Of a stretch of DNA of 64,000 nt, positions 1 through 64,000 are shown piece after piece. The translations under genes were made by a program, and so were the position numbers. Numbering within the stretch: position 1 is the stretch's first letter; each line of letters begins with the position of its first letter. This DNA is from Patescibacteria group bacterium. Its GTDB lineage: Bacteria > Patescibacteriota > Minisyncoccia > Phycocordibacterales > UBA9973. Below the pieces are notes generated by a model that had not been told where the DNA came from, made no database searches, and saw only the letters and a list, made by a program, of their open reading frames with translations. The stretch covers positions 10,255 through 74,254 of the forward strand of contig JAZKIP010000004.1 of the NCBI GenBank assembly GCA_040384805.1, given 5' to 3'.

Positions 1-870
1 CTCGAAGAGTGCCGGTTCGATCCCCATGTCTTCGAGCTTCACTCGGATTGATTTCGGATTAAGTATGCGCATCACGATCGATTCGCCGTAGGCTCCCGGA
101 ATAAGAGAGACGCGAAGGCTGATTTCGTCCTCATCGAGGAATATGCTGAATCGGCCGTCCTGAGCGATCGACTGCGATGTGATCTTAAGTCCCGAAAGGA
201 GCTTGATGCGGGAATTGAGAAATTTATGGATTCCGGGATTGATCTCCATGACTTCTTGGAGAATGCCATCGAGACGGAAGCGCAGGCGCACCGTGTGCTC
301 TTCGGGTTCGAAATGGAGATCCGATGCGTTGATGGCGATCGCGCCCGCAAGGGCGACCTCAAGAATATGGGACGTGGTATGAGACTTGTCGCGCTCTACT
401 TCGACAATCTTGTTTCGAATGTCGTCGATATTGTTGATGCCCTCCATTATCTTCTTGAGCGATTCACCGGAAATGGCGATTGAGCCTGCCCGCGACTCGG
501 ACGCGTACGACATTTCCTTGTATCTCTCCCATGCCTTCTTGAGGCTTGCCTGCGATGACATATAGAAGTGGGGGATATAGTTGTGCTCCTGGAAATATTT
601 TTTCAAATCTTCCAGTTTCCCGGGCTGCGGAGATCGCACTGCCACATGGATGTCCTTGCCGACGAGCTTGAAGGGAGCGATTTCCTGCTCCTCGGCATCT
701 TTCTGGTCAATTGAACGCAAGGCGTTGTTGTCGATCGGCATTCCCGAGAGATTGATCGCCGGCACTCCGTATTTTGATTCGGCGAGCGCCTCCACAAGTT
801 CCTCTTCCTCTTCTTTTCGCAGATCCGTCAGTTCCTTTTTTTCCTTGTCGTCGTCGAATGTGATGGTCAT
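1..870 (-). CDS. pilB: Type IV pilus / T2SS assembly ATPase PilB/GspE family, N-terminal part (gene runs past the window start)
   Basis: Manual minus-strand translation from the ATG at 870-868 stays open to position 1: MTITFDDDKEKKELTDL...KSHTTSHILEVALAGAIAINASDLHFEPEEHTVRLRFRLDGILQEV... This is a GspE N-terminal domain followed by the start of the ATPase core. It is absent from the ORF track because it is open at the window edge. Confidence 0.7.
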   Translation of the reverse strand, partial: MTITFDDDKEKKELTDLRKEEEEELVEALAESKYGVPAINLSGMPIDNNALRSIDQKDAEEQEIAPFKLVGKDIHVAVRSPQPGKLEDLKKYFQEHNYIPHFYMSSQASLKKAWERYKEMSYASESRAGSIAISGESLKKIMEGINNIDDIRNKIVEVERDKSHTTSHILEVALAGAIAINASDLHFEPEEHTVRLRFRLDGILQEVMEINPGIHKFLNSRIKLLSGLKITSQSIAQDGRFSIFLDEDEISLRVSLIPGAYGESIVMRILNPKSIRVKLEDMGIEPALFE

Positions 871-1020
871 TGTAGAGTTAGTATATCGCAAAAAACACAC
901 ATACCGTGACTTGACAAAGGTAGTTTTAGATGCTATCATTTTTTCAAATGTCTTAATTTAAGTGTTGTATTTGCTGCTCGCATGCCGGGCTATGAATACA
1001 ACAATTAAATTAAGAAATAT

Positions 1021-1641
1021 ATGAAAACTAAAAAACCCTTGATCTTGGCTCTCATGGTAATAAGTGCTTACCTACTCCTGATGGCGTGTAATAGAAAGAC
1101 AGCTCCGCAAATTGCTCCAATCCCGCAGTACCTGAAAGAGGCAGACGACGGCACGAAGCCGTGGACCCAAGCAGACATGGATCTCTTTAACTCTCTCCCT
1201 GATTTGTTACAAAGGCTGAAGGATTCGGGAACCTTCGTTCCCAATGTTACTATCACCATAGATCTCGGCCTAACCCAACTCCCGAAAGTATTTTTTGGAA
1301 GAGATGGGTCGATTAACAAACTTCGTGTAAACGATTTGATCTTGAGAACAGTTCCTAAGGGAACTCCCGGCAAGTTTACCGATTTAGAAACGGGAGATCA
1401 GTATGAGAACGTTATGATCGTCAAGTATTCCTTGAATGATGCGTCATATACGTTTTCGTATTGGGCCAGAGACGGTCTCTTTAAAATGAACTCAAACGCC
1501 GTGTTAAAGTTTGAAGGCGTTGATTATCCTGTTACTGCCAAAACTGACGGTGAGTCGATCCTCTACTACAGGGGATTCGAGAAGGATACAACAATTATCC
1601 ACCGAAGCCAGGCTGAAGGGGTAAGACCAGGGAAACGTTGA
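1021..1641 (+). CDS. Hypothetical secreted protein, possible lipoprotein
   Basis: N-terminal signal-like segment MKTKKPLILALMVISAYLLLMAC with Cys after the hydrophobic stretch. No recognisable catalytic motif. Confidence 0.45.
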   Translation: MKTKKPLILALMVISAYLLLMACNRKTAPQIAPIPQYLKEADDGTKPWTQADMDLFNSLPDLLQRLKDSGTFVPNVTITIDLGLTQLPKVFFGRDGSINKLRVNDLILRTVPKGTPGKFTDLETGDQYENVMIVKYSLNDASYTFSYWARDGLFKMNSNAVLKFEGVDYPVTAKTDGESILYYRGFEKDTTIIHRSQAEGVRPGKR

Positions 1642-1920
1642 TCTTTTTATTTTATTTACGCAGAACTAATTTCAGTCACATGCCCTCGCTTGTTAAAAGT
1701 GGAGGCATGTTTTTGTTTATATCTGATTGCATAGAAGCTGATTTATATCCTCTAAAGAGCAATATATACTCTCCAAATGGAGCAAGGATGAGGGGTTGAC
1801 AACTTATGCATAAGATGATATGATACGCGCAAAGGTTTTAGTTTTAAATATTGTATTTATTGCTCGAAAATGGGCAGCAAATACAATATTTAAAACTTAA
1901 AAAACCTAAACCCGTAGCAA

Positions 1921-2655
1921 ATGAAAAAAATAATAGTTTTTTTGACTGTCGTTCTAGGAGGATTACAGTCAAATGCCCAAGTAGGGCCTGTATTTCAGTA
2001 CACGACTCCGAGCAAGAGTGAGATTCTGGATTTGGCGACAAGCCAAACTCCGAAAGGAAAGGCTTTCGCCAGATATCTTATATCTCAAACGAATGTAGGA
2101 TTAAAGGATACTTCGTATCGGGTCTCTTCGGTAGAGGAGATATTTCAGAATCTGTATTGGGAAGATGTAACGCTTATCGGCGGAACATATATCAATTCAG
2201 GATATGATCCCCAAAAAGGACGAATGGTTCCCAGTATAGGGAATGCATGGAGTGGCTTTGCATGGGTATACCGTGTAGGGACATTTGTAATCCCCCTTTT
2301 AAAAGGAGATTGTGCAAATGTTCTGACTGGTCTTGGGTCAAGATTAAGAATAACATTGACATCCCCTGTGATAATTCCTTCCAAGATTCCTTCTGACAAT
2401 AGGTTGCTGCGATATGAATCTACTGAGAAGAAACAATTAGTGCCTTTTACACCGACGGCCAATACGCAAGTGCCGCAAGTTGAAAAGAAAAAATTCCCAT
2501 GGGTCTTGGTCATTGTAGGTTCTGTAGTAACGACAACCGGTATTTACTTCCTTGCAAAGGGAAGTCCTGATCGGGGTGGTCCTGCTGGAGCCCCTGCGAC
2601 AGTCTTACCCCCTGCTGGTGGTCCTGCTGGAGCCCCGCCGACAACCGGACGGTGA
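1921..2655 (+). CDS. Hypothetical secreted protein with C-terminal TM anchor and a Pro/Gly-rich tail
   Basis: Signal peptide MKKIIVFLTVVLGGLQSNAQ. TM segment WVLVIVGSVVTTTGIYFLA. Tail GGPAGAPATVLPPAGGPAGAPPTTGR encoded by an imperfect 36-bp tandem repeat at about 2575-2646. Confidence 0.5.
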   Translation: MKKIIVFLTVVLGGLQSNAQVGPVFQYTTPSKSEILDLATSQTPKGKAFARYLISQTNVGLKDTSYRVSSVEEIFQNLYWEDVTLIGGTYINSGYDPQKGRMVPSIGNAWSGFAWVYRVGTFVIPLLKGDCANVLTGLGSRLRITLTSPVIIPSKIPSDNRLLRYESTEKKQLVPFTPTANTQVPQVEKKKFPWVLVIVGSVVTTTGIYFLAKGSPDRGGPAGAPATVLPPAGGPAGAPPTTGR

Positions 2656-2882
2656 ACTAGTTATTCGGGTGGCGGTATCGGAGGTTTAATTCAGAAAGGA
2701 TTAAAGAAATTACGCCTCCAGCTATTTACTGCGAAAAGAGCTTTTTGATCTTTATTGTAAAAAATTACTGCAGGATAAAAACCTATTATCTATCGATAAT
2801 AGCTATCCTGCACTTCTTTAAGTCTTGAACGTCTTCGCGGCGTTGAAGGTTTAAAATTGTAAGTTTAATTAATTATAAGTTT

Positions 2883-5249
2883 ATGAAAAATCATATGAAA
2901 AAAATAATAGTCGGAATCTTCAGCCTTGCTTTGCTTCTTGCTTCGCACAGCGCTTTTGCTTCGTGGAACACGGAGCCGAATGACTGTAAAAGCATCAGCA
3001 TCATCAATGCAACAACAAATCAGGGGTATCAGAATCCTTGTTGGCCGCTTTCGTCTGTATCAGCACGACCGGGCGATGTCATAAACGTAAGAATTTATTA
3101 TCACAATACAGGAACCCAGGCGGCGAACACGCGCATCGTTTTGAGCGCTCCTTCGATGGCAAGTTCTTCATCGTCAAAGTCCTTCACGGGACGAATCGTG
3201 TCTGATCAGGGCAGCTTGTCCTTCGGACCGGTAACGGCGAATCTTTCTTCGTCACAGTCTTTAACTTTCATTTCAAGCAAATGGTATACGGAGAACACGA
3301 ACGAAACATTGACACCTCTTCTTGGAGGTCAGAGCGGTTCCGAAGTTCTTACTGAAAACGGTTTGGACATAGGTTCTATCGCTCCGGGATGGAGCACTCA
3401 GGGATCGGTCGTTATCGCATTCCGCGTAAGTTCTTCGAACTCAACCGTTCAAACATGTCAGGATTCAAGCGCTACGAACTTCGGCGGACCGCTTCCGTGT
3501 ACATATGGTAACCAGTCTCAGATGTCAGGTACGCTTACTGCAAATCCGTCATACTGTACTATTCCTGCCGGAAGCTCGACATGCAGCACTATCCTTGCAT
3601 GGAACACTCTTAATCCGGTAAGCACGTCGGCAGTGACCACTCCAGGTCTTGGCACGGTAGCAACGGGCAACTCGGGCTCCCAGCAAGTCAATGTTCCATA
3701 TGGCAATCAGGTATTTTATCTCTACAATAACGGACAGCTTCTGCATCAGGCGACGGTTAACGCGTCATGCGGATCCGGATCATCATGGAACGGATCATCG
3801 TGCGTATCGACCCAGGTCAATAACTGCTACATTTCTAATTTCACTGCAAGCCAGACTCAGGTTTCGCAAGGCTCTTCTGTCACGATCAACTGGAATACGC
3901 AGAACTGCACATCGGTAAACGTGTACGGACCGGGGGGCCTCAACAGCAACAGCACGAGCGGCAACCAGACGGTATATCCGAACTCGGGAACCAACACATA
4001 TACGATTACTGCGAACGGACAGAACGGCGCCGCGCAGACTCAATCGCTTTCTGTCTACGTTAATCAAACATCAAACTGTACAATTTCAAACTTCACAGCT
4101 AACGGTTCATCCTCAGCCTACATTACCTCGGGCTCGCCGGTAACCATCTCATGGAATGCAGGCAACTTTAGCTATGTTACTGTCTCGGGACCGGGACTCA
4201 ATAGTAATAGCTTAAGCGGCAGCCAAGTGATTTACCCGACATATTCAGGAACGTATACTCTGACAGCATCGGGTTCTAATTGCGGAAATCAGACTCGCTC
4301 TGTTCAAGTAAATGTAAACAACACTATTATTCCTCAGCCTCCTGTTGTTGTTGCCGCGTGCGCCGTCACGACGATCGCGACGAATGTCACTCAGACAACT
4401 GCCATCCTCAACGGCCTTGTCTCAGGAACGCCATACGGAAGCGTTACAGGATACTTCGAATACGGACCAACAGTCGCCATGGGCTTGCGAACGCCGACGC
4501 GAACGATGAATGTTGGCCCGATTACGGAAATTGTAAGCGGCCTTGCTCCCAATACGATCTATTATTTCCGATTCTCAGCTAACTGCGGCAACGGGTTCTC
4601 AAGCGGAGCTATTCAGACTTTGAGCACTCTCGGTGCTGTACGAGTTGTCACGACTACGACAAACCCGGTCGTTGTCCAAGGCACGACGGTTATCGGCACT
4701 CAGTCTCCAATCATGCTTACGATCGAGAATCGATACGAATTTCTCGGTGTCGGCGATACCGTTGACTACACTGTCACGTATCGCAACATCGGACGGTCTC
4801 TTTTGACCCGTCCGGTTCTGCAGGTCGTTGTTCCGAAGGGCGTTGTGATCACGAACGCGTCGCGAGGTACCTACTCCGTCGATACCAATACGCTTACTGT
4901 TCCCCTTGAGGATCTCCTTCCGGGCGCAGGCGGCACTGTATATCTACAGGGACGTGTTGATCTCGTCGCTCCGGGCGATGCTCAGATCGTGACGACTGCG
5001 ATCCTCGTATATACGAATCCAAACGGTGCGCAAGAAAACGCAATTGCCTATGCGCTTAACAGACCAAAGGATAATAATACCATCAACACTCTCGGAGCTT
5101 CCGCTTTCTTTGGAGGAATCTTCCCCTCGACTCTTTTGGGATGGTTGCTTCTCCTTCTCTTGATCCTGCTCTTGATCTTGGCGACACGCCGCTACTATAA
5201 CCGCAGACCGGTTGTCGTACAGCCTCCGCACGGACCAATGACGCACTAA
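2883..5249 (+). CDS. Large Ser/Thr-rich cell-surface protein with tandem Ig/FN3-like repeats, a DUF11-like repeat domain and a C-terminal TM anchor
   Basis: Signal peptide MKKIIVGIFSLALLLASHSAFA. Two about 80-aa repeats (CYISNFTASQTQVSQGSSVTINWNTQNCTSVNVYGPGGLNSNS... and CTISNFTANGSSSAYITSGSPVTISWNAGNFSYVTVSGPGLNSNS...). An FYFRFSANCGNGF FN3-like segment. A C-terminal leucine-rich TM segment (WLLLLLLILLLIL) followed by basic residues. Confidence 0.6.
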   Translation: MKNHMKKIIVGIFSLALLLASHSAFASWNTEPNDCKSISIINATTNQGYQNPCWPLSSVSARPGDVINVRIYYHNTGTQAANTRIVLSAPSMASSSSSKSFTGRIVSDQGSLSFGPVTANLSSSQSLTFISSKWYTENTNETLTPLLGGQSGSEVLTENGLDIGSIAPGWSTQGSVVIAFRVSSSNSTVQTCQDSSATNFGGPLPCTYGNQSQMSGTLTANPSYCTIPAGSSTCSTILAWNTLNPVSTSAVTTPGLGTVATGNSGSQQVNVPYGNQVFYLYNNGQLLHQATVNASCGSGSSWNGSSCVSTQVNNCYISNFTASQTQVSQGSSVTINWNTQNCTSVNVYGPGGLNSNSTSGNQTVYPNSGTNTYTITANGQNGAAQTQSLSVYVNQTSNCTISNFTANGSSSAYITSGSPVTISWNAGNFSYVTVSGPGLNSNSLSGSQVIYPTYSGTYTLTASGSNCGNQTRSVQVNVNNTIIPQPPVVVAACAVTTIATNVTQTTAILNGLVSGTPYGSVTGYFEYGPTVAMGLRTPTRTMNVGPITEIVSGLAPNTIYYFRFSANCGNGFSSGAIQTLSTLGAVRVVTTTTNPVVVQGTTVIGTQSPIMLTIENRYEFLGVGDTVDYTVTYRNIGRSLLTRPVLQVVVPKGVVITNASRGTYSVDTNTLTVPLEDLLPGAGGTVYLQGRVDLVAPGDAQIVTTAILVYTNPNGAQENAIAYALNRPKDNNTINTLGASAFFGGIFPSTLLGWLLLLLLILLLILATRRYYNRRPVVVQPPHGPMTH

Positions 5250-5265
5250 TCATACTGATTACTAA

Positions 5266-5295
5266 AACACCCCGATCATGATCGGGGTGTTTTAT
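5266..5295 (+). terminator. Rho-independent terminator hairpin (CACCCCGATCATGATCGGGGTG + T-run)
   Basis: Perfect inverted repeat followed by TTTT directly after the stop of the surface protein gene. Confidence 0.7.
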
Positions 5296-5309
5296 GTTAG
5301 GATAATGGC

Positions 5310-5744
5310 ATGAGAATCTTCACCCGTGACGAACTGCCTCTTATTGCCCGCGAAATCTTAGGAACCGCCACAGATGCGCTTGCACAAAGCGCTTCCATCA
5401 TCGCTCTTTCGGGCGATCTCGGCTCGGGCAAGACAACCCTTGTCCAAGAAATCGCCAGAAGCCTTGGCATCAGGGAACACATCATATCGCCGACATTCGT
5501 CATTATGAAGATCTATGCCATACGTGCGGATTCATATCCATGGAAAAAGCTTGTTCACATTGATGCCTACCGGCTTGCGAGCGGAGAGGAATTAATAAAG
5601 CTCGGATGGAAGGAGATCCAAGAAGATAAGGATAACCTCGTGATCATCGAATGGCCGGAACATGTCCAAAGTTCTCTCGCGGCATCAGCGCTTAAAATAT
5701 CTCTTTCTCATGATGCGGAAGAAACAAGGATAATAACCTTGTAA
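5310..5744 (+). CDS. tsaE: tRNA threonylcarbamoyladenosine biosynthesis protein TsaE (YjeE ATPase)
   Basis: P-loop SGDLGSGKTTLVQEIARSLGI plus the ISPTFVIMKIY ... HIDAYRL ... WKE segments characteristic of YjeE/TsaE. Confidence 0.8.
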   Translation: MRIFTRDELPLIAREILGTATDALAQSASIIALSGDLGSGKTTLVQEIARSLGIREHIISPTFVIMKIYAIRADSYPWKKLVHIDAYRLASGEELIKLGWKEIQEDKDNLVIIEWPEHVQSSLAASALKISLSHDAEETRIITL

Positions 5745-5768
5745 TATCGGTTCGCTAATCTTCCGTAT

Positions 5769-5800
5769 TCCATTTAAGGTGACGATCGTCACCTTAAATG
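5769..5800. repeat. 32-bp perfect palindrome CCATTTAAGGTGACGATCGTCACCTTAAATGG between tsaE and polA (terminator or operator)
   Basis: The sequence equals its own reverse complement. Central CGATCG. Confidence 0.6.
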
Positions 5801-5850
5801 GAATTTTGACGTTACTCTTTCATCTTCTCCGAAATGCTATACTTAAGAAT

Positions 5851-8268
5851 ATGGCTAAAAAGACGGCAGATAAAAAAAGACTCGTTTTGCTCGATAGCCA
5901 CGCGATTATTCATCGGGCATATCATGCGCGTCCCGAGTTCATGAATTCCAAGGGCGAGCCGACCGGGGCTATCTATGGCCTTGCAACCATGCTCTTTAAG
6001 ATCATCACCGAGCTTAAGCCCGACTATATCATCGCCTGCTACGATCTGCCGAAGAAGACCTTCCGTCATGAAGCGTATGATGACTATAAGAAAGGACGGG
6101 CGAAGACCGATGATGCTCTTGTCGCTCAGCTCATCCGTTCGCGCGAATTTTTCAATGCCTGCTCAATCCCGATTTACGAGCATGAAGGATTCGAAGCCGA
6201 TGATATTCTTGGAACGATTTCGGAATATATCGTAGCAGAGGATAAAGACTGCGATGTCATCATCGCGTCCGGCGACATGGATACTCTGCAGCTTGTCACG
6301 AATGACCGGGTCCAAGTGTATACTCTCAAGAAGGGGATCAATGACACTATTTTATACAATGAGAAAAAAGTCGTAGACCGGTTCGGCTTTATTCCCCAAT
6401 ACTTGCCAGACTATAAGGGCCTCCGCGGAGATCCGTCGGACAACATTATCGGCATTAAGGGCATCGGAGAAAAAACTGCAACGATTCTTATCGGCGAGTT
6501 CGGCACGATCGAAAAGTTGTACGAAACCCTTAAGAAGAGTCCCGAGAAGTTCAAAGCTCTCGGCATATCCGACAGAATATTCGCGTTGCTTAAGGAGGGC
6601 GAAGAGGAAGCGCTTTTCTCAAAAACCCTTGCGACTATCCGTCGCGATGCGCCGATTGATTTTAAGCTGCCGTCGAAGGCATGGAAGGAAGACGTCGACA
6701 GCAGCGCGGTTGCGTCGTTTTTCCGCGAGATGGAATTCAAGAGCCTTCAGGGAAGATTCTTGAGCGTTGTCGGAGGGGACAGTCCTGAAGTTGCGGAAAA
6801 AGGATCGGCTGCAAGCGGCACAGAAACAGTCACAGAAGAAATATCATACAGCGAAGAGGATAAGGAAAAAATAGCCAAGGCTAAGATTGCCTTTTGGCTC
6901 CTTAATTCAGAGGCAACCGATCCGGATCTCGATGACGTTATCCGCTACAAGGGAGCGGTCACTCTCGATGAAGCGCTCATAAAACTTGAGTCGGATATTG
7001 AAAAGAATAATCTCTCATATGTCTATTACAACATAGAGATACCCCTGATTCCTCTTATTGCGTCGATGGAGAAAGTCGGAATTCTGATCGATAAGAAGTA
7101 CCTTGAAAAGATTTCAAAGGAATATCATCGCGAGCTGCAAAAGATAGAAAATAGCATCTGGAAGCTTGTCGGAAGGGAATTCAATGTCAATTCGCCCAAA
7201 CAGTTGGGAGAGGTCCTTTTCGACGATCTCGGCCTTACTGTTAAGGGAATGAAGAAGTCCGCGGGAGGCGCGCGCTCGACCCGCGAAAGCGAGCTTGAAA
7301 AACTGCGTGACCTCCATCCTGTCATCTCGATGATTCTAGAGTACCGGGAACTTCAGAAATTGCTCTCTACATATATCGATACCATCCCCCATGCTATTGC
7401 TCCGGACGGACGACTTCACGCGCGATTCATTCAGGCGGGCACGACGACCGGGCGCTTCTCATCGTACAATCCGAACTTGCAGAATATACCGATCAAGAGC
7501 GAACGAGGGAAGAATATCAGGAATGCATTTATCGCGTCACCCGGATTTGTCTTGGCGTCATTCGACTATTCGCAGATTGAGCTTCGGGTAGCGGCGCTTC
7601 TGTCGCAGGATTCATATTTCATTCAGGCGTTCCGGGACAAAAAGGATATTCACGCGGCTGTTGCCATGAAAGTTTTCAATGTTGATGAGAATCACGTAAC
7701 AGCGGACATGCGTCGAAGGAGTAAGGTTATAAACTTCGGCATTCTCTACGGCATGGGAGTCAATGCTCTTCGGACCAATCTCGGCACTGACCGGAAAGAT
7801 GCTCAGATTTTTTACGACAACTATTTCTCTGAGTTCCCGACGATCGCCGCCTATCTTAAAAGCATTGCGAATTTCGCCCGAGAGAATGGCTACACAGAAA
7901 CTCTCTTCGGCCGCAAGCGCTATTTCCCCGGTATCCGATCGCCATTGCCCTTCGTGCGCGCTATGGCTGAGCGCATGGCGACAAACGCTCCTATCCAAGG
8001 GACGGCGACGGCTGACATCGTCAAGATCGGCATGAAGAAAGCGCATGACGAGCTTAAGAAAGCCGGAATTCTTGACGATACGCGCCTCGTATTACAGGTT
8101 CATGACGAGCTTATCTATGAAATACGGGAAAGTGCGGTCACGCAGGCTATGAACATCATTGAAAACGCCATGAGGGACGCGATTCCGTCCCAATTTCTAA
8201 AGGGCATAGAGCCTGTTCCTCTCGACGTATCGTCGTGTTTCGGCAAGACATGGGGCGATCTTAAATAG
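5851..8268 (+). CDS. polA: DNA polymerase I (5'-3' exonuclease + polymerase domains, Taq-like short form)
   Basis: N-terminal FEN-like domain (LLDSHAIIHRAYHA ... GIKGIGEKTA). Polymerase motifs RRRSKVINFGILYGMG and QVHDELIYE. The likely true start is the ATG at 5851 (MAKKTADKKRLVLLD). The ORF track gives 5779. Confidence 0.9.
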   Translation: MAKKTADKKRLVLLDSHAIIHRAYHARPEFMNSKGEPTGAIYGLATMLFKIITELKPDYIIACYDLPKKTFRHEAYDDYKKGRAKTDDALVAQLIRSREFFNACSIPIYEHEGFEADDILGTISEYIVAEDKDCDVIIASGDMDTLQLVTNDRVQVYTLKKGINDTILYNEKKVVDRFGFIPQYLPDYKGLRGDPSDNIIGIKGIGEKTATILIGEFGTIEKLYETLKKSPEKFKALGISDRIFALLKEGEEEALFSKTLATIRRDAPIDFKLPSKAWKEDVDSSAVASFFREMEFKSLQGRFLSVVGGDSPEVAEKGSAASGTETVTEEISYSEEDKEKIAKAKIAFWLLNSEATDPDLDDVIRYKGAVTLDEALIKLESDIEKNNLSYVYYNIEIPLIPLIASMEKVGILIDKKYLEKISKEYHRELQKIENSIWKLVGREFNVNSPKQLGEVLFDDLGLTVKGMKKSAGGARSTRESELEKLRDLHPVISMILEYRELQKLLSTYIDTIPHAIAPDGRLHARFIQAGTTTGRFSSYNPNLQNIPIKSERGKNIRNAFIASPGFVLASFDYSQIELRVAALLSQDSYFIQAFRDKKDIHAAVAMKVFNVDENHVTADMRRRSKVINFGILYGMGVNALRTNLGTDRKDAQIFYDNYFSEFPTIAAYLKSIANFARENGYTETLFGRKRYFPGIRSPLPFVRAMAERMATNAPIQGTATADIVKIGMKKAHDELKKAGILDDTRLVLQVHDELIYEIRESAVTQAMNIIENAMRDAIPSQFLKGIEPVPLDVSSCFGKTWGDLK

Positions 8269-8303
8269 TAGCGGAAAGTCGCCAGTGTGATAGGATTATA
8301 AGT

Positions 8304-8804
8304 ATGAAAACCGAAGTCTCTCTGAAAAAAGAGTATGAAAAAATAAGATCCGGCATGGTTCATATCGTCCTTTCTTATTCGTATGTCATGTTTCTTATGG
8401 CTGTCGTCGCGGGACTTGTTCTTGATCTTGTATATCATATCACTATCTTTTCCGGACCGTTTTATTCATATGCCGGATTCATCATGATCGTAGCGGGATC
8501 ATACCTTGTCTATTGGGCCCAATCGACATCCCGCTGTACGAAAGAAGAGATGAAGAAAGGACTCACTGGGCGTGATTTTGAGCGCGGGCCCTACAAATAC
8601 AGCCGTAATCCGACGCATCTCGGTCTCACGCTCATGACGCTCGGATTGGGATTGATACTGCACTCGTTTTTTTCCGTTGTGTGCATTATTGTCGCCTCTG
8701 TTATCAGCAAGTTTATCTTCCTAAAAAAGGAAGAACGTTTGCTTGAGAAAAAATATGGACAGACCTATTGTGAGTATAAGAGAAAAGTAAGAACGTGGGT
8801 ATGA
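8304..8804 (+). CDS. Membrane methyltransferase, isoprenylcysteine carboxyl methyltransferase (ICMT)/PEMT-like family
   Basis: Multi-TM protein with an RNPTHLGLTLMTLGLGL motif of the ICMT/NnrU family. Confidence 0.5.
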   Translation: MKTEVSLKKEYEKIRSGMVHIVLSYSYVMFLMAVVAGLVLDLVYHITIFSGPFYSYAGFIMIVAGSYLVYWAQSTSRCTKEEMKKGLTGRDFERGPYKYSRNPTHLGLTLMTLGLGLILHSFFSVVCIIVASVISKFIFLKKEERLLEKKYGQTYCEYKRKVRTWV

Positions 8805-9442
8805 TTCATATTCTTGTCGGCGCCGATACGAAGAAAAGAAGCGCTTTCTTGAAAACACTGATTGGTTCGCGCGAGTCTCTTCGCCTTGAAGGCGCCTCTC
8901 TTTCGGAGAGTGTCGTTGCGCAATATGCCGAGGAAACGAGCCTTTTCGGAGAATCGCCTGTCATTATTCTTGATGGGGCGTTTTCTCAATCAGGCATAGC
9001 TTTCTCAGCGAAATTTTGGGAACAACTTAAAAACTCACTAACCGTTTTTGTCTTTCTGGAAGACAATCTTCGTGCCACTGACGAAAAGAAATATGTAAAA
9101 TACGCTTCTGTCGAGCGATTTGAAGAAAAGAAATCAACGGCAAGAGAGCAGAAAAAAACCGACCCTTTTGCCCTTGCCGAGGCTTTCGGACAGCGAGACA
9201 AGATCGGAGCGTGGATGCTCTACCGCGAAGCAGTTGAGAAAGGAGCTGATCCTGAACCGATCTCGGGAATGCTCTTCTGGAAGATAAAAACGATGACCCT
9301 TACGGGAACTCGCCATTTCGAGGCTATGGAGTTGAAACGGCAATCGCGCGATCTTGTCGATTTATATCACCGGGCTCATCGGGGAGAATGCGACTTTGTC
9401 ATCGGACTTGAAGAGTTTATCCTTTCCTCTCTTTCGAAATAA
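8795..9442 (+). CDS. holA: DNA polymerase III delta subunit-like protein (short HolA)
   Basis: N-terminal MIHILVGADTKKRSAF and C-terminal PFALAEAFGQRDKIGAWMLYREAVEKGADPEPISGMLFWKIKTM resemble the HolA clamp-loader delta fold. Overlaps the upstream gene by 10 bp. Confidence 0.45.
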   Translation: MGMIHILVGADTKKRSAFLKTLIGSRESLRLEGASLSESVVAQYAEETSLFGESPVIILDGAFSQSGIAFSAKFWEQLKNSLTVFVFLEDNLRATDEKKYVKYASVERFEEKKSTAREQKKTDPFALAEAFGQRDKIGAWMLYREAVEKGADPEPISGMLFWKIKTMTLTGTRHFEAMELKRQSRDLVDLYHRAHRGECDFVIGLEEFILSSLSK

Positions 9443-9509
9443 ATGCTAAAATAGAGGAAGCTGGAGAGACCTCATCGGCGATGTAATCTCTCCAGTCGGA
9501 CCCACTTCT

Positions 9510-9767
9510 ATGGAATCTATCTTAAAATCTGACATATTCTTTTTCATTACTTCCATTTCTGTCTGCATCATAACTGTTGGTCTCATCGTCGGCTTTTATT
9601 ATTTGATTAAGATAATGAAAAACATCGCCGATATATCCGAGACGGTCAAAAAATCAGTTCATGCGGCGGAATCGGAAATTGAGGAATTGGCAGAGCGCGT
9701 TTCTGACAGTACAGTGTTTCGAATGTTCTTTGGACGAAAGAAGAAAAAGAAGAAGGAAGTTCGATAA
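9510..9767 (+). CDS. Small membrane protein with Lys-rich C-terminus
   Basis: Single TM segment (FFFITSISVCIITVGLIVGFYYLI). Tail GRKKKKKKEVR. Confidence 0.4.
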   Translation: MESILKSDIFFFITSISVCIITVGLIVGFYYLIKIMKNIADISETVKKSVHAAESEIEELAERVSDSTVFRMFFGRKKKKKKEVR

Positions 9768-9798
9768 TTATTATACATAATATAAAAGTGACAAATAC

Positions 9799-10218
9799 AT
9801 GCGTCATTTTTACACACCTATGGCAAACAATAAAAAGGGGATGAGCACGGGCGCAATGATCGGAGTTGGAGCGGGAATCGCCGCTGCAGCTGCGGCAGGA
9901 TATCTTTTATTCGGTCCTGACGGCAAGAAGAACCGCAAGGCTATCAAAGGATGGGCGGTGAAAATGAAGGGCGAGATCATCGAGAAATTCGAACAGGTCA
10001 AGGACCTGACCGAGCCGGTCTACCAGAAGATCGTTGATGAAGTACAAGCTAAATACTCAAAGATGAAGAATGTCGACCCAAAAGAGCTTCAGGCTCTTGT
10101 CGGAGAGATCCGCAAGCACTGGAAAGCGGTTTCAAAAACGACAACAAAAAAGTCTGCGCCGAAAGTAAAAAAAGCTGCATCAAAAGCAAGTTCAAAAAAG
10201 AAGAGCGTGAAGAAATAA
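9799..10218 (+). CDS. YtxH-like (DUF948) membrane-associated protein with Lys-rich tail
   Basis: N-terminal Gly/Ala zipper GAMIGVGAGIAAAAAAGYLLFGPDGKKNRKA, then an amphipathic region and a KK-rich C-terminus. Confidence 0.5.
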   Translation: MRHFYTPMANNKKGMSTGAMIGVGAGIAAAAAAGYLLFGPDGKKNRKAIKGWAVKMKGEIIEKFEQVKDLTEPVYQKIVDEVQAKYSKMKNVDPKELQALVGEIRKHWKAVSKTTTKKSAPKVKKAASKASSKKKSVKK

Positions 10219-10222
10219 TTCT

Positions 10223-10260
10223 AAAAAATCCCCCCGACCGTGCGTCGGGGGGATTTTTTA
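10223..10260 (+). terminator. Rho-independent terminator (ATCCCCCCGACC-GTGC-GTCGGGGGGAT + TTTTT)
   Basis: 11-bp GC-rich stem followed by a T-run, immediately after the stop of the YtxH-like gene. Confidence 0.75.
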
Positions 10261-10263
10261 ATT

Positions 10264-10293
10264 GCCTTTTCTTTTTGTACAAAAAGAAAAGGC
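10264..10293. repeat. 30-bp perfect palindrome GCCTTTTCTTTTTGTACAAAAAGAAAAGGC
   Basis: Self-complementary sequence directly after the terminator. It begins a 350-bp ORF-free region with further imperfect hairpins (10291-10345). Confidence 0.55.
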
Positions 10294-10612
10294 CTAGGAG
10301 TCAATTCTCAGTTTTCCGGGTGGAAGCGAGGACTGGCTCCTGGGCCTTTTGGCTTTTTAGGAACGCGCACTGTGTAGTGCTCTATGAATGAACGAATTAT
10401 TCGTCTGTAATTATTTCCCTAATGTGTGAGTCTCATATAGACCGGATATTGGAAACAATGCAGTGAAAGCAACTTGCATACATTATACAACAGGAACCCG
10501 TTAAAATCAAAGAAAGGTGGGGATAAGTCATTATATTAGAAGAATCTATTTTGACAGATCTAAGTTTTTATGTTAAAAAGGAGGAAAATCGTAATCACCT
10601 TAAAACTTTCAT

Positions 10613-11080
10613 ATGCAAATCAAGACACGTATTACCGAAAAACAGCAATTATTGAAGCAATATGCCCATAAACTGTATGAAATTATTCAAACCAAAGATC
10701 CTATCTTCCGGCTCTCTTTTGCCTCTTTTTTCAAGAAAAGAAGATTCTCGGAAAAAGAAGAAGCTCTCCGTTATGCTATCCTGTATACTTTTTGGGATAG
10801 ATTCACAGGTCATACCCTCAGAAAGGAGATGGAAAAAGTATTCGGCAAAATCTCCGATGATGTTTTAAAGAAAATATTCAACGAGCACGAATGGCGGATA
10901 ACATCTCTTCCGGGTTACAGAGTATTCCGAAATTATCTGCGAAATGATGCATCTCTGACTGAAATTAAGATGAATATTGAATCGCTGATGAATCGAATTG
11001 AAAATCCTATTCTTTTAATTACTCCCAAGATGGATAATGGATCTCCCTTTATTTTGGCCTTAAGCATTTGCTTATGGTAA
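10613..11080 (+). CDS. Hypothetical protein; possibly the N-terminal part of a frameshifted DnaA-C-like gene
   Basis: No motif recognised. Overlaps the next ORF by 13 nt in another frame. Confidence 0.3.
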   Translation: MQIKTRITEKQQLLKQYAHKLYEIIQTKDPIFRLSFASFFKKRRFSEKEEALRYAILYTFWDRFTGHTLRKEMEKVFGKISDDVLKKIFNEHEWRITSLPGYRVFRNYLRNDASLTEIKMNIESLMNRIENPILLITPKMDNGSPFILALSICLW

Positions 11081-11367
11081 TGAGAATATTTTCTATCCTT
11101 GAGAAGGAAACCGGATTTACAAAAGAGCAGATCAGGGAAAAATCAGGAGAAGGCAAATTGGTAAGAATACGTTGTCTCGTTCTTGCGGCATTTGGCGGAT
11201 TTTATCCGCAGGCGCCATTAAAAGTCCGCAGTTCTATTGTCGGCGGGCATGAGCATACGAAAGCATTATATTACCAGAAGCGCCATAAAGAGGAATTTTC
11301 AGTTTTTGATGATGAATACAAGGAAATTCTTTATATCGTAGTGAAAAGATTGAATCAGAGTTTTTAA
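11068..11367 (+). CDS. Small protein with a DnaA domain-IV-like (Bac_DnaA_C) helix-turn-helix
   Basis: EQIREKSGEGKLVRIRCLVLAAF ... SSIVGGHEHTKALYYQKRHKEE parallels the DnaA C-terminal DNA-binding domain (KSKRRTRNVARPRQIAMYLAK ... FGGRDHTTVLHA). Confidence 0.4.
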   Translation: MLMVMRIFSILEKETGFTKEQIREKSGEGKLVRIRCLVLAAFGGFYPQAPLKVRSSIVGGHEHTKALYYQKRHKEEFSVFDDEYKEILYIVVKRLNQSF

Positions 11368-11447
11368 AGCAGTTTTTTTCTAGAGTATCTCCGAAAGGGG
11401 ATGCTTTTTTGATTCTTTGGATAGTCAAAACAGTTTATTAATGCATG

Positions 11448-11560
11448 TGTGCCGAGGAGAGGACTTAATTATAAACATACTTTCCGACCGATCATATATG
11501 GAAAGTCTATACAGTAAGCTCCTCTTTATCAAGGCTATGCAGAAAGAGGAGACAATAACC
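11448..11560. repeat. Direct repeat copy A (112 bp, about 96 percent identical to 12998-13110)
   Basis: TGTGCCGAGGA(G/C)AGGACTTAATTATAAACATACTTTCCGACCGATCATATATGGAAAGTCTATACAGTAAGCTCCTCTTTATCAAGGCTATGCAGAAAGA... It lies immediately 3' of the fic stop. It contains a 7-bp hairpin ACTTTCC/GGAAAGT. Confidence 0.85.
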
Positions 11561-11572
11561 TAAACATCAAGA

Positions 11573-12721
11573 TTATCGAGAATCAGCAAAGATATCTACA
11601 TATTTCTTATAAATATAAGATTGACCATATTTCTTATCTTTATCTTTTTGAGAAAGGATACCCATTTCAATAAAGCGATCAATAACTATTTGTGCACCAA
11701 CACGGGTGAATCCGGTCCATTTCTGAATAAGAGCAATATTTACAATTGGCTGTCCATAAAGTTTTGGTAAAACAACCATAGAGCTCTCAGAAGCACGCTT
11801 GCCGAGCATCTGTACTTTTTCCATATCTTTCTCACGAAGAGTAGTAACTTTACTCACAATATCAATTGCTTCATTTGCAATCTCAATTACACCATCAAGA
11901 AAGAAATCTACCCATTCAGAGACTTCGCCCTTGTGATAGCCAAAAAGTCTCTCATAATAAAGCTCTTTGTGCTTCTTGAAGAATGAAGACAGGAATAGGA
12001 CGGGCTTTTCAAGATAACCCTCTTTCCAAAGATAGAATGTAATGAGCATTCGCCCTGTTCTTCCATTACCATCAAGGAATGGGTGAATTATCTCAAACTG
12101 TGCATGAATGAGTGCTGATTTTATGACTGTGAGTATAGCATCATTAGAATGCATGAACTTTTCAAGGTCAGTAAGTGCTTCATTCATTTCAGCTACTGGA
12201 GGAGGAACAAAGCGAGCATTATCGGGGCGCGTACCACCGATCCAGTTTTGACTTTTACGAAATTCTCCTGGATCAGAAAAGTGGGTAGCACGGGCTTCAT
12301 GCATAAGTTTCTTGTGCAATTCTCGTATGAAGCGGAGAGTCAAAGGAAAGTCATCATCAGTCACACGCTTCATTCCATAGTTTAGAGCGTTGATGTAATG
12401 TAAGATGTCGTCAACATCTTCAGGAATATTTGTATTGATTTGCACTTCTGCTTCAATGGCGTCTACCATTGTCGCCATCGTTCCTTCTATCTGACTTGAT
12501 GATGCGGCATCTTTTCTTAAGTACATCAGTAAGAAAAAATCAGCATCGGGAAGAAGTTTAGTAATACCATCAAGTTTGCCGAGAAGTCGTGTTGCTTGAT
12601 CACTTTTCTTGAGAATTATAGGGTCAAACTCAAAATAACCTTTTGGTGGGAAAGGTCCTGGAATGAAGGCTTTAAACCCCTCAGGCTGAGCTTTAATTGT
12701 TCCAATTTCAAAGGATTTCAT
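11573..12721 (-). CDS. fic: Fic family protein (AMPylator-type toxin domain; class II with intramolecular inhibitory helix)
   Basis: Canonical Fic motif HPFLDGNGRTGR (around 12040-12080). Inhibitory (S/T)xxxE(G/N) motif SSQIEGT N-terminal to it. C-terminal winged-helix-like region. Confidence 0.85.
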   Translation of the reverse strand: MKSFEIGTIKAQPEGFKAFIPGPFPPKGYFEFDPIILKKSDQATRLLGKLDGITKLLPDADFFLLMYLRKDAASSSQIEGTMATMVDAIEAEVQINTNIPEDVDDILHYINALNYGMKRVTDDDFPLTLRFIRELHKKLMHEARATHFSDPGEFRKSQNWIGGTRPDNARFVPPPVAEMNEALTDLEKFMHSNDAILTVIKSALIHAQFEIIHPFLDGNGRTGRMLITFYLWKEGYLEKPVLFLSSFFKKHKELYYERLFGYHKGEVSEWVDFFLDGVIEIANEAIDIVSKVTTLREKDMEKVQMLGKRASESSMVVLPKLYGQPIVNIALIQKWTGFTRVGAQIVIDRFIEMGILSQKDKDKKYGQSYIYKKYVDIFADSR

Positions 12722-12799
12722 AGCTTGTTTACATGTTTATTTGAATGTATACAAAGTATATCAGTTTGTATACATTGAGTCAATAGATGTAAACAAACT

Positions 12800-12925
12800 T
12801 TATATCACTTCCTGCTGATAACACTTCTCGCAATATATAATTTCAGATCTTTCAGGTGAATAAGAGGTTTCAAATTCATTTAAGCAATTTCCCTCATGGG
12901 AGATTTTGAGTTTAGAGAAGGTATT
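12800..12925 (-). pseudogene. 3'-terminal remnant of a paralog of the Cys-rich gene 13112-14839
   Basis: Minus-strand translation ...NTFSKLKISHEGNCLNEFETSYSPERSEIIYCEKCYQQEVI* aligns with the C-terminus of the neighbour (...ENCSNEFETAYSPDQPDIVYCESCYQQEVV*). About 65 percent nucleotide identity over 100 bp. An in-frame stop lies upstream. It sits in the fic promoter region. Confidence 0.6.
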
Positions 12926-12997
12926 TTACAAAAGTGTTAATCGAGAAAATCCTGCTAAATCAACGGGTTCTTCTCGATTTATAAAATCTTCTCAACT

Positions 12998-13110
12998 GTG
13001 CCGAGGACAGGACTTAATTATAAACATACTTTCCGACCGATCATATATGGAAAGTCTATACAGTAAGCTCCTCTTTATCAAGGCTATGCAGAAAGAAGAG
13101 ATAATAGGTA
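12998..13110. repeat. Direct repeat copy B (112 bp), immediately 3' of the Cys-rich gene stop
   Basis: See copy A. Differences are confined to 3 short sites. The plus-strand ORF 12906-13115 runs through it. Confidence 0.85.
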
Positions 13111-13111
13111 C

Positions 13112-14839
13112 TTAAACTACTTCTTGTTGATAACAGGATTCACAGTAGACTATATCTGGTTGGTCAGGAGAATAGGCTGTTTCAAACTCGTTCGAGCAGT
13201 TTTCCTTCATACATTTTCTCTGATAAAGATTAATACCTGTTCTTTGCTTAAGTCTTTCGAAAGTTCTACAGTTTGAACACAAGCGTGGTAATGGAACTCC
13301 AAGCTTTCGATACATCTGTAACTCATCAGGGATTATCTTAAATGCTGTCGTACAGAGTTGATTACATTCACCCCTATGAGCGCATCGGATCACTTTGTTC
13401 AGGATATCCTCATTTACATCTTTTATATGATTGGGTAAATCTTCAGACTCTATGTCTATACTATAATTTCTTTCTATATCATCTTCCCACACATACCCTG
13501 CCTTTCTAGCTTCTTCTTTAGTCAGAGGGAAATATTCTTGTGCGAGAGTAGTATGATACGAAACTGGGGAGAGTTCTGCGGGAAAAAATTCTCCGTACTT
13601 ATAGATATTTCCATTTTTATCTACATACGGCATATCATCTATGTGTTTTTTAATTTTCTCAACAAGCGTGAGGTACTCTTCCTTCGTATATTCTTTGTTC
13701 AAAATACAATATTTCTTGTTGCGAAGCCCGATACACGCAAAAAGATTCTCGGATCCTCTAGTGCAGAACATCGAGTACTCCAAGTCATGCACATTTTCTT
13801 GGCAGAGGACGCAGAACTTGATATTTTGAGTTCCCACACCGCAAGAGTGGCATTCGTATACAAGCTGATTATTATCACCCCATATAGAATAGTCCATACA
13901 ATCTTCACTTCCTGGAGATTCTTGAACATACTGACAATAGCGCATATTCCGACTATCGCGTACAAGCATAGATTTGTGTATGTCTTTGGAGTGATCTATA
14001 TAATTACCAGAAACTTTATCATTTTGGAGTCCTTCAATGAATTTATTTGGAAATTTTAGCCAAAATTCTGCAACCTGTTTTTTAATTTCTGTAAGATTTT
14101 TATAAGAGCCGATATCGAAAGATTTTATTTTCTCTTCGCATTCTTCTTTAGAGTATTCTTCATTGAAGATACAGTATGACTTCTTGCGGAGATTCACACA
14201 ACCAAAGCAATCATTACAGCCCACACAATTCTTGGAAAACATCATATTGAAAGAGTTTACGCATTGTGAGGAGAAGAGTGAGTTATTACATTGAGTAAGC
14301 CAAAATCCTTCATAGCAAAATTCACATTTAGAAATGTGAGAAATGTCTATGCAGAAGCGTGATTGATTGATTCCGTGACCGTACATACAATCCTCTGGCT
14401 CTTTTGTATTAAAAACTAGATAGCTATTCTTTGGGTTACTCGCATGATTTGCGTATGGGCTGTTAACCTCGAATGTAACTCCTCGGTCTCGAATCGGCAC
14501 TCTCTTTAAAAGCTCGAAAAATTGGACAAAGAATGGCTTGGAAAAATCATAGTCCACTCCATACTCCATAGGATCCCATTCGTCTCCTTGCCATATTTCA
14601 TTCTCATACACTTTAATTCCTGATTCTGGTGAGAACATAGCAAGAATATCTTTCCCAGTGAAATCAGTCTTTCTTTTATAAAGCACTCTCTCATTGCGAA
14701 AAGTGAATCGTCTTTGCGCTCGGCATATATAGCAAAAAGTTGGAGGAGGAACTTTTATCTTCTCATAAAATGAAAAATCGTCAGGTTCAATATTAAAGGA
14801 GTTTTTACAGTTTTGGCAATTTCGAGTCTCAGGATTCAT
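13112..14839 (-). CDS. Cysteine-rich cytoplasmic protein with many CxxC zinc-ribbon-like motifs and an internal duplication
   Basis: No signal peptide. More than 40 Cys. N-terminus CQNCKNSF ... FCYICRAQRRF. Repeated units such as CVGCNDCFGCVNLRKKSYCIFNEEYSKEE and FACIGLRNKKYCILNKEYTKEEY. C-terminus CSNCRTFERL ... CMKENCSNEF ... VYCESCYQQEVV. Family not recognised. Confidence 0.6.
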   Translation of the reverse strand: MNPETRNCQNCKNSFNIEPDDFSFYEKIKVPPPTFCYICRAQRRFTFRNERVLYKRKTDFTGKDILAMFSPESGIKVYENEIWQGDEWDPMEYGVDYDFSKPFFVQFFELLKRVPIRDRGVTFEVNSPYANHASNPKNSYLVFNTKEPEDCMYGHGINQSRFCIDISHISKCEFCYEGFWLTQCNNSLFSSQCVNSFNMMFSKNCVGCNDCFGCVNLRKKSYCIFNEEYSKEECEEKIKSFDIGSYKNLTEIKKQVAEFWLKFPNKFIEGLQNDKVSGNYIDHSKDIHKSMLVRDSRNMRYCQYVQESPGSEDCMDYSIWGDNNQLVYECHSCGVGTQNIKFCVLCQENVHDLEYSMFCTRGSENLFACIGLRNKKYCILNKEYTKEEYLTLVEKIKKHIDDMPYVDKNGNIYKYGEFFPAELSPVSYHTTLAQEYFPLTKEEARKAGYVWEDDIERNYSIDIESEDLPNHIKDVNEDILNKVIRCAHRGECNQLCTTAFKIIPDELQMYRKLGVPLPRLCSNCRTFERLKQRTGINLYQRKCMKENCSNEFETAYSPDQPDIVYCESCYQQEVV

Positions 14840-14914
14840 ACATGTATTATATCAGTTTCTATTCCAATCTAGGTCATCAAAAATGACCTTTGTAAAATAG
14901 AGATGAAATTCGTG

Positions 14915-14987
14915 TGCGCCCGGTAGGAATCGAACCTACGACCATCTCCTTAAAAGGGAGCTGCTCTACCGACTGAGCTACGGGCGC
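14915..14987 (-). tRNA. tRNA-Lys (anticodon TTT)
   Basis: Reverse complement GCGCCCGTAGCTCAGTCGGTAGAGCAGCTCCCTTTTAAGGAGATGGTCGTAGGTTCGATTCCTACCGGGCGCA folds as a cloverleaf: 7-bp acceptor, D-stem GCTC/GAGC, anticodon loop CTTTTAA, T-stem GTAGG/CCTAC with TTCGATT loop. Confidence 0.85.
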
Positions 14988-15217
14988 GTGATAAATAAGT
15001 TATATTATAAGGCTAAAATCTTATTTTGTGGGCTAGGAATGACCTATCTAAGTAGACCAACTCCCTAAATCAGATAAATACTCTGCAATCAATATTATTG
15101 ATTAATAAAACCGACTTTCCCAATATAGCAGACTTTTTGTTCAATCGCCAATGCTGTAATTGACTTTAAGTGTGGCATAGACTGATCTAAGAAGAATATA
15201 TGCTAATATATTGAAAT

Positions 15218-16264
15218 ATGGAGAATATGCAATTTAATCCTAAAATGGAAATGCAGAAAAAGCTCGGTATGGATTTTGTTTCCCTGTATACACCTACCGT
15301 AGTAAATGAAATAAAAAATATATTAGAATCATCTTTAGTTCAAGATGGAATAAAGCTTTCAGAGAAAGGGGTAAAGATAGGGGTAACGAAAGGTATTTTT
15401 AATATTAAAATAGGATTATCCAAGAAAAACATATTTAAAACTTCGATGCTTGAAGCCGAAATAATAATCGGCAATCAAAGCAACTCCATAGAGGTCAAAA
15501 GCGAATCCTATGAAGGGAACGATGCTTTGAAAGAAAAAATAAAACCTTTAATAAAGAATCTTATTTCAGAACTTAAGAAATTTATTGAGAACAAATTCAA
15601 AGAAAAACCGCTCCAAATACAAATACAAGGAGAGAGTCTTGAGATAGGATTTGAAAAAATGTTTGAAGAAAAACCTCTATACGATGGCAAGACATGGAAT
15701 TTAAAAAGTAAAAGTAAAGATGGTTCTGAAGTTACTCTGCAAGATTCTCAGGGCGAACTTAAAAAAGTTAAAGCTGAGCAAGTCGTAATTCTTCTTCCGG
15801 AAGATAGATTTAAAATGCCCGAGCATATAAAAAATAATGATCTTGAAAAAAGAAGATGGGAAGAACTTCACAAGGTTCCCTTGGAAAAAATCCCTTTTTA
15901 TTTTAGACCACTGCTGGTAGGTTTTGGGCCAGTGCCAATGTATCCAAACCAGTGGGACGATCTGGAAAAATATGTGGTAGAAGAATCTTCTGACACAGCA
16001 GACAGAACCACATTTATGAGAGGATTGTCTGATAATTATTTTATCAATGAACGCAAAGAGCTTGAAGAATTGCACAAAGGCAAAACTCTTCCTTACGATG
16101 AAGATAGTATTTGGGGGACTTTAGTTTTTAAAACTTTAACCTACTTTGGAAAAGCTAAAAAAGCTGGACTAATAAAGCAATCTTTAGAAGAATTCTTACA
16201 AGATACCCACAAAGAAATCAATCAAAAGTTTGATGATGAAGCTCGGAGCAATACTAAACTTTAG
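15218..16264 (+). CDS. Hypothetical Lys/Glu-rich protein (AT-rich codon usage, no signal peptide)
   Basis: Long ORF with no recognised motifs. Bracketed by tRNA-Lys and a near copy of the tRNA 5' end (see findings). Confidence 0.4.
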   Translation: MENMQFNPKMEMQKKLGMDFVSLYTPTVVNEIKNILESSLVQDGIKLSEKGVKIGVTKGIFNIKIGLSKKNIFKTSMLEAEIIIGNQSNSIEVKSESYEGNDALKEKIKPLIKNLISELKKFIENKFKEKPLQIQIQGESLEIGFEKMFEEKPLYDGKTWNLKSKSKDGSEVTLQDSQGELKKVKAEQVVILLPEDRFKMPEHIKNNDLEKRRWEELHKVPLEKIPFYFRPLLVGFGPVPMYPNQWDDLEKYVVEESSDTADRTTFMRGLSDNYFINERKELEELHKGKTLPYDEDSIWGTLVFKTLTYFGKAKKAGLIKQSLEEFLQDTHKEINQKFDDEARSNTKL

Positions 16265-16491
16265 CTCTTTCTCTAATCACTTTAAAGGTTATTCAAATCC
16301 ATTTGACTTCGCACAGATCCTCTATAGATAGGTCTGTGCAGTTGAAATTGATGAGCCACGGGCGCGCGATCTTGTAAAAGTTATTTCGCAAGTACACTCA
16401 AAAGTATCATATTTTATGGCAAAAAACAACCAGATAATTAAATACCCTTATGCCACTCTCTATTGACATATGATCTACAATCTGTTATATT

Positions 16492-18276
16492 GTGCGAATG
16501 ATATATAACCTTAAAAGAGGATTAGGTAAGGCTTTTAATAAAAAACAACTTTCAGCATTCATAATCGCAGTGGTTATTTTCTCTTCTTTTAACATCGCTA
16601 CAACGCAGGCATTCTCGTCCAAAGGATCATTAAGCGCGGATTTCAGGGAAAACAAGATCGAAATTACCCAAGATGCGCCTTCTCCTAAGCCGATTACAGC
16701 AGATGCCCTTATTTTTAACACAGATGCGCCCCAAGCGATAAAGGCTGATGCTATAACACCACCTGCACACCCGCTTACAACGGACCTTATTCCCACGAAA
16801 GAAGTTGCGCCAAACAAACCAATGAGTCCGTCTCTGATGGTTACGTCTCCGAATGGCAATGAAATATATACCGAAGGACAACAGATCAATGTCACATGGA
16901 TCGCGTCTTCTATATCCTCAACCGCGTCTATAATAATCTCACTTGTCGTTTCTGACCAGAATGACACTTTGCTTGGAGATATGACATTACTAGTATCGAC
17001 GCCCAATGACGGACAGCAGATGGTAACATTGCCCACGATAGATTATATTCAACGCATAGTCCCGGAATTCAACATTGTTGTCCCCGGAAGACACTTCAAG
17101 ATTCTTGTCGGAAGCGATGATGTAAATTCTCCTCTCTACGATTTTTCCGATGACCTTTTCTCAATCAGTAAGCCATCATCGACAGCTTGTACTATTAACT
17201 CTTTTATCGTACCAACACAGACGATTGCATCACAGTTAAGCGCAACAGTCTCGTGGTCTTCCGATTGCAGTAATGTAATTCTTGAAGCAAACTCCGGTTC
17301 ATATACGCTCCGCCATGCCGGGAACGGGACGGGAAGATATACGTTCTCCGCGCCGCGCGGAACCACGTTTTCAAGCGCAGATAACACCCTTGATATGACA
17401 ATCATCGGAGGAAATAATACTGTTGGTGCAGGAACTGTGTCTGTGACAAAATCCGTACCGATCATTAATATTGCCAATCCCGCTTCAAACCAATGTGATT
17501 TCCTCTCTCTTTCCGGGGAGTCGGTTCCTTTTTCTCAGGGAATGGAGGCGCATTTACAATGGCAAGCTCCTGCAGGATGCATGGTTTATGTCGAAGCATG
17601 GAGAGCGACTCCCAACGGATTAGAAAGCAAGTCCATTTTCAAACCCGTAACGTATTATTTCAATGCCGCTGACTCTGTGAACGTGCCGCTTGTGGAAGAC
17701 TCGACGACATTCTACATTTCAGCCCAAGCCGGCTCTCAAAACTCTTCCGGAAGCAGGATGGTTCTTTCCGCCAAGACGATCGATGTGAAGCAAAATGTCT
17801 CACCGCAGATGTGTCTACAATCCACACCGGGCTTTCACATTGTTGCACTCAATTCAAACTCTCCCGCGTCGGCTATGATTCGTCGCGGCGCTACTAATGT
17901 CGAATTTGGCCGATTCGATATAGTTAATACTGGCCAAATCGATATTTGCGGATTAAATAGTATCCAAATCGGCTCACATAGTAATAATAATCTGACGAAT
18001 ATTCGAATGGTCGACGCTTCTACCGGATCTCAAATCGGGCAAACTGCAGCAATGGTCAATAATAATGGATCATATTATTATGAATGGATAAATCCAGCAT
18101 CTCCCATACAACTTTCCATTGGCATGACAAAAACAATCAAGATAGTCGCCGATGTTCCTCTTTCAGTGTCGACAGGAATTGCTCGATTGGGAATTTTGGG
18201 GACTAATTTTATATTCCCTGGAGCGTATGCAAATACTTCCATGCCTGTTTTAGGGAATGTGATGATGATTCGATAA
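16492..18276 (+). CDS. Secreted Ser/Thr-rich surface protein
   Basis: Signal peptide LSAFIIAVVIFSSFNIATTQAFS. Low-complexity S/T/N-rich mature region. Confidence 0.5.
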   Translation: MRMIYNLKRGLGKAFNKKQLSAFIIAVVIFSSFNIATTQAFSSKGSLSADFRENKIEITQDAPSPKPITADALIFNTDAPQAIKADAITPPAHPLTTDLIPTKEVAPNKPMSPSLMVTSPNGNEIYTEGQQINVTWIASSISSTASIIISLVVSDQNDTLLGDMTLLVSTPNDGQQMVTLPTIDYIQRIVPEFNIVVPGRHFKILVGSDDVNSPLYDFSDDLFSISKPSSTACTINSFIVPTQTIASQLSATVSWSSDCSNVILEANSGSYTLRHAGNGTGRYTFSAPRGTTFSSADNTLDMTIIGGNNTVGAGTVSVTKSVPIINIANPASNQCDFLSLSGESVPFSQGMEAHLQWQAPAGCMVYVEAWRATPNGLESKSIFKPVTYYFNAADSVNVPLVEDSTTFYISAQAGSQNSSGSRMVLSAKTIDVKQNVSPQMCLQSTPGFHIVALNSNSPASAMIRRGATNVEFGRFDIVNTGQIDICGLNSIQIGSHSNNNLTNIRMVDASTGSQIGQTAAMVNNNGSYYYEWINPASPIQLSIGMTKTIKIVADVPLSVSTGIARLGILGTNFIFPGAYANTSMPVLGNVMMIR

Positions 18277-18280
18277 AGCA

Positions 18281-18760
18281 ATGAGAAAAACAACCCTCCC
18301 CGTTTTAATTCTGCCCGATATCCGAAGCGCTCTTAATGTCGGCGCGATATTCCGGACGGCTGACGCGGTCGGGATCTCAAAAATATACCTCGTGGGCTAT
18401 ACGCCTCGGCCGACTGATCAATTCGGCAGAGTTCAGAAAGATATCGCTAAAGCGGCTCTCGGAGCGGAAACGTGGATACCATGGGAATACAAGAAAACTC
18501 TCATTCCTGTCATACGAAGTCTCAAAAAAGATGGTTTCACTATTGTCGCAATTGAGCAGGATGCGAAATCGATCGACTATAAAAAAATTAGGAAAACAGC
18601 AAAAATGGCTTTTATTATTGGCCCCGAAGTTGAAGGCTTAAGTGCCACGATTCTCAAAGAGTGCGATAGTATTGCCGAGATTCCCATGAAAGGAAAAAAG
18701 GAATCCCTTAATGTATCGGTTGCCGCAGGCGTTGCCCTGTTCCGTATCCTTGATAATTAA
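18281..18760 (+). CDS. SpoU/TrmH-class RNA 2'-O-methyltransferase (TrmL-sized)
   Basis: LNVGAIFRTADAVGISKIYLVGYTP ... AFIIGPEVEGLS ... IPMKGKKESLNVSVAAGVALFRI are the SPOUT motifs. Confidence 0.75.
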   Translation: MRKTTLPVLILPDIRSALNVGAIFRTADAVGISKIYLVGYTPRPTDQFGRVQKDIAKAALGAETWIPWEYKKTLIPVIRSLKKDGFTIVAIEQDAKSIDYKKIRKTAKMAFIIGPEVEGLSATILKECDSIAEIPMKGKKESLNVSVAAGVALFRILDN

Positions 18761-18790
18761 AACCCCTACGATCATGATCGTAGGGGTTTT
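18759..18790. terminator. Bidirectional terminator hairpin AAAACCCCTACGATCATGATCGTAGGGGTTTT
   Basis: Perfect 12-bp stem flanked by A-run and T-run between convergent genes. It shares the CGATCATGATCG core with the terminator at 5266. Confidence 0.75.
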
Positions 18791-18977
18791 AATTATGGAT
18801 TCTGGACTTTTATCGTTCCGGTCGTGTATTCCTTTATAAACGGCTTGTCTTGGCTGTCGGTTCGCGACGGGCCGCCGGTAAAAGCCCATACAAGGAATAG
18901 TACGATCAAAAAGAAAACGATCATCATCCCAAAATTATCTCCTCCGTGCATATAAGTGAAATAGAAATTAGTAATAA

Positions 18978-19898
18978 TTATGAAAACAGTTTCTGATGCA
19001 TGCTGCAGAAATGCGCGCTTCGTCCGTTAATGACTTTTCTTAGTATAACACCTCGGCAGTTCGCTTTGCCACACGGCTCTCCCGTTCTCCGGTAGACATT
19101 ATGGTGGGACTGAAATGCGCCTCTTTTGCCGTCGATATCCCTGTAATCGGATGTCGAATCGCCTCCGAAATCAATGCCTTTTTTAAGAACGTCTTTCATT
19201 GCCGCATAGAGTTTTTTGAGTATCATAGCTGGCACTTTCGCTGATCGTGACTTCGGATGAATGCCTGAAAGCCACAGCATCTCATCGGAATAGATATTGC
19301 CGATACCCGCGATGACCGATTGATCCATCAGGACAGTCTTGATATTGCCGCTCGGCCTTTTGAGCAATCGTTGTTTGAATTTTTCAAAGGTAAAATTTTT
19401 CTCAAGTGGTTCCGGCCCAATACCTGACAGATGAATAGTTTGGTGAGCCGTATCAGTCGGCAGAATAACGACCTTGGCGAATTTGCGCATATCCGAGAGT
19501 ACTACCTGTTTGCCGTCTGAAAGTGTAAAGACGACATGGAGGAACTTATTGAACGGATCGAATAATTCTTTGCGTTCGCCCGGAGAGGGGATCCAGATGT
19601 TTTCTTTTTTCTTATAAATATATTTCCCGTAGATAATATGTCCGGTCATCTTCATATGAATGAGGATCGTCTTGTTGCCCGAGAGATTGATGAGAATATT
19701 CTTGGCGCGGCGCTCGACATTGATCACTTTCTGCCCACCAACTTGTTTCTTAAATGAAGCATACGAGGAAGAACTTTTTAGTGATTCGTGCACCCGGTCT
19801 TTCACAGGCAGATCGCTCCAGACATCGGTAATAACGAGCCCTAGCAGGACTTTCTGTAAACCTTTGACTGTGGTTGTTACTTCGGGAAGTTCGGGCAT
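18978..19898 (-). CDS. mutM: Formamidopyrimidine-DNA glycosylase (Fpg/Nei family)
   Basis: Starts MPELPEVTTT (catalytic Pro2/Glu3). C-terminal zinc finger CGKANCRGVILRKVINGRSAHFCSMHQ. The ORF track extends 26 codons further upstream to 19976. Confidence 0.85.
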   Translation of the reverse strand: MPELPEVTTTVKGLQKVLLGLVITDVWSDLPVKDRVHESLKSSSSYASFKKQVGGQKVINVERRAKNILINLSGNKTILIHMKMTGHIIYGKYIYKKKENIWIPSPGERKELFDPFNKFLHVVFTLSDGKQVVLSDMRKFAKVVILPTDTAHQTIHLSGIGPEPLEKNFTFEKFKQRLLKRPSGNIKTVLMDQSVIAGIGNIYSDEMLWLSGIHPKSRSAKVPAMILKKLYAAMKDVLKKGIDFGGDSTSDYRDIDGKRGAFQSHHNVYRRTGEPCGKANCRGVILRKVINGRSAHFCSMHQKLFS

Positions 19899-19976
19899 AT
19901 GAGTAATTATACCGTAAATAAAAAAACCCGGCGTCTTGGTAGAAACCAAAACACTGGGAAAACAAAAACTATGCAC

Positions 19977-20399
19977 TCATCTGTGCTTACCTATAAAACT
20001 GAATAAACCTGAAAGAACGACTTCCTTATCTTTTTCCCTAATAAATTCAACCCAAAAACATACTCTTTTCTTTGCTTTTGTTTTAATTTGCATTTTTAGG
20101 TCAATTGCCTGGTGGGTGAATATCTTGTTCTCGAAATCCTCATTTATGCTCATATTCCACCAACTTTCGAGTTCAACGATAGGCATTTCAGGGTCTTTAG
20201 CCGCTATTTTGGGAATTATCGATCGAAGTAATCCTAAAAAATAATGCCCAGGAATCTGATACGTGTCGTTAATCTTGAGACTCTTTAAACTTAGATCAGC
20301 ATATTCACAATAAGTTTTTAATTTAGAAACAGTTATACCTTCAATATAAAACTCGAAAGTGTGCTGATCCTCCACAAGACATGATTGAATTTTTCCCAT
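19977..20399 (-). CDS. Hypothetical protein
   Basis: 140-aa ORF upstream of mutM on the same strand. No motif recognised. Confidence 0.35.
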   Translation of the reverse strand: MGKIQSCLVEDQHTFEFYIEGITVSKLKTYCEYADLSLKSLKINDTYQIPGHYFLGLLRSIIPKIAAKDPEMPIVELESWWNMSINEDFENKIFTHQAIDLKMQIKTKAKKRVCFWVEFIREKDKEVVLSGLFSFIGKHR

Positions 20400-20500
20400 C
20401 TTTACGCATTTTAAAATTTAACAGGTTTGTTTACTTAATTAAAATTATAACAAGAAATAGGTTATAGTCAAGGAGTTCTATACTGAGATACAAAGCTATT

Positions 20501-21076
20501 TTATTTCCTGCCCAATATTTTAAGCGCCTCCTTGATGCGTGCATTGGTCCCTTCGATTTCGGACGAAATCTGCTTGAGAACATCGCGAGCCTCGTTCTGC
20601 GAGTAGCCGAGCGATTTGAGAGCTTCGACGACATCGCTTTCCCCGCGAAGGCTTGAAGAGCCCTCTTCGCCCTTGTGCGCCTGTAATTTATCGCGCAGTT
20701 CGATGACGATTTTCTCTGCGGTTTTGCGGCCGATACCGGAGACTTTCGTCAGATAGCTCGTGTCTCCCGTCGCGATCGCTTTCTTCAGAGTATCAATAGG
20801 CGCGACAGTCAGAATTGAAAGGGCCGATCGGGGGCCGATGCCTGAGACATCCAAGAGGAGCTCGAAGAACATTTCTTCATCTATTGTTCTGAATCCATAA
20901 AGATCGAGGGTATCTTCCCGTACGGCAGTATATGTCCAGAAAGACCCTACATCTCCGAGTCCATATGAAGAAATCGTATCGATACTCACGTATACTTTGT
21001 AGCCGACGCCTTTGACATCGACAATGATAAATTTCTCGGTGGTTAACACGATAGTTCCTTCTATGCGGGCAATCAT
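20501..21076 (-). CDS. ruvA: Holliday junction DNA helicase RuvA
   Basis: MIARIEGTIV ... GVGYKVYVS ... LLDVSGIGPRSALSIL ... VSGIGRKTAEKIVIELRDKL ... LGY ... AR (OB fold + 2 HhH + domain III). The ORF track starts 39 codons upstream. Confidence 0.85.
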   Translation of the reverse strand: MIARIEGTIVLTTEKFIIVDVKGVGYKVYVSIDTISSYGLGDVGSFWTYTAVREDTLDLYGFRTIDEEMFFELLLDVSGIGPRSALSILTVAPIDTLKKAIATGDTSYLTKVSGIGRKTAEKIVIELRDKLQAHKGEEGSSSLRGESDVVEALKSLGYSQNEARDVLKQISSEIEGTNARIKEALKILGRK

Positions 21077-21239
21077 TGTTCTATTATACTTGATAACCCT
21101 TGAATGCGACAGCGTATTTACAAAGCGCTTTTTCGGTGCTATTATGGATCCATTCATCCATATCAGTGTCTCGGTATATATGAATTTCCACATCTCATTT
21201 TAGTAATCATTAATTAGTAATCCGTAATTACGAAGTATC

Positions 21240-21494
21240 ATGCCAATCACAAAATCAGCAAAAAAGGCTCTCCGAGGATCAGCCCGCAAGAAGACTATGA
21301 ATGATCGCAACAAGAAGCTCGTGAAGGAATCAATCAAGAAGATCGAAAAGCTCGTCAAGGACAAGAACAAGGACGAAGCAAAGAAGCTTCTCTCGCAAGC
21401 CTACAGTGCGATCGATAAGGCCGCAAAAAAGGGAGTATATAAGAAAAATAACGCATCCCGCAAGAAGGCCCGGCTTTCCAAGATCACAAAGTAA
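21240..21494 (+). CDS. rpsT: 30S ribosomal protein S20
   Basis: MPITKSAKKALRGSARKK ... AIDKAAKKGVYKKNNASRKKARL matches the S20 consensus. Confidence 0.85.
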   Translation: MPITKSAKKALRGSARKKTMNDRNKKLVKESIKKIEKLVKDKNKDEAKKLLSQAYSAIDKAAKKGVYKKNNASRKKARLSKITK

Positions 21495-21495
21495 A

Positions 21496-21533
21496 TAAAA
21501 ATCCTCTCTGGCCCAAGTCAGAGAGGATTTTTA
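21496..21533. terminator. Bidirectional terminator (AATCCTCTCTG-GCCCAAGT-CAGAGAGGATT flanked by A/T runs)
   Basis: 11-bp stem between convergent rpsT and the minus-strand hypothetical gene. Confidence 0.75.
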
Positions 21534-21538
21534 TTTAC

Positions 21539-21883
21539 TTAATTTTGATCTTTCTTTGAAAGACGCTCTGCTAAATCGTTAAATTCTTTTTTTAATATAG
21601 AATCTATCTCTTGCACTTTTCCGTATTCCGGAATGTCATGATTCATATTTTGCATCAAGGCTGTAATTTTAGCGCTGAACTCGTAATATCCTCTCAGTTT
21701 CGGATCATCAAGGGATAGAGCCGAGCGCATTTCATTTTGGATCTCAGCAAAGGCTTCTTCTAATTGAGATGCACTCTCCTCATTGCTTTTAATAGGGAAA
21801 GTAATTGTTTCTTTCATGTATATATCGTATCGCATTTTGCCATATAACACCCTGCGGGTATAATAGGGTAATGAATTCAACAA
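21539..21883 (-). CDS. Hypothetical protein (true start probably an internal Met near 21835 or 21817)
   Basis: Acidic small protein with no motif. Confidence 0.35.
   Translation of the reverse strand: MLNSLPYYTRRVLYGKMRYDIYMKETITFPIKSNEESASQLEEAFAEIQNEMRSALSLDDPKLRGYYEFSAKITALMQNMNHDIPEYGKVQEIDSILKKEFNDLAERLSKKDQN
21859..21864 (+). promoter_or_regulatory. Candidate -10 box TATAAT 6 nt upstream of the thioredoxin-like ATG (possible leaderless transcript)
   Basis: GGGTATAATAGGGTAATG. No room for an SD sequence. Confidence 0.3.
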
Positions 21884-22146
21884 AGGACCTACTTTTCTTT
21901 TACGGACGTGAATGTCCTCATTGCAAGCGTATGGAGAAGCATGTCGACAAGCTTGCCGCCGAGGGAATCCATATCGAGAAAATCGAGATTTGGCATAATA
22001 AAGACAACGAAGAAATGATGGTCAAGCTCGACTGCGAAGACGAGCCCTGCGGCGGTGTGCCATTCTTCCTCAATCAGAAAACTCACAAGACTGTTTGCGG
22101 GGAAGTGCCATTCAGAGACCTCAAAGCCTGGGCAGAGGGGAAGTAA
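21871..22146 (+). CDS. Thioredoxin/glutaredoxin-fold protein (CPHC active site)
   Basis: FFYGRECPHCKRMEKHVDKL ... CGGVPFF. Confidence 0.65.
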   Translation: MNSTKDLLFFYGRECPHCKRMEKHVDKLAAEGIHIEKIEIWHNKDNEEMMVKLDCEDEPCGGVPFFLNQKTHKTVCGEVPFRDLKAWAEGK

Positions 22147-22177
22147 CAACCTTCTTTTTAGCTTATACCATAGTTAA

Positions 22178-22217
22178 ATCTAAACAATTATAGCGATCGC
22201 TATAATTGTTTAGATTA
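22178..22217. repeat. 40-bp perfect palindrome AATCTAAACAATTATAGCGATCGCTATAATTGTTTAGATT 70 bp upstream of tRNA-Arg
   Basis: Self-complementary. Central GCGATCGC. No T-run after it. Confidence 0.6.
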
Positions 22218-22288
22218 GATAGAGTAATAATTTCCTCCTTTTCGTTCCCTTGCTAATATGACCCTTATAGTATAGATTGGTAAAACAT

Positions 22289-22363
22289 GGTCCCGTCGTT
22301 CAATGGATAGGACGTAACTTTGCGGAAGTTATGATGCAGGTTCGATTCCTGCCGGGATCACCA
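22289..22363 (+). tRNA. tRNA-Arg (anticodon read as GCG; encoded CCA)
   Basis: GGTCCCGTCGTTCAATGGATAGGACGTAACTTTGCGGAAGTTATGATGCAGGTTCGATTCCTGCCGGGATCACCA. Acceptor GGTCCCG/CGGGATC (one G-U), D-stem GTTC/GGAC, anticodon stem TAACT/AGTTA with loop TTGCGGA, T-arm GCAGG-TTCGATT-CCTGC. Confidence 0.75.
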
Positions 22364-23973
22364 AAAACAAAACTTCGGTCTTCAAGAACCCTGAAGCCAT
22401 TTCTGCATTGATAAGCTAGGGTGTCGTGGGAAAACCTGATTTCGGAAAATACCTTCGTGATGATTTGCTGCTTTTCGCTAGGGTTTGCCAATTTATAGTA
22501 TAGATACGCATCCCTGAGGATTTCGGAAAGTTTTACAAGGTCTTTTACGACTTGGTTCAATGGGATATCCGCGCTGTCTTCTTTATTCGCTATTTCCTCT
22601 AACTTTTTTTCTAAGCGCATCTCTTCATTTATGTAATCCTGAGGAGTAAAAACACCGCTCTTCAGTAGGGTAAGTTTATTCATCTGCAGGTACTGGATTT
22701 CTTCCTGAGTTTTCCTTTTCTCCCTCTCTATTTCGACAGCTTCTTTCTTTCGGCGTTCTTCTAAGATAGATAATACTGTTTTAATCCGAGAATCAATCTC
22801 CCGGAGTTCGTCTTCGCTGTAAAAAAGCTGGGATATTTTTTCACCGATAGTATCCTCGATAAAAGCAGAGTTAATACTTCTAAGCGTGTTAGAACAACCA
22901 AAACAACAACGGCTCCCGTAATAATGAATTCCTTTCTTTTCATAGGGCGTATAAACTCTGTTGCAATGGAAACACCTTACGATACCTCGATAGGGGAAGT
23001 AAATCTTATCAGTGTAGTGTACGCTGACGTTCTTCTTCGCAAGTATGCTTTCAGCTCTATAAAAGAGTACTGGGTCAATAATCGGTGCATGGCTTTTGCT
23101 CGGAACCCATTTCCTGCCATTACCTCTTATCTCACCAATATAAAAGCGATTCCTCAGAATCCAGTGGATATGGTTGAAGGTGATAGGCCTGCATACTTTA
23201 TCGATAACTAGTTCTTTGTTTGAAAGCATTTCTTTCAAGCTCCTCTTTCGTCTTACGGCAGGCATCGTGAGACCCTGTTCGTTCGCCCACTTTGCAAGGT
23301 CTATCAGGCTCCACGTTCCCTCAACATACTTTTCAAAGATTTGCTTTATAATTGGAGCTCGTTCCGGGTCGAAGGGTTTATAATAAGGATTTCCCTGATT
23401 AAGGTAGCCGATAGGTGCACGATAGGTACAAATACCCTCATCTCTTAATTTTGTCAGTGCGAAGCGTATCTTTTCGCTTGTAACCCGTGAATGGTGTTCG
23501 GCGAATACTCCGTCAATATCCCGATAAAGCTCGCCTCCAGAATTATTCTCGTAACGAACTAAGACAAAATGCACATCGCTCCCTTGCTTCATAAGTTTAT
23601 TAAGAATACTGTTATCGCTTTTATTACGGCTTATTCTGTCCCAGCAGAGGGCTATAACGCCTCTAATAGCGCTATCATTCATTAGCTGTGTAAGCTTATG
23701 GAACTTGGGCCGCTCTGTATAGTATTGAACCGAACCGTCATCGCGAATCGTTAAGTCCTTATCTTCCTTGAAACCTGTATGCTTTTCTATGATAAATCCC
23801 GATTCGCAAAATCCTTCGATATTCATTGAGGCGATAGGGAGGTTTGCCGATTTAACGTACTTGAGAATCTCCTTCTTTTGGTACTCAATGGAATTCTGCT
23901 GACTATCGGAATCATCCGTACTACGACGAATGTAAACGAGGTACTTATCTTTGTATGGTAACTCTTGACGCAT
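22300..23973 (-). CDS. Large serine recombinase (integrase) with its 3' end reading into the tRNA-Arg gene
   Basis: Resolvase-type catalytic domain (YLVYIRRSTDDSDSQ ... IALCWDRISRN). Recombinase domain. Zinc ribbon CFHCNRVYTPYEKKGIHYYGSRCCFGC. C-terminal coiled-coil. The last 21 codons overlap the tRNA. Confidence 0.85.
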   Translation of the reverse strand: MRQELPYKDKYLVYIRRSTDDSDSQQNSIEYQKKEILKYVKSANLPIASMNIEGFCESGFIIEKHTGFKEDKDLTIRDDGSVQYYTERPKFHKLTQLMNDSAIRGVIALCWDRISRNKSDNSILNKLMKQGSDVHFVLVRYENNSGGELYRDIDGVFAEHHSRVTSEKIRFALTKLRDEGICTYRAPIGYLNQGNPYYKPFDPERAPIIKQIFEKYVEGTWSLIDLAKWANEQGLTMPAVRRKRSLKEMLSNKELVIDKVCRPITFNHIHWILRNRFYIGEIRGNGRKWVPSKSHAPIIDPVLFYRAESILAKKNVSVHYTDKIYFPYRGIVRCFHCNRVYTPYEKKGIHYYGSRCCFGCSNTLRSINSAFIEDTIGEKISQLFYSEDELREIDSRIKTVLSILEERRKKEAVEIEREKRKTQEEIQYLQMNKLTLLKSGVFTPQDYINEEMRLEKKLEEIANKEDSADIPLNQVVKDLVKLSEILRDAYLYYKLANPSEKQQIITKVFSEIRFSHDTLAYQCRNGFRVLEDRSFVFGDPGRNRTCIITSAKLRPIH

Positions 23974-23988
23974 ATAAATTATTATGTC

Positions 23989-24219
23989 TTAATTTTTAAC
24001 TTTTTGCAAAAATCTTTTCCTCTCATCATCAATTGATACTCCTTCAGCGACCAATCGGAGCCGTATTTTCTGCAAGATATCAGTAAAACCGGAGATATTT
24101 TCTATCTCCTCATCTGAAAATATATTCGGTGTTTGATTGTCTGAATCAGTATCCATAATCAAACCTCGAGTTTTAACCGCCGGCGGTTCTTGTGGGTACA
24201 ACCAGACGGTTAATCTCAA
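23989..24219 (-). CDS. Small acidic hypothetical protein (possible recombination directionality factor or regulator)
   Basis: Immediately upstream of the integrase on the same strand. No motif. Confidence 0.3.
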   Translation of the reverse strand: MRLTVWLYPQEPPAVKTRGLIMDTDSDNQTPNIFSDEEIENISGFTDILQKIRLRLVAEGVSIDDERKRFLQKVKN

Positions 24220-24282
24220 AAGGTATGATATGAGAATATCAAAAGACCACCCGAACGAGGGTTACACTAATTTCCTATTAAA

Positions 24283-25434
24283 CTATTTATCAGAAAATCG
24301 CCTTTTAATTCTATGGTTTCTTGTCTTTAGAGTTTGAGCTTTTCTTTTTAACTTATCTTTATATGTATTATCAGGAAAAATTTCTTCATTAGGGTCAAGT
24401 ATTTTGTCAGCGATGTCTTTAAAACTTTCCCCCTTGTCCGCTCTCTGTTTAATACTTAAATCAGTCGCAATGAGAGTCTTCTTGCGACGTCTCTTGTTTT
24501 TCTTTTCATTAAGATTTTTAACTAGTTGATTATATGCAGAGAGGAGATACCTCGGAATTTTCCCTTTTAATGGTAAAGAATTGGTTAGACGGAAAAATCG
24601 CTTCGCAGCATCTTTTTCTTCTGTTGTGTATGAATGCGTGAAGCCTTGAAAAGCATCTATTGCTGTAGGCATATAAAAAACATCCTTTAATTCTAAAATT
24701 TCGCCATAAAGTATATATGGCTCTATCGCTAGATTTTTCAACAAACTCTGTTTTTGTTCAAGTATAACCTTCAATGAAGCATGCTTTTCAAGCAGAAAAT
24801 TGAGATAAGTTGTATATTCCATATCGAATGCTGAACCATCAGGAACTTTATCTGTTGTGAATATTATCTGCGATGCAACGAATTTCTTATTGTATTCCAA
24901 TATCTCTATTGGTTGGATAGGTTCTTGCGTTTCGCTCAAACCAAATGTAGGTTGATGAAATACAAGATTAGCGTTAAGAAGAGAGACTGCTTTAATAAGA
25001 GTATCTTTTTCTTTTTTTAACAAAATTATATTTTCTTGAGTCTTATCGTTTAGTAAAATCCTATAGTTTTTAAGTAGAGTATCAGCACTTTTACTTAATT
25101 TTTGTTGGCAGTAAATACAGTTATCATCCGTTTCGGGATAATCTGGTTTGTTAATTATTTTTATATATTCTTCCGCTGATTTAATAAAAGAACTAAATTC
25201 TTCGGTATTATAAAATTTAATCTCATTAGTTTCTGCTATCTCTTTAATTCCGGTCTGGGCCTTACTCTCAAGAATCGCAATCTGTTTATTCAAGGTGATA
25301 ATTGTTTGCCATTTTTCGTTTGTTAGAGTTGTTTGTGCCGTTCTCATTTTACCACCCTGTACAGTAATTTCTGACATTGATGCTATCAGATTTTGAATCT
25401 CCGTTTCTAGTAAAGTTCTATTTAGGTCAGTCAA
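24283..25434 (-). CDS. Hypothetical protein (383 aa) with basic C-terminus, element cargo
   Basis: No recognisable motif. KKNKRRRKK near the C-terminus. Confidence 0.4.
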   Translation of the reverse strand: MTDLNRTLLETEIQNLIASMSEITVQGGKMRTAQTTLTNEKWQTIITLNKQIAILESKAQTGIKEIAETNEIKFYNTEEFSSFIKSAEEYIKIINKPDYPETDDNCIYCQQKLSKSADTLLKNYRILLNDKTQENIILLKKEKDTLIKAVSLLNANLVFHQPTFGLSETQEPIQPIEILEYNKKFVASQIIFTTDKVPDGSAFDMEYTTYLNFLLEKHASLKVILEQKQSLLKNLAIEPYILYGEILELKDVFYMPTAIDAFQGFTHSYTTEEKDAAKRFFRLTNSLPLKGKIPRYLLSAYNQLVKNLNEKKNKRRRKKTLIATDLSIKQRADKGESFKDIADKILDPNEEIFPDNTYKDKLKRKAQTLKTRNHRIKRRFSDK

Positions 25435-25644
25435 TTCTTTTTGAATATCTTTCAGTTCTTTGGCTTGAACGTCAGTATTGGTAGTGATAACTAGATTAAA
25501 AATTGAAAGTCCGATATGGACTGAAGGTTTATCTGCTAAATAATTTCATTTCTCCGATACTTATTTTAACTAACGGATACCATTTACTCATTTCTGAAAT
25601 CCAAGTGCTAGGCTCACACAGTCGTGCGCAGTACGAGGAGCTTA

Positions 25645-25669
25645 AAAACCACCTGTTCAAGTGGTTTTT
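25645..25669 (-). terminator. Terminator hairpin AAAAACCAC-CTGTTCAA-GTGGTTTTT downstream of the 746-aa gene
   Basis: Stem with A/T flanks directly 3' (minus strand) of the stop at 25700. Confidence 0.55.
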
Positions 25670-25699
25670 AATTTAATCTCATGTAAAACTTAATAAGTC

Positions 25700-27940
25700 T
25701 TAAGAAGACTTCTCTAATTTATTTTTTAGATCCATCCACTCTTTATGGAGTGTTTCTAAGTGTTTTGGAACTTTTTTATCGATAATTGTTTGCAATTCAT
25801 TCCTAAGATTGGCAAAAATTTCCTTTGATGTACCTTCAGTATATCGTTGATTGCCAACTAATTTACCCACTTCAGAATTTGTATTGTTAGAAGAGATATA
25901 AAATCGATTTTTCTTTTGCAACTCAGAAATTGTCTTATCTATTTCATCAATTTTTGCTTGCAGTTTTTTTATGCCTTCTAATTTTTCTAAGTCAGATTCC
26001 CATTTAGTCAAAGCACTACCCTTTCCCAAAAAACCGGCCTTTGGTTTTAGTGCATTATGTCTTGAAATTGAATAATCAATATAAGCAGGAGAAATATTTA
26101 GGTTGGAAAAATTTGATTCAAGGAGTTTTAGTTTATCTTTTTTTGTTTGTCTTTCGATGTTTTGTGTTTTTATTTCTGCATCTACCGAAGGTACTTCAAT
26201 CATATTCCCATTTAAAATGATCTTTTCTTGAGGTAGCGTTGCTTCCAAGCTCGTAAGTTCAACAAGTAAATCTTCTGCATTCTTTCTATCTTGTTCAATT
26301 TTAGCAATAGCAGATCCTATTCTGTAGACATTATCCGCAGCAAAATTTTCTTTTGTTTTTTCTTCCTGCAACTCTTTTTGTTTTAAGGCTACATCTACTG
26401 CTAGTTGTAGTTTTTCAGAAACTTTCTGTTTCATGTAATTAATTTTTTTAATTTTCTCATCAAGATACGCGATCGCATCTGAATACGATCTTGATTTATT
26501 AGCCTCTATGAGTTCATTGATCGGTTTTTTTGCTGAATCACTATAATTTCCATTTATAGCTTTACTGACAGAGAGTTTAAATGCAGTATTAGAATAATCA
26601 GGTCTGCCTATATCAAGACGAAGTTCTGATATTTGATCCTTGCCATTAGTTCCTCTAAGAAGACTTTTTATACCATCTTCTGTATTCAAAGCACGTATTA
26701 CTTCAATAAATTTCTCTAGTTTCACTTTCTGTTTTTTAATTGCTTCTTTTACAGAAACAAAGTTAAACGTCGGAGGAAAAGAAGTTACATCTTTCAGGCT
26801 TTCTTGTAGCGTTTTCACGTATTCAGGTGACATAAGACTTATATAATCCTCATAATTACCACCATAACCTGTAGCATATTCAGGATTGAAGTCTATACCT
26901 TTTGCTTTAAACATTTCAGATTTCTCTTTCATAAGATCTCTGAAATGTTGCTGTAAATTCTCGAATTCCTTCATTGCGTCTCGAGCTTCTGAACCTTCTT
27001 TAGGACTCCCAGACTGCAACTGTTCTTTTAAATCTTGGCTATACTCACGACCATCATCAAATCTTCGGAATTGTTTATTTGTCTGATTCTCGTATGCTTT
27101 TTTCAAAGCTAACTGTGCAACTTCTTTGCCATACATTGCTTCGACTTCATTGAAACTTTGGGGAAATAGTTGAATTTCAGAGGTCCGATTAAAAGTCACA
27201 GTATCATTATTTAACACAATCGCATACTCATGATAGTTGTCGTTCTTGATTGTTAGTTTGCATTCTTTATTCTGTGCGTTACCTTCAAGTGATTGTTTTG
27301 GTATTTCATTCTCGAATGTTTCGGCAATACCATCAACTACTTCAATGTTGCCCTCTGGTGTTTTTAACTTTTCTGTATTAAGCTCAATTTCTATCTCTTG
27401 CAGTTTTTTATTTAACGCTTCTTCTGCTAATTCATATGTAAAATCATTATCATTTGGCATGACTTCAAGATCAATCAGCATTTTATGCAGCTTTGTCTCC
27501 ATTTCTTCAAATTCTGATTCATCTTCTAAGGCTTTTTTATATAGAATAACATCTTGATCCTCTTTGAATTCAGGATGATCTATAAAAGAATCAACACTTT
27601 TAATACCTTTTGTTTCTTCAAGTACATCTTTAAATTCAGCAAAACTTTCCGTCACAGGTTTTTTTCCTTTCTCGACAGAATCTTTCTTACCAGCTTTATA
27701 AGATTTCATTGTTAACTTATCAGAAGTATTATCTGCGAGTGTATTCCTTATTAAAAGCAATCTATTTTTTAGTACATTTATTTCTTTAATTTTAGCTCTA
27801 GTTGGCTCAAGCACAGCATCTTCCTTTGCTTTCTGCTCTGTAATCTTATTTTCGATAGCCTCGGTTTTTAAGTTAGTTAGTTTATCTTTTAATGCCATAT
27901 AGTTTATTATATTTGTTTTATATAGTAATGTACATAACAT
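25700..27940 (-). CDS. Large coiled-coil Lys/Glu-rich hypothetical protein (746 aa; probable start MALKDKL at about 27898), element cargo
   Basis: Long heptad-like K/E/L-rich stretches. No Walker or catalytic motif recognised. Confidence 0.45.
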   Translation of the reverse strand: MLCTLLYKTNIINYMALKDKLTNLKTEAIENKITEQKAKEDAVLEPTRAKIKEINVLKNRLLLIRNTLADNTSDKLTMKSYKAGKKDSVEKGKKPVTESFAEFKDVLEETKGIKSVDSFIDHPEFKEDQDVILYKKALEDESEFEEMETKLHKMLIDLEVMPNDNDFTYELAEEALNKKLQEIEIELNTEKLKTPEGNIEVVDGIAETFENEIPKQSLEGNAQNKECKLTIKNDNYHEYAIVLNNDTVTFNRTSEIQLFPQSFNEVEAMYGKEVAQLALKKAYENQTNKQFRRFDDGREYSQDLKEQLQSGSPKEGSEARDAMKEFENLQQHFRDLMKEKSEMFKAKGIDFNPEYATGYGGNYEDYISLMSPEYVKTLQESLKDVTSFPPTFNFVSVKEAIKKQKVKLEKFIEVIRALNTEDGIKSLLRGTNGKDQISELRLDIGRPDYSNTAFKLSVSKAINGNYSDSAKKPINELIEANKSRSYSDAIAYLDEKIKKINYMKQKVSEKLQLAVDVALKQKELQEEKTKENFAADNVYRIGSAIAKIEQDRKNAEDLLVELTSLEATLPQEKIILNGNMIEVPSVDAEIKTQNIERQTKKDKLKLLESNFSNLNISPAYIDYSISRHNALKPKAGFLGKGSALTKWESDLEKLEGIKKLQAKIDEIDKTISELQKKNRFYISSNNTNSEVGKLVGNQRYTEGTSKEIFANLRNELQTIIDKKVPKHLETLHKEWMDLKNKLEKSS

Positions 27941-28419
27941 TATATAATTTATAAGTAATTTGTCAAATAAAATATTATTTCTTGGAATTTATACCCACCA
28001 GTCCAGTTTTATGTAGCTGCATGAAGGGGTTCAAAGTGATATACTGAAACCAGTAGAAATAACCTTACGTGGTAATGAACCAAGAAGTTCTATCACGATC
28101 AGCATCACCCGTTAGAAAAAGAGCTGCTCGATAAGAGTGGCCTTTTTCTTTTGGTGATTCCGAAGAAGATACCTGTGTATCTTCTGTGCAGGAATCGAAG
28201 ACCTTTTCCATATGAATTTATGAATGGAAAAGGTTTACTGGTCATGTAGTGACCGATACGCGTACTCGCGGTCCTGCCGGGATCACATTTTTGGACAAAG
28301 AGAGGTTTATTCGAACTCATTTAATGGAGAAAGCAACCAGTATCATCTTAGTTGAGGGTTAAACTCATTCTGTTAGGTAAGTCTATGTATTATAGATACT
28401 ATCTGATATTCATATATAT

Positions 28420-29115
28420 ATGAATCTTGAAAGGCAATTCAGCCTAAATAATAAGGCATCAAATCACTTAGAAAAAGGCATTAATCCTATCACGGTTTGT
28501 ATTGGCGATAATTCTAATCATGATATTGATTATTTGTTTACTAAATTCAAGGAAAATAAAAAAACTCAGAATATAAAATACGCAGCATCAAGCGATTATT
28601 ACAAGAAGGAAAATATAATAATTGATTTATCTGGTTATGCAATATCGGAAGGTAATGAAAAAAATAAGTATTCTGAAGAGTATTATAATTGTATTGGAAT
28701 GGCAATAATTGGAATTGATAAAAAAACTAATAAAAATATATCTATTTTAACTCATAAATTTCCTGCTGTTTTCTTGCAGTCGGATAGTCTTGAGAAAAAT
28801 TTTATAACGCAACTCAAAGATCTTGTGTCTCGTTGTAAGCTAGGGACACTTGATGCAGTGATTTTTGGAGGAGATAAAAGTGATGGCAATAGTTTAAAGG
28901 AATACCTAGAAGCAATAAATACTATCAATAAAATATCGAAACCAATTTTAGGATTTGAGCCTACTATTTCTGCCGCGCCAAAATATGACGGAGAAACTAG
29001 TGTTTATTTGGATACAGAAAATCGACGCCTATATGTGAATATCCCTTTCCATAAAGATTCAAAAATTTACGATGATTCGAAACCTTCCGAGATAGAAAAA
29101 GAGTTAGACAAATAA
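28420..29115 (+). CDS. Hypothetical protein (231 aa, very AT-rich codon usage)
   Basis: Lies between the 15-bp att-like copy (28272-28286) and a degenerate second copy (29395-29421). No motif. Confidence 0.35.
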   Translation: MNLERQFSLNNKASNHLEKGINPITVCIGDNSNHDIDYLFTKFKENKKTQNIKYAASSDYYKKENIIIDLSGYAISEGNEKNKYSEEYYNCIGMAIIGIDKKTNKNISILTHKFPAVFLQSDSLEKNFITQLKDLVSRCKLGTLDAVIFGGDKSDGNSLKEYLEAINTINKISKPILGFEPTISAAPKYDGETSVYLDTENRRLYVNIPFHKDSKIYDDSKPSEIEKELDK

Positions 29116-29228
29116 TATCTAACTACCTGATTAAATTACTTTCCTCCAAACTTGTATAACAATTTTCAAAATTAGTTCTCTGTATAGAAATCACCATTGA
29201 GATAGTATTTGAGTAATGTACGGTCTTG

Positions 29229-29314
29229 ATCACAAAGCGCAAAAGAGTTCTGCAGGGAGTTCTTTTGCGCTTTGTGATGATAACAGCGCGGTTTTGCGAA
29301 TACGCAAAACCGCG
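29229..29314. other. GC-rich structured element: 18-bp-stem hairpin (29229-29278) plus 12-bp-stem hairpin CGCGGTTTTGCG-AATA-CGCAAAACCGCG (29287-29314)
   Basis: Two near-perfect hairpins in an otherwise AT-rich intergenic stretch. Only short overlapping spurious ORFs cover it. Confidence 0.5.
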
Positions 29315-29450
29315 AGGGGCGGGCCGCCGAAAATTCCGTATCGACGGCGAGGAGTTATTTGTAGCCACACGTTGATCTGTAAGGATCAATATGAGTATTC
29401 GCGGTCCTAAAATCACATTTTAATACGAGATTCTAATAACCGAAAGATAT

Positions 29451-30596
29451 TTAGTTAAGATTGTTCACCTCTTTTCCTGCTGAAAAAGAATCGGCAAGAG
29501 ATTTGCCTGCCATGATCCCGTTCGTGAAGCCGAAATCGCCGTTGCCGAAAATCTCATAAAGTCCATTGCGCTTTCGTACAGAAGGCCATTCATTGGAAGT
29601 TTTCAGCGTTGCGGCAGTCCAGTGATGGGAGATAGAGATATGTTCTTCTTGCAATGAAGGAAGTCTTTGCTTGATTATTTCAAGCAGTTTTTTTCTATGC
29701 AGCTCGAGTTCTTTTTCTGTCGAATGAGGATCGATTCTGCCCGATGTAAAGAGGCGAGAGCCTATCTTCCGTATATTGTAGTAGTCTTCTCCGAGAGTCC
29801 AGAACATGCCGCCTGTTTTCCAATCAAGATCGGCATCTTGGAGGCTCGATAATGGTTCGGTGACGATCGCTTGTTCGTGCGTAATGATTGCATCATCGGA
29901 ATTAAGGGAAGGATGCTCGCTTTCCAAGGCTATCACTACTCTTTGCGCGGTAATGATGCCGCCAGGCGTAGTAACAGTATGAGCATCGAATGTTATGGCA
30001 GGACTCTGTTCGTAGATGATCGCTCCATTTTCCTCCGCGGCTTGAGCCAAGCCTCGGACAAATTTTACAGGATGCATCATGCAATCTGAAGGATTATAAA
30101 GCTCAAGACCAAAAGGACTGACTTTCAATTGATGACCTTTCTCTATGATTTCTGTCAAAATACCAGCGTTATTGCGGGCTGTCATTTCTTTGCGAAGAAA
30201 TTCTTCCTCGGATTCCGTGGAAGCAATCAACAGGCTTCCTGGTTGTTCAAAGTCACACTCTATGGCATGCTCTTGGATCAAAGACTGGACCATTTTTCGA
30301 GCCTCAACTGTTTTTCGCCAAGAATCTCTGGTAGTATTAAGGCCCATCTGTTCTATGGCTACGACGAAAGGAATCGAGAAACCCTCAACGACCATTCCGC
30401 CGTTTTTGCCCGCCGCACCTGAGGCAATAGTATTTTTTTCGATCAGAATTGTTTTAAAGCCTTGTTTGGCGCAATGATACGCGGCTGAAACTCCCGTAAT
30501 ACCTGCTCCGATTATTACAATATCAGTTTTAATGTTTTCCGATAGCGCCATGCGTGCTTTATAGGGACTGTCGAGCCAGTAAGAAATAGACTTCAT
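29451..30596 (-). CDS. FAD-dependent oxidoreductase (DAO family; glycine/D-amino-acid oxidase-like)
   Basis: Dinucleotide-binding motif VIIGAGITGVSAAYHCAKQGFKTILIEK. C-terminal G(x)GxxG region typical of DAO enzymes. Confidence 0.75.
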   Translation of the reverse strand: MKSISYWLDSPYKARMALSENIKTDIVIIGAGITGVSAAYHCAKQGFKTILIEKNTIASGAAGKNGGMVVEGFSIPFVVAIEQMGLNTTRDSWRKTVEARKMVQSLIQEHAIECDFEQPGSLLIASTESEEEFLRKEMTARNNAGILTEIIEKGHQLKVSPFGLELYNPSDCMMHPVKFVRGLAQAAEENGAIIYEQSPAITFDAHTVTTPGGIITAQRVVIALESEHPSLNSDDAIITHEQAIVTEPLSSLQDADLDWKTGGMFWTLGEDYYNIRKIGSRLFTSGRIDPHSTEKELELHRKKLLEIIKQRLPSLQEEHISISHHWTAATLKTSNEWPSVRKRNGLYEIFGNGDFGFTNGIMAGKSLADSFSAGKEVNNLN

Positions 30597-30821
30597 AATA
30601 TGGATTATAGCAGTTTCTTCATGGCGAAGTAATTAAAAAATGGCTTTACCATGAATTGTGTCAATGCATCATATTCCAGTCCTGCATAATTTTAATATTG
30701 TTTTGTCTTACTACAAGCAAGATAATTTTTGTCGTACTCAAGATAAATAAATTAGAATATCTTAATCATTTTTTTATCAAAAGTTTAACTTTTTATTTTT
30801 TCATCATGTTATGATCAAATC

Positions 30822-31196
30822 ATGACTGATGCTAAAAAAATTCTCATTGTCGAAGATGAAAAGCCGATGGCTCAGGCTCTCGAAACAAAACTCAACCGCG
30901 CGGGATTTAACGCGCGCGCGGTGTTCAACGGTTCTGAAGCGTTATCGACTCTTGAAATAGACATATTCGATCTGATCATCCTCGATCTGATCATGCCGCA
31001 GACCGACGGCTTCACCGTTCTTGAAAAACTCAAAGAAAAAGGCAACAAGACTCCCGTTATCGTTGCTTCCAATTTGCGGCAGGAGGAGGATTTCAGCCGG
31101 GCGAAGTCTCTCGGCGCGGTCGATTTCATCGTCAAATCCCGCTCATCCCTTTCTCAGATCGTTCTCTTGATCACCGAATTTTTTAATAAAAAATAA
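30822..31196 (+). CDS. Stand-alone response regulator receiver domain (CheY-like)
   Basis: ILIVEDEKPMAQAL ... DLIILDLIMPQTDGFTVLEKLK ... PVIVASN ... GAVDFIVKS with conserved Asp pocket and Lys. Confidence 0.85.
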   Translation: MTDAKKILIVEDEKPMAQALETKLNRAGFNARAVFNGSEALSTLEIDIFDLIILDLIMPQTDGFTVLEKLKEKGNKTPVIVASNLRQEEDFSRAKSLGAVDFIVKSRSSLSQIVLLITEFFNKK

Positions 31197-31204
31197 ACGC
31201 TTTC

Positions 31205-32911
31205 ATGAACGATACGGATCTTAAAAAAATTCTTTTAGAGGGGGGATACATTACCGAAGAGAACGCGGCAATCGCCGAGCGATATACGAAAGCCAATCAG
31301 ACATCTCTCTATGATGCGCTCATTGATCTTGATCTTTTGAATAAGACAGTCTTCGGCGAAGCGATCGCCGAATCGTATAATGTTCCGTTTGTCGATCTTA
31401 TACCGAACGCTCCGGTAAAGTCGATCGTCTTATCGTTGCCTGAAGATATCGCAAAGAAATACCATGTTGTTCTCTGGAATAAAGGCGATGAAAAGACATA
31501 TTCCTTCGCGACGGATAATCCGGACCAGAAAGGCCTAAGAGAAGATCTCGCAAAAGCATTTCCCGATCAAGAGATTGCCGTTTATTACGGGCTTCCGAAA
31601 GATGTTACCATGATCTTCGCTCATTATCGGTTCCCGATAAAGACGCGCCTCGATAGCATTGCTGCTTCTGGAGAGGATGTCGCATCGCGGCTCTTAAAGG
31701 AAATATATGAGGAAGCACTCGTCTATAATGCGTCCGACATCCATATCGAGCCGCAAAAAGCGGATGTCCGTATCCGGTTCCGCATCGACGGCGTTCTTCA
31801 GGAAGTGACCCGTATTGCCAGAGATCTTCATACGGCAGTGATCAACCTTATCAAGGTCGATGCTGATCTGCGCATCGATGAGCATGCCTCAAGCCAGGAT
31901 GGCGCGATCCGCTATGAGAACAACGGCACGGCGACCGATTTTCGCGTTTCGATTCTTCCGACGCTTCCCGGAGAGAAAGTGGTCATGCGCATCCTTTCAA
32001 CCTATTCCCAAACGTTGGCCCTGCGCGAGCTTGGTCTTTCGTCCGGCGACGAGATGCTGATCCGCGCAAGCATCAAGAGGCCGTACGGCATGGTCTTGGT
32101 GACCGGCCCGACGGGATCGGGAAAGACGACGACGCTCTACTCGATCATCAAGGTTCTCAATACGCCGAATGTCAACATTACGACGATCGAAGATCCTGTT
32201 GAATATGAAGTCAACGGTATCAATCAGGTACAAGTGAATCCTCATGGAAATCTGACATTCGACAAGGGATTGCGCAGCATCGTTCGTCAGGATCCGAATA
32301 TTATTCTCGTCGGCGAAATTCGCGATCTTGAAACGGCCAATGTCGCCGTCAATGCGGCATTGACGGGGCATCTCCTTCTTTCGACATTTCATGCCAATGA
32401 TGCCGCCTCGACGATCCCGCGCTTGATCGATCTCGGCATTCCTCCCTTTATGATCGCCTCGACGCTCGAGCTTATCGCGACCCAGCGCCTCGTGCGTCTT
32501 ATCTGTCCGGGATGTCGCCAGAGCGTTACGCTTACGAAAGCTCAAATCGACGAGATCGCTCCTGGCGCGAGCCGTTACTTCGATGCTGATCCTGTCATCC
32601 TCTATGTCGGGAAGAAGTGCGAGGTCTGCAGCTGGACCGGCTATTTCAGCCGCCATGCGATCTTCGAAGTGATCAAAGTGACGCCCGAGCTTCAGGATAT
32701 GATCTTAACGAGTCCCTCGGCCAAGCAACTGCGGGAGCTCTCGCGTTCGCAGGGGTTCCTCTCTCTTTTTGAGAACGGGCTCCTGCTTGTGAAGCAGGGA
32801 CAGACGACTCTCGAAGAGCTTGCTCGCGTTACTGCTACTCCTGATGCTCCGGTCGGCGAAGAAAATACGAAAAATTATGCAGCCAGAAACTCGCAAAAAA
32901 CAAAAAAATAA
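31205..32911 (+). CDS. pilB: Type IV pilus assembly ATPase PilB (GspE family), second paralog in window
   Basis: N-terminal T2SE_Nter-like domain. Walker A VTGPTGSGKTTTLYS. Asp/His boxes. Tetracysteine CPGC ... CEVC. Confidence 0.9.
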   Translation: MNDTDLKKILLEGGYITEENAAIAERYTKANQTSLYDALIDLDLLNKTVFGEAIAESYNVPFVDLIPNAPVKSIVLSLPEDIAKKYHVVLWNKGDEKTYSFATDNPDQKGLREDLAKAFPDQEIAVYYGLPKDVTMIFAHYRFPIKTRLDSIAASGEDVASRLLKEIYEEALVYNASDIHIEPQKADVRIRFRIDGVLQEVTRIARDLHTAVINLIKVDADLRIDEHASSQDGAIRYENNGTATDFRVSILPTLPGEKVVMRILSTYSQTLALRELGLSSGDEMLIRASIKRPYGMVLVTGPTGSGKTTTLYSIIKVLNTPNVNITTIEDPVEYEVNGINQVQVNPHGNLTFDKGLRSIVRQDPNIILVGEIRDLETANVAVNAALTGHLLLSTFHANDAASTIPRLIDLGIPPFMIASTLELIATQRLVRLICPGCRQSVTLTKAQIDEIAPGASRYFDADPVILYVGKKCEVCSWTGYFSRHAIFEVIKVTPELQDMILTSPSAKQLRELSRSQGFLSLFENGLLLVKQGQTTLEELARVTATPDAPVGEENTKNYAARNSQKTKK

Positions 32912-33977
32912 GAATCGCTTTTTTCTCTTCGGCATTTCAACCGAAGAGAAAAACTTTTTCATTGAAAATGTAAGCCTTCTTCTTGATTCGGACATGGGGG
33001 TTTCGTATGCACTGGAGACGCTCGGATCGGAAGCGAAAACTCCCGCCATGCGGCAAGCAATCGGAAATATGAGAGACTCCCTGCTGTCCGGTTCTTCTTT
33101 CTGGAAAGCACTTGATGCGCCGAAAATCTTCCCGGCGCGCCTTATCTCGCTCGTGAAAATCGGAGAAGAAGGCGGAACGCTTGCCGAAAGCCTTAAAAGC
33201 GGCTCTCGTGAGGCCGAGAAGGAGAAAAAATTCCATGGCAAATTGCGCTCTGCGCTTATTTACCCCGGCATGGTATTCCTTGTGGCGATCGTCGTCGTTC
33301 TTGTCGCGTCATGGACGGTTCTGCCGAAGCTTACCGCTATCTTCAAGGAGAGCAACGTCGCTTTGCCTCTTGCGACGCGCATTCTGGTCGGTTTCGGGGA
33401 TCTCATGGTTGCGCGCGGCATCTATATCGTGCCCGGAGTCATTCTTGTTCTCGGCGCTCTCTATTATTTTCTCTTTCTCTTCAAGAAAACGAAATTCACC
33501 GGCGACTTTCTGCTTTTCCATACTCCCGGCTTCAAGACGATCCTTCAGACCACGGAGATCGCGCGCATGGGATACTCATGCGGGACGCTTTTGAAAGCTG
33601 GCGTATCGGTGACGACCGTTTTCGAGTCGCTTGCCGAAGGCGCGAGCCTTACGATGTATCAGAAGCTTTATATGTATATCCGCGACCGCATCCGGCAGGG
33701 GGATACGATCCAAAAAGCGATCAACTCATACCCGCACTCCCGATCGCTTATTCCGTTTCAGGTCACGAATCTCATCGGCGTAGCTGAGAAATCGGGAAAA
33801 CTTTCCGAGACTTTTACGCGTATCGGCGGATTGTATGAAGACAAATCCGATACGTTTACCAAAAATATCGGAACGATCATAGAGCCCCTGATCGTCATCG
33901 TGGTCGGCCTTGTAGTTGCGGGCGTCGTCTTTGCGATCATTACGCCGATTTATTCATTAACGACCGCCATTGCCTGA
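32877..33977 (+). CDS. pilC: Type IV pilus inner-membrane platform protein PilC (GspF family)
   Basis: Two T2SSF-like repeats with TM helices. Start chosen at ATG 32877 (MQPETRKK), overlapping the pilB end. The ORF track starts at 32820. Confidence 0.8.
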   Translation: MQPETRKKQKNKNRFFLFGISTEEKNFFIENVSLLLDSDMGVSYALETLGSEAKTPAMRQAIGNMRDSLLSGSSFWKALDAPKIFPARLISLVKIGEEGGTLAESLKSGSREAEKEKKFHGKLRSALIYPGMVFLVAIVVVLVASWTVLPKLTAIFKESNVALPLATRILVGFGDLMVARGIYIVPGVILVLGALYYFLFLFKKTKFTGDFLLFHTPGFKTILQTTEIARMGYSCGTLLKAGVSVTTVFESLAEGASLTMYQKLYMYIRDRIRQGDTIQKAINSYPHSRSLIPFQVTNLIGVAEKSGKLSETFTRIGGLYEDKSDTFTKNIGTIIEPLIVIVVGLVVAGVVFAIITPIYSLTTAIA

Positions 33978-34410
33978 TATGACGAACCGCGGATTTACCA
34001 TGGTTGAGATGATGATATGCGTGGGCATTCTTGCTCTCGTTGGAAGCATATCTCTCGCCTCGTATTATTCCTTCCGCAATCAATCGAGCGTCTCCGTGGC
34101 TTCCCAGACAATCGCTCACGTCATGCGGCGGGCGATGATCGCATCGGAGGCCATGGATGGCGATTCATCGTGGGGTGTTTATGTCGGAGCGAATACCGTT
34201 ACCCTTTTTAAGGGCCCGACATATGCAGATCGAGCAGCAAGCGCCGATCGATCGTTCGATGTCTCGGGAGCAAGCATTACGGGATTAAGCGAGATAACGT
34301 TTGCAAAATTGACCGGGTATCCGTCGCAAACGGGAACGATGACAATAACCGGCCGGGGAAATACAAGCGCAACCCTCTCACTCAATGCAAAAGGAGCAAT
34401 TACATATTAA
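33970..34410 (+). CDS. Prepilin-type N-terminal cleavage/methylation domain protein (pilin/pseudopilin)
   Basis: TNRGFTMVEMMICVGILALVG matches the class III signal peptide (G|FT[LM][IV]E). Confidence 0.75.
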   Translation: MPDMTNRGFTMVEMMICVGILALVGSISLASYYSFRNQSSVSVASQTIAHVMRRAMIASEAMDGDSSWGVYVGANTVTLFKGPTYADRAASADRSFDVSGASITGLSEITFAKLTGYPSQTGTMTITGRGNTSATLSLNAKGAITY

Positions 34411-35095
34411 TAAAAGATCGCGAGGATTCGTTCTCATCGATGCTCTGGTCTCTGCAGGCATCCTTCTTGTGATCGTCGGGGCGTTCGTCTCGGGCATCAT
34501 ATCAAGCCAGAGGGCGGCCTTTGTCGCCGGAGATAAGAACCGGGCGCTCTTTTTAGCGGAAGAAGGGCTTGAAGCGGCACGTAATATCCGCGATGCGAAC
34601 TACTCGAATCTGGTTGACGGTACCTATGGTATTCAAACGACAGGGAATCAGTACGGTCTTTCCGGAAGCCAGGATACGAGCGATATATTCACGAGAACCG
34701 TTCAAGTGAAGACGGTCGATCCCGTCACCAAGCAGATCATCTCGACTGTCGCATGGAACAAGTATGGCGCGCGAAGCGTTACAGTAACGACCGACCTTGT
34801 TAACCCGACTCTTTTGGGCATGGCAGGCTTAGTAACGGTCGATGTGTCAGCTGCGGTGCGGACGGGCATATTGAATCTAGCCGTCACGGGAATCATGGTG
34901 ACCAATAACGGATCAAGCCCGGTCGTTATCTCCTCGATCTCGATCGGCGGACTCATAAATGTCGGAACGGTTACGATCGCACCGGGAAGCACGGCCAATC
35001 TCGGAACGCTGTCTCTGCCCCTTTTGAGCGGATTGCTGCCGACGGTTATTACCTTTACGGATCAGACAACAAAAGCTCTTAATCTTTCGCTATGA
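34385..35095 (+). CDS. Pilin-like protein (prepilin N-terminus)
   Basis: KRSRGFVLIDALVSAGILLVIVG. Confidence 0.65.
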   Translation: MQKEQLHINKRSRGFVLIDALVSAGILLVIVGAFVSGIISSQRAAFVAGDKNRALFLAEEGLEAARNIRDANYSNLVDGTYGIQTTGNQYGLSGSQDTSDIFTRTVQVKTVDPVTKQIISTVAWNKYGARSVTVTTDLVNPTLLGMAGLVTVDVSAAVRTGILNLAVTGIMVTNNGSSPVVISSISIGGLINVGTVTIAPGSTANLGTLSLPLLSGLLPTVITFTDQTTKALNLSL

Positions 35096-35613
35096 TGATG
35101 CCATCTTTACTGCAAAAAAATAAGGGATTTACTCTCATCGAAATTCTTGTCGCGATCGGCGTTTTGACGCTTATTCTTGGCGCCACTATCTCCTTGATTA
35201 TGATGCTCGTTCAAAGCAGATCTCGAAGCCAGATCGTCGGCGAAGTTGACGGGCAGGGAACAAACATCATGCAGACTCTTGCTCAAACCATCCGCAATGC
35301 CTCTTCGATTGCAGCGCCTGCAACAGGAGCCTCCGCTTCGGCCGTATCGCTCGTCATGTCCGACAGCGCGAAATCCCCGACCTCTTTTTCTCTTTCAGGC
35401 GGCATCATATCGATGACAGAAGGGAGTACGGCCGCCGTGCCGCTCTCATCGTCCCAAGTGACGGTTTCGAATCTCTCATTTCTAAATCTCTCTCGTCCAA
35501 GCACTCCCGGAGTCATCCGTATTCAATTTACCGTCTCCTATTCGACAGGCGCGTATGCGTACTCGAAGAATTTTATCGGCGCTGCAAGCCTGCGGCAGCT
35601 TGTGTTAAAATGA
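35092..35613 (+). CDS. Type IV pilin
   Basis: NKGFTLIEILVAIGVLTLILG, a textbook prepilin leader with Glu+5. Confidence 0.8.
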   Translation: MMMPSLLQKNKGFTLIEILVAIGVLTLILGATISLIMMLVQSRSRSQIVGEVDGQGTNIMQTLAQTIRNASSIAAPATGASASAVSLVMSDSAKSPTSFSLSGGIISMTEGSTAAVPLSSSQVTVSNLSFLNLSRPSTPGVIRIQFTVSYSTGAYAYSKNFIGAASLRQLVLK

Positions 35614-35619
35614 ATCAAG

Positions 35620-36036
35620 ATGAATCAGAACTCTATACAGATGAAGAGAGGGGGATATGTCGCGATCATCGCGGTTGTTATCACTGCGATCGTGGGACTT
35701 GCCATTGTGAATGCCATGAGCGCACTGGCGTTCAGCTCTCATGCGACGGCTCTCGCTCGTGAGCGATCGGAACAGGCAAAAGGATTGGCCAATGCCTGCG
35801 CAGAACTTGCCTTGCAGAAAATGATCGGCTCGGCCGCATTCGTCGGTACGGCCAACGTGCCGCTTGGAGCCGGGACATGCACATATACCGTCACTCAGCT
35901 AAGCTCTCTCTCAAGCGTCATTCAGGCAACCGGAACGGTTGCGACGGTTGTAAGAAAAGTCAAAGTCGCAATTACCGTGTCGAATATCATGCCGGTTCTT
36001 AAAATATCCTCATGGCAGGAAATATCCGATTTTTAA
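35620..36036 (+). CDS. Minor pilin-like hypothetical protein
   Basis: Hydrophobic N-terminus MKRGGYVAIIAVVITAIVGLAIVNA, but no canonical GFTLIE. Confidence 0.4.
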   Translation: MNQNSIQMKRGGYVAIIAVVITAIVGLAIVNAMSALAFSSHATALARERSEQAKGLANACAELALQKMIGSAAFVGTANVPLGAGTCTYTVTQLSSLSSVIQATGTVATVVRKVKVAITVSNIMPVLKISSWQEISDF

Positions 36037-36039
36037 TAT

Positions 36040-37947
36040 ATGAGATCATTTAAAACATCTTCCATACTCATTCTGACAGCTATCGTTTTAGTTGTTGGTA
36101 TCTTTATGACGCTTTCGATCGGGGAAAAGACCGACACGGAGCAGCGCGAAGCGCTCCAGTTGCGGGCGGAGATCGCAGCCAAAGCGATCAGAAGCGAGGA
36201 TATCTTGAACTTATCGGGAACGACTGCCGATATCGATTCTCCTGTCTATGTGAATCTCAAAAATATCATGCAGGCTCTCAAGGGTGTCCGTCCCGATATC
36301 CGGTTCGTTTATCTGATGGGATACTCTGGTGGGGAAAAGCTTTTCTTTTATATTGATTCGGAGGACCCCCGCTCTCCAGACTATTCGACGCCCGGAGATA
36401 TATATGAAGACACTACGCCTCAAGAGCTCGACGGTTTTAAAAACGGACAGGCTTTCGTGGAAGGTCCTCTTCAGGACGAGTGGGGAACATGGGTGAGCGC
36501 CTTCGCTCCTGTTAAAGACGAGAATGGCACGACGATCGCTCTTTTGGGCATGGATGTTAACGCATCCTTGTGGAATTATGTCGTTTTTGAAAAAGAAATT
36601 CCTCCCTTGCTTATAACCGCATTCTTGATCATTCTTCTTTTGTCGTATCTTTACTTTGCTCAACGTACCGATATATATATCCAGAGGATTAAAAAAAGCG
36701 AAGCGATCGCCGATATTGAGCGCAATCGGCTGCGCAGCTTGTATGAGATAGGGAATAACCAGCATGAAAGCATCGCCGAGCAGTTTCGTTCCGCATTGAA
36801 AGTCGGCAACACGACCCTTGAAACACGCATGGCGCTGATCAATCGCATTATCGGCGATGAGTTTACGGTTCTCTATGTGGTTGCGCCGTCAGATAGCATT
36901 GATGAGGGAGACCGCTTCTCGCTTAAGGAGACATACTGCGACATTACTGTCCGCAAGGACGATGTCGTTGCGATCAGCGCCATGAGCATTTCCGAATACA
37001 AGGCTCACGCTTGCTATTCGAAATTCGGACTTGAATCATATATCGGAGTGCCGATCAAGGTCAACGGGGAACTCTTCGGTACGCTCACATTCTCTGCGCC
37101 CGATCCGCACCGTCCCGAATTTTCCGAAAGCGATAAGGACTTCGTCCGCTTGATGGGCGCGTGGGTGTCCGCGACGCTCGAACGGGCCGAAGTCGACAAG
37201 ATGAAATCCGAATTCGTATCCCTTGCGTCGCATCAGCTCAATACGCCGCTCTCGACCATCAACTGGTTCGTCGATCTCCTGACAACGGATGAAAAAGAGG
37301 CATTGTCTCCCGAACAGAAAAAATACGTCACCGGCATAGGGGAGGCGAGTACTCGTATGGTCGATCTTGTGGATGCTCTTTTGAACGTATCGCGGATCGA
37401 GATGGGAACCTTCGCCGTTGCTCCCGTTCCGGTCCGACTCGACGAGGTTGCCGAGAGCTTGCTTTCAGAGCTTGATCATCAGATCAAGGAGAAAAAGCTC
37501 TTTGTAACGAAGGATTTTGATCCGGGAATCCCTCCGATTCCGGCCGATCCGAGCCTTATTCGGATCGTATTCCAGAACCTTCTGACAAATGCCATCAAGT
37601 ACAATATCGACGGAGGAAAGCTTGATATTCGAATCATTCAAAAACCGGAGTATAAAGACATGGTCTATTGCGAGATTGCCGATACGGGCCTCGGCGTTCC
37701 GAAGAAAGACCAATCACGGATTTTCCAGAAGCTTTTCCGGGCGGATAACGCCAAGATGAAGATCACCGACGGCAATGGCTTGGGCCTCTATATCGTCAAA
37801 TCAATTATAGAGTCGGCCGGCGGCAAGATCTGGTTTGCCTCCGAGGAAAACAAGGGAACAATCTTCTCATTTGTCTTGCCGCTTTCCGGAATGAAAGCCA
37901 GATCGGGTTCTAAGGCCCTCGTATCGGGAGAAAAGCACGAGATGTAG
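36040..37947 (+). CDS. Sensor histidine kinase (two TM segments, extracytoplasmic sensor domain, HisKA + HATPase_c)
   Basis: H-box FVSLASHQLNTPLSTI. N-box LLTNAIKYN. G-boxes DTGLGV and GNGLGLYIVKSIIESAGGKIW. Confidence 0.85.
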   Translation: MRSFKTSSILILTAIVLVVGIFMTLSIGEKTDTEQREALQLRAEIAAKAIRSEDILNLSGTTADIDSPVYVNLKNIMQALKGVRPDIRFVYLMGYSGGEKLFFYIDSEDPRSPDYSTPGDIYEDTTPQELDGFKNGQAFVEGPLQDEWGTWVSAFAPVKDENGTTIALLGMDVNASLWNYVVFEKEIPPLLITAFLIILLLSYLYFAQRTDIYIQRIKKSEAIADIERNRLRSLYEIGNNQHESIAEQFRSALKVGNTTLETRMALINRIIGDEFTVLYVVAPSDSIDEGDRFSLKETYCDITVRKDDVVAISAMSISEYKAHACYSKFGLESYIGVPIKVNGELFGTLTFSAPDPHRPEFSESDKDFVRLMGAWVSATLERAEVDKMKSEFVSLASHQLNTPLSTINWFVDLLTTDEKEALSPEQKKYVTGIGEASTRMVDLVDALLNVSRIEMGTFAVAPVPVRLDEVAESLLSELDHQIKEKKLFVTKDFDPGIPPIPADPSLIRIVFQNLLTNAIKYNIDGGKLDIRIIQKPEYKDMVYCEIADTGLGVPKKDQSRIFQKLFRADNAKMKITDGNGLGLYIVKSIIESAGGKIWFASEENKGTIFSFVLPLSGMKARSGSKALVSGEKHEM

Positions 37948-38133
37948 GAATGATGAATTATATCCTTGTATTTGCTATATTTAATCCATGGATAAAAATT
38001 TCAAAAACCTGCATGAAAATAAGGAAAAGCCTCTTAATGAGATAGTGAAGAAAGTAAACACTCTTCTTTGTCCAGTCTTAGAAGCTACTTTTTCCAGAAT
38101 AAATTAAAAGAGACCTCAGGGTCATAGCTCTTT

Positions 38134-38544
38134 ATGAAAAACAACACTAAAATACTTTATGGAATTATCGGTTTGCTGATTGGCGTCATTATTGGAGGAA
38201 GCGCAGTTTCTTTTCATCATCGGAGAGGGGATAGTCGGGAGTATGCATCTGAAAGCGGAACGCATCGCATGCCGGATGGAACGCTCATGAGCAATAGCGG
38301 AAGCCATATGGAGACCATGATGGGAGATATGATGGCGGAGCTTGAAGGTAAAACAGGAGATGCTTTTGATAAAGCATTCCTTGAAGAAATGATCGTCCAC
38401 CATGAAGGCGCAGTCGAGATGGCAAAAGCCGTCCTTGAAAATTCAAAACAGCCGGAGCTTATAAAATTAGCCACTAATATAATTTCTACTCAAACCAGAG
38501 AGATTGAAACCATGCGTGAATGGCAGGCAGCATGGTTTAAGTGA
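38134..38544 (+). CDS. DUF305 family protein (four-helix, metal-stress associated), signal/TM N-terminus
   Basis: FLEEMIVHHEGAVEMAKAVL ... TREIETMREW matches the DUF305 motif MIxHHxGA(I/V)xMA. Confidence 0.65.
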   Translation: MKNNTKILYGIIGLLIGVIIGGSAVSFHHRRGDSREYASESGTHRMPDGTLMSNSGSHMETMMGDMMAELEGKTGDAFDKAFLEEMIVHHEGAVEMAKAVLENSKQPELIKLATNIISTQTREIETMREWQAAWFK

Positions 38545-38582
38545 TAAGAAAGGCCTCAAGCTTGCTTGTTGGGCCCAAGCTG

Positions 38583-40265
38583 CTATGAGAGAAACACATC
38601 CTCTTCTTTTGTGGGTAAAAATTGTGATTCCTCATTTTTTTGCACTTTATAACGTATTGCATATTCAACAAGAGCCTGTTTTGTAAGCATATATGATGCA
38701 AGGGCATGCGGATCCTTCAGGTCCTCGTTCTGTATCTGGATTCCCTGGGTTTTCTTCAATTCCTCTAGAAATCTCTTTTTTGCAGAGTAGATCAGACTTT
38801 TGTTAGAATCGGGGGAATTTTCTTCTTTCATTTTTTTCTCCAGTTCTTTTAAGGTTTCCGACAGCTGTGAGAAAAAATCCGGATTTGACAGCATCCAGAA
38901 TTTCCTATGGCTTTCCATGTAGTTTATGAAATAGTCTTCAAATGTTTCATTGTCTGCATTTATCATTTCTTCGGTTATCGGCAGCAGCGCGTAGCTGTCA
39001 CTGTTGATATCCTCATTCTTATACAGGCCCAATTCGACGAATGCTTCTGCAAGCGCGCCGTATAGAGTGTCTCCATCTTTGAAAGGTTGATAATAGAAGC
39101 TTTTTTGCCGCAAGAGATTGTTATCTACCAGTGTTTCAGGAGCTGCCATTCCGGCTACGATAATTTTGGATTCTTCCAATGCCCTCTTGTAAAGATCTGC
39201 TTCTTGCGGAGTCGTATTGGCGATAGCTCTTTGCAAATTCCCCAGTTCGCTTTCCAGTATCTCCGCGTCCGTCTGCGAATTTTTTTCTTGGTTGGAACGC
39301 GCAGGTTTTTTCTGAATAGGATCTTCCATGGTTGTCGACTCTGGAGTTTCCTCCCCTGTCATTGATTCTATGATTTGTTCTCCAAGCTCCCTGTGTGATT
39401 TCGCAAAGTCTCCGTTATTCAGGGTAATGTGCTTTGCCTTCTTGAGAGTTTCAACCGCGCTTTCATATTTGTCATTGCCTTCTTTTTCTTTCGCGAACGA
39501 TTCCAGTCTTTCAAGGATTGATCCCCGATTTTCATCATCAAGAAGAACAACAATAACATTGCTTTTCTTCTCTATGGCCTTTGCTATCTCCTGCCCGCCG
39601 ACCACGTCGAATTTATCAAGTACGTCATGTGTCAAAAGAACAACCGTCTGCCCTTTTTCAGGAATGCCGGCGTTGATCGACTCTTTCCATCGGTTTCCCA
39701 ATGGCAGGCCTTTGGCAAGTTCAGCACCTCCTGAAGACGAGAATTCTTCCTCGTCGATAGTTATATTCGTTTCCTGATTATCAAACCATACGAGCATGCC
39801 TATGGAGCGAAGAGCAAGATGCAATTTTCGAGCCATCTCTTCGTTACGGCGCGAATATGAGACCATTACTTCGCGAGACGGGAGTTTTGCAAGCAAGGGA
39901 TGCATGTCCGCTATTCCTTCCGCTATCGCTTCCACTTCCTCAAGACTATCTTTTCTCTTCTTATATGTAATCGTCTTTTCCGTTCCTTTCTGGCTGGCTT
40001 CAGTGTCGAGTGTCTTTTGCAGGGATTCGACTCCTGCTTTTAGGTTCTGAAGCGACGCCCTCCTTTCAGACACATTAAGAGGCTCCATACTAACCTCTGA
40101 CTGCTCGGCCTTATTATAAACAGAACCACCGTCCTTATTATTTAAATTGAATTTTCTTCTTTCTATCATATATGTAATTATATCACGGTGATTTTTAAAA
40201 TATAGTCCGCCTGGATCTTGGGAATTGAAACCCCTAAGAGTGAAAAAAGATTTCAAACTTGCCAT
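38583..40265 (-). CDS. 560-aa hypothetical protein with a central TIR-like domain
   Basis: REVMVSYSRRNEEMARKLHLALRSIGMLVWFDNQ ... GNRWKESINAGIPEKGQTVVLLTHDVLD follows the TIR layout (betaA xxSYSxxD, alphaA A..L..L, betaB VWxD, W...I). TIR-like part at about 39515-39863. Flanks are Lys/Glu-rich with no motif. Confidence 0.5.
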   Translation of the reverse strand: MASLKSFFTLRGFNSQDPGGLYFKNHRDIITYMIERRKFNLNNKDGGSVYNKAEQSEVSMEPLNVSERRASLQNLKAGVESLQKTLDTEASQKGTEKTITYKKRKDSLEEVEAIAEGIADMHPLLAKLPSREVMVSYSRRNEEMARKLHLALRSIGMLVWFDNQETNITIDEEEFSSSGGAELAKGLPLGNRWKESINAGIPEKGQTVVLLTHDVLDKFDVVGGQEIAKAIEKKSNVIVVLLDDENRGSILERLESFAKEKEGNDKYESAVETLKKAKHITLNNGDFAKSHRELGEQIIESMTGEETPESTTMEDPIQKKPARSNQEKNSQTDAEILESELGNLQRAIANTTPQEADLYKRALEESKIIVAGMAAPETLVDNNLLRQKSFYYQPFKDGDTLYGALAEAFVELGLYKNEDINSDSYALLPITEEMINADNETFEDYFINYMESHRKFWMLSNPDFFSQLSETLKELEKKMKEENSPDSNKSLIYSAKKRFLEELKKTQGIQIQNEDLKDPHALASYMLTKQALVEYAIRYKVQKNEESQFLPTKEEDVFLS

Positions 40266-40452
40266 ATATTGAATACTTTATACTTCGTGGTATAATAATT
40301 ACGTGTTTAATATAAACTCAATTTTCAATAACCCCCCAAAATCAGCCAAAGAAGAAAAGGGGAGAACCGATACTAAAGGAAAAACGGAGAGAAAAGAAAA
40401 ATCACTGTGGTTTAAGGTCGCGGCCGGCTTTTCAAAATATCTTACCGATTGA

Positions 40453-40788
40453 ATGATGAAAGCATCAGGCAGACTCAAATATGCCCGGCCACTTTCCATT
40501 GTGCGAAATCATAAAGCTGAGATAGACCAAAATAAAGATGCGAATAAAATGCTCTTTCCTGAAAACGGAGGGCCGACACAAGAGCGTCTGCATGCTTCGG
40601 CGTTGAAACTAGCTCGGCAATTCGGCTGGCAGGAAACGAAGCCGCTCGAAGAGTATGTGCGGAATAACCCGAATCTTGGGCCGAAAATTAAGTTCTTTAT
40701 TGAAATGTCGATCCACATCAAAAAATTCCGCGCAAAAGGGAAAGAACTCCTCGGTGTTATTCAAGAGGGGAATAAAGCTGCCGCTTGA
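40453..40788 (+). CDS. Hypothetical protein
   Basis: 111-aa ORF with no motif. Confidence 0.3.
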   Translation: MMKASGRLKYARPLSIVRNHKAEIDQNKDANKMLFPENGGPTQERLHASALKLARQFGWQETKPLEEYVRNNPNLGPKIKFFIEMSIHIKKFRAKGKELLGVIQEGNKAAA

Positions 40789-40810
40789 TTATTGTGCAGA
40801 ATAAAACCCT

Positions 40811-41797
40811 ATGAAGACCGGAAATCAGATGGTTTTTTTAAATACGTTTGAGCCACCTGAATGGTACGGCGCAGACAGAAGGGAGCTTTGCGATAAGATT
40901 CTGAAATGGATACCTGATTATATATTGCAGAGGGATTTAGTGAATGAGGGGAATATTAAAATTTTCTTCCTTTCAGGAGGAGTTTCTTCGATCGTCTGCA
41001 GGATTGAAACCGATTCAGAGAAATATGTCCTGAAAATTCTGACATCGCATGATGTGACCGAAGGCGAAGCCCTGTTTCTGAGAGAATGGTCACGTATCGG
41101 CATTCGCACCCCGAGGATCGTTGACGAGGGAATTTCCCTCGGACATGCGTATCTTTTGATGGAACACATCGAGGCCAAAACGTTGTCGCAAAAGTTCACG
41201 CCGCAGGAATTGCTCGAAAAGAAAATCTTTTTCACGCTTGGCCGAACGCTTGCAATAATGCATACTCCCACAGCCCGCGGCTGCGGGGAGATAAAGGGAG
41301 GCACAGTGCAGTTCAATGATGCCCGTACGTGGTGGCAGGGTTCGAAGATTAAAGAAGAGATCGCCTATGCCATGGAAAACAAGCTTATACCGGAAACTTT
41401 GATTGATAGCCTGTCGAGCGATATAGAGGATTTTATCGGGTATATTGATACTGACAGGACGGTTTTTTGCCATAATGATTTCTCGGTTTCCCATGTCTTT
41501 GCGACTGAACCTTTGACCGTGATAGATCCGAATCCGATCATCCATCATCCGCTGTTTGATGTAGCTCGCAGCATTCTTACTATTGCCAATCTAAGCATTG
41601 ATCTATCCGATGGGACAAGAATGTTTCTTGAGGGATATAAGGAACAATCATCCTGTTCTTTGACATATTTAAAATCGGCTCTCTTGCTGCAGGCATGTCT
41701 CAAGTTCTCATATTGGCACAGGGCTGGCAAATCGAAAAGCATCGAAAAAGCCCGGAAGTTTTTAGATAATTATGAAAAGATTTTATCCCCGTTGTGA
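40811..41797 (+). CDS. Aminoglycoside phosphotransferase (APH)/choline-kinase-like small-molecule kinase
   Basis: Kinase N-lobe (IVCRIETDSEKYVLKIL). Catalytic loop CHNDFSVSHVF and DFG-equivalent VIDPN. Confidence 0.7.
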   Translation: MKTGNQMVFLNTFEPPEWYGADRRELCDKILKWIPDYILQRDLVNEGNIKIFFLSGGVSSIVCRIETDSEKYVLKILTSHDVTEGEALFLREWSRIGIRTPRIVDEGISLGHAYLLMEHIEAKTLSQKFTPQELLEKKIFFTLGRTLAIMHTPTARGCGEIKGGTVQFNDARTWWQGSKIKEEIAYAMENKLIPETLIDSLSSDIEDFIGYIDTDRTVFCHNDFSVSHVFATEPLTVIDPNPIIHHPLFDVARSILTIANLSIDLSDGTRMFLEGYKEQSSCSLTYLKSALLLQACLKFSYWHRAGKSKSIEKARKFLDNYEKILSPL

Positions 41798-41862
41798 TAA
41801 GATAAGGTTCATTTACTTTTTCCTCTTTTCATGTAGTATGAAAACAACCAAATTGTTCTACA

Positions 41863-42318
41863 ATGAAAGACTCAATACTCTCGCTTATTTATCCCGACGG
41901 GGAGATTTTTATTAAAAGCTTCTCCTTTGCCGAAAAAGAGCTCTCTGTCAGGGTTAGCTGTCTGGTTCCTGCTAAATCATATGTAAAGAATCTTATTCCA
42001 TATGTGACAGCGGAGAATTATCTCAGATGCCTTTCTCAGGCAAGTTATATTTTGGCTCATCACATTTTAAAAAATAAACTCATTCCCATTGATGTGGATG
42101 AAGAATCATTCTTAAAAGCCATGATCGATTATGAACTTTATTACAGAAATGTATCTATGACGTTTCATCAGCGCTCGCGGAGAGGAGAAGAATTTGAGAT
42201 GGAACTCTCTTTAAAGAACTTCCGCGAGATTAAAAATCTCAAGGATTACATTCTTTTTACTTTTTCCAATAAAAAGGCTGTAATCAGCGGAGATATGAGC
42301 TTTGTATTCCTGAAGTAA
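41863..42318 (+). CDS. Hypothetical protein
   Basis: 151-aa ORF with no confident motif. Confidence 0.35.
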   Translation: MKDSILSLIYPDGEIFIKSFSFAEKELSVRVSCLVPAKSYVKNLIPYVTAENYLRCLSQASYILAHHILKNKLIPIDVDEESFLKAMIDYELYYRNVSMTFHQRSRRGEEFEMELSLKNFREIKNLKDYILFTFSNKKAVISGDMSFVFLK

Positions 42319-42340
42319 AATCATGGGTTTGTACCCTGCA

Positions 42341-42380
42341 ATCAGATGAATCCCTTAGGGATTCATCTGATTTTAATTTT
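42341..42380 (+). terminator. Terminator ATCAGATGAATCCC-TTAG-GGGATTCATCTGAT + T-rich tail
   Basis: Perfect 14-bp stem after the stop at 42318. Confidence 0.7.
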
Positions 42381-42416
42381 CATTAATACCCGCTATACTG
42401 TCTTTATAAATTATAT

Positions 42417-44219
42417 ATGAGCCTTTATAGAAAACTCGCCGATACTCCCGTTCCATATCTGCTGCGACGTGTCTGGAAATACTCCCATGACCGCAGGCGG
42501 CTCTTCATCGCCCATATCGCCTTTACTGTCATCGCCAATGTCTTTACTATTCTTGAGCCGCTGGCTCTGGCCAAGGCTTTTAATGTGACTCAGCTTTCAT
42601 CGGGGGATCCGGATGTTCTTAAACATATCATCATGTATCTTCTTCTCTATCTTGCCCTCGGATTCGCTTTTCGGATCTTTTTCCATATTTCGGGAATCAT
42701 TGAGCGCAAGAATTCTTTCTTCGTTCAGATGAATTTCCGACAGGATCTGATCGATAAGACTCTCGCTCTTCCGGCATCATGGCATCGCGACCACCATTCG
42801 GCCGATACGATTCACAAGATCAATCGCGCAAGCGAAAGCCTCGAATCATTCTCCGGCAATATCTATATTTTGATAGAAAATGTCATGCGTGTCGCGGGCG
42901 CCATCATTGTTCTTGCCTACTTCGACTGGGTTGCAAGCGCGGCGGCTTTCATCATCTGCATCTGTGCCGCACTAATCATAAAATTCTTCGACGGACGCCT
43001 CAGAAAAGAGTACAGGATCGGACATGATCAGGAAAACAGCCTTGCCTCGACGATTCAGGATTCGATCTCCAATATCGTTACCGTCATCTCCTTGAATCTG
43101 GAGCGTTTGGTCGGATCAAAGATAAAGACTCAGTCTATTGATATGTATCCCTCCCATGTCAGGCAAGTCTATCTTGATGCGAACAAATGGTCTCTGGCGA
43201 AGCTCATGATAAAGACTCTGACCACCGCGACCGTTATTGTGTATGCCATAACATCCTACAAAGCAAACGGCATTGTTCTTGCCGGAACCCTCTTTATCCT
43301 CTACAGATATATGAGCGATATGGCGACGATATTCAACGATTCGGCAAGCAGATACAGCAAGCTCGTTCGGGAAGACGTGGGCGTCAGGGGAGTCGAAGAA
43401 ATAGAAAATGCTTACCAGAGCCTCGGTCCGGTAATAAACGCGCGCCTTTCTTCCGGCTGGAAAGAAGTGCAGATCAGCCGACTGTCATTCTCCTATTCTC
43501 CGCGCGGTAGCGACCAGACGGCACACGCTTTTTCTCTTTCGGATATTTCTCTGTCGATCCGCCGGGGGAAGAAAATAGCGATCATCGGCGAAAGTGGAAT
43601 CGGCAAAAGTACTCTCCTCCTTATCCTCCGAGGCCTGTATCCGGCCGAGGCGGTCGTGAAAGAAGATGGAAAGAATCTGCCGAACGGCTTATCTCATCTG
43701 CGGCCTCATATCACTTTCATACCTCAGGAACCTGAGATATTCGATACGACTCTTGAGAATAATATAACCATGGGACTTTCGTATCCGAAGGAAAAGATTC
43801 AAAGAGTGCTCCGTATGGCTCATCTTGAGCCTGTGATAGACACACTTCCCAAAGGACTTGCGACGAAGCTCATGGAGAAAGGGGTACGCTTGAGCGGCGG
43901 GCAGAAACAGCGCGTCGCTCTTGCCAGAGGATTCATTGCGTCAGACGAAAGCGATATCATCCTTCTTGACGAGCCGACAAGCAGCATGGATGTCCTGACG
44001 GAAAAGAAAATATATGATAATTTGTTTGTCATGATGCCATCGAAAACCGTTATTTCCACTATTCACCGCCTGCATCTTGCCCCTTTATTCGATGAATTTT
44101 ATTTTTTCACTGCAGACGGAATTTTCTTTACCGATTCATTTGACACGCTTCTCAAGAATAAGGCTTTTGCCGAATTATGGAAATCGTACCATCTTAGTGA
44201 CAAAAGAAACGCCATATAA
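42417..44219 (+). CDS. ABC exporter, fused permease + ATP-binding protein
   Basis: Six N-terminal TM helices. Walker A GESGIGKST. Signature LSGGQKQRVALARG. Walker B IILLDEPTSSMD. Confidence 0.85.
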   Translation: MSLYRKLADTPVPYLLRRVWKYSHDRRRLFIAHIAFTVIANVFTILEPLALAKAFNVTQLSSGDPDVLKHIIMYLLLYLALGFAFRIFFHISGIIERKNSFFVQMNFRQDLIDKTLALPASWHRDHHSADTIHKINRASESLESFSGNIYILIENVMRVAGAIIVLAYFDWVASAAAFIICICAALIIKFFDGRLRKEYRIGHDQENSLASTIQDSISNIVTVISLNLERLVGSKIKTQSIDMYPSHVRQVYLDANKWSLAKLMIKTLTTATVIVYAITSYKANGIVLAGTLFILYRYMSDMATIFNDSASRYSKLVREDVGVRGVEEIENAYQSLGPVINARLSSGWKEVQISRLSFSYSPRGSDQTAHAFSLSDISLSIRRGKKIAIIGESGIGKSTLLLILRGLYPAEAVVKEDGKNLPNGLSHLRPHITFIPQEPEIFDTTLENNITMGLSYPKEKIQRVLRMAHLEPVIDTLPKGLATKLMEKGVRLSGGQKQRVALARGFIASDESDIILLDEPTSSMDVLTEKKIYDNLFVMMPSKTVISTIHRLHLAPLFDEFYFFTADGIFFTDSFDTLLKNKAFAELWKSYHLSDKRNAI

Positions 44220-44251
44220 AAGTCCATACTCCTGAGCTATATCGCTACAGG

Positions 44252-44276
44252 GGAAATGCAAAAGCATTTCCTTTTC
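44252..44276 (+). terminator. Terminator GGAAATGC-AAAA-GCATTTCC + TTTT
   Basis: Hairpin with T-run 30 bp after the ABC gene stop. Confidence 0.6.
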
Positions 44277-44457
44277 GGGACTTGCGTGGAAAGAGAGTTT
44301 GACAAAAGAAGATAAATATGCTAATATATAAAGGAAAAATACCTTGAAATATTTATGTTTTTAGGTGGTATGTAAAGTGAGTTTCTCCGTATTGCTCGGA
44401 CGGGCGACAGGGAGAAACTCATTTATCTTATCTCTAAAAATTTAAAACAAAATCACA

Positions 44458-45087
44458 ATGGAAACATTAACCAGAGGACTTGACAATCTGTGGACTGCAG
44501 ACGGTCTGACAGATCCCGAAAAGAACCTTTTGCAGAAATTCATTGCCGAAGTGGCCCGCAAAGCAAAAGGCTTCATATCAGAACTCTTCGGCTTTGACAA
44601 AACTCGTACGGCGAAAAGCCGGCCCGAAGAATTTATCATCAGCAAGGAATCGGTTGAAGAGGATTTCTTCCAGCCGATCCGTGAACGGGAAGCAAGCGCC
44701 GGAAATATCGTTCCGTGGCTTGATGAAGATATCTGGAAATTCTGGAAAGGAAAGAAAGTTCCTGGCTTCCTCGTGGACATTATATTTTCGATCTATCGCT
44801 TTTTAAAGAACCTTACTCACAGACAGATTCTGGAGGAAGGAGAAAAGCAGGAAATTAAGAAAATATATTCCTATGCCCAGGCCAAGGAAATAATCCGCAC
44901 GGCAATATGGGCCGGCGACGTTGACCAGAAGAACACAGGCGTATTCGCTTATTTTAAGGTAGATGCAGGTGGACCTTTGTACCGCTTCAGCGCCTTCCGT
45001 CGCGGCGGCGGCCAGCTCCGTGTATTCGTGGATGGGGTGGGTCTGGACGGCGTGTGGTATGTCGGCCTTGGTGTGTGCTTCGGCTGA
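44458..45087 (+). CDS. DGR target protein (209 aa) with C-terminal variable region
   Basis: The C-terminal 35 codons (YRFSAFRRGGGQLRVFVDGVGLDGVWYVGLGVCFG) are the VR counterpart of the TR at 45408-45510. Confidence 0.8.
   Translation: METLTRGLDNLWTADGLTDPEKNLLQKFIAEVARKAKGFISELFGFDKTRTAKSRPEEFIISKESVEEDFFQPIREREASAGNIVPWLDEDIWKFWKGKKVPGFLVDIIFSIYRFLKNLTHRQILEEGEKQEIKKIYSYAQAKEIIRTAIWAGDVDQKNTGVFAYFKVDAGGPLYRFSAFRRGGGQLRVFVDGVGLDGVWYVGLGVCFG
44981..45083 (+). repeat. DGR variable repeat (VR)
   Basis: 103 bp aligning with the TR. About 20 mismatches, all but one at positions where the TR has adenine. Confidence 0.85.
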
Positions 45088-45407
45088 TTATTTTTCCCTT
45101 AACAAAAAAAGGACTCTTGAATACTTTGTATCTTGGGTCCTTTTGTTTTTTATTTTTAATATTGTAAAATATCCATGTGATGCAGCATTTCGCTTTGGCT
45201 ACGGCTCGGGCGACTGCTCATAAGATAATACTCTCGGCAGAATCCGGGTGGATACGTCTTCCCGGAGAGATCGTTTATTTTCTTCATATAAAAAGATTTT
45301 TGTAGGTGGAATCAATTCTCGGGCTTCGACGCCCGGCATGCAATTCAGCACGTTCTCAGAGAGCGCATTTAGAACGGCAGTGATCAAGATGATTGTTTTC
45401 ACAAACG

Positions 45408-45510
45408 ACCGCTTCAACGCCTTCCGTAACGACGACGGCCAGCTCAATGTCAACGTGAATAAGGTGGATCTGGACAACGAGTGGAATGTCGGCAATGGTG
45501 TGTGCTTCGG
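45408..45510 (+). repeat. DGR template repeat (TR), non-coding, rich in AAC/AAT triplets
   Basis: ACCGCTTCAACGCCTTCCGTAACGACGACGGCCAGCTCAATGTCAACGTGAATAAGGTGGATCTGGACAACGAGTGGAATGTCGGCAATGGTGTGTGCTTCGG. Same orientation as VR and RT. Confidence 0.85.
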
Positions 45511-45533
45511 AAACACGATCTTTCTCCCGCATA

Positions 45534-45923
45534 TTATCTCGCGGGAGTTTTCTTTTCCAATCCCTTCTTCCAGCCACCCAACATCCGGCCGATCTCGTCG
45601 AGCGATGTCGAGAGATCGGCGTATTTTTGATTCGAAACGCACTTGTTTTCCCAAGCAATCTGAAGGAAAAATTTGACTCCGTCGAGCTTCGATATAGCAA
45701 TCGTCAGGCGGGGAGCCTTCTGCTCGGGAGACAAATAGAGAGACACGAATATATTCTCAAGGAGTTCAAGAAAATATCCTTCAACTTTGCCGCCTAAAGT
45801 ATAGCGGTATGTTTTCGGAATATCTGCCGTAATGGTAAACCACAGCGTATAGGCCTTTTTGGCTTTGATGAGCACCGATGCCTGTGTGACAGGCTTTGCA
45901 CTATAAGAAGTGAGTGTCGTCAT
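45534..45923 (-). CDS. avd: Accessory variability determinant (Avd)-like four-helix-bundle protein, encoded on the opposite strand between TR and RT
   Basis: ...KAKKAYTLWFTITADIPKTYRYTLGGKVEGYFLELLENIFVSLYL ... SLDEIGRMLGGWKKGL resembles the Avd / TIGR02436 four-helix-bundle family (compare EVGRILGSWI of Bordetella phage Avd). Confidence 0.65.
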   Translation of the reverse strand: MTTLTSYSAKPVTQASVLIKAKKAYTLWFTITADIPKTYRYTLGGKVEGYFLELLENIFVSLYLSPEQKAPRLTIAISKLDGVKFFLQIAWENKCVSNQKYADLSTSLDEIGRMLGGWKKGLEKKTPAR

Positions 45924-45976
45924 TCGTTGTGTTGTTTACTTGTATAATAGTTTATTTATCTGTAATATATTATAAC

Positions 45977-46962
45977 ATGGAAATATTTAAAAAGCAATAC
46001 CTCAAGATTGTTACCGTCGAAAATCTTATTGAGGCATGGAACGAGTTTCTTCGCGGAAAGGGAAATCGCAGCGATGTCGCGGCTTTTCAGGCCCGTTTGT
46101 CGGACAATATCTTTGATTTGTGGCGCGAGCTTGCCGACAGGACATATATTCACAGCGGATACGAGGCGTTCAATGTCTCCGATCCGAAGCCGCGGATTAT
46201 TCACAAAGCTCTTGTTCGCGATCGTCTCCTTCATCATCTCCTCTATCGGGAACTCTATGCCTATTTCGACCGGAAATTTATCTTTGATTCGTATTCGTGC
46301 CGCATGAGCAAGGGAACCCATCGGGCAATAGACCGTTTCCGAGAATATGCCGGGAAGGTATCGAAGAATAATACGAAAACATGCTGGATCTTGAAGTGCG
46401 ATATCAGAAAATTCTTCGCAAGCATCGATCATGCTATCTTGAAGCGCATTCTTGCCGAGCATATCGCCGACCCCGATTTCCTCTCTCTTTTCGGGGTTGT
46501 GATCGACAGCTTCGAAACGAAAGGAGTGCTCGGTGTCGGGCTTCCTCTCGGCAATCTGACGAGTCAGCTTCTCGTCAATGTCTATATGAATGAATTCGAC
46601 CAGTTCGTCAAAAGAAAACTGAAAGTGAAATATATTGTATCCGCTATGCGGATGACTTTGTCTTTTTAAGCGACGATAAGACGTATCTCGAATCGCTCAT
46701 ACCGGAAATACGGGCATTCTTGGAAGAAGAACTGAAGCTCTCCATCCATGAGAAAAAGCTTTTCCTTCGGACTCTTGCCTCGGGTATGGATTTCCTCGGC
46801 TGGGTGCACTTTCCTCATCATCGGAAACTGAGAACTGCGACAAAGAAAAGAATGCTGCGCAGGCTGGCGCAGTCTCCCGAGCCTCAGGCGGTCAATTCCT
46901 ATCGGGGGATGCTTCGTCACGGAAATACATACAAGATCCAAAAGCAAGCGGGATTAACATAG
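45977..46962 (+). CDS. DGR reverse transcriptase, reading frame broken by a 1-nt frameshift near 46638-46643
   Basis: N-terminus LIEAWNEFLRGKGNRSDVAAFQARL ... KPRIIHKALVRDRLLHH and motifs GLPLGNLTSQLLVNVYMNEFD. The catalytic RYADDFVFL appears only after shifting frame at GTATCC(C)GCTATGCGGATGAC. The downstream frame continues to 46962. Confidence 0.8.
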
Positions 46963-47044
46963 TATAACCAGTGGAAATTTAATTTAACTAATCTTAATAT
47001 AACCTTTAGAAACCTTTTAGGATTCCAGATGTACAATTTGCTCC

Positions 47045-50000
47045 ATGGAGCAAATTGAATACTTGCGGAGCAGGATCTTTGCAAAGATACGCTCTTTTTC
47101 ATATCGCTTTGGTTTTATCCTCCTCTTTTTATTATTGTTTCCTTGGGCCAATCTCCATGCGGCAGACCGCAGCGCTCCCTTTCTTTTTGGAGAAACTCTT
47201 GATCCCGGAATGGAATCGGAGCCTTGCGGGCCGATGGATGAGAACTGCTTTCCGGGCCATCTTGGAACTCAAGACGAGAATAATCATCTGATCAATAATC
47301 CGACAGGTCTTAATTTCGTAGGTCCGGGAGTAACTGCTACGCAAGATAGCAACGGGTGGATCATCGTGACAGTTCCCGGAGGGCTGACATCTCTCAACGG
47401 GATCTCGGTCGGCAGCCAGACGATAAGCGCAGGGTCGTCGGGAACGGATTTCAACATCTCATCATCCGGATCGGGCCATATATTCAATATCCCGAGTGCC
47501 TCGTCACTCGGCCGCGGTCTTTTAACCCCGGCTGACTGGGCTATTTTCAATGGCAAACAGGATTCTCTCGGATTCACTCCTCTTGATCCGGCGAACAATC
47601 TTGCCGATCTTGCATCAACAGCTCTCGCAAGAACGAACCTCGGCCTCGGAAGTGCTGCGACAGTAAGCCTGACAACGCTCCTTCAATCATCAAATAATCT
47701 CTCTGATATCGCATCGACCGGCACGGCCCGCGCCAATCTGGGTCTTGGCACTATGGCGACGGAGAATTCAAGCGCGTTTCTTCGCTCGGCTAATAATCTC
47801 TCCGACCTCGGATCAGCAACAACTGCGCGTACGAATTTAGGATTAGGCACGGCAGCTCTGGCGAATCTCTCATCTCTCCTTCAAGCGTCGAATAACTTAT
47901 CAGACCTTTCCAATATCATAATCACCCGCGCAAATCTTGGATTGGGAACTGCCGCGACGGCGAACTCATCGGCATTTCTTCAAGGATCCAATAATCTTTC
48001 CGATCTCGGTTCATCATCTACCGCGCGCACGAATCTCGGTCTCGGAACTCTTGCCACCCTTTCGACTATCAACAATTCGCACTGGTCGGGAACCCCTCTG
48101 TCGGTTTCAAACGGAGGAACGGGAGCCGGAACTGCAAATGACGCTCTTAATGCATTTCTTCCGGCTCAAGGTCCGCACGCGGGAGACTACCTGACAACAG
48201 ATGGCGCGACTGCGTCATGGGGCGATCTTCCGTCGCCCGCGTGGGGATCGATCGCCGGAACCTTATCGGATCAGAGCGACATGCAGGCGGTCTTTGACGC
48301 GAAGGAGGATGTAATCATTCCCGGCTTAACGAGCCACTATTTCCGAGGCGATAAAACATGGCAGACTCTTAACAAAGCGTCTGTAGGCCTTGGTAATACT
48401 GAAAATACAGCTCTCTCGACATGGGCGGGAAGCGCGAACATAACGGCGCTCGGGACTATCGCATCAGGTACGTGGAACGCGAGCCCGATCGCTGATCTCT
48501 ATGTTTCGAGCGCTTCGTCATGGAATGCCAAGCAAAATGCGCTCGGATTCACCCCTCTTGATGCGGCGAGCAATCTCTCTGATCTTTCCGATGCAAGTGA
48601 TGCCCGTGCAAATCTTGGCCTTGGTACTATCGTGACCGAGGATTCAGACGCATTTCTTCAGGCATCAAACGATCTTTCCGATCTTGTCCACGTCCCAACC
48701 GCTCGGTCTAACTTGGGATTAGGGACGGCTGCTCTTGAAAGCGCGGATTCTTTTCTTCTTGCGGCAGGCAACCTCTCGGATCTTTCATCCCTATCGGACG
48801 CAAGGAACAATCTCGGTTTGGGATTGCTTGCGATTTTAAGTACGGTGAATGATAGCAACTGGTCGGGAACTCCTCTTGCGATCGCAAACGGCGGAACAGG
48901 AGCGGGAACCGCAGAGGATGCACGTAACGCCATCCTCCCGCTGCAAAGTTCCCATGCGGGGGAGTATCTGACGACGGATGGAACCCACGCATCATGGGAT
49001 GAGCCGCCCGCGCCCGCGTGGGGATCGATTGCCGGGACTTTGTCCGATCAAGCGGATCTTCAGGCCTCTCTTGATGAAAAAGAGGATGTGATTGACGCAG
49101 GATCGGCAAGCCAGTATTTCCGCGGGGACAAGACATGGCAGACTCTCAACAAGGCTGCCGTTGGTTTGGGGAATGTGGAAAATACAGCTCTCTCAACATG
49201 GACGGGAAGTACGAATATAACGACGCTCGGTACGGTTACCGGAGGCACATGGCACGGAAGCGCGATCGATGATGCGTATATTGGAAGCGCTGCCGCATGG
49301 AATGCCAAACAAGCTTCTCTCGGATTCACGCCGCTTAATCCTGCGAATAATTTGTCTGAAATTGTTTCAGCACCGACGGCGCGTACGAATTTAGGATTGG
49401 GTACGGCGGCAACTTTAAATACAAATGCTTTTTTGCAACCCGTCAATAATCTCTCTGAACTCTCTTCGCCATCTACTGCCCGCACAAATCTCGGTCTCGG
49501 TAGTGCAGCTACAGTTAATACAAATTCACTTTTCCAAGTTTCTAATAATTTATCTGAAATTGCGGTACCTTCAACTGCTCGTACCAACCTCGGCCTTGGC
49601 ACTGCCGCAACGGCAAATTTGACTTCTCTTCTTCTAGCATCAAACAATCTTTCTGACCTCGGATCAGCAACAACCGCGCGCACGAATCTAGGCCTCGGAT
49701 CTCTCGCCACTCTTTCATCGGTCAATAATTCGAACTGGTCGGGGACAGGGCTCTCGATTGCAAACGGGGGAACAGGGGTAACAACTGCAAATGACGCTCT
49801 TAATGCATTTCTACCTTCGCAGGGAATAAATTCCGGAAAATATCTGACAACCAACGGTACCAATGCATCATGGGCCGATATAGTTCCGGGCGGAGTTACC
49901 TCTGTCGGGCTTTCTCTTCCCTCCGTGTTCTCCGTCTCGGGTTCTCCGGTAACATCAAGCGGAGTATTATCGGCGACGCTTGCAACTCAAAGCGCGAATA

Positions 50001-51217
50001 CTGCATTCTTGGGTCCTGCGACAGGAGGCGCAGCAGCGCCCGGATTCCGCTCTCTTGTGATCGCGGATCTCCCGACAGCAATACCGAATGCCAATCTTGC
50101 CAATTCATCGCTTTCTCTTGCGATCGGCACCTCGGGAACCGATGCCGCATGGTCGGCAGGGTCGGTATCTCTCGGCGGAACGGCGACGCTTAATATCCCG
50201 GATGCCTCGGCAACGAACAGGGGACTTGTCACCACAGGAGTCCAGACGGTCGCGGGAGTCAAGACGTTCTCATCGGCGCCGAAGCTCTCATCGCTCACCG
50301 CAGGATCGGTCCTCTTCGTCGGATCGGACAAATCTATATCCGAGAATAATACGAAGCTCTTTTGGGATAATTCCACCAATCGCTTGGGGATCGGAGTGAA
50401 CAATCCCTCGGGAGTTCTTCATACGAGCGGGGCGGTTTATTTCGCCGGTCTTGCGACTGATAATTCGATCGGTCTTGCGGGAGCCTTATGCCTTGACGCT
50501 TCAAACCAGCTCAAGAAGCTCACGGGCCTCGGGTCATGCATCGTTTCGTCGCGCAAGTACAAGAAGGACATCGAGACCTTGTCATACCCTGATCGCTCGA
50601 ATCTCGACACCGTCATGGCTCTTCATCCGGTTTCCTACACGAGTATCTTCGACGAGAGCAAACGCATCGGATTCGTCGCCGAGGAGGTTCTTTCTATTGA
50701 TCCGCGCCTCATCGCGTTTGAGCCGGGAAGCACGACCGATCCGCGCGGCGTCCGCTATGAGGAGACAACGGCCCTTCTTGCGGCGGCACTCCAGGAACTT
50801 AATCTCGAGGTCAAAACGCTTTCCGAGCCGTGGACGGCTCAGGAAAGCGGAAGCTTCGCGGGGAAATTTACAACGCGCCTAAGCGAATGGCTGTCCGATG
50901 CGGGGAACGGCATACGGACAATTGCGGCCGATACGTTTCGCGCTCGCGAAGCGGTCGTCGAGCGCATCTGCGTCGGCACCGAGGAGAACAAGACATGCAT
51001 CACGAAAGACGATCTTGATCGCCTCCTTGCCAATCAGGCAGCTCCGCAGATGACACCCTTTTCAAATCCATCACCCGAATCGGACGAAGGTACCATGCCC
51101 GAAGAGCCATCACAAAATGCGCCTCCGGAAGAGGATATTCTTCCCGGGGAGAGCGAAGATCTTACCAATAACGCCCTTCCTGAAGCGGCCGATGCTATTC
51201 CCGTATCTGAAAGCTAG
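47045..51217 (+). CDS. 1390-aa secreted fibre protein built from phage-tail-fibre-like repeats with a C-terminal peptidase-S74-type intramolecular chaperone domain
   Basis: Signal peptide FGFILLFLLLFPWANLHA. More than 20 copies of NNLSDL(x)S(x)TARTNLGLGTAA and three copies of IANGGTGAGTA(x)DA(x)NA ... W(x)GSIAGTLSDQ modules (internal duplication of about 800 bp at 48.1-48.9 kb versus 48.9-49.7 kb). C-terminal SSRKYKKDIETL ... LHPVSYTS ... GFVAEEVLSIDPRLIAF at about 50540-50830 matches the tail-spike/endosialidase chaperone domain. Confidence 0.7.
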   Translation: MEQIEYLRSRIFAKIRSFSYRFGFILLFLLLFPWANLHAADRSAPFLFGETLDPGMESEPCGPMDENCFPGHLGTQDENNHLINNPTGLNFVGPGVTATQDSNGWIIVTVPGGLTSLNGISVGSQTISAGSSGTDFNISSSGSGHIFNIPSASSLGRGLLTPADWAIFNGKQDSLGFTPLDPANNLADLASTALARTNLGLGSAATVSLTTLLQSSNNLSDIASTGTARANLGLGTMATENSSAFLRSANNLSDLGSATTARTNLGLGTAALANLSSLLQASNNLSDLSNIIITRANLGLGTAATANSSAFLQGSNNLSDLGSSSTARTNLGLGTLATLSTINNSHWSGTPLSVSNGGTGAGTANDALNAFLPAQGPHAGDYLTTDGATASWGDLPSPAWGSIAGTLSDQSDMQAVFDAKEDVIIPGLTSHYFRGDKTWQTLNKASVGLGNTENTALSTWAGSANITALGTIASGTWNASPIADLYVSSASSWNAKQNALGFTPLDAASNLSDLSDASDARANLGLGTIVTEDSDAFLQASNDLSDLVHVPTARSNLGLGTAALESADSFLLAAGNLSDLSSLSDARNNLGLGLLAILSTVNDSNWSGTPLAIANGGTGAGTAEDARNAILPLQSSHAGEYLTTDGTHASWDEPPAPAWGSIAGTLSDQADLQASLDEKEDVIDAGSASQYFRGDKTWQTLNKAAVGLGNVENTALSTWTGSTNITTLGTVTGGTWHGSAIDDAYIGSAAAWNAKQASLGFTPLNPANNLSEIVSAPTARTNLGLGTAATLNTNAFLQPVNNLSELSSPSTARTNLGLGSAATVNTNSLFQVSNNLSEIAVPSTARTNLGLGTAATANLTSLLLASNNLSDLGSATTARTNLGLGSLATLSSVNNSNWSGTGLSIANGGTGVTTANDALNAFLPSQGINSGKYLTTNGTNASWADIVPGGVTSVGLSLPSVFSVSGSPVTSSGVLSATLATQSANTAFLGPATGGAAAPGFRSLVIADLPTAIPNANLANSSLSLAIGTSGTDAAWSAGSVSLGGTATLNIPDASATNRGLVTTGVQTVAGVKTFSSAPKLSSLTAGSVLFVGSDKSISENNTKLFWDNSTNRLGIGVNNPSGVLHTSGAVYFAGLATDNSIGLAGALCLDASNQLKKLTGLGSCIVSSRKYKKDIETLSYPDRSNLDTVMALHPVSYTSIFDESKRIGFVAEEVLSIDPRLIAFEPGSTTDPRGVRYEETTALLAAALQELNLEVKTLSEPWTAQESGSFAGKFTTRLSEWLSDAGNGIRTIAADTFRAREAVVERICVGTEENKTCITKDDLDRLLANQAAPQMTPFSNPSPESDEGTMPEEPSQNAPPEEDILPGESEDLTNNALPEAADAIPVSES

Positions 51218-51221
51218 AACT

Positions 51222-52574
51222 ATGACGATCCGATTTACCATCATTCTTTTCTGTTGCCTATTCCTTTCCCCGTTCGGGGCGAGGGCTTCGACCGTCACCG
51301 GAACGATCGACTCCTCTTTTGCGATGAGCCTCATCTGCCACGATGTATCATGTACCGATTACGGCATGGTGAATTTCAAGCCGTCTCTGACGGGAGAAAC
51401 GACGGGGCTTTCAGCAATCATAATCACCGAGAGCGGCATCACGGGAAACGCGTGGGGAAACGAGATCGGATGGATCAATTTCTCGCCCGCGGGCGGGGGA
51501 GTAACTGTCGATTCTTCGACGGGGGAGTTGAGCGGGCTTGCTTGGTCAAGCGTCGGTTCATGGATCAATTTCTCTCCGACGGACGTATCGGGCGGAATGG
51601 AGGTCGGCGTCTCGATCATGCCTGACGGATCATTTTCCGGATGGGCCTGGGTTTCCGGGATGCAGGGAGGGTGGATGAGATTCGACTGCGCAAATTCCAC
51701 TATGTGCGTAAAGACCGATTGGCGTCCGGTTGCATATCGCGAAGCATGCCAGAACGGGATCGATGACGACAATGACGGATCAGTCGATACGGGAGATTCA
51801 GGCTGCGCCTCGGCCGACGATACAAGCGAAACTCAATCATCTTCGGGAACGGGAAACACGACGGGAGGCTCGGGAGGATCATCGGGAGGAGGAAGCGGGC
51901 CACGGCGGCCGATCCCTCCTCTGCCTGCCTATCCTCTTGTTCCCGTATCTCTTTCACCTGCTCTGCCTCTTGCAGAGGTTCCGGCTCGGCCGCCAATCGC
52001 CCCGGCGCGATCCTGCGCGCTTCCCCTTGCCGCCTACATCCGGCTTGGACGCACCAATGTTCCGGCCGAAGTCAGAAAATTGCAGGATTTCCTGCGGACG
52101 AATCAGGGAGAAACAGGAATACGGACAACCGGTGTATACACATGGAAAGAGCATGACGCAGTCGTCCGCTTCCAGGAAAAATACGCCCGCGATATTCTTG
52201 TTCCGTGGGGCTTGTCGAAGGGAACGGGCTATGTGTACATAACGACGACGCGGAAAATAAACGAGCTTCTGTGCAGGAAAGATGCCGTCGTTTTCACGAA
52301 GGATCTGTCGGTCGGCGCGCGGCATGACGAGGTCAGGCTTCTTCAGGAATTTCTCAATAGGAACGGTTTCCCTGTCTCTCCGGCGGGGATCGGATCTTCC
52401 GGCATGGAGATAAGCCTCTTTACCTCAAAAACAAGGAGCGCCCTTGCGCGATTTCAGGAAAAATACCGACCTTATGTATACGCCCAGTCCCACATCTATC
52501 CGCGTCCGGGAGTTCTTGATGCGGTGACGCGCCATTTTATTAATACGAATCTCGAAACAAAGGGATTCAACTAG
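51222..52574 (+). CDS. Secreted protein with two C-terminal peptidoglycan-binding (PG_binding_1) domains and a Pro-rich linker
   Basis: Signal peptide MTIRFTIILFCCLFLSPFGARA. Repeats VRKLQDFLRTNQGETGIRTTGVYTWKEHDAVVRFQEKY and VRLLQEFLNRNGFPVSPAGIGSSGMEISLFTSKTRSALARFQEKY. The ORF track starts at 51117. Confidence 0.65.
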   Translation: MTIRFTIILFCCLFLSPFGARASTVTGTIDSSFAMSLICHDVSCTDYGMVNFKPSLTGETTGLSAIIITESGITGNAWGNEIGWINFSPAGGGVTVDSSTGELSGLAWSSVGSWINFSPTDVSGGMEVGVSIMPDGSFSGWAWVSGMQGGWMRFDCANSTMCVKTDWRPVAYREACQNGIDDDNDGSVDTGDSGCASADDTSETQSSSGTGNTTGGSGGSSGGGSGPRRPIPPLPAYPLVPVSLSPALPLAEVPARPPIAPARSCALPLAAYIRLGRTNVPAEVRKLQDFLRTNQGETGIRTTGVYTWKEHDAVVRFQEKYARDILVPWGLSKGTGYVYITTTRKINELLCRKDAVVFTKDLSVGARHDEVRLLQEFLNRNGFPVSPAGIGSSGMEISLFTSKTRSALARFQEKYRPYVYAQSHIYPRPGVLDAVTRHFINTNLETKGFN

Positions 52575-52589
52575 GCACACGCCGCTACT

Positions 52590-54191
52590 TTATCGCATGT
52601 CCGCGCGCGATCCGTTCTCAAGCGTAAGATCATCGATAGCTGCCAAACCGTATTGTTCTGCGCGGCTTCCGTTTGAAAGTTCTCCTGTCAGGCTATCGGT
52701 CGCATGTATTTGTGCAAATGATCCGTTGCGGAGGTCGAGTTTGAAATCACGAACAATGAAATCCTGTCCCTCGTAGCGGGAAGCGTTCTTAAGATCAAGC
52801 GATGTTGTCGCGGCTTTTCCGATAAGCGTGATCTGTGATCCGTTTTCTGCAGAAACAACCAGATCTTTTGCTGTTCCTTCGAATGAAAGATTCGAACCGT
52901 TCTCAAGCTCAATGGAAGCAAGCGATAGCGTCGGGATCGTTATGACTATGTCAGCACGCTTCATGGAGCAGAGGAAACATGACTTCGGCATATTCTTGTG
53001 GCTGATCGTAAGAGTTCCGTCCATTTCCCGCAATTCAATGTGGTTCACGGAGCGCTCGATGCCCGTTATCTGAATAGATGTTTCCCGGCCTTCAGTAATG
53101 CTCACATTCTGACCATTACGCACGTGGAGCCTTGAAAAGTCTTTTATAAGAGGGTTGATTGTAACTGTCTCACTTCCAGGAATCGAACGCGCGTACGTTT
53201 CGCGATTATTGGCTATATGAAATCCAACGACAGTACCTGCGATGCAGGCAAGTATCCAGATCAGGGCAAGAATCCCTGTCAGAGTCTTATGTGATGATTT
53301 CTTCGGATGAGACAGAAGGCCGCCCGCAAGTCCGATGAAAAGAAAAGGAATAAGCACGAGAATAAAGAGAATTCCGATGCTTCCGTAGACTAAGAGAGGC
53401 GGGATGGCAGCCGCGCCGAGAAATGATACTGGGGAGCTTGTCACGCCGATGATAAGAAGAGTAACTAAAGTGACAGTGCCGAGAAAGGCGATGATCTTAA
53501 AGCAGACGCCGATGACTTTCCCGAATGTCTTGAAAAATATCCTGAAAAAACCAAGAATCGAATGGCGGAACTTCTCGGCGCTTTTTTTTATTCCGTCTTT
53601 TCCGCCCACGTCGCCCAATTTTTCCTCAACCATTTTCTTAACCTCATTAAGAGTCACGGGAGTGCCTCCCATTTCAAGTTTCTCAGTGGCTGTTTTAGCC
53701 TCCGGAACCGCGAACCACAGAAATATGTACGCGATAACGCCGAATCCTCCGAAGAAGACGCTAATGAAGAATATCGCGCGGACAATGATCGGATCAACAC
53801 CGAAGTATAAGGCCAAGCCGGATGCCACGCCCCCGATGACGGCATTTTCCTTATCGCGATAGAGCTTCTTGCGTGATGTGCTGTCTGCATTTTCACGCGT
53901 ATTTTCCGTATTCGCTGTCTCTTCTGTTCCAAACTCATCAGGACGGCCCATTGTTTTGATCAGGATATCAATATGCGCCTCGGTAATGATCCGGTCAGTC
54001 TTGTCCTTTGTCGAGAGATCCCGCAGCTGCTCCTCGATCCGGCTCTCGATATCCTCGATAATTTCCTTGTTATCGTCATAGTGCGCGAAATACTTCCGTA
54101 CCTCGGTGAGATACTCGTCGAGTTTCTGATATGCGCCTTCTTCGACATAAAAGAGCGTGCGGGCGATACTTGTGGGGATTGTTTTTTTCAT
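52590..54191 (-). CDS. PspC-domain membrane protein with C-terminal extracytoplasmic beta-rich (DUF4097/adhesin-like) domain
   Basis: LYRDKENAVIGGVASGLALYFGVDPIIVRAIFFISVFFGGFGVIAYIFLWFAVPE is a PspC domain. Further TM helices and a repetitive C-terminal domain follow. Confidence 0.7.
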   Translation of the reverse strand: MKKTIPTSIARTLFYVEEGAYQKLDEYLTEVRKYFAHYDDNKEIIEDIESRIEEQLRDLSTKDKTDRIITEAHIDILIKTMGRPDEFGTEETANTENTRENADSTSRKKLYRDKENAVIGGVASGLALYFGVDPIIVRAIFFISVFFGGFGVIAYIFLWFAVPEAKTATEKLEMGGTPVTLNEVKKMVEEKLGDVGGKDGIKKSAEKFRHSILGFFRIFFKTFGKVIGVCFKIIAFLGTVTLVTLLIIGVTSSPVSFLGAAAIPPLLVYGSIGILFILVLIPFLFIGLAGGLLSHPKKSSHKTLTGILALIWILACIAGTVVGFHIANNRETYARSIPGSETVTINPLIKDFSRLHVRNGQNVSITEGRETSIQITGIERSVNHIELREMDGTLTISHKNMPKSCFLCSMKRADIVITIPTLSLASIELENGSNLSFEGTAKDLVVSAENGSQITLIGKAATTSLDLKNASRYEGQDFIVRDFKLDLRNGSFAQIHATDSLTGELSNGSRAEQYGLAAIDDLTLENGSRADMR

Positions 54192-54192
54192 A

Positions 54193-54525
54193 TTATTTTA
54201 ATAGATGATTAAGTGATTTGGTTAATGTCGACCATGTTTCTTTTAAGCTTGCGAGCGTCTCTTCTCCTTTCGGAGTCAGGGAATAGTATTTGCGCGGCGG
54301 TCCTGATTGCGATTCTTCCCATGTATGGGTCAAAAGTTCCGCGGCGCGGAGGCGCGACAGGAGGGGATAGAGCGTTCCTTCGACAACGATGAGATCCGCT
54401 GACTTCAATTCTGTAATGATCTCGGTCGCGTATTTTTTCTTGCGGGAGATGATGAGGAGTATGCAGAATTCGAGGATGCCCTTTCTCATTTGGGATTTTT
54501 GATTCTCTGTTTCTTGTGTCTTCAT
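54193..54525 (-). CDS. PadR family transcriptional regulator
   Basis: GILEFCILLIISRKKKYATEIITELK ... VEGTLYPLLSRLRAAELL ... YYSLTPKGEE winged-helix PadR signature. Abuts the PspC gene (1-bp spacing). Confidence 0.85.
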   Translation of the reverse strand: MKTQETENQKSQMRKGILEFCILLIISRKKKYATEIITELKSADLIVVEGTLYPLLSRLRAAELLTHTWEESQSGPPRKYYSLTPKGEETLASLKETWSTLTKSLNHLLK

Positions 54526-54636
54526 ACATTAATTATATAGCATAGTACCTTGTTATGCAAGTTAGCATGGGGAAAACAGAGCGAAAGCTTTATGATAAAA
54601 AGATTTTTCAGGAAAAATATGTAAAAATTCTTATAT

Positions 54637-54666
54637 AAAAAGGCTTCGCTTGACGAAGCCTTTTTA
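54637..54666. terminator. Bidirectional terminator AAAAAGGCTTCG-CTTGA-CGAAGCCTTTTT
   Basis: 8-bp stem with A/T runs downstream of the fasciclin gene. Confidence 0.65.
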
Positions 54667-54680
54667 TATTACAAAGCCTT

Positions 54681-55256
54681 TTATTTAGGCATGAGAACGG
54701 TGTCGATTATATGGGTGACTCCGTTTTTTGAAATGACGTTCGCCATTTCAACCATTGCGTCGTTGATCCATACTTTCCCGTCCTTCACTGTTACCTCAAG
54801 TTCCTGTCCGTTGACCGTTTTGAGCATCATGCCGTCTGACAGATCGCCTGCCATATAGCTTCCCGCGACAACGTGATAGGTGAGAATGGAGACGAGCTTC
54901 GCCTTGTTCTCGGACTTCAGAAGCATGTCCACCGTTCCTGCCGGCAATTTCGCGAAAGCGGCGTTGTCCGGGGCGAAAACCGTGAATGGTCCCGCGCTCT
55001 TGAGCGTCTCGACGAGTCCTGCCGCCTTGACCGCCGCGACAAGCGTCGTTACGTTGTTGGCAAGCATTGCGTTGTCGACGATATCGCGCGACGGAAGCAT
55101 CATCGCTCCTCCGACCATCATTCCTTCATCTTGGTTCATCATAGGCTTGTTTTTGCGCATCATCATGTTATCGCCGTCTTTGTTCATGTGAGACATCCAG
55201 ACGATAAGAACGATGACGATAATTACTATTAATACTATCCACCATTGATTTTTCAT
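54681..55256 (-). CDS. Fasciclin (FAS1) domain protein, membrane-anchored
   Basis: N-terminal [21 protein letters not shown]1 motifs [22 protein letters not shown] ... ILTYHVVAG ... [13 protein letters not shown]. Confidence 0.8.
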
Positions 55257-55433
55257 AATTCATTTTTTTCTAAAAATAATATGTCGACCGCAAACGCCGC
55301 CTCGCCTGCTGCGCATCCTTGAGCGTGTACTCTTTAGTAAGTATAGGAGAGAAACTATGAAGATAAGTTAAATGATATATGAAATATTTATAAACTCCCG
55401 TACTTTTCGGTACGGGTGATCAAGAGAAGCTCT

Positions 55434-56222
55434 TTAGAAAGAAATGAGAGTTCCGTGGACAAGAGCAAGGGCAGAGCTTGCGCTCTTGCCTTGAATGACG
55501 ATTTCGGCGAAACGCGTATCCTTATAGCCCGAGCTTCCGATGATGACTGCCTTCTTCCCCTTGGGAACATCGGAGAGCTTTTGATAAAAGGGGAATGAGT
55601 GAGTTTTGCCGGCAATTCGCAGGGAAACGGACCCGTTTTTAACCGCAGCTTTTATTTCCTTTTCGGTGATCGTCGTCTTGGCATTGCCGAAATTGTCGAT
55701 CCACCATATTTGATTATCTCCAAGCGGCACGACAGCCGAGGCGATGGTTGGGAATTTTTTCCCTTCATAAGCCCAGCGGGCGAGGCGGGGAACATACTCG
55801 AACGAACGGAACTGCGAATTGGCGATCCTGTTCGCTTCTTCGCGAGGAAGGAACTTCCTGCAGACGGTCGCCACGTCGGTTTCCTCAATGTTTTTGATGA
55901 GATTGAATTTCGATAAAAGGGTGAAGCATGTCTTTGTCGCTACGATAATCGTCTGATCTATGCGGCCGATATAAAAAGGAGCTCCGTTCTTGTGGCTCTT
56001 GTCCTGCCGCGGGGCCAGATTGCCGATGATGATATGGGGAGATTTTCCGATCCGCAGCGCGTCGAGCGTGTCGAGGATACATCCCGAGGCTCCGATATCC
56101 GAATCGATACCGACGCTATAGATCGATGAATCGGCAAAAAGCGTGCTCAATCGAGCCGTTAGCCTTGTTAAGGCATTGGGATCTTTGCAGTCGGTAAAAG
56201 CGAAAATCGTCGGCTTTTTCAT
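55434..56222 (-). CDS. SAM hydroxide adenosyltransferase family protein (DUF62, fluorinase/chlorinase-like fold)
   Basis: N-terminal IFAFTDCKD and the C-terminal hallmark WIDNFGNAKTTI (compare VIDxFGNLxTN). Confidence 0.55.
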   Translation of the reverse strand: MKKPTIFAFTDCKDPNALTRLTARLSTLFADSSIYSVGIDSDIGASGCILDTLDALRIGKSPHIIIGNLAPRQDKSHKNGAPFYIGRIDQTIIVATKTCFTLLSKFNLIKNIEETDVATVCRKFLPREEANRIANSQFRSFEYVPRLARWAYEGKKFPTIASAVVPLGDNQIWWIDNFGNAKTTITEKEIKAAVKNGSVSLRIAGKTHSFPFYQKLSDVPKGKKAVIIGSSGYKDTRFAEIVIQGKSASSALALVHGTLISF

Positions 56223-56225
56223 ATA

Positions 56226-56702
56226 TTAAAATCCAAGTTTTTCCATAAAAACCATAGAGCGCGATTCCTCAAGGTCAACTGGCGGAACAACGCGAAGGAG
56301 CGTTTCCCGGGTTTCGGGCACAAGTTCTTTGGGCAAAAGGATCGTGTAGACGGGAAGGAAATATTTATGAGTCTGAACGATGAGTTTCGCGTACGCATCA
56401 CCCTTTTTATTTTTAATGGTAAATCCTTTGATGTTCTTCCACGAATAGAGATCCTTTCCGATCCGCAATCCTTCGGTTTCGATAGCGAACTGAAACTGCT
56501 CTGGCTCGCGAAGGGTAAAAAGAATCAAGCAGCCGCCGGATATGAAGATAAATATTGCGAAAACATAACTGCCGAACACGAGCGCGACGATACATCCTGC
56601 GATTGCAGCAAGGCCAATTGTCCAATACCAGTCGGCGGAACGCGTCTTGTGAGAATATTCAGGCGCCTGCCATTCGATCGTATCGAAGGTAATATCTTCC
56701 AT
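56226..56702 (-). CDS. Hypothetical membrane protein (two TM helices)
   Basis: WYWTIGLAAIAGCIVALVFGSYVFAIFIFISGGCLILF. Confidence 0.4.
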   Translation of the reverse strand: MEDITFDTIEWQAPEYSHKTRSADWYWTIGLAAIAGCIVALVFGSYVFAIFIFISGGCLILFTLREPEQFQFAIETEGLRIGKDLYSWKNIKGFTIKNKKGDAYAKLIVQTHKYFLPVYTILLPKELVPETRETLLRVVPPVDLEESRSMVFMEKLGF

Positions 56703-56855
56703 ATGCGTATAGTATATCAGCCCGCCTTGTAAAAACCAATGAGCAAAGGTCTTTTCGGTTCATGTGGCCGCATAAGATCTGAAAATACGTTATACTATAT
56801 GCATTGTCGTATCACTGTCGATATGGCGATGGTTACTACTAACAAAATCACAATT

Positions 56856-57626
56856 ATGAAAAAATTATATGCAGGTACTCTTGTCTTTATCCTGATATGC
56901 GCCTTTTCGTCCGCATCTCTCGTTCATGCGGAGAATGATGAAGGCAAAGGGGATAGGAACGACCGCGGAGGCCTTTTCAGGAATATGGGAAAGAATGATG
57001 GCAGGAATATGCGCGGCGACATGAAAGACATGCGCGACAGGAGGGAAGATGGCCCGTTCATGTACGGCACAGTCAGCGCCGTTGCAGGATCGACGATTAC
57101 GTTTACCACGAAAAGCATGAAGGGAACGACGACCACGTATACCGTTGATGCCGCACAGGCGAAAATTGAAAAGAATGGCGCAGCGAGTTCCGTTTCGGGT
57201 ATCACTGTCGGCGATATGATCAAGGTTGAAGGCGTGCTTAATGGAACGGCAATCGCCGCGACCCAGATACGGGTAACGGACAAGGACAAGAGCGACTCAT
57301 TCTTTGAAGGGAATGGCGAGCCTATCATCGGTGGTACGGTTACCGCGGTTTCCGGATCGACTATCACGATTACCAATAAAAGCGGCGTGGCTTATGCGAT
57401 TGATGCGTCAAACGCAAAATTCCTGAAAGAAAGCAAAACAGGATCTCTCTCCGATATAGCGGTGGGCGATACTCTCCTTGTGCAGGGCAGCATCAACGGC
57501 ACGGCAGTCACAGCGTCTGCGATCAGCGACCATGGCATGATCGCACTGAAGGCAGATGACGGTAAAAATCGCGGATTTTTCTTCAAGATCCGATCCTTCT
57601 TCTCCGGACTGTTCGATTCTCGCTAA
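56856..57626 (+). CDS. Secreted protein with two DUF5666-like repeat domains
   Basis: Signal peptide MKKLYAGTLVFILICAFSSASLVHA. Repeats GTVSAVAGSTITFTTKS ... VGDMIKVEGVLNGTAIAATQIRV and GGTVTAVSGSTITITNKS ... VGDTLLVQGSINGTAVTASAIS. The ORF track starts at 56739. Confidence 0.6.
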   Translation: MKKLYAGTLVFILICAFSSASLVHAENDEGKGDRNDRGGLFRNMGKNDGRNMRGDMKDMRDRREDGPFMYGTVSAVAGSTITFTTKSMKGTTTTYTVDAAQAKIEKNGAASSVSGITVGDMIKVEGVLNGTAIAATQIRVTDKDKSDSFFEGNGEPIIGGTVTAVSGSTITITNKSGVAYAIDASNAKFLKESKTGSLSDIAVGDTLLVQGSINGTAVTASAISDHGMIALKADDGKNRGFFFKIRSFFSGLFDSR

Positions 57627-57639
57627 TAGTGTTCTTGAT

Positions 57640-57670
57640 AATAAAAGGCTGGCAATTGCCAGCCTTTTAT
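57640..57670. terminator. Bidirectional terminator AAAAGGCTGGC-AATT-GCCAGCCTTTT
   Basis: Perfect 11-bp stem between convergent genes. Confidence 0.75.
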
Positions 57671-57677
57671 TATTTCT

Positions 57678-58844
57678 TTAATGAGAATGACCGCTATCTG
57701 TTTGGGGGATGGTCTTGGAACGGGTCAGAATAAGGATGGTCACGAAAGTGGTGATAGGAACGGCGAGAATCAATCCGATGCTGCCGACAAGGGTGCGGAC
57801 GATCTCGGTCGCGAATATTTCCCGATTGATCGTAAAATGAATCGGTTCCGGAGTGCCTGTCGAGAACAGGAGAAGCAGGGGCAAGGCGACGCCGACATAG
57901 GCGATCGCAAGAGTATTGACGAGAGCGCCGATATGCTCGCGACCGATGCGGGTTGCGCGCTTGTAGAGCGTCTTCTTGGACATGGCAGGATTGGCGCGAA
58001 GAAGCTCCTCGATGGCGACAGCCTGCCCGATGGCGCTGTCGTACAATACTCCGAGAAGTCCGATCAGTATTCCTCCCAAAAGGAGTCCTGACATATTGAT
58101 GATGCCCTCTGTATTATAATTAAGATATATCGTCGCATCGTCAGAGTATCCTGAAAGGAAACTTGTCTTTACCGCGATGCTTGCCAGAATCCCCGTCAGA
58201 GTCACCGTCACGATCATGCCGATCACAGCCGAAAGGGTGGTCTTGTTGAATCCATGAGTGATGAAAGAGCCCACGATTATAATGATCGACGATGCTCCCA
58301 ATGAAACAAGAATCGGCGAATATCCGTGAAGTATTCCGGGGATCAGGACATACATGATAAGTCCAAGGCTTCCGATGAGGCTCGCAAGTCCCCGGATGCC
58401 CTGAATGCCCCCGAATATAAGAAGAATGATCAGAAAAAGAATCGCGAAGAAAAGTATCGAACCAAGGCGATTCGGCTCAAGAATCGTGTATGTGTCGTTG
58501 CCATCATCGGAGTGCGTGATCCGGTTGGCGAAGAATTTCTGACCGACATCAAGAAGAATATAATCATTCTCCATGGTTATGAGCTTGCCTTTGGCGCTGC
58601 CTGAGAGTACCGTGGCCGTGATTGTCTGCGTCGTTTCCGGAAGACCGGCAAATTCGATCTCCCCCTTTTCAACCTTGTCGATCGATATGACGATTGCCTC
58701 GACGACCTCCGTTTTATCCTGCATTATTTCCGCGGCATGAACGCTCGGGGAAAAAGAAAAAATTACAGCCGAGGTCGCCAGTGTCAAAAAGAATGCCGAG
58801 AAATGAAATGTTATTTGTGCGCGCATGTATTGCAAAGTCCCCAC
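57678..58844 (-). CDS. YibE/F family multi-pass membrane protein
   Basis: N-terminal signal plus extracytoplasmic domain, then 6-7 TM helices (GLIMYVLIPGILHGYSPILVSLGASSIIIIVGSFITHG ...). Confidence 0.6.
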   Translation of the reverse strand: MGTLQYMRAQITFHFSAFFLTLATSAVIFSFSPSVHAAEIMQDKTEVVEAIVISIDKVEKGEIEFAGLPETTQTITATVLSGSAKGKLITMENDYILLDVGQKFFANRITHSDDGNDTYTILEPNRLGSILFFAILFLIILLIFGGIQGIRGLASLIGSLGLIMYVLIPGILHGYSPILVSLGASSIIIIVGSFITHGFNKTTLSAVIGMIVTVTLTGILASIAVKTSFLSGYSDDATIYLNYNTEGIINMSGLLLGGILIGLLGVLYDSAIGQAVAIEELLRANPAMSKKTLYKRATRIGREHIGALVNTLAIAYVGVALPLLLLFSTGTPEPIHFTINREIFATEIVRTLVGSIGLILAVPITTFVTILILTRSKTIPQTDSGHSH

Positions 58845-59257
58845 AGATCGAAAGAGTGATGCGATATGGATTTAAAATTCTTGACCTGCCGGAGAGCTTT
58901 ATCGATTATAGCCTCCGACTCGCATCCCGTAAAATCCGAAACGGTTTTGCACTCAAGGCATATAATGTGGTGATGATCTTCCTTCTGATCAACGATTTCA
59001 TACTGTGCCTCACGGCTCCCGACATCGACGCGTTTCAGAATACCCTTTTTGCTCAATGCATCGGCGATCCGATATACCGTCACGCGATCGATCCCCCGCA
59101 GGGATAATGTGTTCGTCATAAACTCTATTGACAGCGGTTTTGTTGGATTATTTAATAATAAAATACAAAAGGCGATCCGGGCGTTGGTCTTTTTAAGGCC
59201 GGCTTTATCGAGCATCGTTTTTGCTCTCTGTAATTTTTCTTCTTGACTTCGGGACAT
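58811..59257 (-). CDS. zur: Fur family metalloregulator, probably Zur
   Basis: TNARIAFCILLLNNPTKPLSIEF ... VTVYRIADALSKKGIL ... HHHIICLECKTVSDF ... CNTCAHK (DNA-binding wHTH plus CxxC metal sites). Divergent from a ZIP transporter gene. The ORF track extends to 59293. Confidence 0.75.
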   Translation of the reverse strand: MSRSQEEKLQRAKTMLDKAGLKKTNARIAFCILLLNNPTKPLSIEFMTNTLSLRGIDRVTVYRIADALSKKGILKRVDVGSREAQYEIVDQKEDHHHIICLECKTVSDFTGCESEAIIDKALRQVKNFKSISHHSFDLWGLCNTCAHK

Positions 59258-59316
59258 ACTACGGATTATAATATAGATGCAACTAATTTGCAATTATTAT
59301 CTTATCACTATATACA

Positions 59317-60048
59317 ATGATCATACTTATCAGCATCCTGGCTTTTATCATGACTCTTTTGGGAGGCCTTTTCGCCCTTCGATTCAAGGATAAGCTTCAC
59401 CTTATACTCGGGTTCAGCGCGGGCGCCATTATCGCCGTTGCGTTCTTCGATCTCATACCAGAAGCTCTGGAACTTGGCGCAAGCGCGTATACGACGCATG
59501 AAATTATTTCCCTTATCGCGGTCGGCTTCTTTTTCTTTATGATCCTCGATCGCTTCGTTATCTTTCACAGCCATCATTCCGACGACGGGCACGAACACGG
59601 CCATGACCGCCCGAAACGGGGACAGCTCGGAGCGGGAAGCCTTGCCATCCACAGCTTTCTCGACGGTCTTGCGATTGGCTTGGCTTTCCAGGTTTCAAGC
59701 GCCGTCGGCGTGATCGTTACGACCGCCGTCCTTGTCCATGATTTTTCCGACGGCATCAATACGGTCAATCTGATTCTTAAAAACAAAGGAAGCGTGAAGA
59801 CGGCCCGCAAGTGGCTTGTGATCGACGCGCTTGCGCCTGTTTTAGGCGTCAGTGCCACGATGTTTTTTTCTTTACCCGCATCTGCCCTCGGGATCATCCT
59901 TGCGATGTTTGCAGGATTCTTTCTTTATATCGGCGCGAGCGACTTGCTGCCTGAAAGCCATCACGGGCATCCGCGGGCATGGACGACGATCGCGACTCTC
60001 ATCGGAGTGGCGGTACTCTATGGAGCGATCCAATTAGCAGGAGTCTAG
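59317..60048 (+). CDS. zupT: ZIP family zinc/metal transporter (ZupT-like)
   Basis: Eight TM helices. His-rich loop HSHHSDDGHEHGHD. Signature HSFLDGLAIGLAF. Confidence 0.85.
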   Translation: MIILISILAFIMTLLGGLFALRFKDKLHLILGFSAGAIIAVAFFDLIPEALELGASAYTTHEIISLIAVGFFFFMILDRFVIFHSHHSDDGHEHGHDRPKRGQLGAGSLAIHSFLDGLAIGLAFQVSSAVGVIVTTAVLVHDFSDGINTVNLILKNKGSVKTARKWLVIDALAPVLGVSATMFFSLPASALGIILAMFAGFFLYIGASDLLPESHHGHPRAWTTIATLIGVAVLYGAIQLAGV

Positions 60049-60049
60049 A

Positions 60050-60721
60050 TCAGCCTTTTATCCTGTATTCATTAACTGTATTGTGAGCCATGCGCGTCGG
60101 CTCCGGAAGCCTGTGCTTTAAGACGCACCTTTTTACGATCTCTATGGATTCCTCAAGGGTGATCAAGTGTCCGGGGGAGACGAAGATAGGCTTGACGTTT
60201 TTCTTCGTCCTGATTGCTGCGCCGATGATTTCGGTCTTATTGAATTTATCGTAGAGATACGAGATCGATCCGGGAACGTTTGCCGGTTCTGTATAGATTC
60301 CGGTCAGGACGCTTTTGGCGCAGCCGATCGTCGGTACATTCAAAACAAGCCCGAGATGGGTTGCGATGCCCAACCTGCGCGGATGAGCGATGCCCACGCC
60401 GTCAACGACGATGACATCCGGTTTCTTTTTTAATTTTTCCCAGGCTTTCAAAAGCATTGGGATCTCGCGGAATGAGAGAAGTCCGGGAATGTACGGGAAT
60501 CCGATCGTGTCTTTGATGACGCTGTGATCGACGACCGAAAGATCAGGATATGAAAGAGTAACGAATCCGGCAAAGCCGTCCGCGGCAAAGAGATTCATGC
60601 TGACATCGGCTCCGCCGATATATGAGACTTTTCGTTCAAGGGGAATAAGCCTTACTTTGTCCTTCAGCGTTTTCTGTATTTCGATCGCCTCTTTGGGCGT
60701 GACGCTCCAGATAGTTTTCAT
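60050..60721 (-). CDS. nfi: Endonuclease V (deoxyinosine 3' endonuclease)
   Basis: YIGGADVS ... GFPYIPGLLSFREIP ... VIVVDGVGIAHPRRLGIATHLGL ... PTIGCAKS. Confidence 0.85.
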   Translation of the reverse strand: MKTIWSVTPKEAIEIQKTLKDKVRLIPLERKVSYIGGADVSMNLFAADGFAGFVTLSYPDLSVVDHSVIKDTIGFPYIPGLLSFREIPMLLKAWEKLKKKPDVIVVDGVGIAHPRRLGIATHLGLVLNVPTIGCAKSVLTGIYTEPANVPGSISYLYDKFNKTEIIGAAIRTKKNVKPIFVSPGHLITLEESIEIVKRCVLKHRLPEPTRMAHNTVNEYRIKG

Positions 60722-61203
60722 TAGTTCTTGCTGAAAGTTTTGAAAGGAGGCTGAATAATCTGAGGCGGGTTATTCACCGCCTTGCTCAAGTAATCGCGAT
60801 ATGTGCCGATTTTTTCGAGAGCCTTTCTCTTGTTCTCAGGATTGTTTGCGGAGGGAACTATATGATGGTGAGTATTATAAAGAGACCGGGAGTTCTTTTT
60901 TGTAGATAAATATTCGTCAACAGCTTGACCTGTTAAAACCATTTCATCATTGGAATTTTTCTGACGTTCCAAGATCCAAGTGAAAAATCCCGCGTCAAAG
61001 TCCCCGGGAATCGCCAGAATTTCTTTCTCCACTCTCCCGAGTTTTTCTTTATATTTTCTAGCTTCTTCTAGGAAAAGCTCTGTAGCCTGCCTTTCTTTTT
61101 CGAATACGGAATCGATTCCCTTATCCATCTTCGACCTCTCTTCGCTGTTTATTTTTTCATTAAAAAATGAAAACTGTTTGTCCATAGATGAAGTATATAG
61201 CAA
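60721..61203 (-). CDS. Hypothetical protein, paralog of 63038-63592
   Basis: EILAIPGDFDAGFFTWILERQKNSNDEMVLTGQAVDEYLSTKKNSRSLYNTHHH aligns with SILEHPEDFDTEFFKKILLGNQKNDLTEEAVLSRSIEEYAEKKSGLRILHNPNF of the upstream paralog. Confidence 0.45.
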   Translation of the reverse strand: MLYTSSMDKQFSFFNEKINSEERSKMDKGIDSVFEKERQATELFLEEARKYKEKLGRVEKEILAIPGDFDAGFFTWILERQKNSNDEMVLTGQAVDEYLSTKKNSRSLYNTHHHIVPSANNPENKRKALEKIGTYRDYLSKAVNNPPQIIQPPFKTFSKN

Positions 61204-61245
61204 ATAAAGAGAATATGTAAAGACGGCGACGAGGCGCGAATCCGG

Positions 61246-63036
61246 CTAAAAGGCTTCAGTCAGTGATCTGTAAAGGTCTTTGCCCAGATGCTCTTTGAGC
61301 CGTTCTTTTGCTTTTGTGTGCAGGAGTTCCATATAGTGATTTCTCGTTTCAGGAGTGACGAAGTTGTCAAGAAAGGTGTGGAAACTCTTTATAAAAGAAG
61401 CGATATTTTGGACCAAAGCTTGTTCTTGGGTTTCAGCCTTTTCGATATGCCTGAAACCTCCCCTGCCCCCGATGAAGTGCCTAACGGAGCCGCTATCTTT
61501 ATTGCAGGTATACGAGAAAGATTCCTGCGGGCTCATTATCTGCTTTCGGTCCTCAGAGATTTTAATCATATCATCGAGGGCATACTTAAGCAGGAAAGAA
61601 ATATTAGGGATTGTATCGATCTTTTGCTTCTGAAATCGTTCCGCCTCTTTGCCGAATAAAAGAACTTCATGGGGAGATAGACTAAGATCAACCGTCGTAG
61701 TGTCTGTCTCGTTCACATCAGGCCTTTCAAAAAGAGAGAATGTCCTGACTCCAAGAATATCTTTCAGCCGGCGGTGAATCTGGCGTTCTTCAAAAGGAGT
61801 TACATCCCCCTCGGCATATCCGGCTCTTTTATAGGCATCAGCTATAATGCGAGCAGAAGCCTTTAGCGTGCCGGAATGATGAGCGGAGAAAGGTTTTTTA
61901 AAGAGAATTTTATTTTTATCGAAACTATTGATGAATGTGGAGTTGTCGGCGGAATCATATATCTCGTCCGAAAGACTGTAGAATTGCTTCGGCCGAGCGG
62001 CAAGTAGAAGGCGGGCCTGTGTATCGAGCACCAGATCCGTATCGTTATGCATTGAAGGTGAATGGGAATAGTCGGCACCTGCCATCACCACGACAGGAAC
62101 CTCGCGACCTGCTTCTTGCAAGGAAGCCCGAATCATCTCTTGCAGATGAGGGATTGCCTGTCTGTATTGTTCGGCGTTCGTTATGCTGCCTGTTAATTTT
62201 TTATTCTCGTTGTTTACCGAATCATAGTAATTGCCTCCCATTATGCCGATGTCGATCGTACCGGGTTTGGCGCGCAAAACAAGCTCTGCAAGACTGATAG
62301 CAAGATCGTTCTTGAAATTCTCTTTCTCTGTGGAAAGAAAAAAGCTCGGATTTTGGTGCGATAAGAATGATATTTGTTTTCCGGTTTCTTTATCTTCCGC
62401 GACCGCCAGAATGCTCGAGCAATTTTTATATGAATGAGATCGCTTTGGGCTTTCATCTACGCCGGAGATGACATATCCCGGAAAGCCTCCTCGCATGCCT
62501 TGTTTCTCTGTATTTTCCTTATCATCATAATAATTAACGAGAGTTCCTTCGATAAATTGCCTGCCTGCTCCTTCTCCGAGCGCAAAGCGTATATATTGCT
62601 TTGGATCGGAGGAATCGTACATGCGGAGCTTTATGCGGTCCCGCTCGGCATTTTCAAGGTGAGTGCCTTTAAGCGAATCGGGAATACTGTTCTTTTGATA
62701 GAGCCGCGTTTCTTCTTGCACATAACCTTCCTTTTTGAAGAAATTAAGGATTCTTACAATATCTGCCTTCTGATTTTTAAAAATTGCGGAAGGAGAACGT
62801 GCCTCCTTTCGTTTTAAAGATACCAGCACGTCGGTTATCTTCTCGGGATTTTCTTTTAAATAATTCTTCGCATCTTCCGGTGAGTGTATCCCGACACCAA
62901 TGTCCACTCCAAGCTCGCGGCAGATATCGTAAAGGTCTGCGAAAACCTTGTTCTTTGCTTCCGATCGGTTTTCAGGCTCAGGAGTGTTGTCCTTGCGTGG
63001 CCCGGGTTTGGGGAGATGGTTTCCTATTTTTTCCAT
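61246..63036 (-). CDS. Hypothetical 596-aa protein (no recognised domain) flanked by two small paralogs
   Basis: Long ORF with conserved-looking Gly/His/Cys patches (GGFPGYVISGVDE, CSSILAVAED, VVVMAGADYSHSPSMHND). Function unknown. Confidence 0.45.
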   Translation of the reverse strand: MEKIGNHLPKPGPRKDNTPEPENRSEAKNKVFADLYDICRELGVDIGVGIHSPEDAKNYLKENPEKITDVLVSLKRKEARSPSAIFKNQKADIVRILNFFKKEGYVQEETRLYQKNSIPDSLKGTHLENAERDRIKLRMYDSSDPKQYIRFALGEGAGRQFIEGTLVNYYDDKENTEKQGMRGGFPGYVISGVDESPKRSHSYKNCSSILAVAEDKETGKQISFLSHQNPSFFLSTEKENFKNDLAISLAELVLRAKPGTIDIGIMGGNYYDSVNNENKKLTGSITNAEQYRQAIPHLQEMIRASLQEAGREVPVVVMAGADYSHSPSMHNDTDLVLDTQARLLLAARPKQFYSLSDEIYDSADNSTFINSFDKNKILFKKPFSAHHSGTLKASARIIADAYKRAGYAEGDVTPFEERQIHRRLKDILGVRTFSLFERPDVNETDTTTVDLSLSPHEVLLFGKEAERFQKQKIDTIPNISFLLKYALDDMIKISEDRKQIMSPQESFSYTCNKDSGSVRHFIGGRGGFRHIEKAETQEQALVQNIASFIKSFHTFLDNFVTPETRNHYMELLHTKAKERLKEHLGKDLYRSLTEAF

Positions 63037-63037
63037 T

Positions 63038-63592
63038 TTAATTTTCCCTGTTATCTCTCTTGGATTTATGCATGGCGGGCAGATCGGCTATTCTGATGCG
63101 CAGGATCTCGCGATAGTCCCTGATTTTTTCGAGCATCTCTTCCGTATCGCTTAGATTGTTTTCGGGAAAAGTCGCGTAAAAATTCGGATTATGTAGAATT
63201 CGCAGCCCGGACTTTTTTTCCGCATATTCTTCGATTGAGCGGGACAGAACGGCTTCTTCGGTAAGATCATTCTTCTGGTTTCCAAGAAGGATTTTCTTGA
63301 AAAACTCCGTATCGAAATCCTCGGGATGTTCGAGGATGCTGCTCTCTGCTCTTACGATTTGCTCTTCCAGAATAGCGGTTTCTTTCTGGATGAGGGCCTG
63401 GCGTTCTTCCTCGCGAAATCGTTCCTGATCAAAAACGGCGTTGGCTGTTGTGTGTGCTTGATCTCGTTCCTTTTTATTTCCTCCTTTGAAATATAAAAAT
63501 CCTTTATTATCCATACATGACAGTATATAGGAAAATCGGCAAATAGGGGAATATGGTATTATGATCATATGCCACCTAAAAAAAGGGCACAA
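63038..63592 (-). CDS. Hypothetical protein, paralog of 60721-61203 (ORF begins at a TTG; probable true start at the internal Met near 63512)
   Basis: See paralog alignment. MDNKGFLYFKGGNKKERDQ. Confidence 0.4.
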   Translation of the reverse strand: MCPFFRWHMIIIPYSPICRFSYILSCMDNKGFLYFKGGNKKERDQAHTTANAVFDQERFREEERQALIQKETAILEEQIVRAESSILEHPEDFDTEFFKKILLGNQKNDLTEEAVLSRSIEEYAEKKSGLRILHNPNFYATFPENNLSDTEEMLEKIRDYREILRIRIADLPAMHKSKRDNREN

Positions 63593-64000
63593 CCCCAGTC
63601 AAATCTCTTTAGCCTCTTGAAGCCCTACCGGGGGCTCGTTATTCTTCTGGTGATCCTGACCGTCCTGCCGTCGGCTCTTAATCTTGCGGTGCCCCAGATC
63701 ATCGCCCGCGCTATTGATACCTTCACGGCCGGGAATTTTTCTCTGCGGACGGTCATTATCGAGTTCTCGATCGTGGCAATCCTTATATTCATCTTCACGT
63801 ATCTTCAAAATATCGTTCAGGTTTATGCGGCTGAGCGCGTAGCGCGCGATCTGCGCACGAAGCTTGCCGCGAAAATTTCTCTTCAGGACTATGCATTCGT
63901 CGAGGATAGGGGATCGGCGACGCTTCTGACGAATCTGACAAGCGATGCTGATGCGGTCAAAAACTTCGTTTCGCAGGCGATCTCTTCCATTATCTCCTCG
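63569..64000 (+). CDS. ABC transporter permease/ATP-binding protein, N-terminal TM domain (partial, runs past the window end)
   Basis: Manual translation MPPKKRAQPQSNLFSLLKPYRGLVILLVILTVLPSALNLAVPQIIARAIDT ... LQNIVQVYAAERVARDLRTKLAAKISLQDYAFVEDRGSATLLTNLTSDADAVKNF is typical of the ABC exporter TMD. Open to the window end. Confidence 0.7.
   Translation, partial: MPPKKRAQPQSNLFSLLKPYRGLVILLVILTVLPSALNLAVPQIIARAIDTFTAGNFSLRTVIIEFSIVAILIFIFTYLQNIVQVYAAERVARDLRTKLAAKISLQDYAFVEDRGSATLLTNLTSDADAVKNFVSQAISSIISS

Follow-up and report, generated by a model that had tools for sequence, protein, structure and literature searches.

The 64,000-nt stretch of DNA that was analysed (the window) carries a locus that is very likely a chromosomal diversity-generating retroelement (DGR) of the Patescibacteria (CPR) type, with architecture B3, a split reverse transcriptase (RT) gene and, unless two nucleotides of the sequence are an error, a frozen variable repeat (VR). 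The VR differs from its template repeat (TR) almost only at TR adenines, the RT and the Avd protein are of DGR type, the layout is conserved among related loci, and a covarying RNA structure precedes the TR. The element is an ordinary member of a known family, with the layout standard for its host group, the ultra-small CPR/Patescibacteria bacteria. The preliminary description called a DGR from the A-specific differences between VR and TR, the presence of an Avd and the DGR-type RT, and this call is fully supported. The genes and repeats of the element are as follows.

44458-45087 (+): target gene, an ORF of 209 aa
44981-45083 (+): VR, encoding the C-terminal 35 residues (175-209) of the target
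45408-45510 (+): TR, containing 25 A
45534-45923 (−): avd (accessory variability determinant), 129 aa, reading towards the TR and away from the RT
45977-46669 (+): N-terminal frame of the RT, 230 aa, with motifs 1-4 including GLPLGNLTSQLLVNVY; stop codon at 46667-46669
46631-46638 (+): frame-break site TATATTGT (8 nt), located by RT protein alignment with 80 relatives
46636-46962 (+): C-terminal part of the RT in a second frame, with CIRYADDF and the thumb; YADD at 46645-46656

Adenine-specific mismatches and cassette layout

The VR and TR were the top direct repeat returned by the repeat finder (81% identity). They align without gaps over 103 nt, with a start-to-start spacing of 427 and a gap of 324 nt. 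The coordinates and counts given previously were reproduced, with 20 mismatches over the 103 nt, and all but one of these, a C/A site, at a TR adenine. The adenine bias was upheld on realignment; with 25 A in the TR, the hypergeometric probability of at least 19 of the 20 mismatches falling on A is 1.3 × 10−14. The sole exception (TR-C/VR-A at 45024) is at a third codon position and is synonymous (GTC to GTA). Occasional non-A substitutions have been reported for CPR DGRs too (PMC5758913). All 25 TR adenines occupy positions 1 or 2 of codons in the VR frame, and the richness in AAC and AAT triplets that had been remarked upon corresponds to nine such codons. The capacity of the TR is ~1.1 × 10^15 DNA variants and ~5 × 10^14 peptide variants. 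No further VR-like copies were present on either strand of the 64-kb window.

The last 14 nt of the VR (45070-45083, GGTGTGTGCTTCGG) are A-free, G+C-rich and the same as in the TR, and the flanks beyond are divergent. Judged only by its position, this segment is a candidate IMH. The next 3 nt after the VR (CTG, compared with AAA after the TR) may represent further A substitutions.

The cassette comprises, in order, the target with its C-terminal VR, a terminator, an RNA leader of ~230 nt, the TR, a terminator-like hairpin, the antisense avd and the RT. With the TR (45408-45510) and the RT (45977-46962) on the plus strand and the avd (45534-45923) between them on the minus strand, the arrangement corresponds to architecture B3, TR-(avd)-RT with a reverse-strand avd, which is reported for 90% of CPR DGRs (Wu et al. 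2018, PMC5758913). The order and orientation (target-VR, TR, antisense avd, RT) and the host group are the same as those of the CPR/Patescibacteria B3 DGRs (PMC5758913). The Avd ORF had been correctly placed between the TR and RT on the opposite strand; the suggestion that this layout is unusual was not borne out, as every related locus with an identified Avd (76 of 76) carries the avd on the strand opposite to the RT, directly upstream of it in 73. A VR/TR pair with at least 80% of its mismatches on A was measured in 57 of the 80 RT relatives, with a median VR-to-TR gap of 338 nt and a median distance of ~10 nt from the TR end to the avd stop.

The Avd protein matches Pfam bAvd (50.3 bits, cut-off 40; E = 3.7 × 10−13), and scores 59.3 bits against NCBIfam DivGenRetAVD, which is under the equivalog cut-off of 80. 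It is 32-76% identical to the Avds of related loci.

The reverse transcriptase and its frame break

The DGR-type motifs previously noted in the RT at 45977-46962 were confirmed. Motif 4 reads LPLGNLTSQLL and, through LGNLTSQ, fits the (I/L)GxxxSQ DGR signature. When the frame was repaired, the protein matched RVT_1 with 80.7 bits, and its best PDB match was 8ub7_A, a 328-aa 'Reverse transcriptase' (E = 1.7 × 10−36) that we take to be the Bordetella phage bRT. Group II intron RTs matched at ~10−15 (GsI-IIC RT, 1.6 × 10−15). Judged by sequence similarity, bRT appears to be a nearer relative of this RT than the group II intron RTs are, and the concern that it might fall outside the DGR clade does not seem to hold. 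The two RT frames are 57-66% identical to the relatives over the whole length and neither has other stops; relatives at this level of identity come almost entirely from Patescibacteria MAGs.

A decayed partial gene duplication lying by chance beside a retron, group II intron or defence RT could be proposed instead, since the best NCBIfam model for the RT is a group II intron RT/maturase (130 bits, although far under the cut-off of 300), with weaker sub-threshold matches to Drt and retron models. We give this reading next to no probability. It is contradicted by the adenine bias, the confinement of TR adenines to codon positions 1 and 2, the presence of an avd gene, an RT far nearer to bRT than to group II intron RTs, and the recurrence of the cassette, always with an A-biased VR/TR pair of its own, in over 50 loci. 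Furthermore, Rfam finds no group II intron or retron RNA; at gathering thresholds there was no match anywhere in the cassette, and at E up to 10 there were chance-level matches only. A retron, a group II intron and a chance duplication were ruled out on these grounds.

The RT had been described as needing a 1-nt frame change just before the YADD box. The frame correction needed is as described, but the lesion is not the loss of 1 nt; it is a net gain of 2 nt (TAT-AT-TGT), with the extra AT at ~46634-46635, two codons before YADD. The site measures 8 nt, compared with two codons (6 nt) in 80 of 80 relatives, usually Tyr-Tyr and once Tyr-Cys, and the RT of every one of these relatives gives a single continuous tblastn match. 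The earlier statement that the element is complete is doubtful, its RT being interrupted just before the catalytic YADD box in a manner seen in none of the 80 relatives. Because of this difference, the element is considered either inactivated or mis-sequenced; on the sequence comparison, the RT would be either broken or read in error, and the frameshift is not a feature of the family. An active RT cannot be made from the element as sequenced, and the element is probably now silent. With the RT split, the VR would be left frozen as earlier homing made it. Unless the 2 nt are an error, the loss of activity would be recent, because the rest of the element is intact and there is only one silent non-A difference.

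The main competing view, to which we give appreciable but clearly lesser weight, is that the DGR is fully functional and its VR is still diversifying, with the extra 2 nt arising from an error in sequencing or consensus calling, or from an assembler having fixed a minority allele. The lesion stands alone in an otherwise intact cassette, in which both RT frames lack other stops, the Avd, TR, RNA domain and hairpins are all intact, and the VR and TR are separated, apart from the adenine sites, by a single silent difference. Its TATAT context also makes a dinucleotide slippage error plausible. However, an independent assembler produced the identical sequence: the same 230-aa ORF was called on a Logan contig from run SRR26324625 that is 100% identical to the window. 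Exact-protein look-ups of the target, the Avd and the N-terminal RT ORF led to a single contig, which is 100% identical to the window. The Logan contig crosses the VR unbroken, a weak hint that the VR varied little in that sample. When JGI metagenomes were scanned for the TR pattern with each A replaced by N, there were 0 matches and no VR variants.

It is very improbable that the frame change is programmed, with −1 ribosomal frameshifting or transcriptional slippage tuning the amount of full-length RT. The sole observation in its favour is that the frames overlap cleanly and the shift needed is −1. By contrast, a frame change is present in 0 of 80 relatives, here or at any other position, the sequence AAA-TAT-ATT-G contains no homopolymer run and does not fit the X-XXY-YYZ pattern of a slippery heptamer, and apart from a weak 7-bp consensus match (46638-46654) there is no hairpin-like element just downstream. 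A programmed frameshift was disfavoured given the 80 continuous RTs and the lack of a slippery site. An RT that is split, with a VR that is frozen unless the 2 nt are an error, is the reading we retain.

Structured RNA around the template repeat

The RNA domain upstream of the TR and the hairpin downstream of it emerged from the comparison of the locus with the loci of its relatives. The predicted RNA and transcription features are as follows.

44299-44327 (+): candidate promoter-like site, TTGACA-17-TAATAT with an upstream TG, from a consensus scan only (10/12 matches)
44352-44446 (+): very stable long hairpin upstream of the target, presumably in its 5′ UTR (MFE −42.5 kcal/mol, z = −7.8 compared with shuffles)
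45107-45158 (+): terminator-like hairpin and T-run after the target stop (MFE −15.1 kcal/mol, z = −2.6)
45165-45170 (+): −10-like box TAAAAT preceded by TG, in alignment with the TATAAT/TATACT block that is conserved behind the T-run of related loci
45178-45407 (+): conserved structured RNA domain of ~230 nt directly 5′ of the TR, from covariation; 5′ boundary approximate
45190-45213 (+): P1, stems of 6 bp and 3 bp separated by a mismatch and capped by a UACG tetraloop
45243-45266 (+): P2, built like P1 (6 bp, mismatch, 3 bp, UACG tetraloop)
~45289-45296 (+): A-rich block of the RNA domain
45306-45317 with 45391-45402 (+): long-range helix of 12 bp, ending a few nt before the TR
45320-45335 (+): P3
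~45348-49 with 45377-78 (+): P4
45508-45558 (+): 3′ flank of the TR, with a CGGAAAC motif, hairpin and U-tract (MFE −17.3 kcal/mol, z = −4.4)

RNAalifold analysis of the RNA domain in 55 loci gave 42 pairs, 37 of which have compensatory changes. The alignment cells were paired in 92.9% of cases, compared with 42-48% when the partners were slid, and the covariation score was 0.807, a level reached by 0 of 500 shuffles, compared with at most 0.218. The strand of the domain is fixed by G-U pairs. A covariance model of its 3′ half matches 45287-45408 with 71.9 bits (E = 5.6 × 10−12), and has 76 matches on 75 of the 91 sources, all on the RT strand, with none other in 930 kb. The domain is found across the RT family, including a few viral contigs; the copy in the window is single and slightly divergent. 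No Rfam family was identified for it (45060-45660, E up to 10). No description of the RNA leader was found in the literature examined; Paul et al. 2017 (Nat Microbiol), outside that set, may contain one. A 142-aa ORF across the TR (45248-45676) was rejected as a gene because the region has RNA-type covariation with G-U pairs.

Downstream of the TR, CTCCCGC (45524-45530) pairs with GCGGGAG (45541-45547) and is followed by a U-tract at 45548-45557. The module CG(A/C)AAC ... UUUCUCC-stem-loop-stem-GGAGUUUU is present in 42 of 50 loci, with upper stems that differ yet remain complementary. The avd stop codon (45534-45536) is inside the loop, and the hairpin overlaps the end of the antisense avd. 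We infer that this hairpin serves in termination and/or as a stem-loop bound by Avd. No long-range pairing of the 5′ RNA domain with the 3′ flank of the TR is claimed: RNAduplex gave inconsistent partners, and a k-mer complementarity map showed a weak A-block/U-rich signal in 16 of 41 loci only.

The terminator-like hairpin at 45107-45158 starts 24 nt downstream of the VR and is a stem-loop with CTTNG motifs. Across loci, CTTNG is ~6.6-fold enriched in the 120 nt after the VR (3.4 compared with 0.51 per 120 nt), with copies often spaced 8 nt apart. This hairpin may correspond to the one that follows the IMH in other DGRs. From its sequence, the box at 45165-45170 probably acts as the promoter for the TR RNA. 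As for the hairpin at 44352-44446, about a dozen related loci likewise have long hairpins predicted ahead of their targets.

The element resembles the Bordetella phage BPP-1 DGR (mtd-VR, avd, TR, Sp, brt) in its A-specific TR-to-VR transfer, homologous RT and Avd, VR at the 3′ end of the target, A-free and G+C-rich homology end, and hairpin downstream of the VR. The BPP-1 avd is co-oriented and upstream of the TR, whereas here it is antisense and after the TR. In BPP-1, an essential 140-nt Sp RNA between TR and brt contains the priming site (Sp A56), and the sequence required upstream of the TR is limited to 20 nt (bioRxiv 10.1101/2023.10.23.563531). Here, by contrast, ~45 nt (motif, hairpin and U-tract) follow the TR before avd coding on the antisense strand, and the large structured RNA is upstream of the TR. 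The structured RNAs adjoining RT genes that are in Rfam as motifs RT-1 to RT-19 (Weinberg et al. 2017, PMC5737381) include RT-10, the TR-to-brt spacer RNA of the BPP-1 DGR (PMC5737381). The RNA described here differs from these motifs in lying 5′ of the TR and in having two UACG-capped stem-loops and a long-range helix, and it matched none of them.

Avd-binding stem-loops have been predicted in 207 of 278 Avd-containing DGRs, CPR included, in a survey confined to the 40 nt before and the 100 nt after the TR; they have ~9 bp, flipped-out bases and UNCG or GNRA tetraloop caps (Handa et al. 2024 preprint). P1 and P2 are similar, with 6 + 3 bp, one mismatch and a UACG tetraloop, and are putative Avd-binding sites; they differ from the predicted stem-loops in occurring as a pair, 140-220 nt upstream of the TR. 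With confidence a little short of even, we suggest that the RNA of Patescibacteria B3 DGRs is permuted relative to that of Bordetella, with a large protein-binding scaffold 5′ of the TR and a reduced 3′ side. The scaffold would consist of the two UACG-capped stem-loops, which may be able to bind Avd, the A-rich block and the 12-bp long-range helix, and the 3′ side of the short conserved motif and the terminator hairpin overlapping the antisense avd end.

If the Bordetella phage DGR is taken as the model, an RNA of ~380 nt (leader, TR and 3′ hairpin) would be transcribed from the −10-like promoter at ~45165 and bound by an RT-Avd complex, which would copy the TR into cDNA with random bases inserted opposite the 25 template adenines. 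The cDNA would then replace the VR, and up to 17 codons could be recoded in the last three predicted beta-strands of the target. In this scheme, homing itself, the site of priming, the ends of the transcript and the contacts between RNA and protein are all presumptive and follow the same analogy. If the upstream RNA and downstream hairpin do bind RT/Avd, the priming and bounding of cDNA in antisense-avd DGRs would be directly testable.

The target protein and its family

The target protein has an identical counterpart in NCBI, a hypothetical protein from a MAG of the Patescibacteria group. It has no Pfam or NCBIfam match, and a word-indexed homologue search returned no protein besides the target itself. 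An exhaustive phmmer search recovered a family of 72 cluster representatives of 87-253 aa, with the common C-terminal motif LYRFxAxRxxxGxLxVxVxxV...GxGVCF. The AF2 model has a mean pLDDT of 94.8 and no significant Foldseek match in the PDB; the predicted fold is confident, without a clear solved relative.

Unlike the BPP-1 target, which is a tail fibre, this 209-aa protein has no signal peptide and no phage context. The target is small, lacks a Pfam domain and has a VR that cannot be assigned by sequence to the CLec or Ig classes; it resembles the 'UVR' classes (PMC5758913). It also sets the locus apart from its B3 relatives, as the sub-family of 72 representatives was unmatched by the targets of the 80 nearest RT loci (no tblastn match at E < 10−3, and a profile match of 8 bits only).

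As a DGR, the locus is one more example of a large known class, is probably disabled and is of little consequence alone. Its modest value is in the small target family and in the covarying RNA upstream of the TR with the conserved hairpin downstream. The family may be of help for work on what CPR bacteria diversify, and it appears to exist as a DGR substrate. The nearest homologue of the target (46% identity) is in the same cassette, with 17 of 17 mismatches on A and an intact RT.

Repeat pair, target and proteins of the cassette

The top direct repeat returned by an independent repeat finder (81% identity, spacing 427) was the variable repeat/template repeat (VR/TR) pair of the diversity-generating retroelement (DGR), and the preliminary description had placed the target ORF and both repeat copies exactly. 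The coding and repeat features were as follows.

44458-45087, + strand: target ORF, 209 aa (ORF call)
44981-45083, + strand: VR (gapless 103-nt alignment to the TR)
45408-45510, + strand: TR (gapless 103-nt alignment to the VR)
45534-45923, − strand: avd, 129 aa (Pfam bAvd match)
45977 to the stop codon at 46667-46669, + strand: reverse transcriptase (RT), first frame, motifs 1-4 (reading frame)
To 46962, + strand: RT, other frame, YADD box (46645-46656) and thumb (reading frame)

The VR and TR differ at 20 of 103 nt, and 19 of these mismatches are at TR adenines, of which there are 25 in total (hypergeometric P = 1.3 × 10−14 for at least 19 of 20 mismatches on the A positions). The remaining mismatch, TR-C/VR-A at 45024, is synonymous (GTC to GTA). 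In the frame of the VR, each of the 25 TR adenines falls in codon position 1 or 2 and none in position 3, and AAC or AAT accounts for nine of the TR codons. Another 3 nt may be homologous, TR AAA facing VR CTG, which would take the repeat into the VR stop codon. When the TR, with A as a wildcard, was compared with both strands of the window, no additional VR was detected, including within the 1390-aa ORF downstream, and no second RT, Avd or target copy was present in the window.

The minus-strand 129-aa ORF scored 50.3 bits against Pfam bAvd, above the gathering score of 40, and 59.3 bits against the NCBIfam DGR-Avd equivalog model, below its strict cut-off of 80. RT motifs 1-4 in the first frame include GLPLGNLTSQLLVNVY, which carries the (I/L)GxxxSQ signature of DGR RTs. 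The frame-repaired protein matched RVT_1, and its best solved relative was 8ub7_A (328-aa 'Reverse transcriptase', E = 1.7 × 10−36), which we take to be the Bordetella phage RT, bRT; group II intron RTs followed at approximately 10−15. With adenine-biased mismatches, a bAvd match and an RT closest to bRT, the interpretation of the cassette as a DGR is correct.

The target had no Pfam or NCBIfam family match, and a word-indexed search returned only the protein itself (NCBI MAG 'hypothetical protein', Patescibacteria group bacterium, 177-kb contig). Exhaustive phmmer analysis identified 72 cluster representatives of 87-253 aa, most of approximately 165-250 aa, at no more than 46% identity. The family has a common C-terminal motif, LYRFxAxRxxxGxLxVxVxxV...GxGVCF, and the positions that are not conserved coincide with the VR. 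The nearest homologue lies on a wastewater contig in the same cassette, with a homologous TR, an antisense avd and an intact RT, and 17/17 of its VR/TR mismatches are on A.

The frame break in the RT

The RT reading frame is broken between motif 4 and the catalytic YADD. At this site the relatives read K-V-K-Y-Y-I-R-Y-A-D-D (Y-C once), whereas the window has AAA TAT AT TGT ATC, that is, 8 nt in place of 6 nt; the lesion is therefore a net gain of 2 nt in a TATAT context. As the break precedes the catalytic YADD, no activity would be expected of the 230-aa product. Run SRR26324625 has a Logan contig that matches window 43855-48136 at 100% identity, contains the same 230-aa RT ORF and crosses the VR without a break, and the lesion is thus repeated in a second assembly, though the same reads may underlie both.

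Programmed frameshifting of the RT is argued against by the site, which is not a canonical slippery heptamer, and by the relatives, none of which has the break; across the sequences compared, the break is private to this genome. The rest of the cassette is intact, and the VR differs from the TR by only one silent non-A change. The DGR has therefore been either recently inactivated, which we consider the more probable, or mis-sequenced, a lesser though appreciable likelihood. The frame correction noted in the preliminary description is needed as stated there; the word "complete", also used there, is doubtful for an element with a broken or mis-sequenced RT.

Cassette layout in related loci

With one genome scanned per species, more than 570 RT relatives were identified, and the best 80 (57-66% identity), almost all from Patescibacteria MAGs, were compared. 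The RT was a single continuous tblastn match in all 80. An Avd homologue was present in 76, on the strand opposite to the RT in 76/76 and directly upstream of it in 73; the four other loci have less than approximately 120 nt available upstream of the RT. By simple self-comparison, 57 of the 80 relatives showed a VR/TR pair whose mismatches were at least 80% on A. The order is nearly constant, with the VR a median of 338 nt ahead of the TR and the TR a median of approximately 10 nt from the avd stop codon. The arrangement corresponds to architecture B3, TR-(avd)-RT, reported by Wu et al. (PMC5758913) for 90% of CPR DGRs. An antisense Avd had been regarded as unusual, which is therefore true only by comparison with the phage prototype; in the host group this layout is standard. 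In two related loci, a single TR serves a pair of VRs, each in one of two small paralogous targets (L050, 787-902 and 3213-3326; L078, 5042-5155 and 7706-7819).

The genes upstream of the DGR encode a GAF histidine kinase, a TIR-domain protein, an APH-family kinase and an ABC transporter, and those downstream a 1390-aa repeat protein, a peptidoglycan-binding protein and a PspC-domain protein; the neighbours are chromosomal in character. The TIR_2-domain protein (560 aa, 38583-40265, − strand), 4 kb upstream, is a possible defence or signalling gene. The 1390-aa ORF (47045-51217), adjoining the DGR, has many repeats of approximately 30-40 aa (...NLSDL...ARxNLGLGTAA...) and a C-terminal Peptidase_S74 intramolecular chaperone domain, and looks like a tail-fibre or surface-fibre protein. 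RT relatives were rare in viral contigs (nine, versus more than 570 in genomes).

Structured RNA around the TR

Of the by-products of the DGR analysis, the most interesting was a structured RNA that lies upstream of the TR across the family. The RNA features were as follows.

45178-45407, TR strand: conserved structured RNA, approximately 230 nt (covariation; also approximately 110-250 nt upstream of the TR in the related RT loci L001-L092)
45190-45213 and 45243-45266: P1 and P2, each a 6-bp stem, mismatch, 3-bp stem and UACG tetraloop (window sequence)
45306-45317 with 45391-45402: 12-bp helix, ending 5 nt before the TR
45508-45558, + strand: TR 3' flank, with CG(A/C)AAC motif, hairpin and U-tract (conserved in 42/50 loci)

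The 324-nt gap between target gene and TR is conserved in length across loci and, in blocks, in sequence. The target stop codon is followed by a hairpin with CTTNG motifs, a T-run, a -10-like box and the structured RNA. The CTTNG motifs (CTTTG, CTTGG or CTTAG; 45098-45146 in the window, the first 120 nt after the VR in relatives) are enriched 6.6-fold versus the rest of the loci, with 2-5 repeats between VR and T-run, often 8 nt apart. Some form arms of the hairpin; they may be an element for recognition of the target site, or no more than arms of a terminator.

The RNA domain comprises the two UACG-capped stem-loops, an A-rich block, the long-range helix and two small hairpins. RNAalifold predicted 42 pairs from 55 loci, 37 with compensatory changes; 92.9% of cells were paired on this structure, versus 42-48% with partners slid 1-3 columns. 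The covariation score was 0.807 against at most 0.218, and none of 500 shuffles attained it. Near-invariant G-U pairs place the RNA on the TR's strand. A covariance model of the 3' half gave 76 hits in 930 kb, every one on the RT strand, in 75 of 91 sources, and it also recovered loci that were not in the seed alignment; the window's copy scored 71.9 bits. Four of the nine viral RT relatives (IMG/VR contigs L084, L085, L086 and L089; 45-61% identity) were also hit and carry the domain, so that cellular chromosomes are not strictly the only setting of this type of cassette. No Rfam 15 family, RT-1 to RT-19 motifs included, matched any of these RNA elements, the 3' hairpin region included.

The TR 3' flank consists of the CG(A/C)AAC motif, UUUCUCC, stem, loop, complementary stem and GGAGUUUU(C/G)UUUU. 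The hairpin is GC-rich, with a CUCC...GGAG base and a covarying upper stem that varies in sequence while keeping complementarity. In the window (45524-45547, z = -4.4) the loop contains the avd stop codon. Together with the U-tract, the hairpin shares its sequence with the final codons and the stop of the antisense avd, and the same DNA is therefore both RNA element and protein tail.

In a preprint on the Bordetella phage DGR (10.1101/2023.10.23.563531), the RNA required for cDNA synthesis consists of the TR, the 20 nt that precede it and a downstream spacer of 140 nt, which wraps around the RT, passes over Avd and provides the adenosine for priming. Similar stem-loops were predicted in many DGRs, including those of CPR, by a survey confined to the 40 nt before and the 100 nt after the TR. 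Here, the large conserved structure is upstream of the TR, whereas the downstream side is approximately 45 nt to the U-tract and overlaps avd. P1 and P2 resemble the Avd-binding stem-loops described for DGR RNAs. No priming site was identified, and no convincing pairing was found between the two TR flanks. In the best-supported reading, the 5' domain would be an RT/Avd-binding scaffold; the 3' hairpin would terminate the DGR RNA and may bind protein too.

In the related locus L064 the RNA domain occurs twice (3721-3833 and 5356-5465), which suggests tandem or nested cassettes. The interval from a promoter-like site to the start codon of the target contains a very stable 95-nt hairpin (44352-44446, -42.5 kcal/mol, z = -7.8), and long near-perfect hairpins precede the targets in approximately 12 related loci, several with a common GCCAYAGC...AAAG arm.

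Follow-up and report, generated by a model that had tools for sequence, protein, structure and literature searches.

Genes built from phage tail-fibre modules raise a question when they lie on a bacterial chromosome: do they belong to a resident phage or to the cell, and, if to the cell, what is the fibre for? The locus described here comes from a Patescibacterium, a tiny organism that is probably host-dependent; its episymbiotic lifestyle is assumed from the phylum. How the ultrasmall episymbiotic Patescibacteria recognise and grip their hosts is little known besides type IV pili, and in one Saccharibacterium a few adhesins have been identified by Tn-seq (PMC10633639, PMC11665869). The gene was studied within a 64-kb window, that is, the whole stretch of DNA analysed (64,000 nucleotides), and the fibre gene with its parts and the gene downstream of it lie on the forward (+) strand. 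We favour, with moderate confidence, the reading that it encodes a chromosomal, Sec-exported, trimeric surface fibre, similar to a phage tail fibre mounted on a cell, whose likely function is to make the bacterium adhere to a host or to a partner cell.

Architecture of the fibre protein

The first-pass annotation described a 1390-aa protein with a signal peptide, and both elements hold. The fibre gene (47045..51217) is a real ORF, and NCBI lists an identical protein under the title 'MAG: tail fiber domain-containing protein [Patescibacteria group bacterium]'. A scan for promoters and terminators around it gave scores no better than those of shuffled sequence. Residues 1-39 (47045..47161) form a predicted Sec-type signal peptide, with a basic n-region, a hydrophobic core (FGFILLFLLLFPWA) and the putative cleavage site LHA|AD. 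This call is heuristic, based on sequence features and on an alignment that includes ten leaders from the family, in which the Ala at position -1 is invariant. The leader is followed by a motif found by family alignment, 'GETLDP..C61..C68', which contains the first Cys pair (47162..47269), and then by an N-terminal domain delimited by sequence comparison and including 'NIPSASSLGRGLL' (47270..47584). This domain is homologous to the N-terminus of a relative, P0089 (1e-15). The whole protein has exactly six cysteines, which fall into three pairs (C61-C68, C1149-C1165 and C1309-C1318, all predicted disulfides), all at family-conserved positions, and this fits an extracytoplasmic protein.

The shaft contains 12 copies of a 33-aa unit, 'NNLSDLxxxxTARTNLGLG', and not the 'dozens' initially claimed. 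They are arranged in blocks of five (aa 181-345, 47585..48079), three (aa 506-604, 48560..48856) and four (aa 765-896, 49337..49732). Three 'NGGTG' connectors accompany these blocks: module 1 (NGGTG ... YLTTDG ... YFRGDKTWQ; aa 346-505, 48080..48559), module 2 (aa 605-764, 48857..49336), and a third that is continuous with the distal tip region (aa 897-1167, 49733..50545). The assignment of the repeats to the phage tail-fibre type is confirmed by matches to PHROG tail-fibre families (phrog_2282, 6e-74), to the 'short tail fiber gp92' of PDB 9zd7 (6e-26), and to Pseudomonas phage tail fibres (about 50% identity over about 130 aa). One repeat block and its connector module make up a super-repeat, and super-repeats A (aa 247-506) and B (aa 507-765) share 66% aa identity. 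The tandem duplication of about 800 bp that had been reported in this region is present, with a period of 777 nt and three partial copies. Its proposed role as a likely site of length variation is not upheld, given a nucleotide identity of 62-74% and a longest exact repeat of 30 nt; to judge from this identity, the duplication is an old one. A recombination hot spot was likewise considered and judged unlikely, the longest exact repeat being so short.

The tip region closes with a loop, Cys1149-x15-Cys1165, that ends two residues before the cleavage serine. In the monomer model produced by AlphaFold2, this region has a pLDDT below 60, and the shaft is modelled poorly too. The domain that follows, the Peptidase_S74 or intramolecular chaperone core (aa 1168-1260, 50546..50824), was identified with Pfam, AlphaFold2 and Foldseek. 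PF13884 matches aa 1168-1221 with 27.1 bits (cut-off 22). The S-x4-K dyad is intact (Ser1168 and Lys1173, in SSRKYK) and aligns with SDRRIK in the chaperone domain of the S16 phage fibre (6f45). The second position of the motif is a Ser, versus Asp in the SDxxxK consensus, and this SS variant is the commonest form within the patescibacterial family. The core is modelled with a pLDDT of 86-96. Foldseek relates it to MyRF ICA (7dc3), to the endosialidase chaperone (3gw6) and to the T5 fibre (4uw8), as well as to 189 viral S74 models at E<=1e-3; 7DC3 is the best PDB match (E 7e-4, probability 1.0). Profile, dyad and predicted fold together identify the domain as S74/ICA.

The chaperone annotated at the C-terminus is thus present, but the protein does not end there. 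It continues with an extension of a type found in Patescibacteria (aa 1261-1331, 50825..51037), which contains WLSDAGNGI, a Cys1309-Cys1318 beta-hairpin and a helix, and then with an acidic, Pro-rich tail of low complexity (aa 1332-1390, 51038..51214; 14 D+E, 11 P, no K/R).

Chromosomal setting and the patescibacterial family

Since phage fibres typically have such shaft repeats and an S74 domain, the gene could be an ordinary tail-fibre gene of a prophage or phage remnant, whose product is assembled in the cytoplasm as part of a virion. The window also contains a serine recombinase and low-GC islands (22.3-28 kb). However, the recombinase is separated from the fibre gene by housekeeping and type IV pilus genes, and neither Pfam nor PHROGs revealed any phage structural gene (capsid, terminase, portal, tail, baseplate) within the 64 kb. 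The genes identified there include PolA, TsaE, RuvA, Fpg, SpoU, type IV pilus, ABC, Fur, ZIP and endonuclease V. Relatives of the fibre have a similar setting: the gene for P0089, the relative nearest to it in architecture, is flanked by pheT and gyrB, and that of locus L059 adjoins rpsG and fusA. The family-conserved, heuristically called Sec-type leader and the C-terminal module also argue against a virion protein; the region comprising S74 and the extension had no tblastn match among 50,697 phage genomes. Similarly, the third-codon-position G+C (GC3) of the gene (0.51) is inside the housekeeping range, and its raised G+C is due to codon position 2, in line with a composition rich in Gly, Ala, Ser and Thr. 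We regard a prophage origin as highly improbable and largely refuted already. This agrees with the initial view of a cellular, exported fibre made of phage-tail-fibre modules and located outside any prophage. A recent domestication of phage hardware is not supported, as GC3 matches that of housekeeping genes and both terminal modules occur throughout the lineage. Recent horizontal transfer was rejected on the basis of GC3.

As far as sequence profiles can tell, the fibre is a member of an S74 fibre family that is nearly confined to Patescibacteria and present across the phylum. This family was delineated in the present analysis and is not a named one. The C-terminal 266 aa as sole query gave one match, and a four-sequence profile was used to widen the search; the profile matches that include the post-S74 extension are almost all from Patescibacteria. 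Three hallmarks define the family: (i) a leader with the motif 'GxTLDPxCxPGxxNC', (ii) a Cys-x12-18-Cys loop located 1-3 aa ahead of the cleavage Ser, and (iii) an extension behind S74 that comprises WLADAGNGI, the hairpin CxnC(V/I)T and a tail of low complexity (acidic or Pro-rich). All three are found in the window fibre, in P0037, P0089 and P0121, and in many patescibacterial loci. In the literature searched, whose coverage was incomplete and which included two key papers, no description of S74 or tail-fibre proteins in Patescibacteria or Saccharibacteria was found.

Within the family, both ends are conserved, while shaft and tip are variable, the pattern known from receptor-binding proteins that evolve under diversifying selection. 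Such self-processing, phage-like fibres, present across the phylum with fixed ends and variable middles, are concrete candidates for determinants of host range. Family members are present in MAGs of Saccharibacteria too, a group that includes genetically tractable cultivated strains, so direct testing would be feasible if homologues are present in these strains. The same pattern bears on the idea that the protein is a cellular S74 surface fibre with another job, for instance as an envelope or S-layer-like structural filament, as a phage-absorbing decoy, or in adhesion to abiotic surfaces or to biofilm matrix. The anatomy of the fibre would fit these roles equally; in addition, its sequence names no ligand, and its tip is a small Cys loop without a recognisable lectin domain. 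The variable shaft and tip between conserved ends nevertheless speak against it, as do arrays of tandem paralogues (three at locus L034) and the precedent of the known cellular analogue, whose ligands are glycans of the prey (PMC10769870). A function other than recognition therefore appears rather unlikely, although it deserves some weight.

Neighbouring genes and retention at the cell surface

The mature fibre lacks an anchoring motif (no lipobox, LPXTG or transmembrane segment), so that its retention at the surface would hang on a presumed interaction. A probable partner is encoded immediately downstream, by a gene for a 450-aa protein that starts 5 nt past the fibre stop codon (51222..52574); its true start is probably 51222, as opposed to 51117. 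The protein comprises a signal peptide, an N-terminal domain here called 'GWINF', a Gly/Ser/Pro linker and two PG_binding_1-like domains. The first-pass annotation had reported a secreted neighbour with two PG_binding_1 domains: the neighbour is real and one domain is above the Pfam cut-off (36.6 bits against 23), whereas the second, upstream copy is deduced from internal similarity only (4e-8). The GWINF domain contains three copies of G.AW....GWI.F, two Cys pairs and TDWRP, and its single-sequence AlphaFold2 model has a pLDDT of 37. It is an unnamed domain with 2551 cluster representatives, and its fusion partners are envelope anchors: CarboxypepD_reg and transmembrane segments in 29 of 88 members and PG_binding_1 in 4 of the 88. 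Together with the post-S74 extension, it is one of two uncharacterised conserved modules that this locus brings to light.

Directly adjacent and co-oriented GWINF and S74 fibre genes occur in the window and at loci L009, L059 and L069. The latter are three of about 30 patescibacterial loci, many of which end at contig ends, and some of these adjacencies could be due to chance because the GWINF family is so large. Nevertheless, as homologues of its N-terminal domain flank S74 fibre genes in other Patescibacteria, the GWINF gene is probably a functional partner, and gene order suggests that the two products make an anchor-fibre pair.

The lack of a covalent or membrane anchor on the mature part would also be expected of a trimer that is released, in soluble or vesicle-borne form, and not kept on the producer. 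Such a trimer may condition host cells or resemble the fibres that Bdellovibrio deposits in its prey, and some of the latter are delivered in vesicles (PMC10769870). However, the conserved N-terminal module argues for docking to a conserved component of the cell, as does the tight linkage to an envelope-anchored GWINF protein. Release from the producer is thus clearly unlikely, and a fibre retained on the cell is preferred.

A diversity-generating retroelement (DGR) adjoins the fibre gene. It is genuine: its 103-nt variable repeat (VR) and template repeat (TR) differ at 20 positions, 19 of which are TR adenines. Its target is the ORF at 44458-45087, with the VR at 44981-45083. Patterns derived from the TR by replacing A with N matched only this VR and the TR itself, with no match inside 47045-52574. 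The fibre was therefore rejected as a DGR target, since its gene has no variable repeat, and a functional link between the two, which were first described as neighbours, is not sustained.

Proposed maturation and comparison with known systems

For the retained surface fibre, the domain identities, the intact dyad, the fold of the S74 core, the chromosomal setting, family conservation and gene order are results of the analysis; trimerisation and cleavage, display at the surface, attachment to the neighbour and binding of a host are steps of a pathway that we infer. The leader (aa 1-39) would be cut off after export. Outside the cytoplasm, the S74 domains of three chains would associate and nucleate the folding of an intertwined shaft. 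Ser1168, activated by Lys1173, would then cut the chain and free the chaperone with the family extension and the acidic tail (223 aa). The mature fibre would span about aa 40-1167, with the conserved N-terminal Cys-loop domain proximal to the cell and the variable tip, finishing in the Cys1149-Cys1165 loop, displayed at the distal end. The co-oriented GWINF/peptidoglycan-binding neighbour would be the likely wall-anchored docking or assembly partner, and the likely role would be adhesion to the surface of a host or partner cell.

Among known systems, the S74 subgroup of the MAT (mosaic adhesive trimer) fibre family of Bdellovibrio comes nearest, but its N-terminal domain is a different one. 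In B. bacteriovorus, MAT fibres of the S74 subfamily such as Bd3182 undergo S74 self-cleavage and are located on the predator surface (Caulton et al. 2024, PMC10769870). The MAT superfamily is marked by a signal peptide followed by a conserved beta-rich N-terminal domain of ~130 aa, and by intertwined trimers at the cell surface. By analogy with these fibres, a role of the patescibacterial fibre in host attachment is plausible (PMC10769870). Both groups have chromosomal genes, a signal peptide, a long shaft resembling that of phage tail fibres, an S74 chaperone/protease at the C-terminus that bears a Ser...Lys motif, and mosaic families of multiple paralogues, and both are carried by bacteria living on other bacteria, which for the window organism is assumed from its phylum. 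In addition, the 33-aa NLGLG repeats of the window fibre occur in a Bdellovibrionaceae S74 protein, P0090. Several features differ, however. The N-terminal domain of the window fibre, with its 'GxTLDPxCxPGxxNC' motif, shows no similarity to that of P0090, taken as a proxy for the MATs (BLASTP, E 17). SSxxxK replaces SDxxxK, and a Cys loop directly precedes the cleavage site in the patescibacterial fibres. The post-cleavage piece of the Bdellovibrio type measures about 130-150 aa, whereas the patescibacterial one has 200-350 aa, with the conserved extension and low-complexity tail. Finally, the patescibacterial side has a monoderm-like cell envelope and the linked GWINF/peptidoglycan-binding partner. 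The MAT precedent is thereby extended: phage receptor-binding hardware has apparently been reused by bacterial predators or parasites in a second lineage, which is very distant from the first and differs from it in its envelope.

More generally, the fibres and GWINF proteins might constitute a phylum-wide, phage-derived, two-part apparatus for host recognition. A GWINF docking protein, anchored in the envelope through peptidoglycan or membrane, would receive interchangeable trimeric fibres, matured through S74, in which the N-terminal plug is conserved while shafts and tips are hypervariable; together with type IV pili, these would set the host range of the episymbiont, and the post-S74 extension would be a lineage-specific adaptation to folding outside the cytoplasm. 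This wider proposal is speculative, and we consider it unlikely.

Phage fibres and tailspikes (K1F endosialidase 3GW6, T5 pb1 4UW8, S16 gp37 6F45, 9zd7 gp92) share with the window fibre the S74 fold and the Ser-Lys dyad, and those of 9zd7 gp92 and Pseudomonas phages have homologous 33-aa shaft repeats. The window fibre has a leader and a housekeeping context, whereas phage fibres lack a signal peptide, assemble inside the cytoplasm and have their genes alongside other structural genes; the post-S74 extension is unmatched in the 50,697 phage genomes searched. In MYRF (ICA, 7DC3), a phage domain has similarly been reused by cells for trimerisation and self-cleavage, but in a membrane-bound transcription factor that has no fibre shaft and whose domain is not exported.

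Shaft and chaperone of the fibre protein

The fibre gene, ORF 47045..51217 (+), encodes 1390 aa, and no longer ORF is found in its region. An identical NCBI entry, 'MAG: tail fiber domain-containing protein [Patescibacteria group bacterium]' (contig of 177.3 kb), means that the gene already carries a generic annotation and that the window belongs to a metagenome-assembled Patescibacteria genome (MAG). The N-terminus reads MEQIEYLRSRIFAKIRSFSYRFGFILLFLLLFPWANLHA, with the predicted cleavage before ADRS, and has the three-part build (n, h, c) of a predicted Sec leader. Its shaft contains 12 copies of a 33-aa repeat (..NNLSDLxxxxTARTNLGLGTAAT..), grouped 5 + 3 + 4, with an 'NGGTG...YLTTDG' connector after each of the blocks (n = 3); the tail-fibre repeats reported by the first-pass annotation are thus present, but its "dozens" was an overcount. 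Blocks and connectors together make up a super-repeat of 259 aa (777 nt) in about three copies, in line with the internal tandem duplication proposed at the same time. These copies are only 62–74% identical in nucleotides (51–66% in amino acids) and no exact nucleotide repeat among them exceeds 30 nt, which speaks against the duplication as a site of length variation: it is real but old, and offers no obvious substrate for recombination at high frequency.

The shaft matches tail-fibre families in PHROGs (phrog_2282, 6e-74; also phrog_22284 and phrog_1980), and its residues 181–340 match a solved 'short tail fiber gp92' (PDB 9zd7, 6e-26). Tail fibres of Pseudomonas and Pectobacterium phages are about 50% identical to it over about 130 aa. 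At the other end of the protein, the presence of an S74-like chaperone was confirmed: Pfam Peptidase_S74 matches residues 1168–1221 with 27.1 bits (cut-off 22), and its S1168-S-R-K-Y-K1173 motif lines up with SDRRIK in the chaperone of the phage S16 fibre (6f45), indicating that the Ser/Lys dyad is intact. The protein does not end with this domain as had been stated, since an extension and an acidic tail lie beyond it. In an AlphaFold2 model of residues 1010–1340 (43 sequences in the alignment), pLDDT was 86–96 in the S74 core and 86–88 in the C-terminal beta-hairpin and helix, and the tip region upstream of the core was poorly modeled. The ten best PDB chains found with the S74 model by Foldseek belong to the ICA (intramolecular chaperone) domain of MyRF (7dc3, E 7e-4), the intramolecular chaperone of an endosialidase (3gw6), and the L-shaped fibre of T5 together with its chaperone (4uw8); 189 viral S74 models were matched at E<=1e-3.

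Genomic context of the fibre gene

Such resemblance to phage hardware raises the question of a prophage, and this explanation was rejected. Pfam and PHROGs scans of about 60 ORFs spread over the 64-kb window found no capsid, terminase, portal, tail, or baseplate genes. They identified housekeeping genes (PolA, TsaE, SpoU, Fpg, RuvA) and further cellular genes, namely those for a TIR-domain protein, an APH-family kinase, an ABC exporter, PspC/PadR, fasciclin, YibE/F, Fur, ZIP, and endonuclease V. The G+C content of the fibre gene is raised (0.53) because of codon position 2, which reflects a protein rich in Gly, Ala, Ser, and Thr; at 0.51, its GC3 is native when set against 0.49–0.60 in the housekeeping genes, and the clearly foreign ORFs of the window have values of 0.23–0.35. 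Moreover, type IV pilus and signaling genes stand between the fibre gene and the serine recombinase and low-GC islands, which lie more than 19 kb upstream. Of the earlier interpretation, the part proposing a cellular, phage-like S74 fibre is supported.

Several other loci of the window were recorded. A large serine recombinase (22300..23973) adjoins a low-GC island (G+C 0.32–0.33, stretch 22300–28000) that holds a 746-aa ORF (25700..27940, GC3 0.23) without Pfam or PHROG match; this stretch is probably a foreign element that has integrated here and has no relation to the fibre gene. A second low-GC stretch (11573–14839, GC3 0.31–0.35) contains a Fic/DOC protein (11573..12721) and a 575-aa ORF for which no family match was found. 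The type IV pilus-related cluster (30822–37947), 9 kb upstream of the fibre gene, comprises a response regulator, a GAF histidine kinase, a PilB-type ATPase (T2SSE), and two or more prepilin-like ORFs in which N_methyl motifs are present; in Saccharibacteria, type IV pili are the known host-interaction organelle. The 560-aa protein at 38583–40265 (−), 7 kb upstream, carries a TIR_2 domain (aa 133–260) and is possibly a defence or NADase gene, and the 788-aa ORF with a DUF11 repeat at 2883–5249 (+) is a probable further large surface protein.

Immediately upstream of the fibre gene, positions 44458–46962 hold a genuine, complete-looking diversity-generating retroelement (DGR): its variable repeat (44981–45083) and template repeat (45408–45510) show 20 differences, 19 of them at template adenines. 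The variable repeat lies at the 3' end of ORF 44458..45087, whose 209-aa product has no leader. The reverse transcriptase (~45977–46962) is split by a frameshift near 46610–46640, in an A-rich stretch, with YADD in the second frame, which could reflect an assembly error, a pseudogene, or recoding. Only 82 nt separate the end of this gene from the start of the fibre gene; patterns derived from the template repeat matched neither the fibre gene nor its downstream neighbour, and a functional link between DGR and fibre is not supported.

Relation to Bdellovibrio fibres and a patescibacterial family

The best-supported reading is that of a Sec-exported, S74-folded, and self-cleaved fibre. After export via Sec, the S74 domain would nucleate trimeric folding, then cut at Ser1168 and depart with the extension and acidic tail; attachment on the cell-proximal side would be through the conserved module at the N-terminus, and the variable shaft and tip would make up the binding end. 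The closest described cellular system is the mosaic adhesive trimer (MAT) family of Bdellovibrio, in which a signal peptide precedes a conserved N-domain and a trimeric fibre, with an S74 domain bearing SDxxxK in 13 of 21, and for which self-cleavage and surface localization have been demonstrated (PMC10769870). Although its proposed working is MAT-like, the window protein departs from this family in one defining feature, the N-domain, which has no relationship to its counterpart in a Bdellovibrionaceae S74 fibre (E 17) and is related to that of the patescibacterial protein P0089 (1e-15). It also has a Cys loop and a post-S74 extension beyond MAT anatomy: the piece after the cleavage site measures 200–350 aa in the patescibacterial family, compared with 130–150 aa in Bdellovibrio-type proteins. 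A literature search of incomplete coverage found no papers on such S74 fibres in Patescibacteria.

Beyond the repeats, the window protein and three proteins matched in the first search (P0037, P0089, P0121) have in common a Cys...Cys loop directly before the cleavage serine, a conserved post-S74 segment, 'W(L/F)ADAGNGI ... ELCVGxxxTC(I/V)TKxxLxxLL', and a Pro/Thr/Glu-rich tail. A profile of this region (alignment A1) retrieved 683 proteins, the few top matches with a source name being Parcubacteria or Patescibacteria. With one genome per GTDB species, matches reaching through the extension were almost all from Patescibacteria (Vogel-, Adler-, and Nomurabacteria, Paceibacterota, Minisyncoccia, Saccharibacteria), and those limited to the S74 core came from Bacteroidota, Bdellovibrionota, Gammaproteobacteria, and others. 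Full-length members (600–2300 aa) start with a Sec-type leader followed by 'PPxSPYxxGxTLDPxCxPGxxNC' (window protein: GETLDPGMESEPC61GPMDENC68); nearly all members have the pre-cleavage Cys loop, and their catalytic motif most often reads 'SSxRFK'. Cysteines number exactly six in the window protein and make up the three conserved pairs 61/68, 1149/1165, and 1309/1318. Most other members lack NLGLG repeats, so that the window protein combines lineage-specific ends with an expanded phage-type shaft. The genomic contexts of the relatives are cellular: the P0089 gene sits between pheT and gyrB, and another fibre gene (locus L059) near rpsG and fusA.

In a Paceibacterota MAG (L034:621-9557), three tandem S74 fibre paralogues of 809, 950, and 1215 aa share leader and N-motif, an array suggestive of those of receptor-binding proteins. 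Short ORFs beginning at the pre-cleavage Cys loop, with S74 and the Patescibacteria-type extension, occur at L012:8070-8921 and L003:10001-10894 (P0140), on contigs binned as Alphaproteobacteria or beside H-NS, integrase, and transposase genes. Possible explanations are fragmented genes, wrongly binned contigs, or chaperone modules that stand alone and are mobile.

The downstream GWINF gene

For the downstream ORF, the most likely start is position 51222 (MTIRFTIILF...), 5 nt past the fibre stop codon, which corrects the earlier one. Two PG_binding_1 domains had been assigned to this secreted protein; one passes the Pfam cut-off, and the second is recognized in the C-terminal part by internal similarity only (4e-8). 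The N-terminal 215 aa, here called GWINF, contain three 'G.AW....GWI.F' units, two conserved Cys pairs, and 'TDWRP', and matched no family in Pfam. An exhaustive search returned 2551 cluster representatives at E<=1e-3, of which 111 reach E<=1e-30.

Three of the Patescibacteria loci fetched for the fibre family (L009, L059, L069) have GWINF genes, and in each, one copy adjoins the S74 fibre gene, co-oriented and with gaps of 0–160 nt, the same arrangement as in the window. In this small sample, centred on fibre genes, synteny and domain logic suggest that the two genes form a conserved pair, in which the GWINF protein may be an envelope-anchored docking or assembly partner. Host attachment is a putative role of the fibre. 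The anchor–fibre pair would gain in interest if it proved to be a general host-recognition device of Patescibacteria.

The domain occurs at window positions 51222–51866 and at L009:821-2653, L059:3-1943, L059:4297-6414, L069:8256-9653, and L069:14014-16242. It is an N-terminal domain of secreted proteins (its position in the matches listed), usually joined to CarboxypepD_reg and membrane segments, the most frequent C-terminal part (29 of 88 relatives), or to peptidoglycan-binding domains (PG_binding_1 in 4/88).
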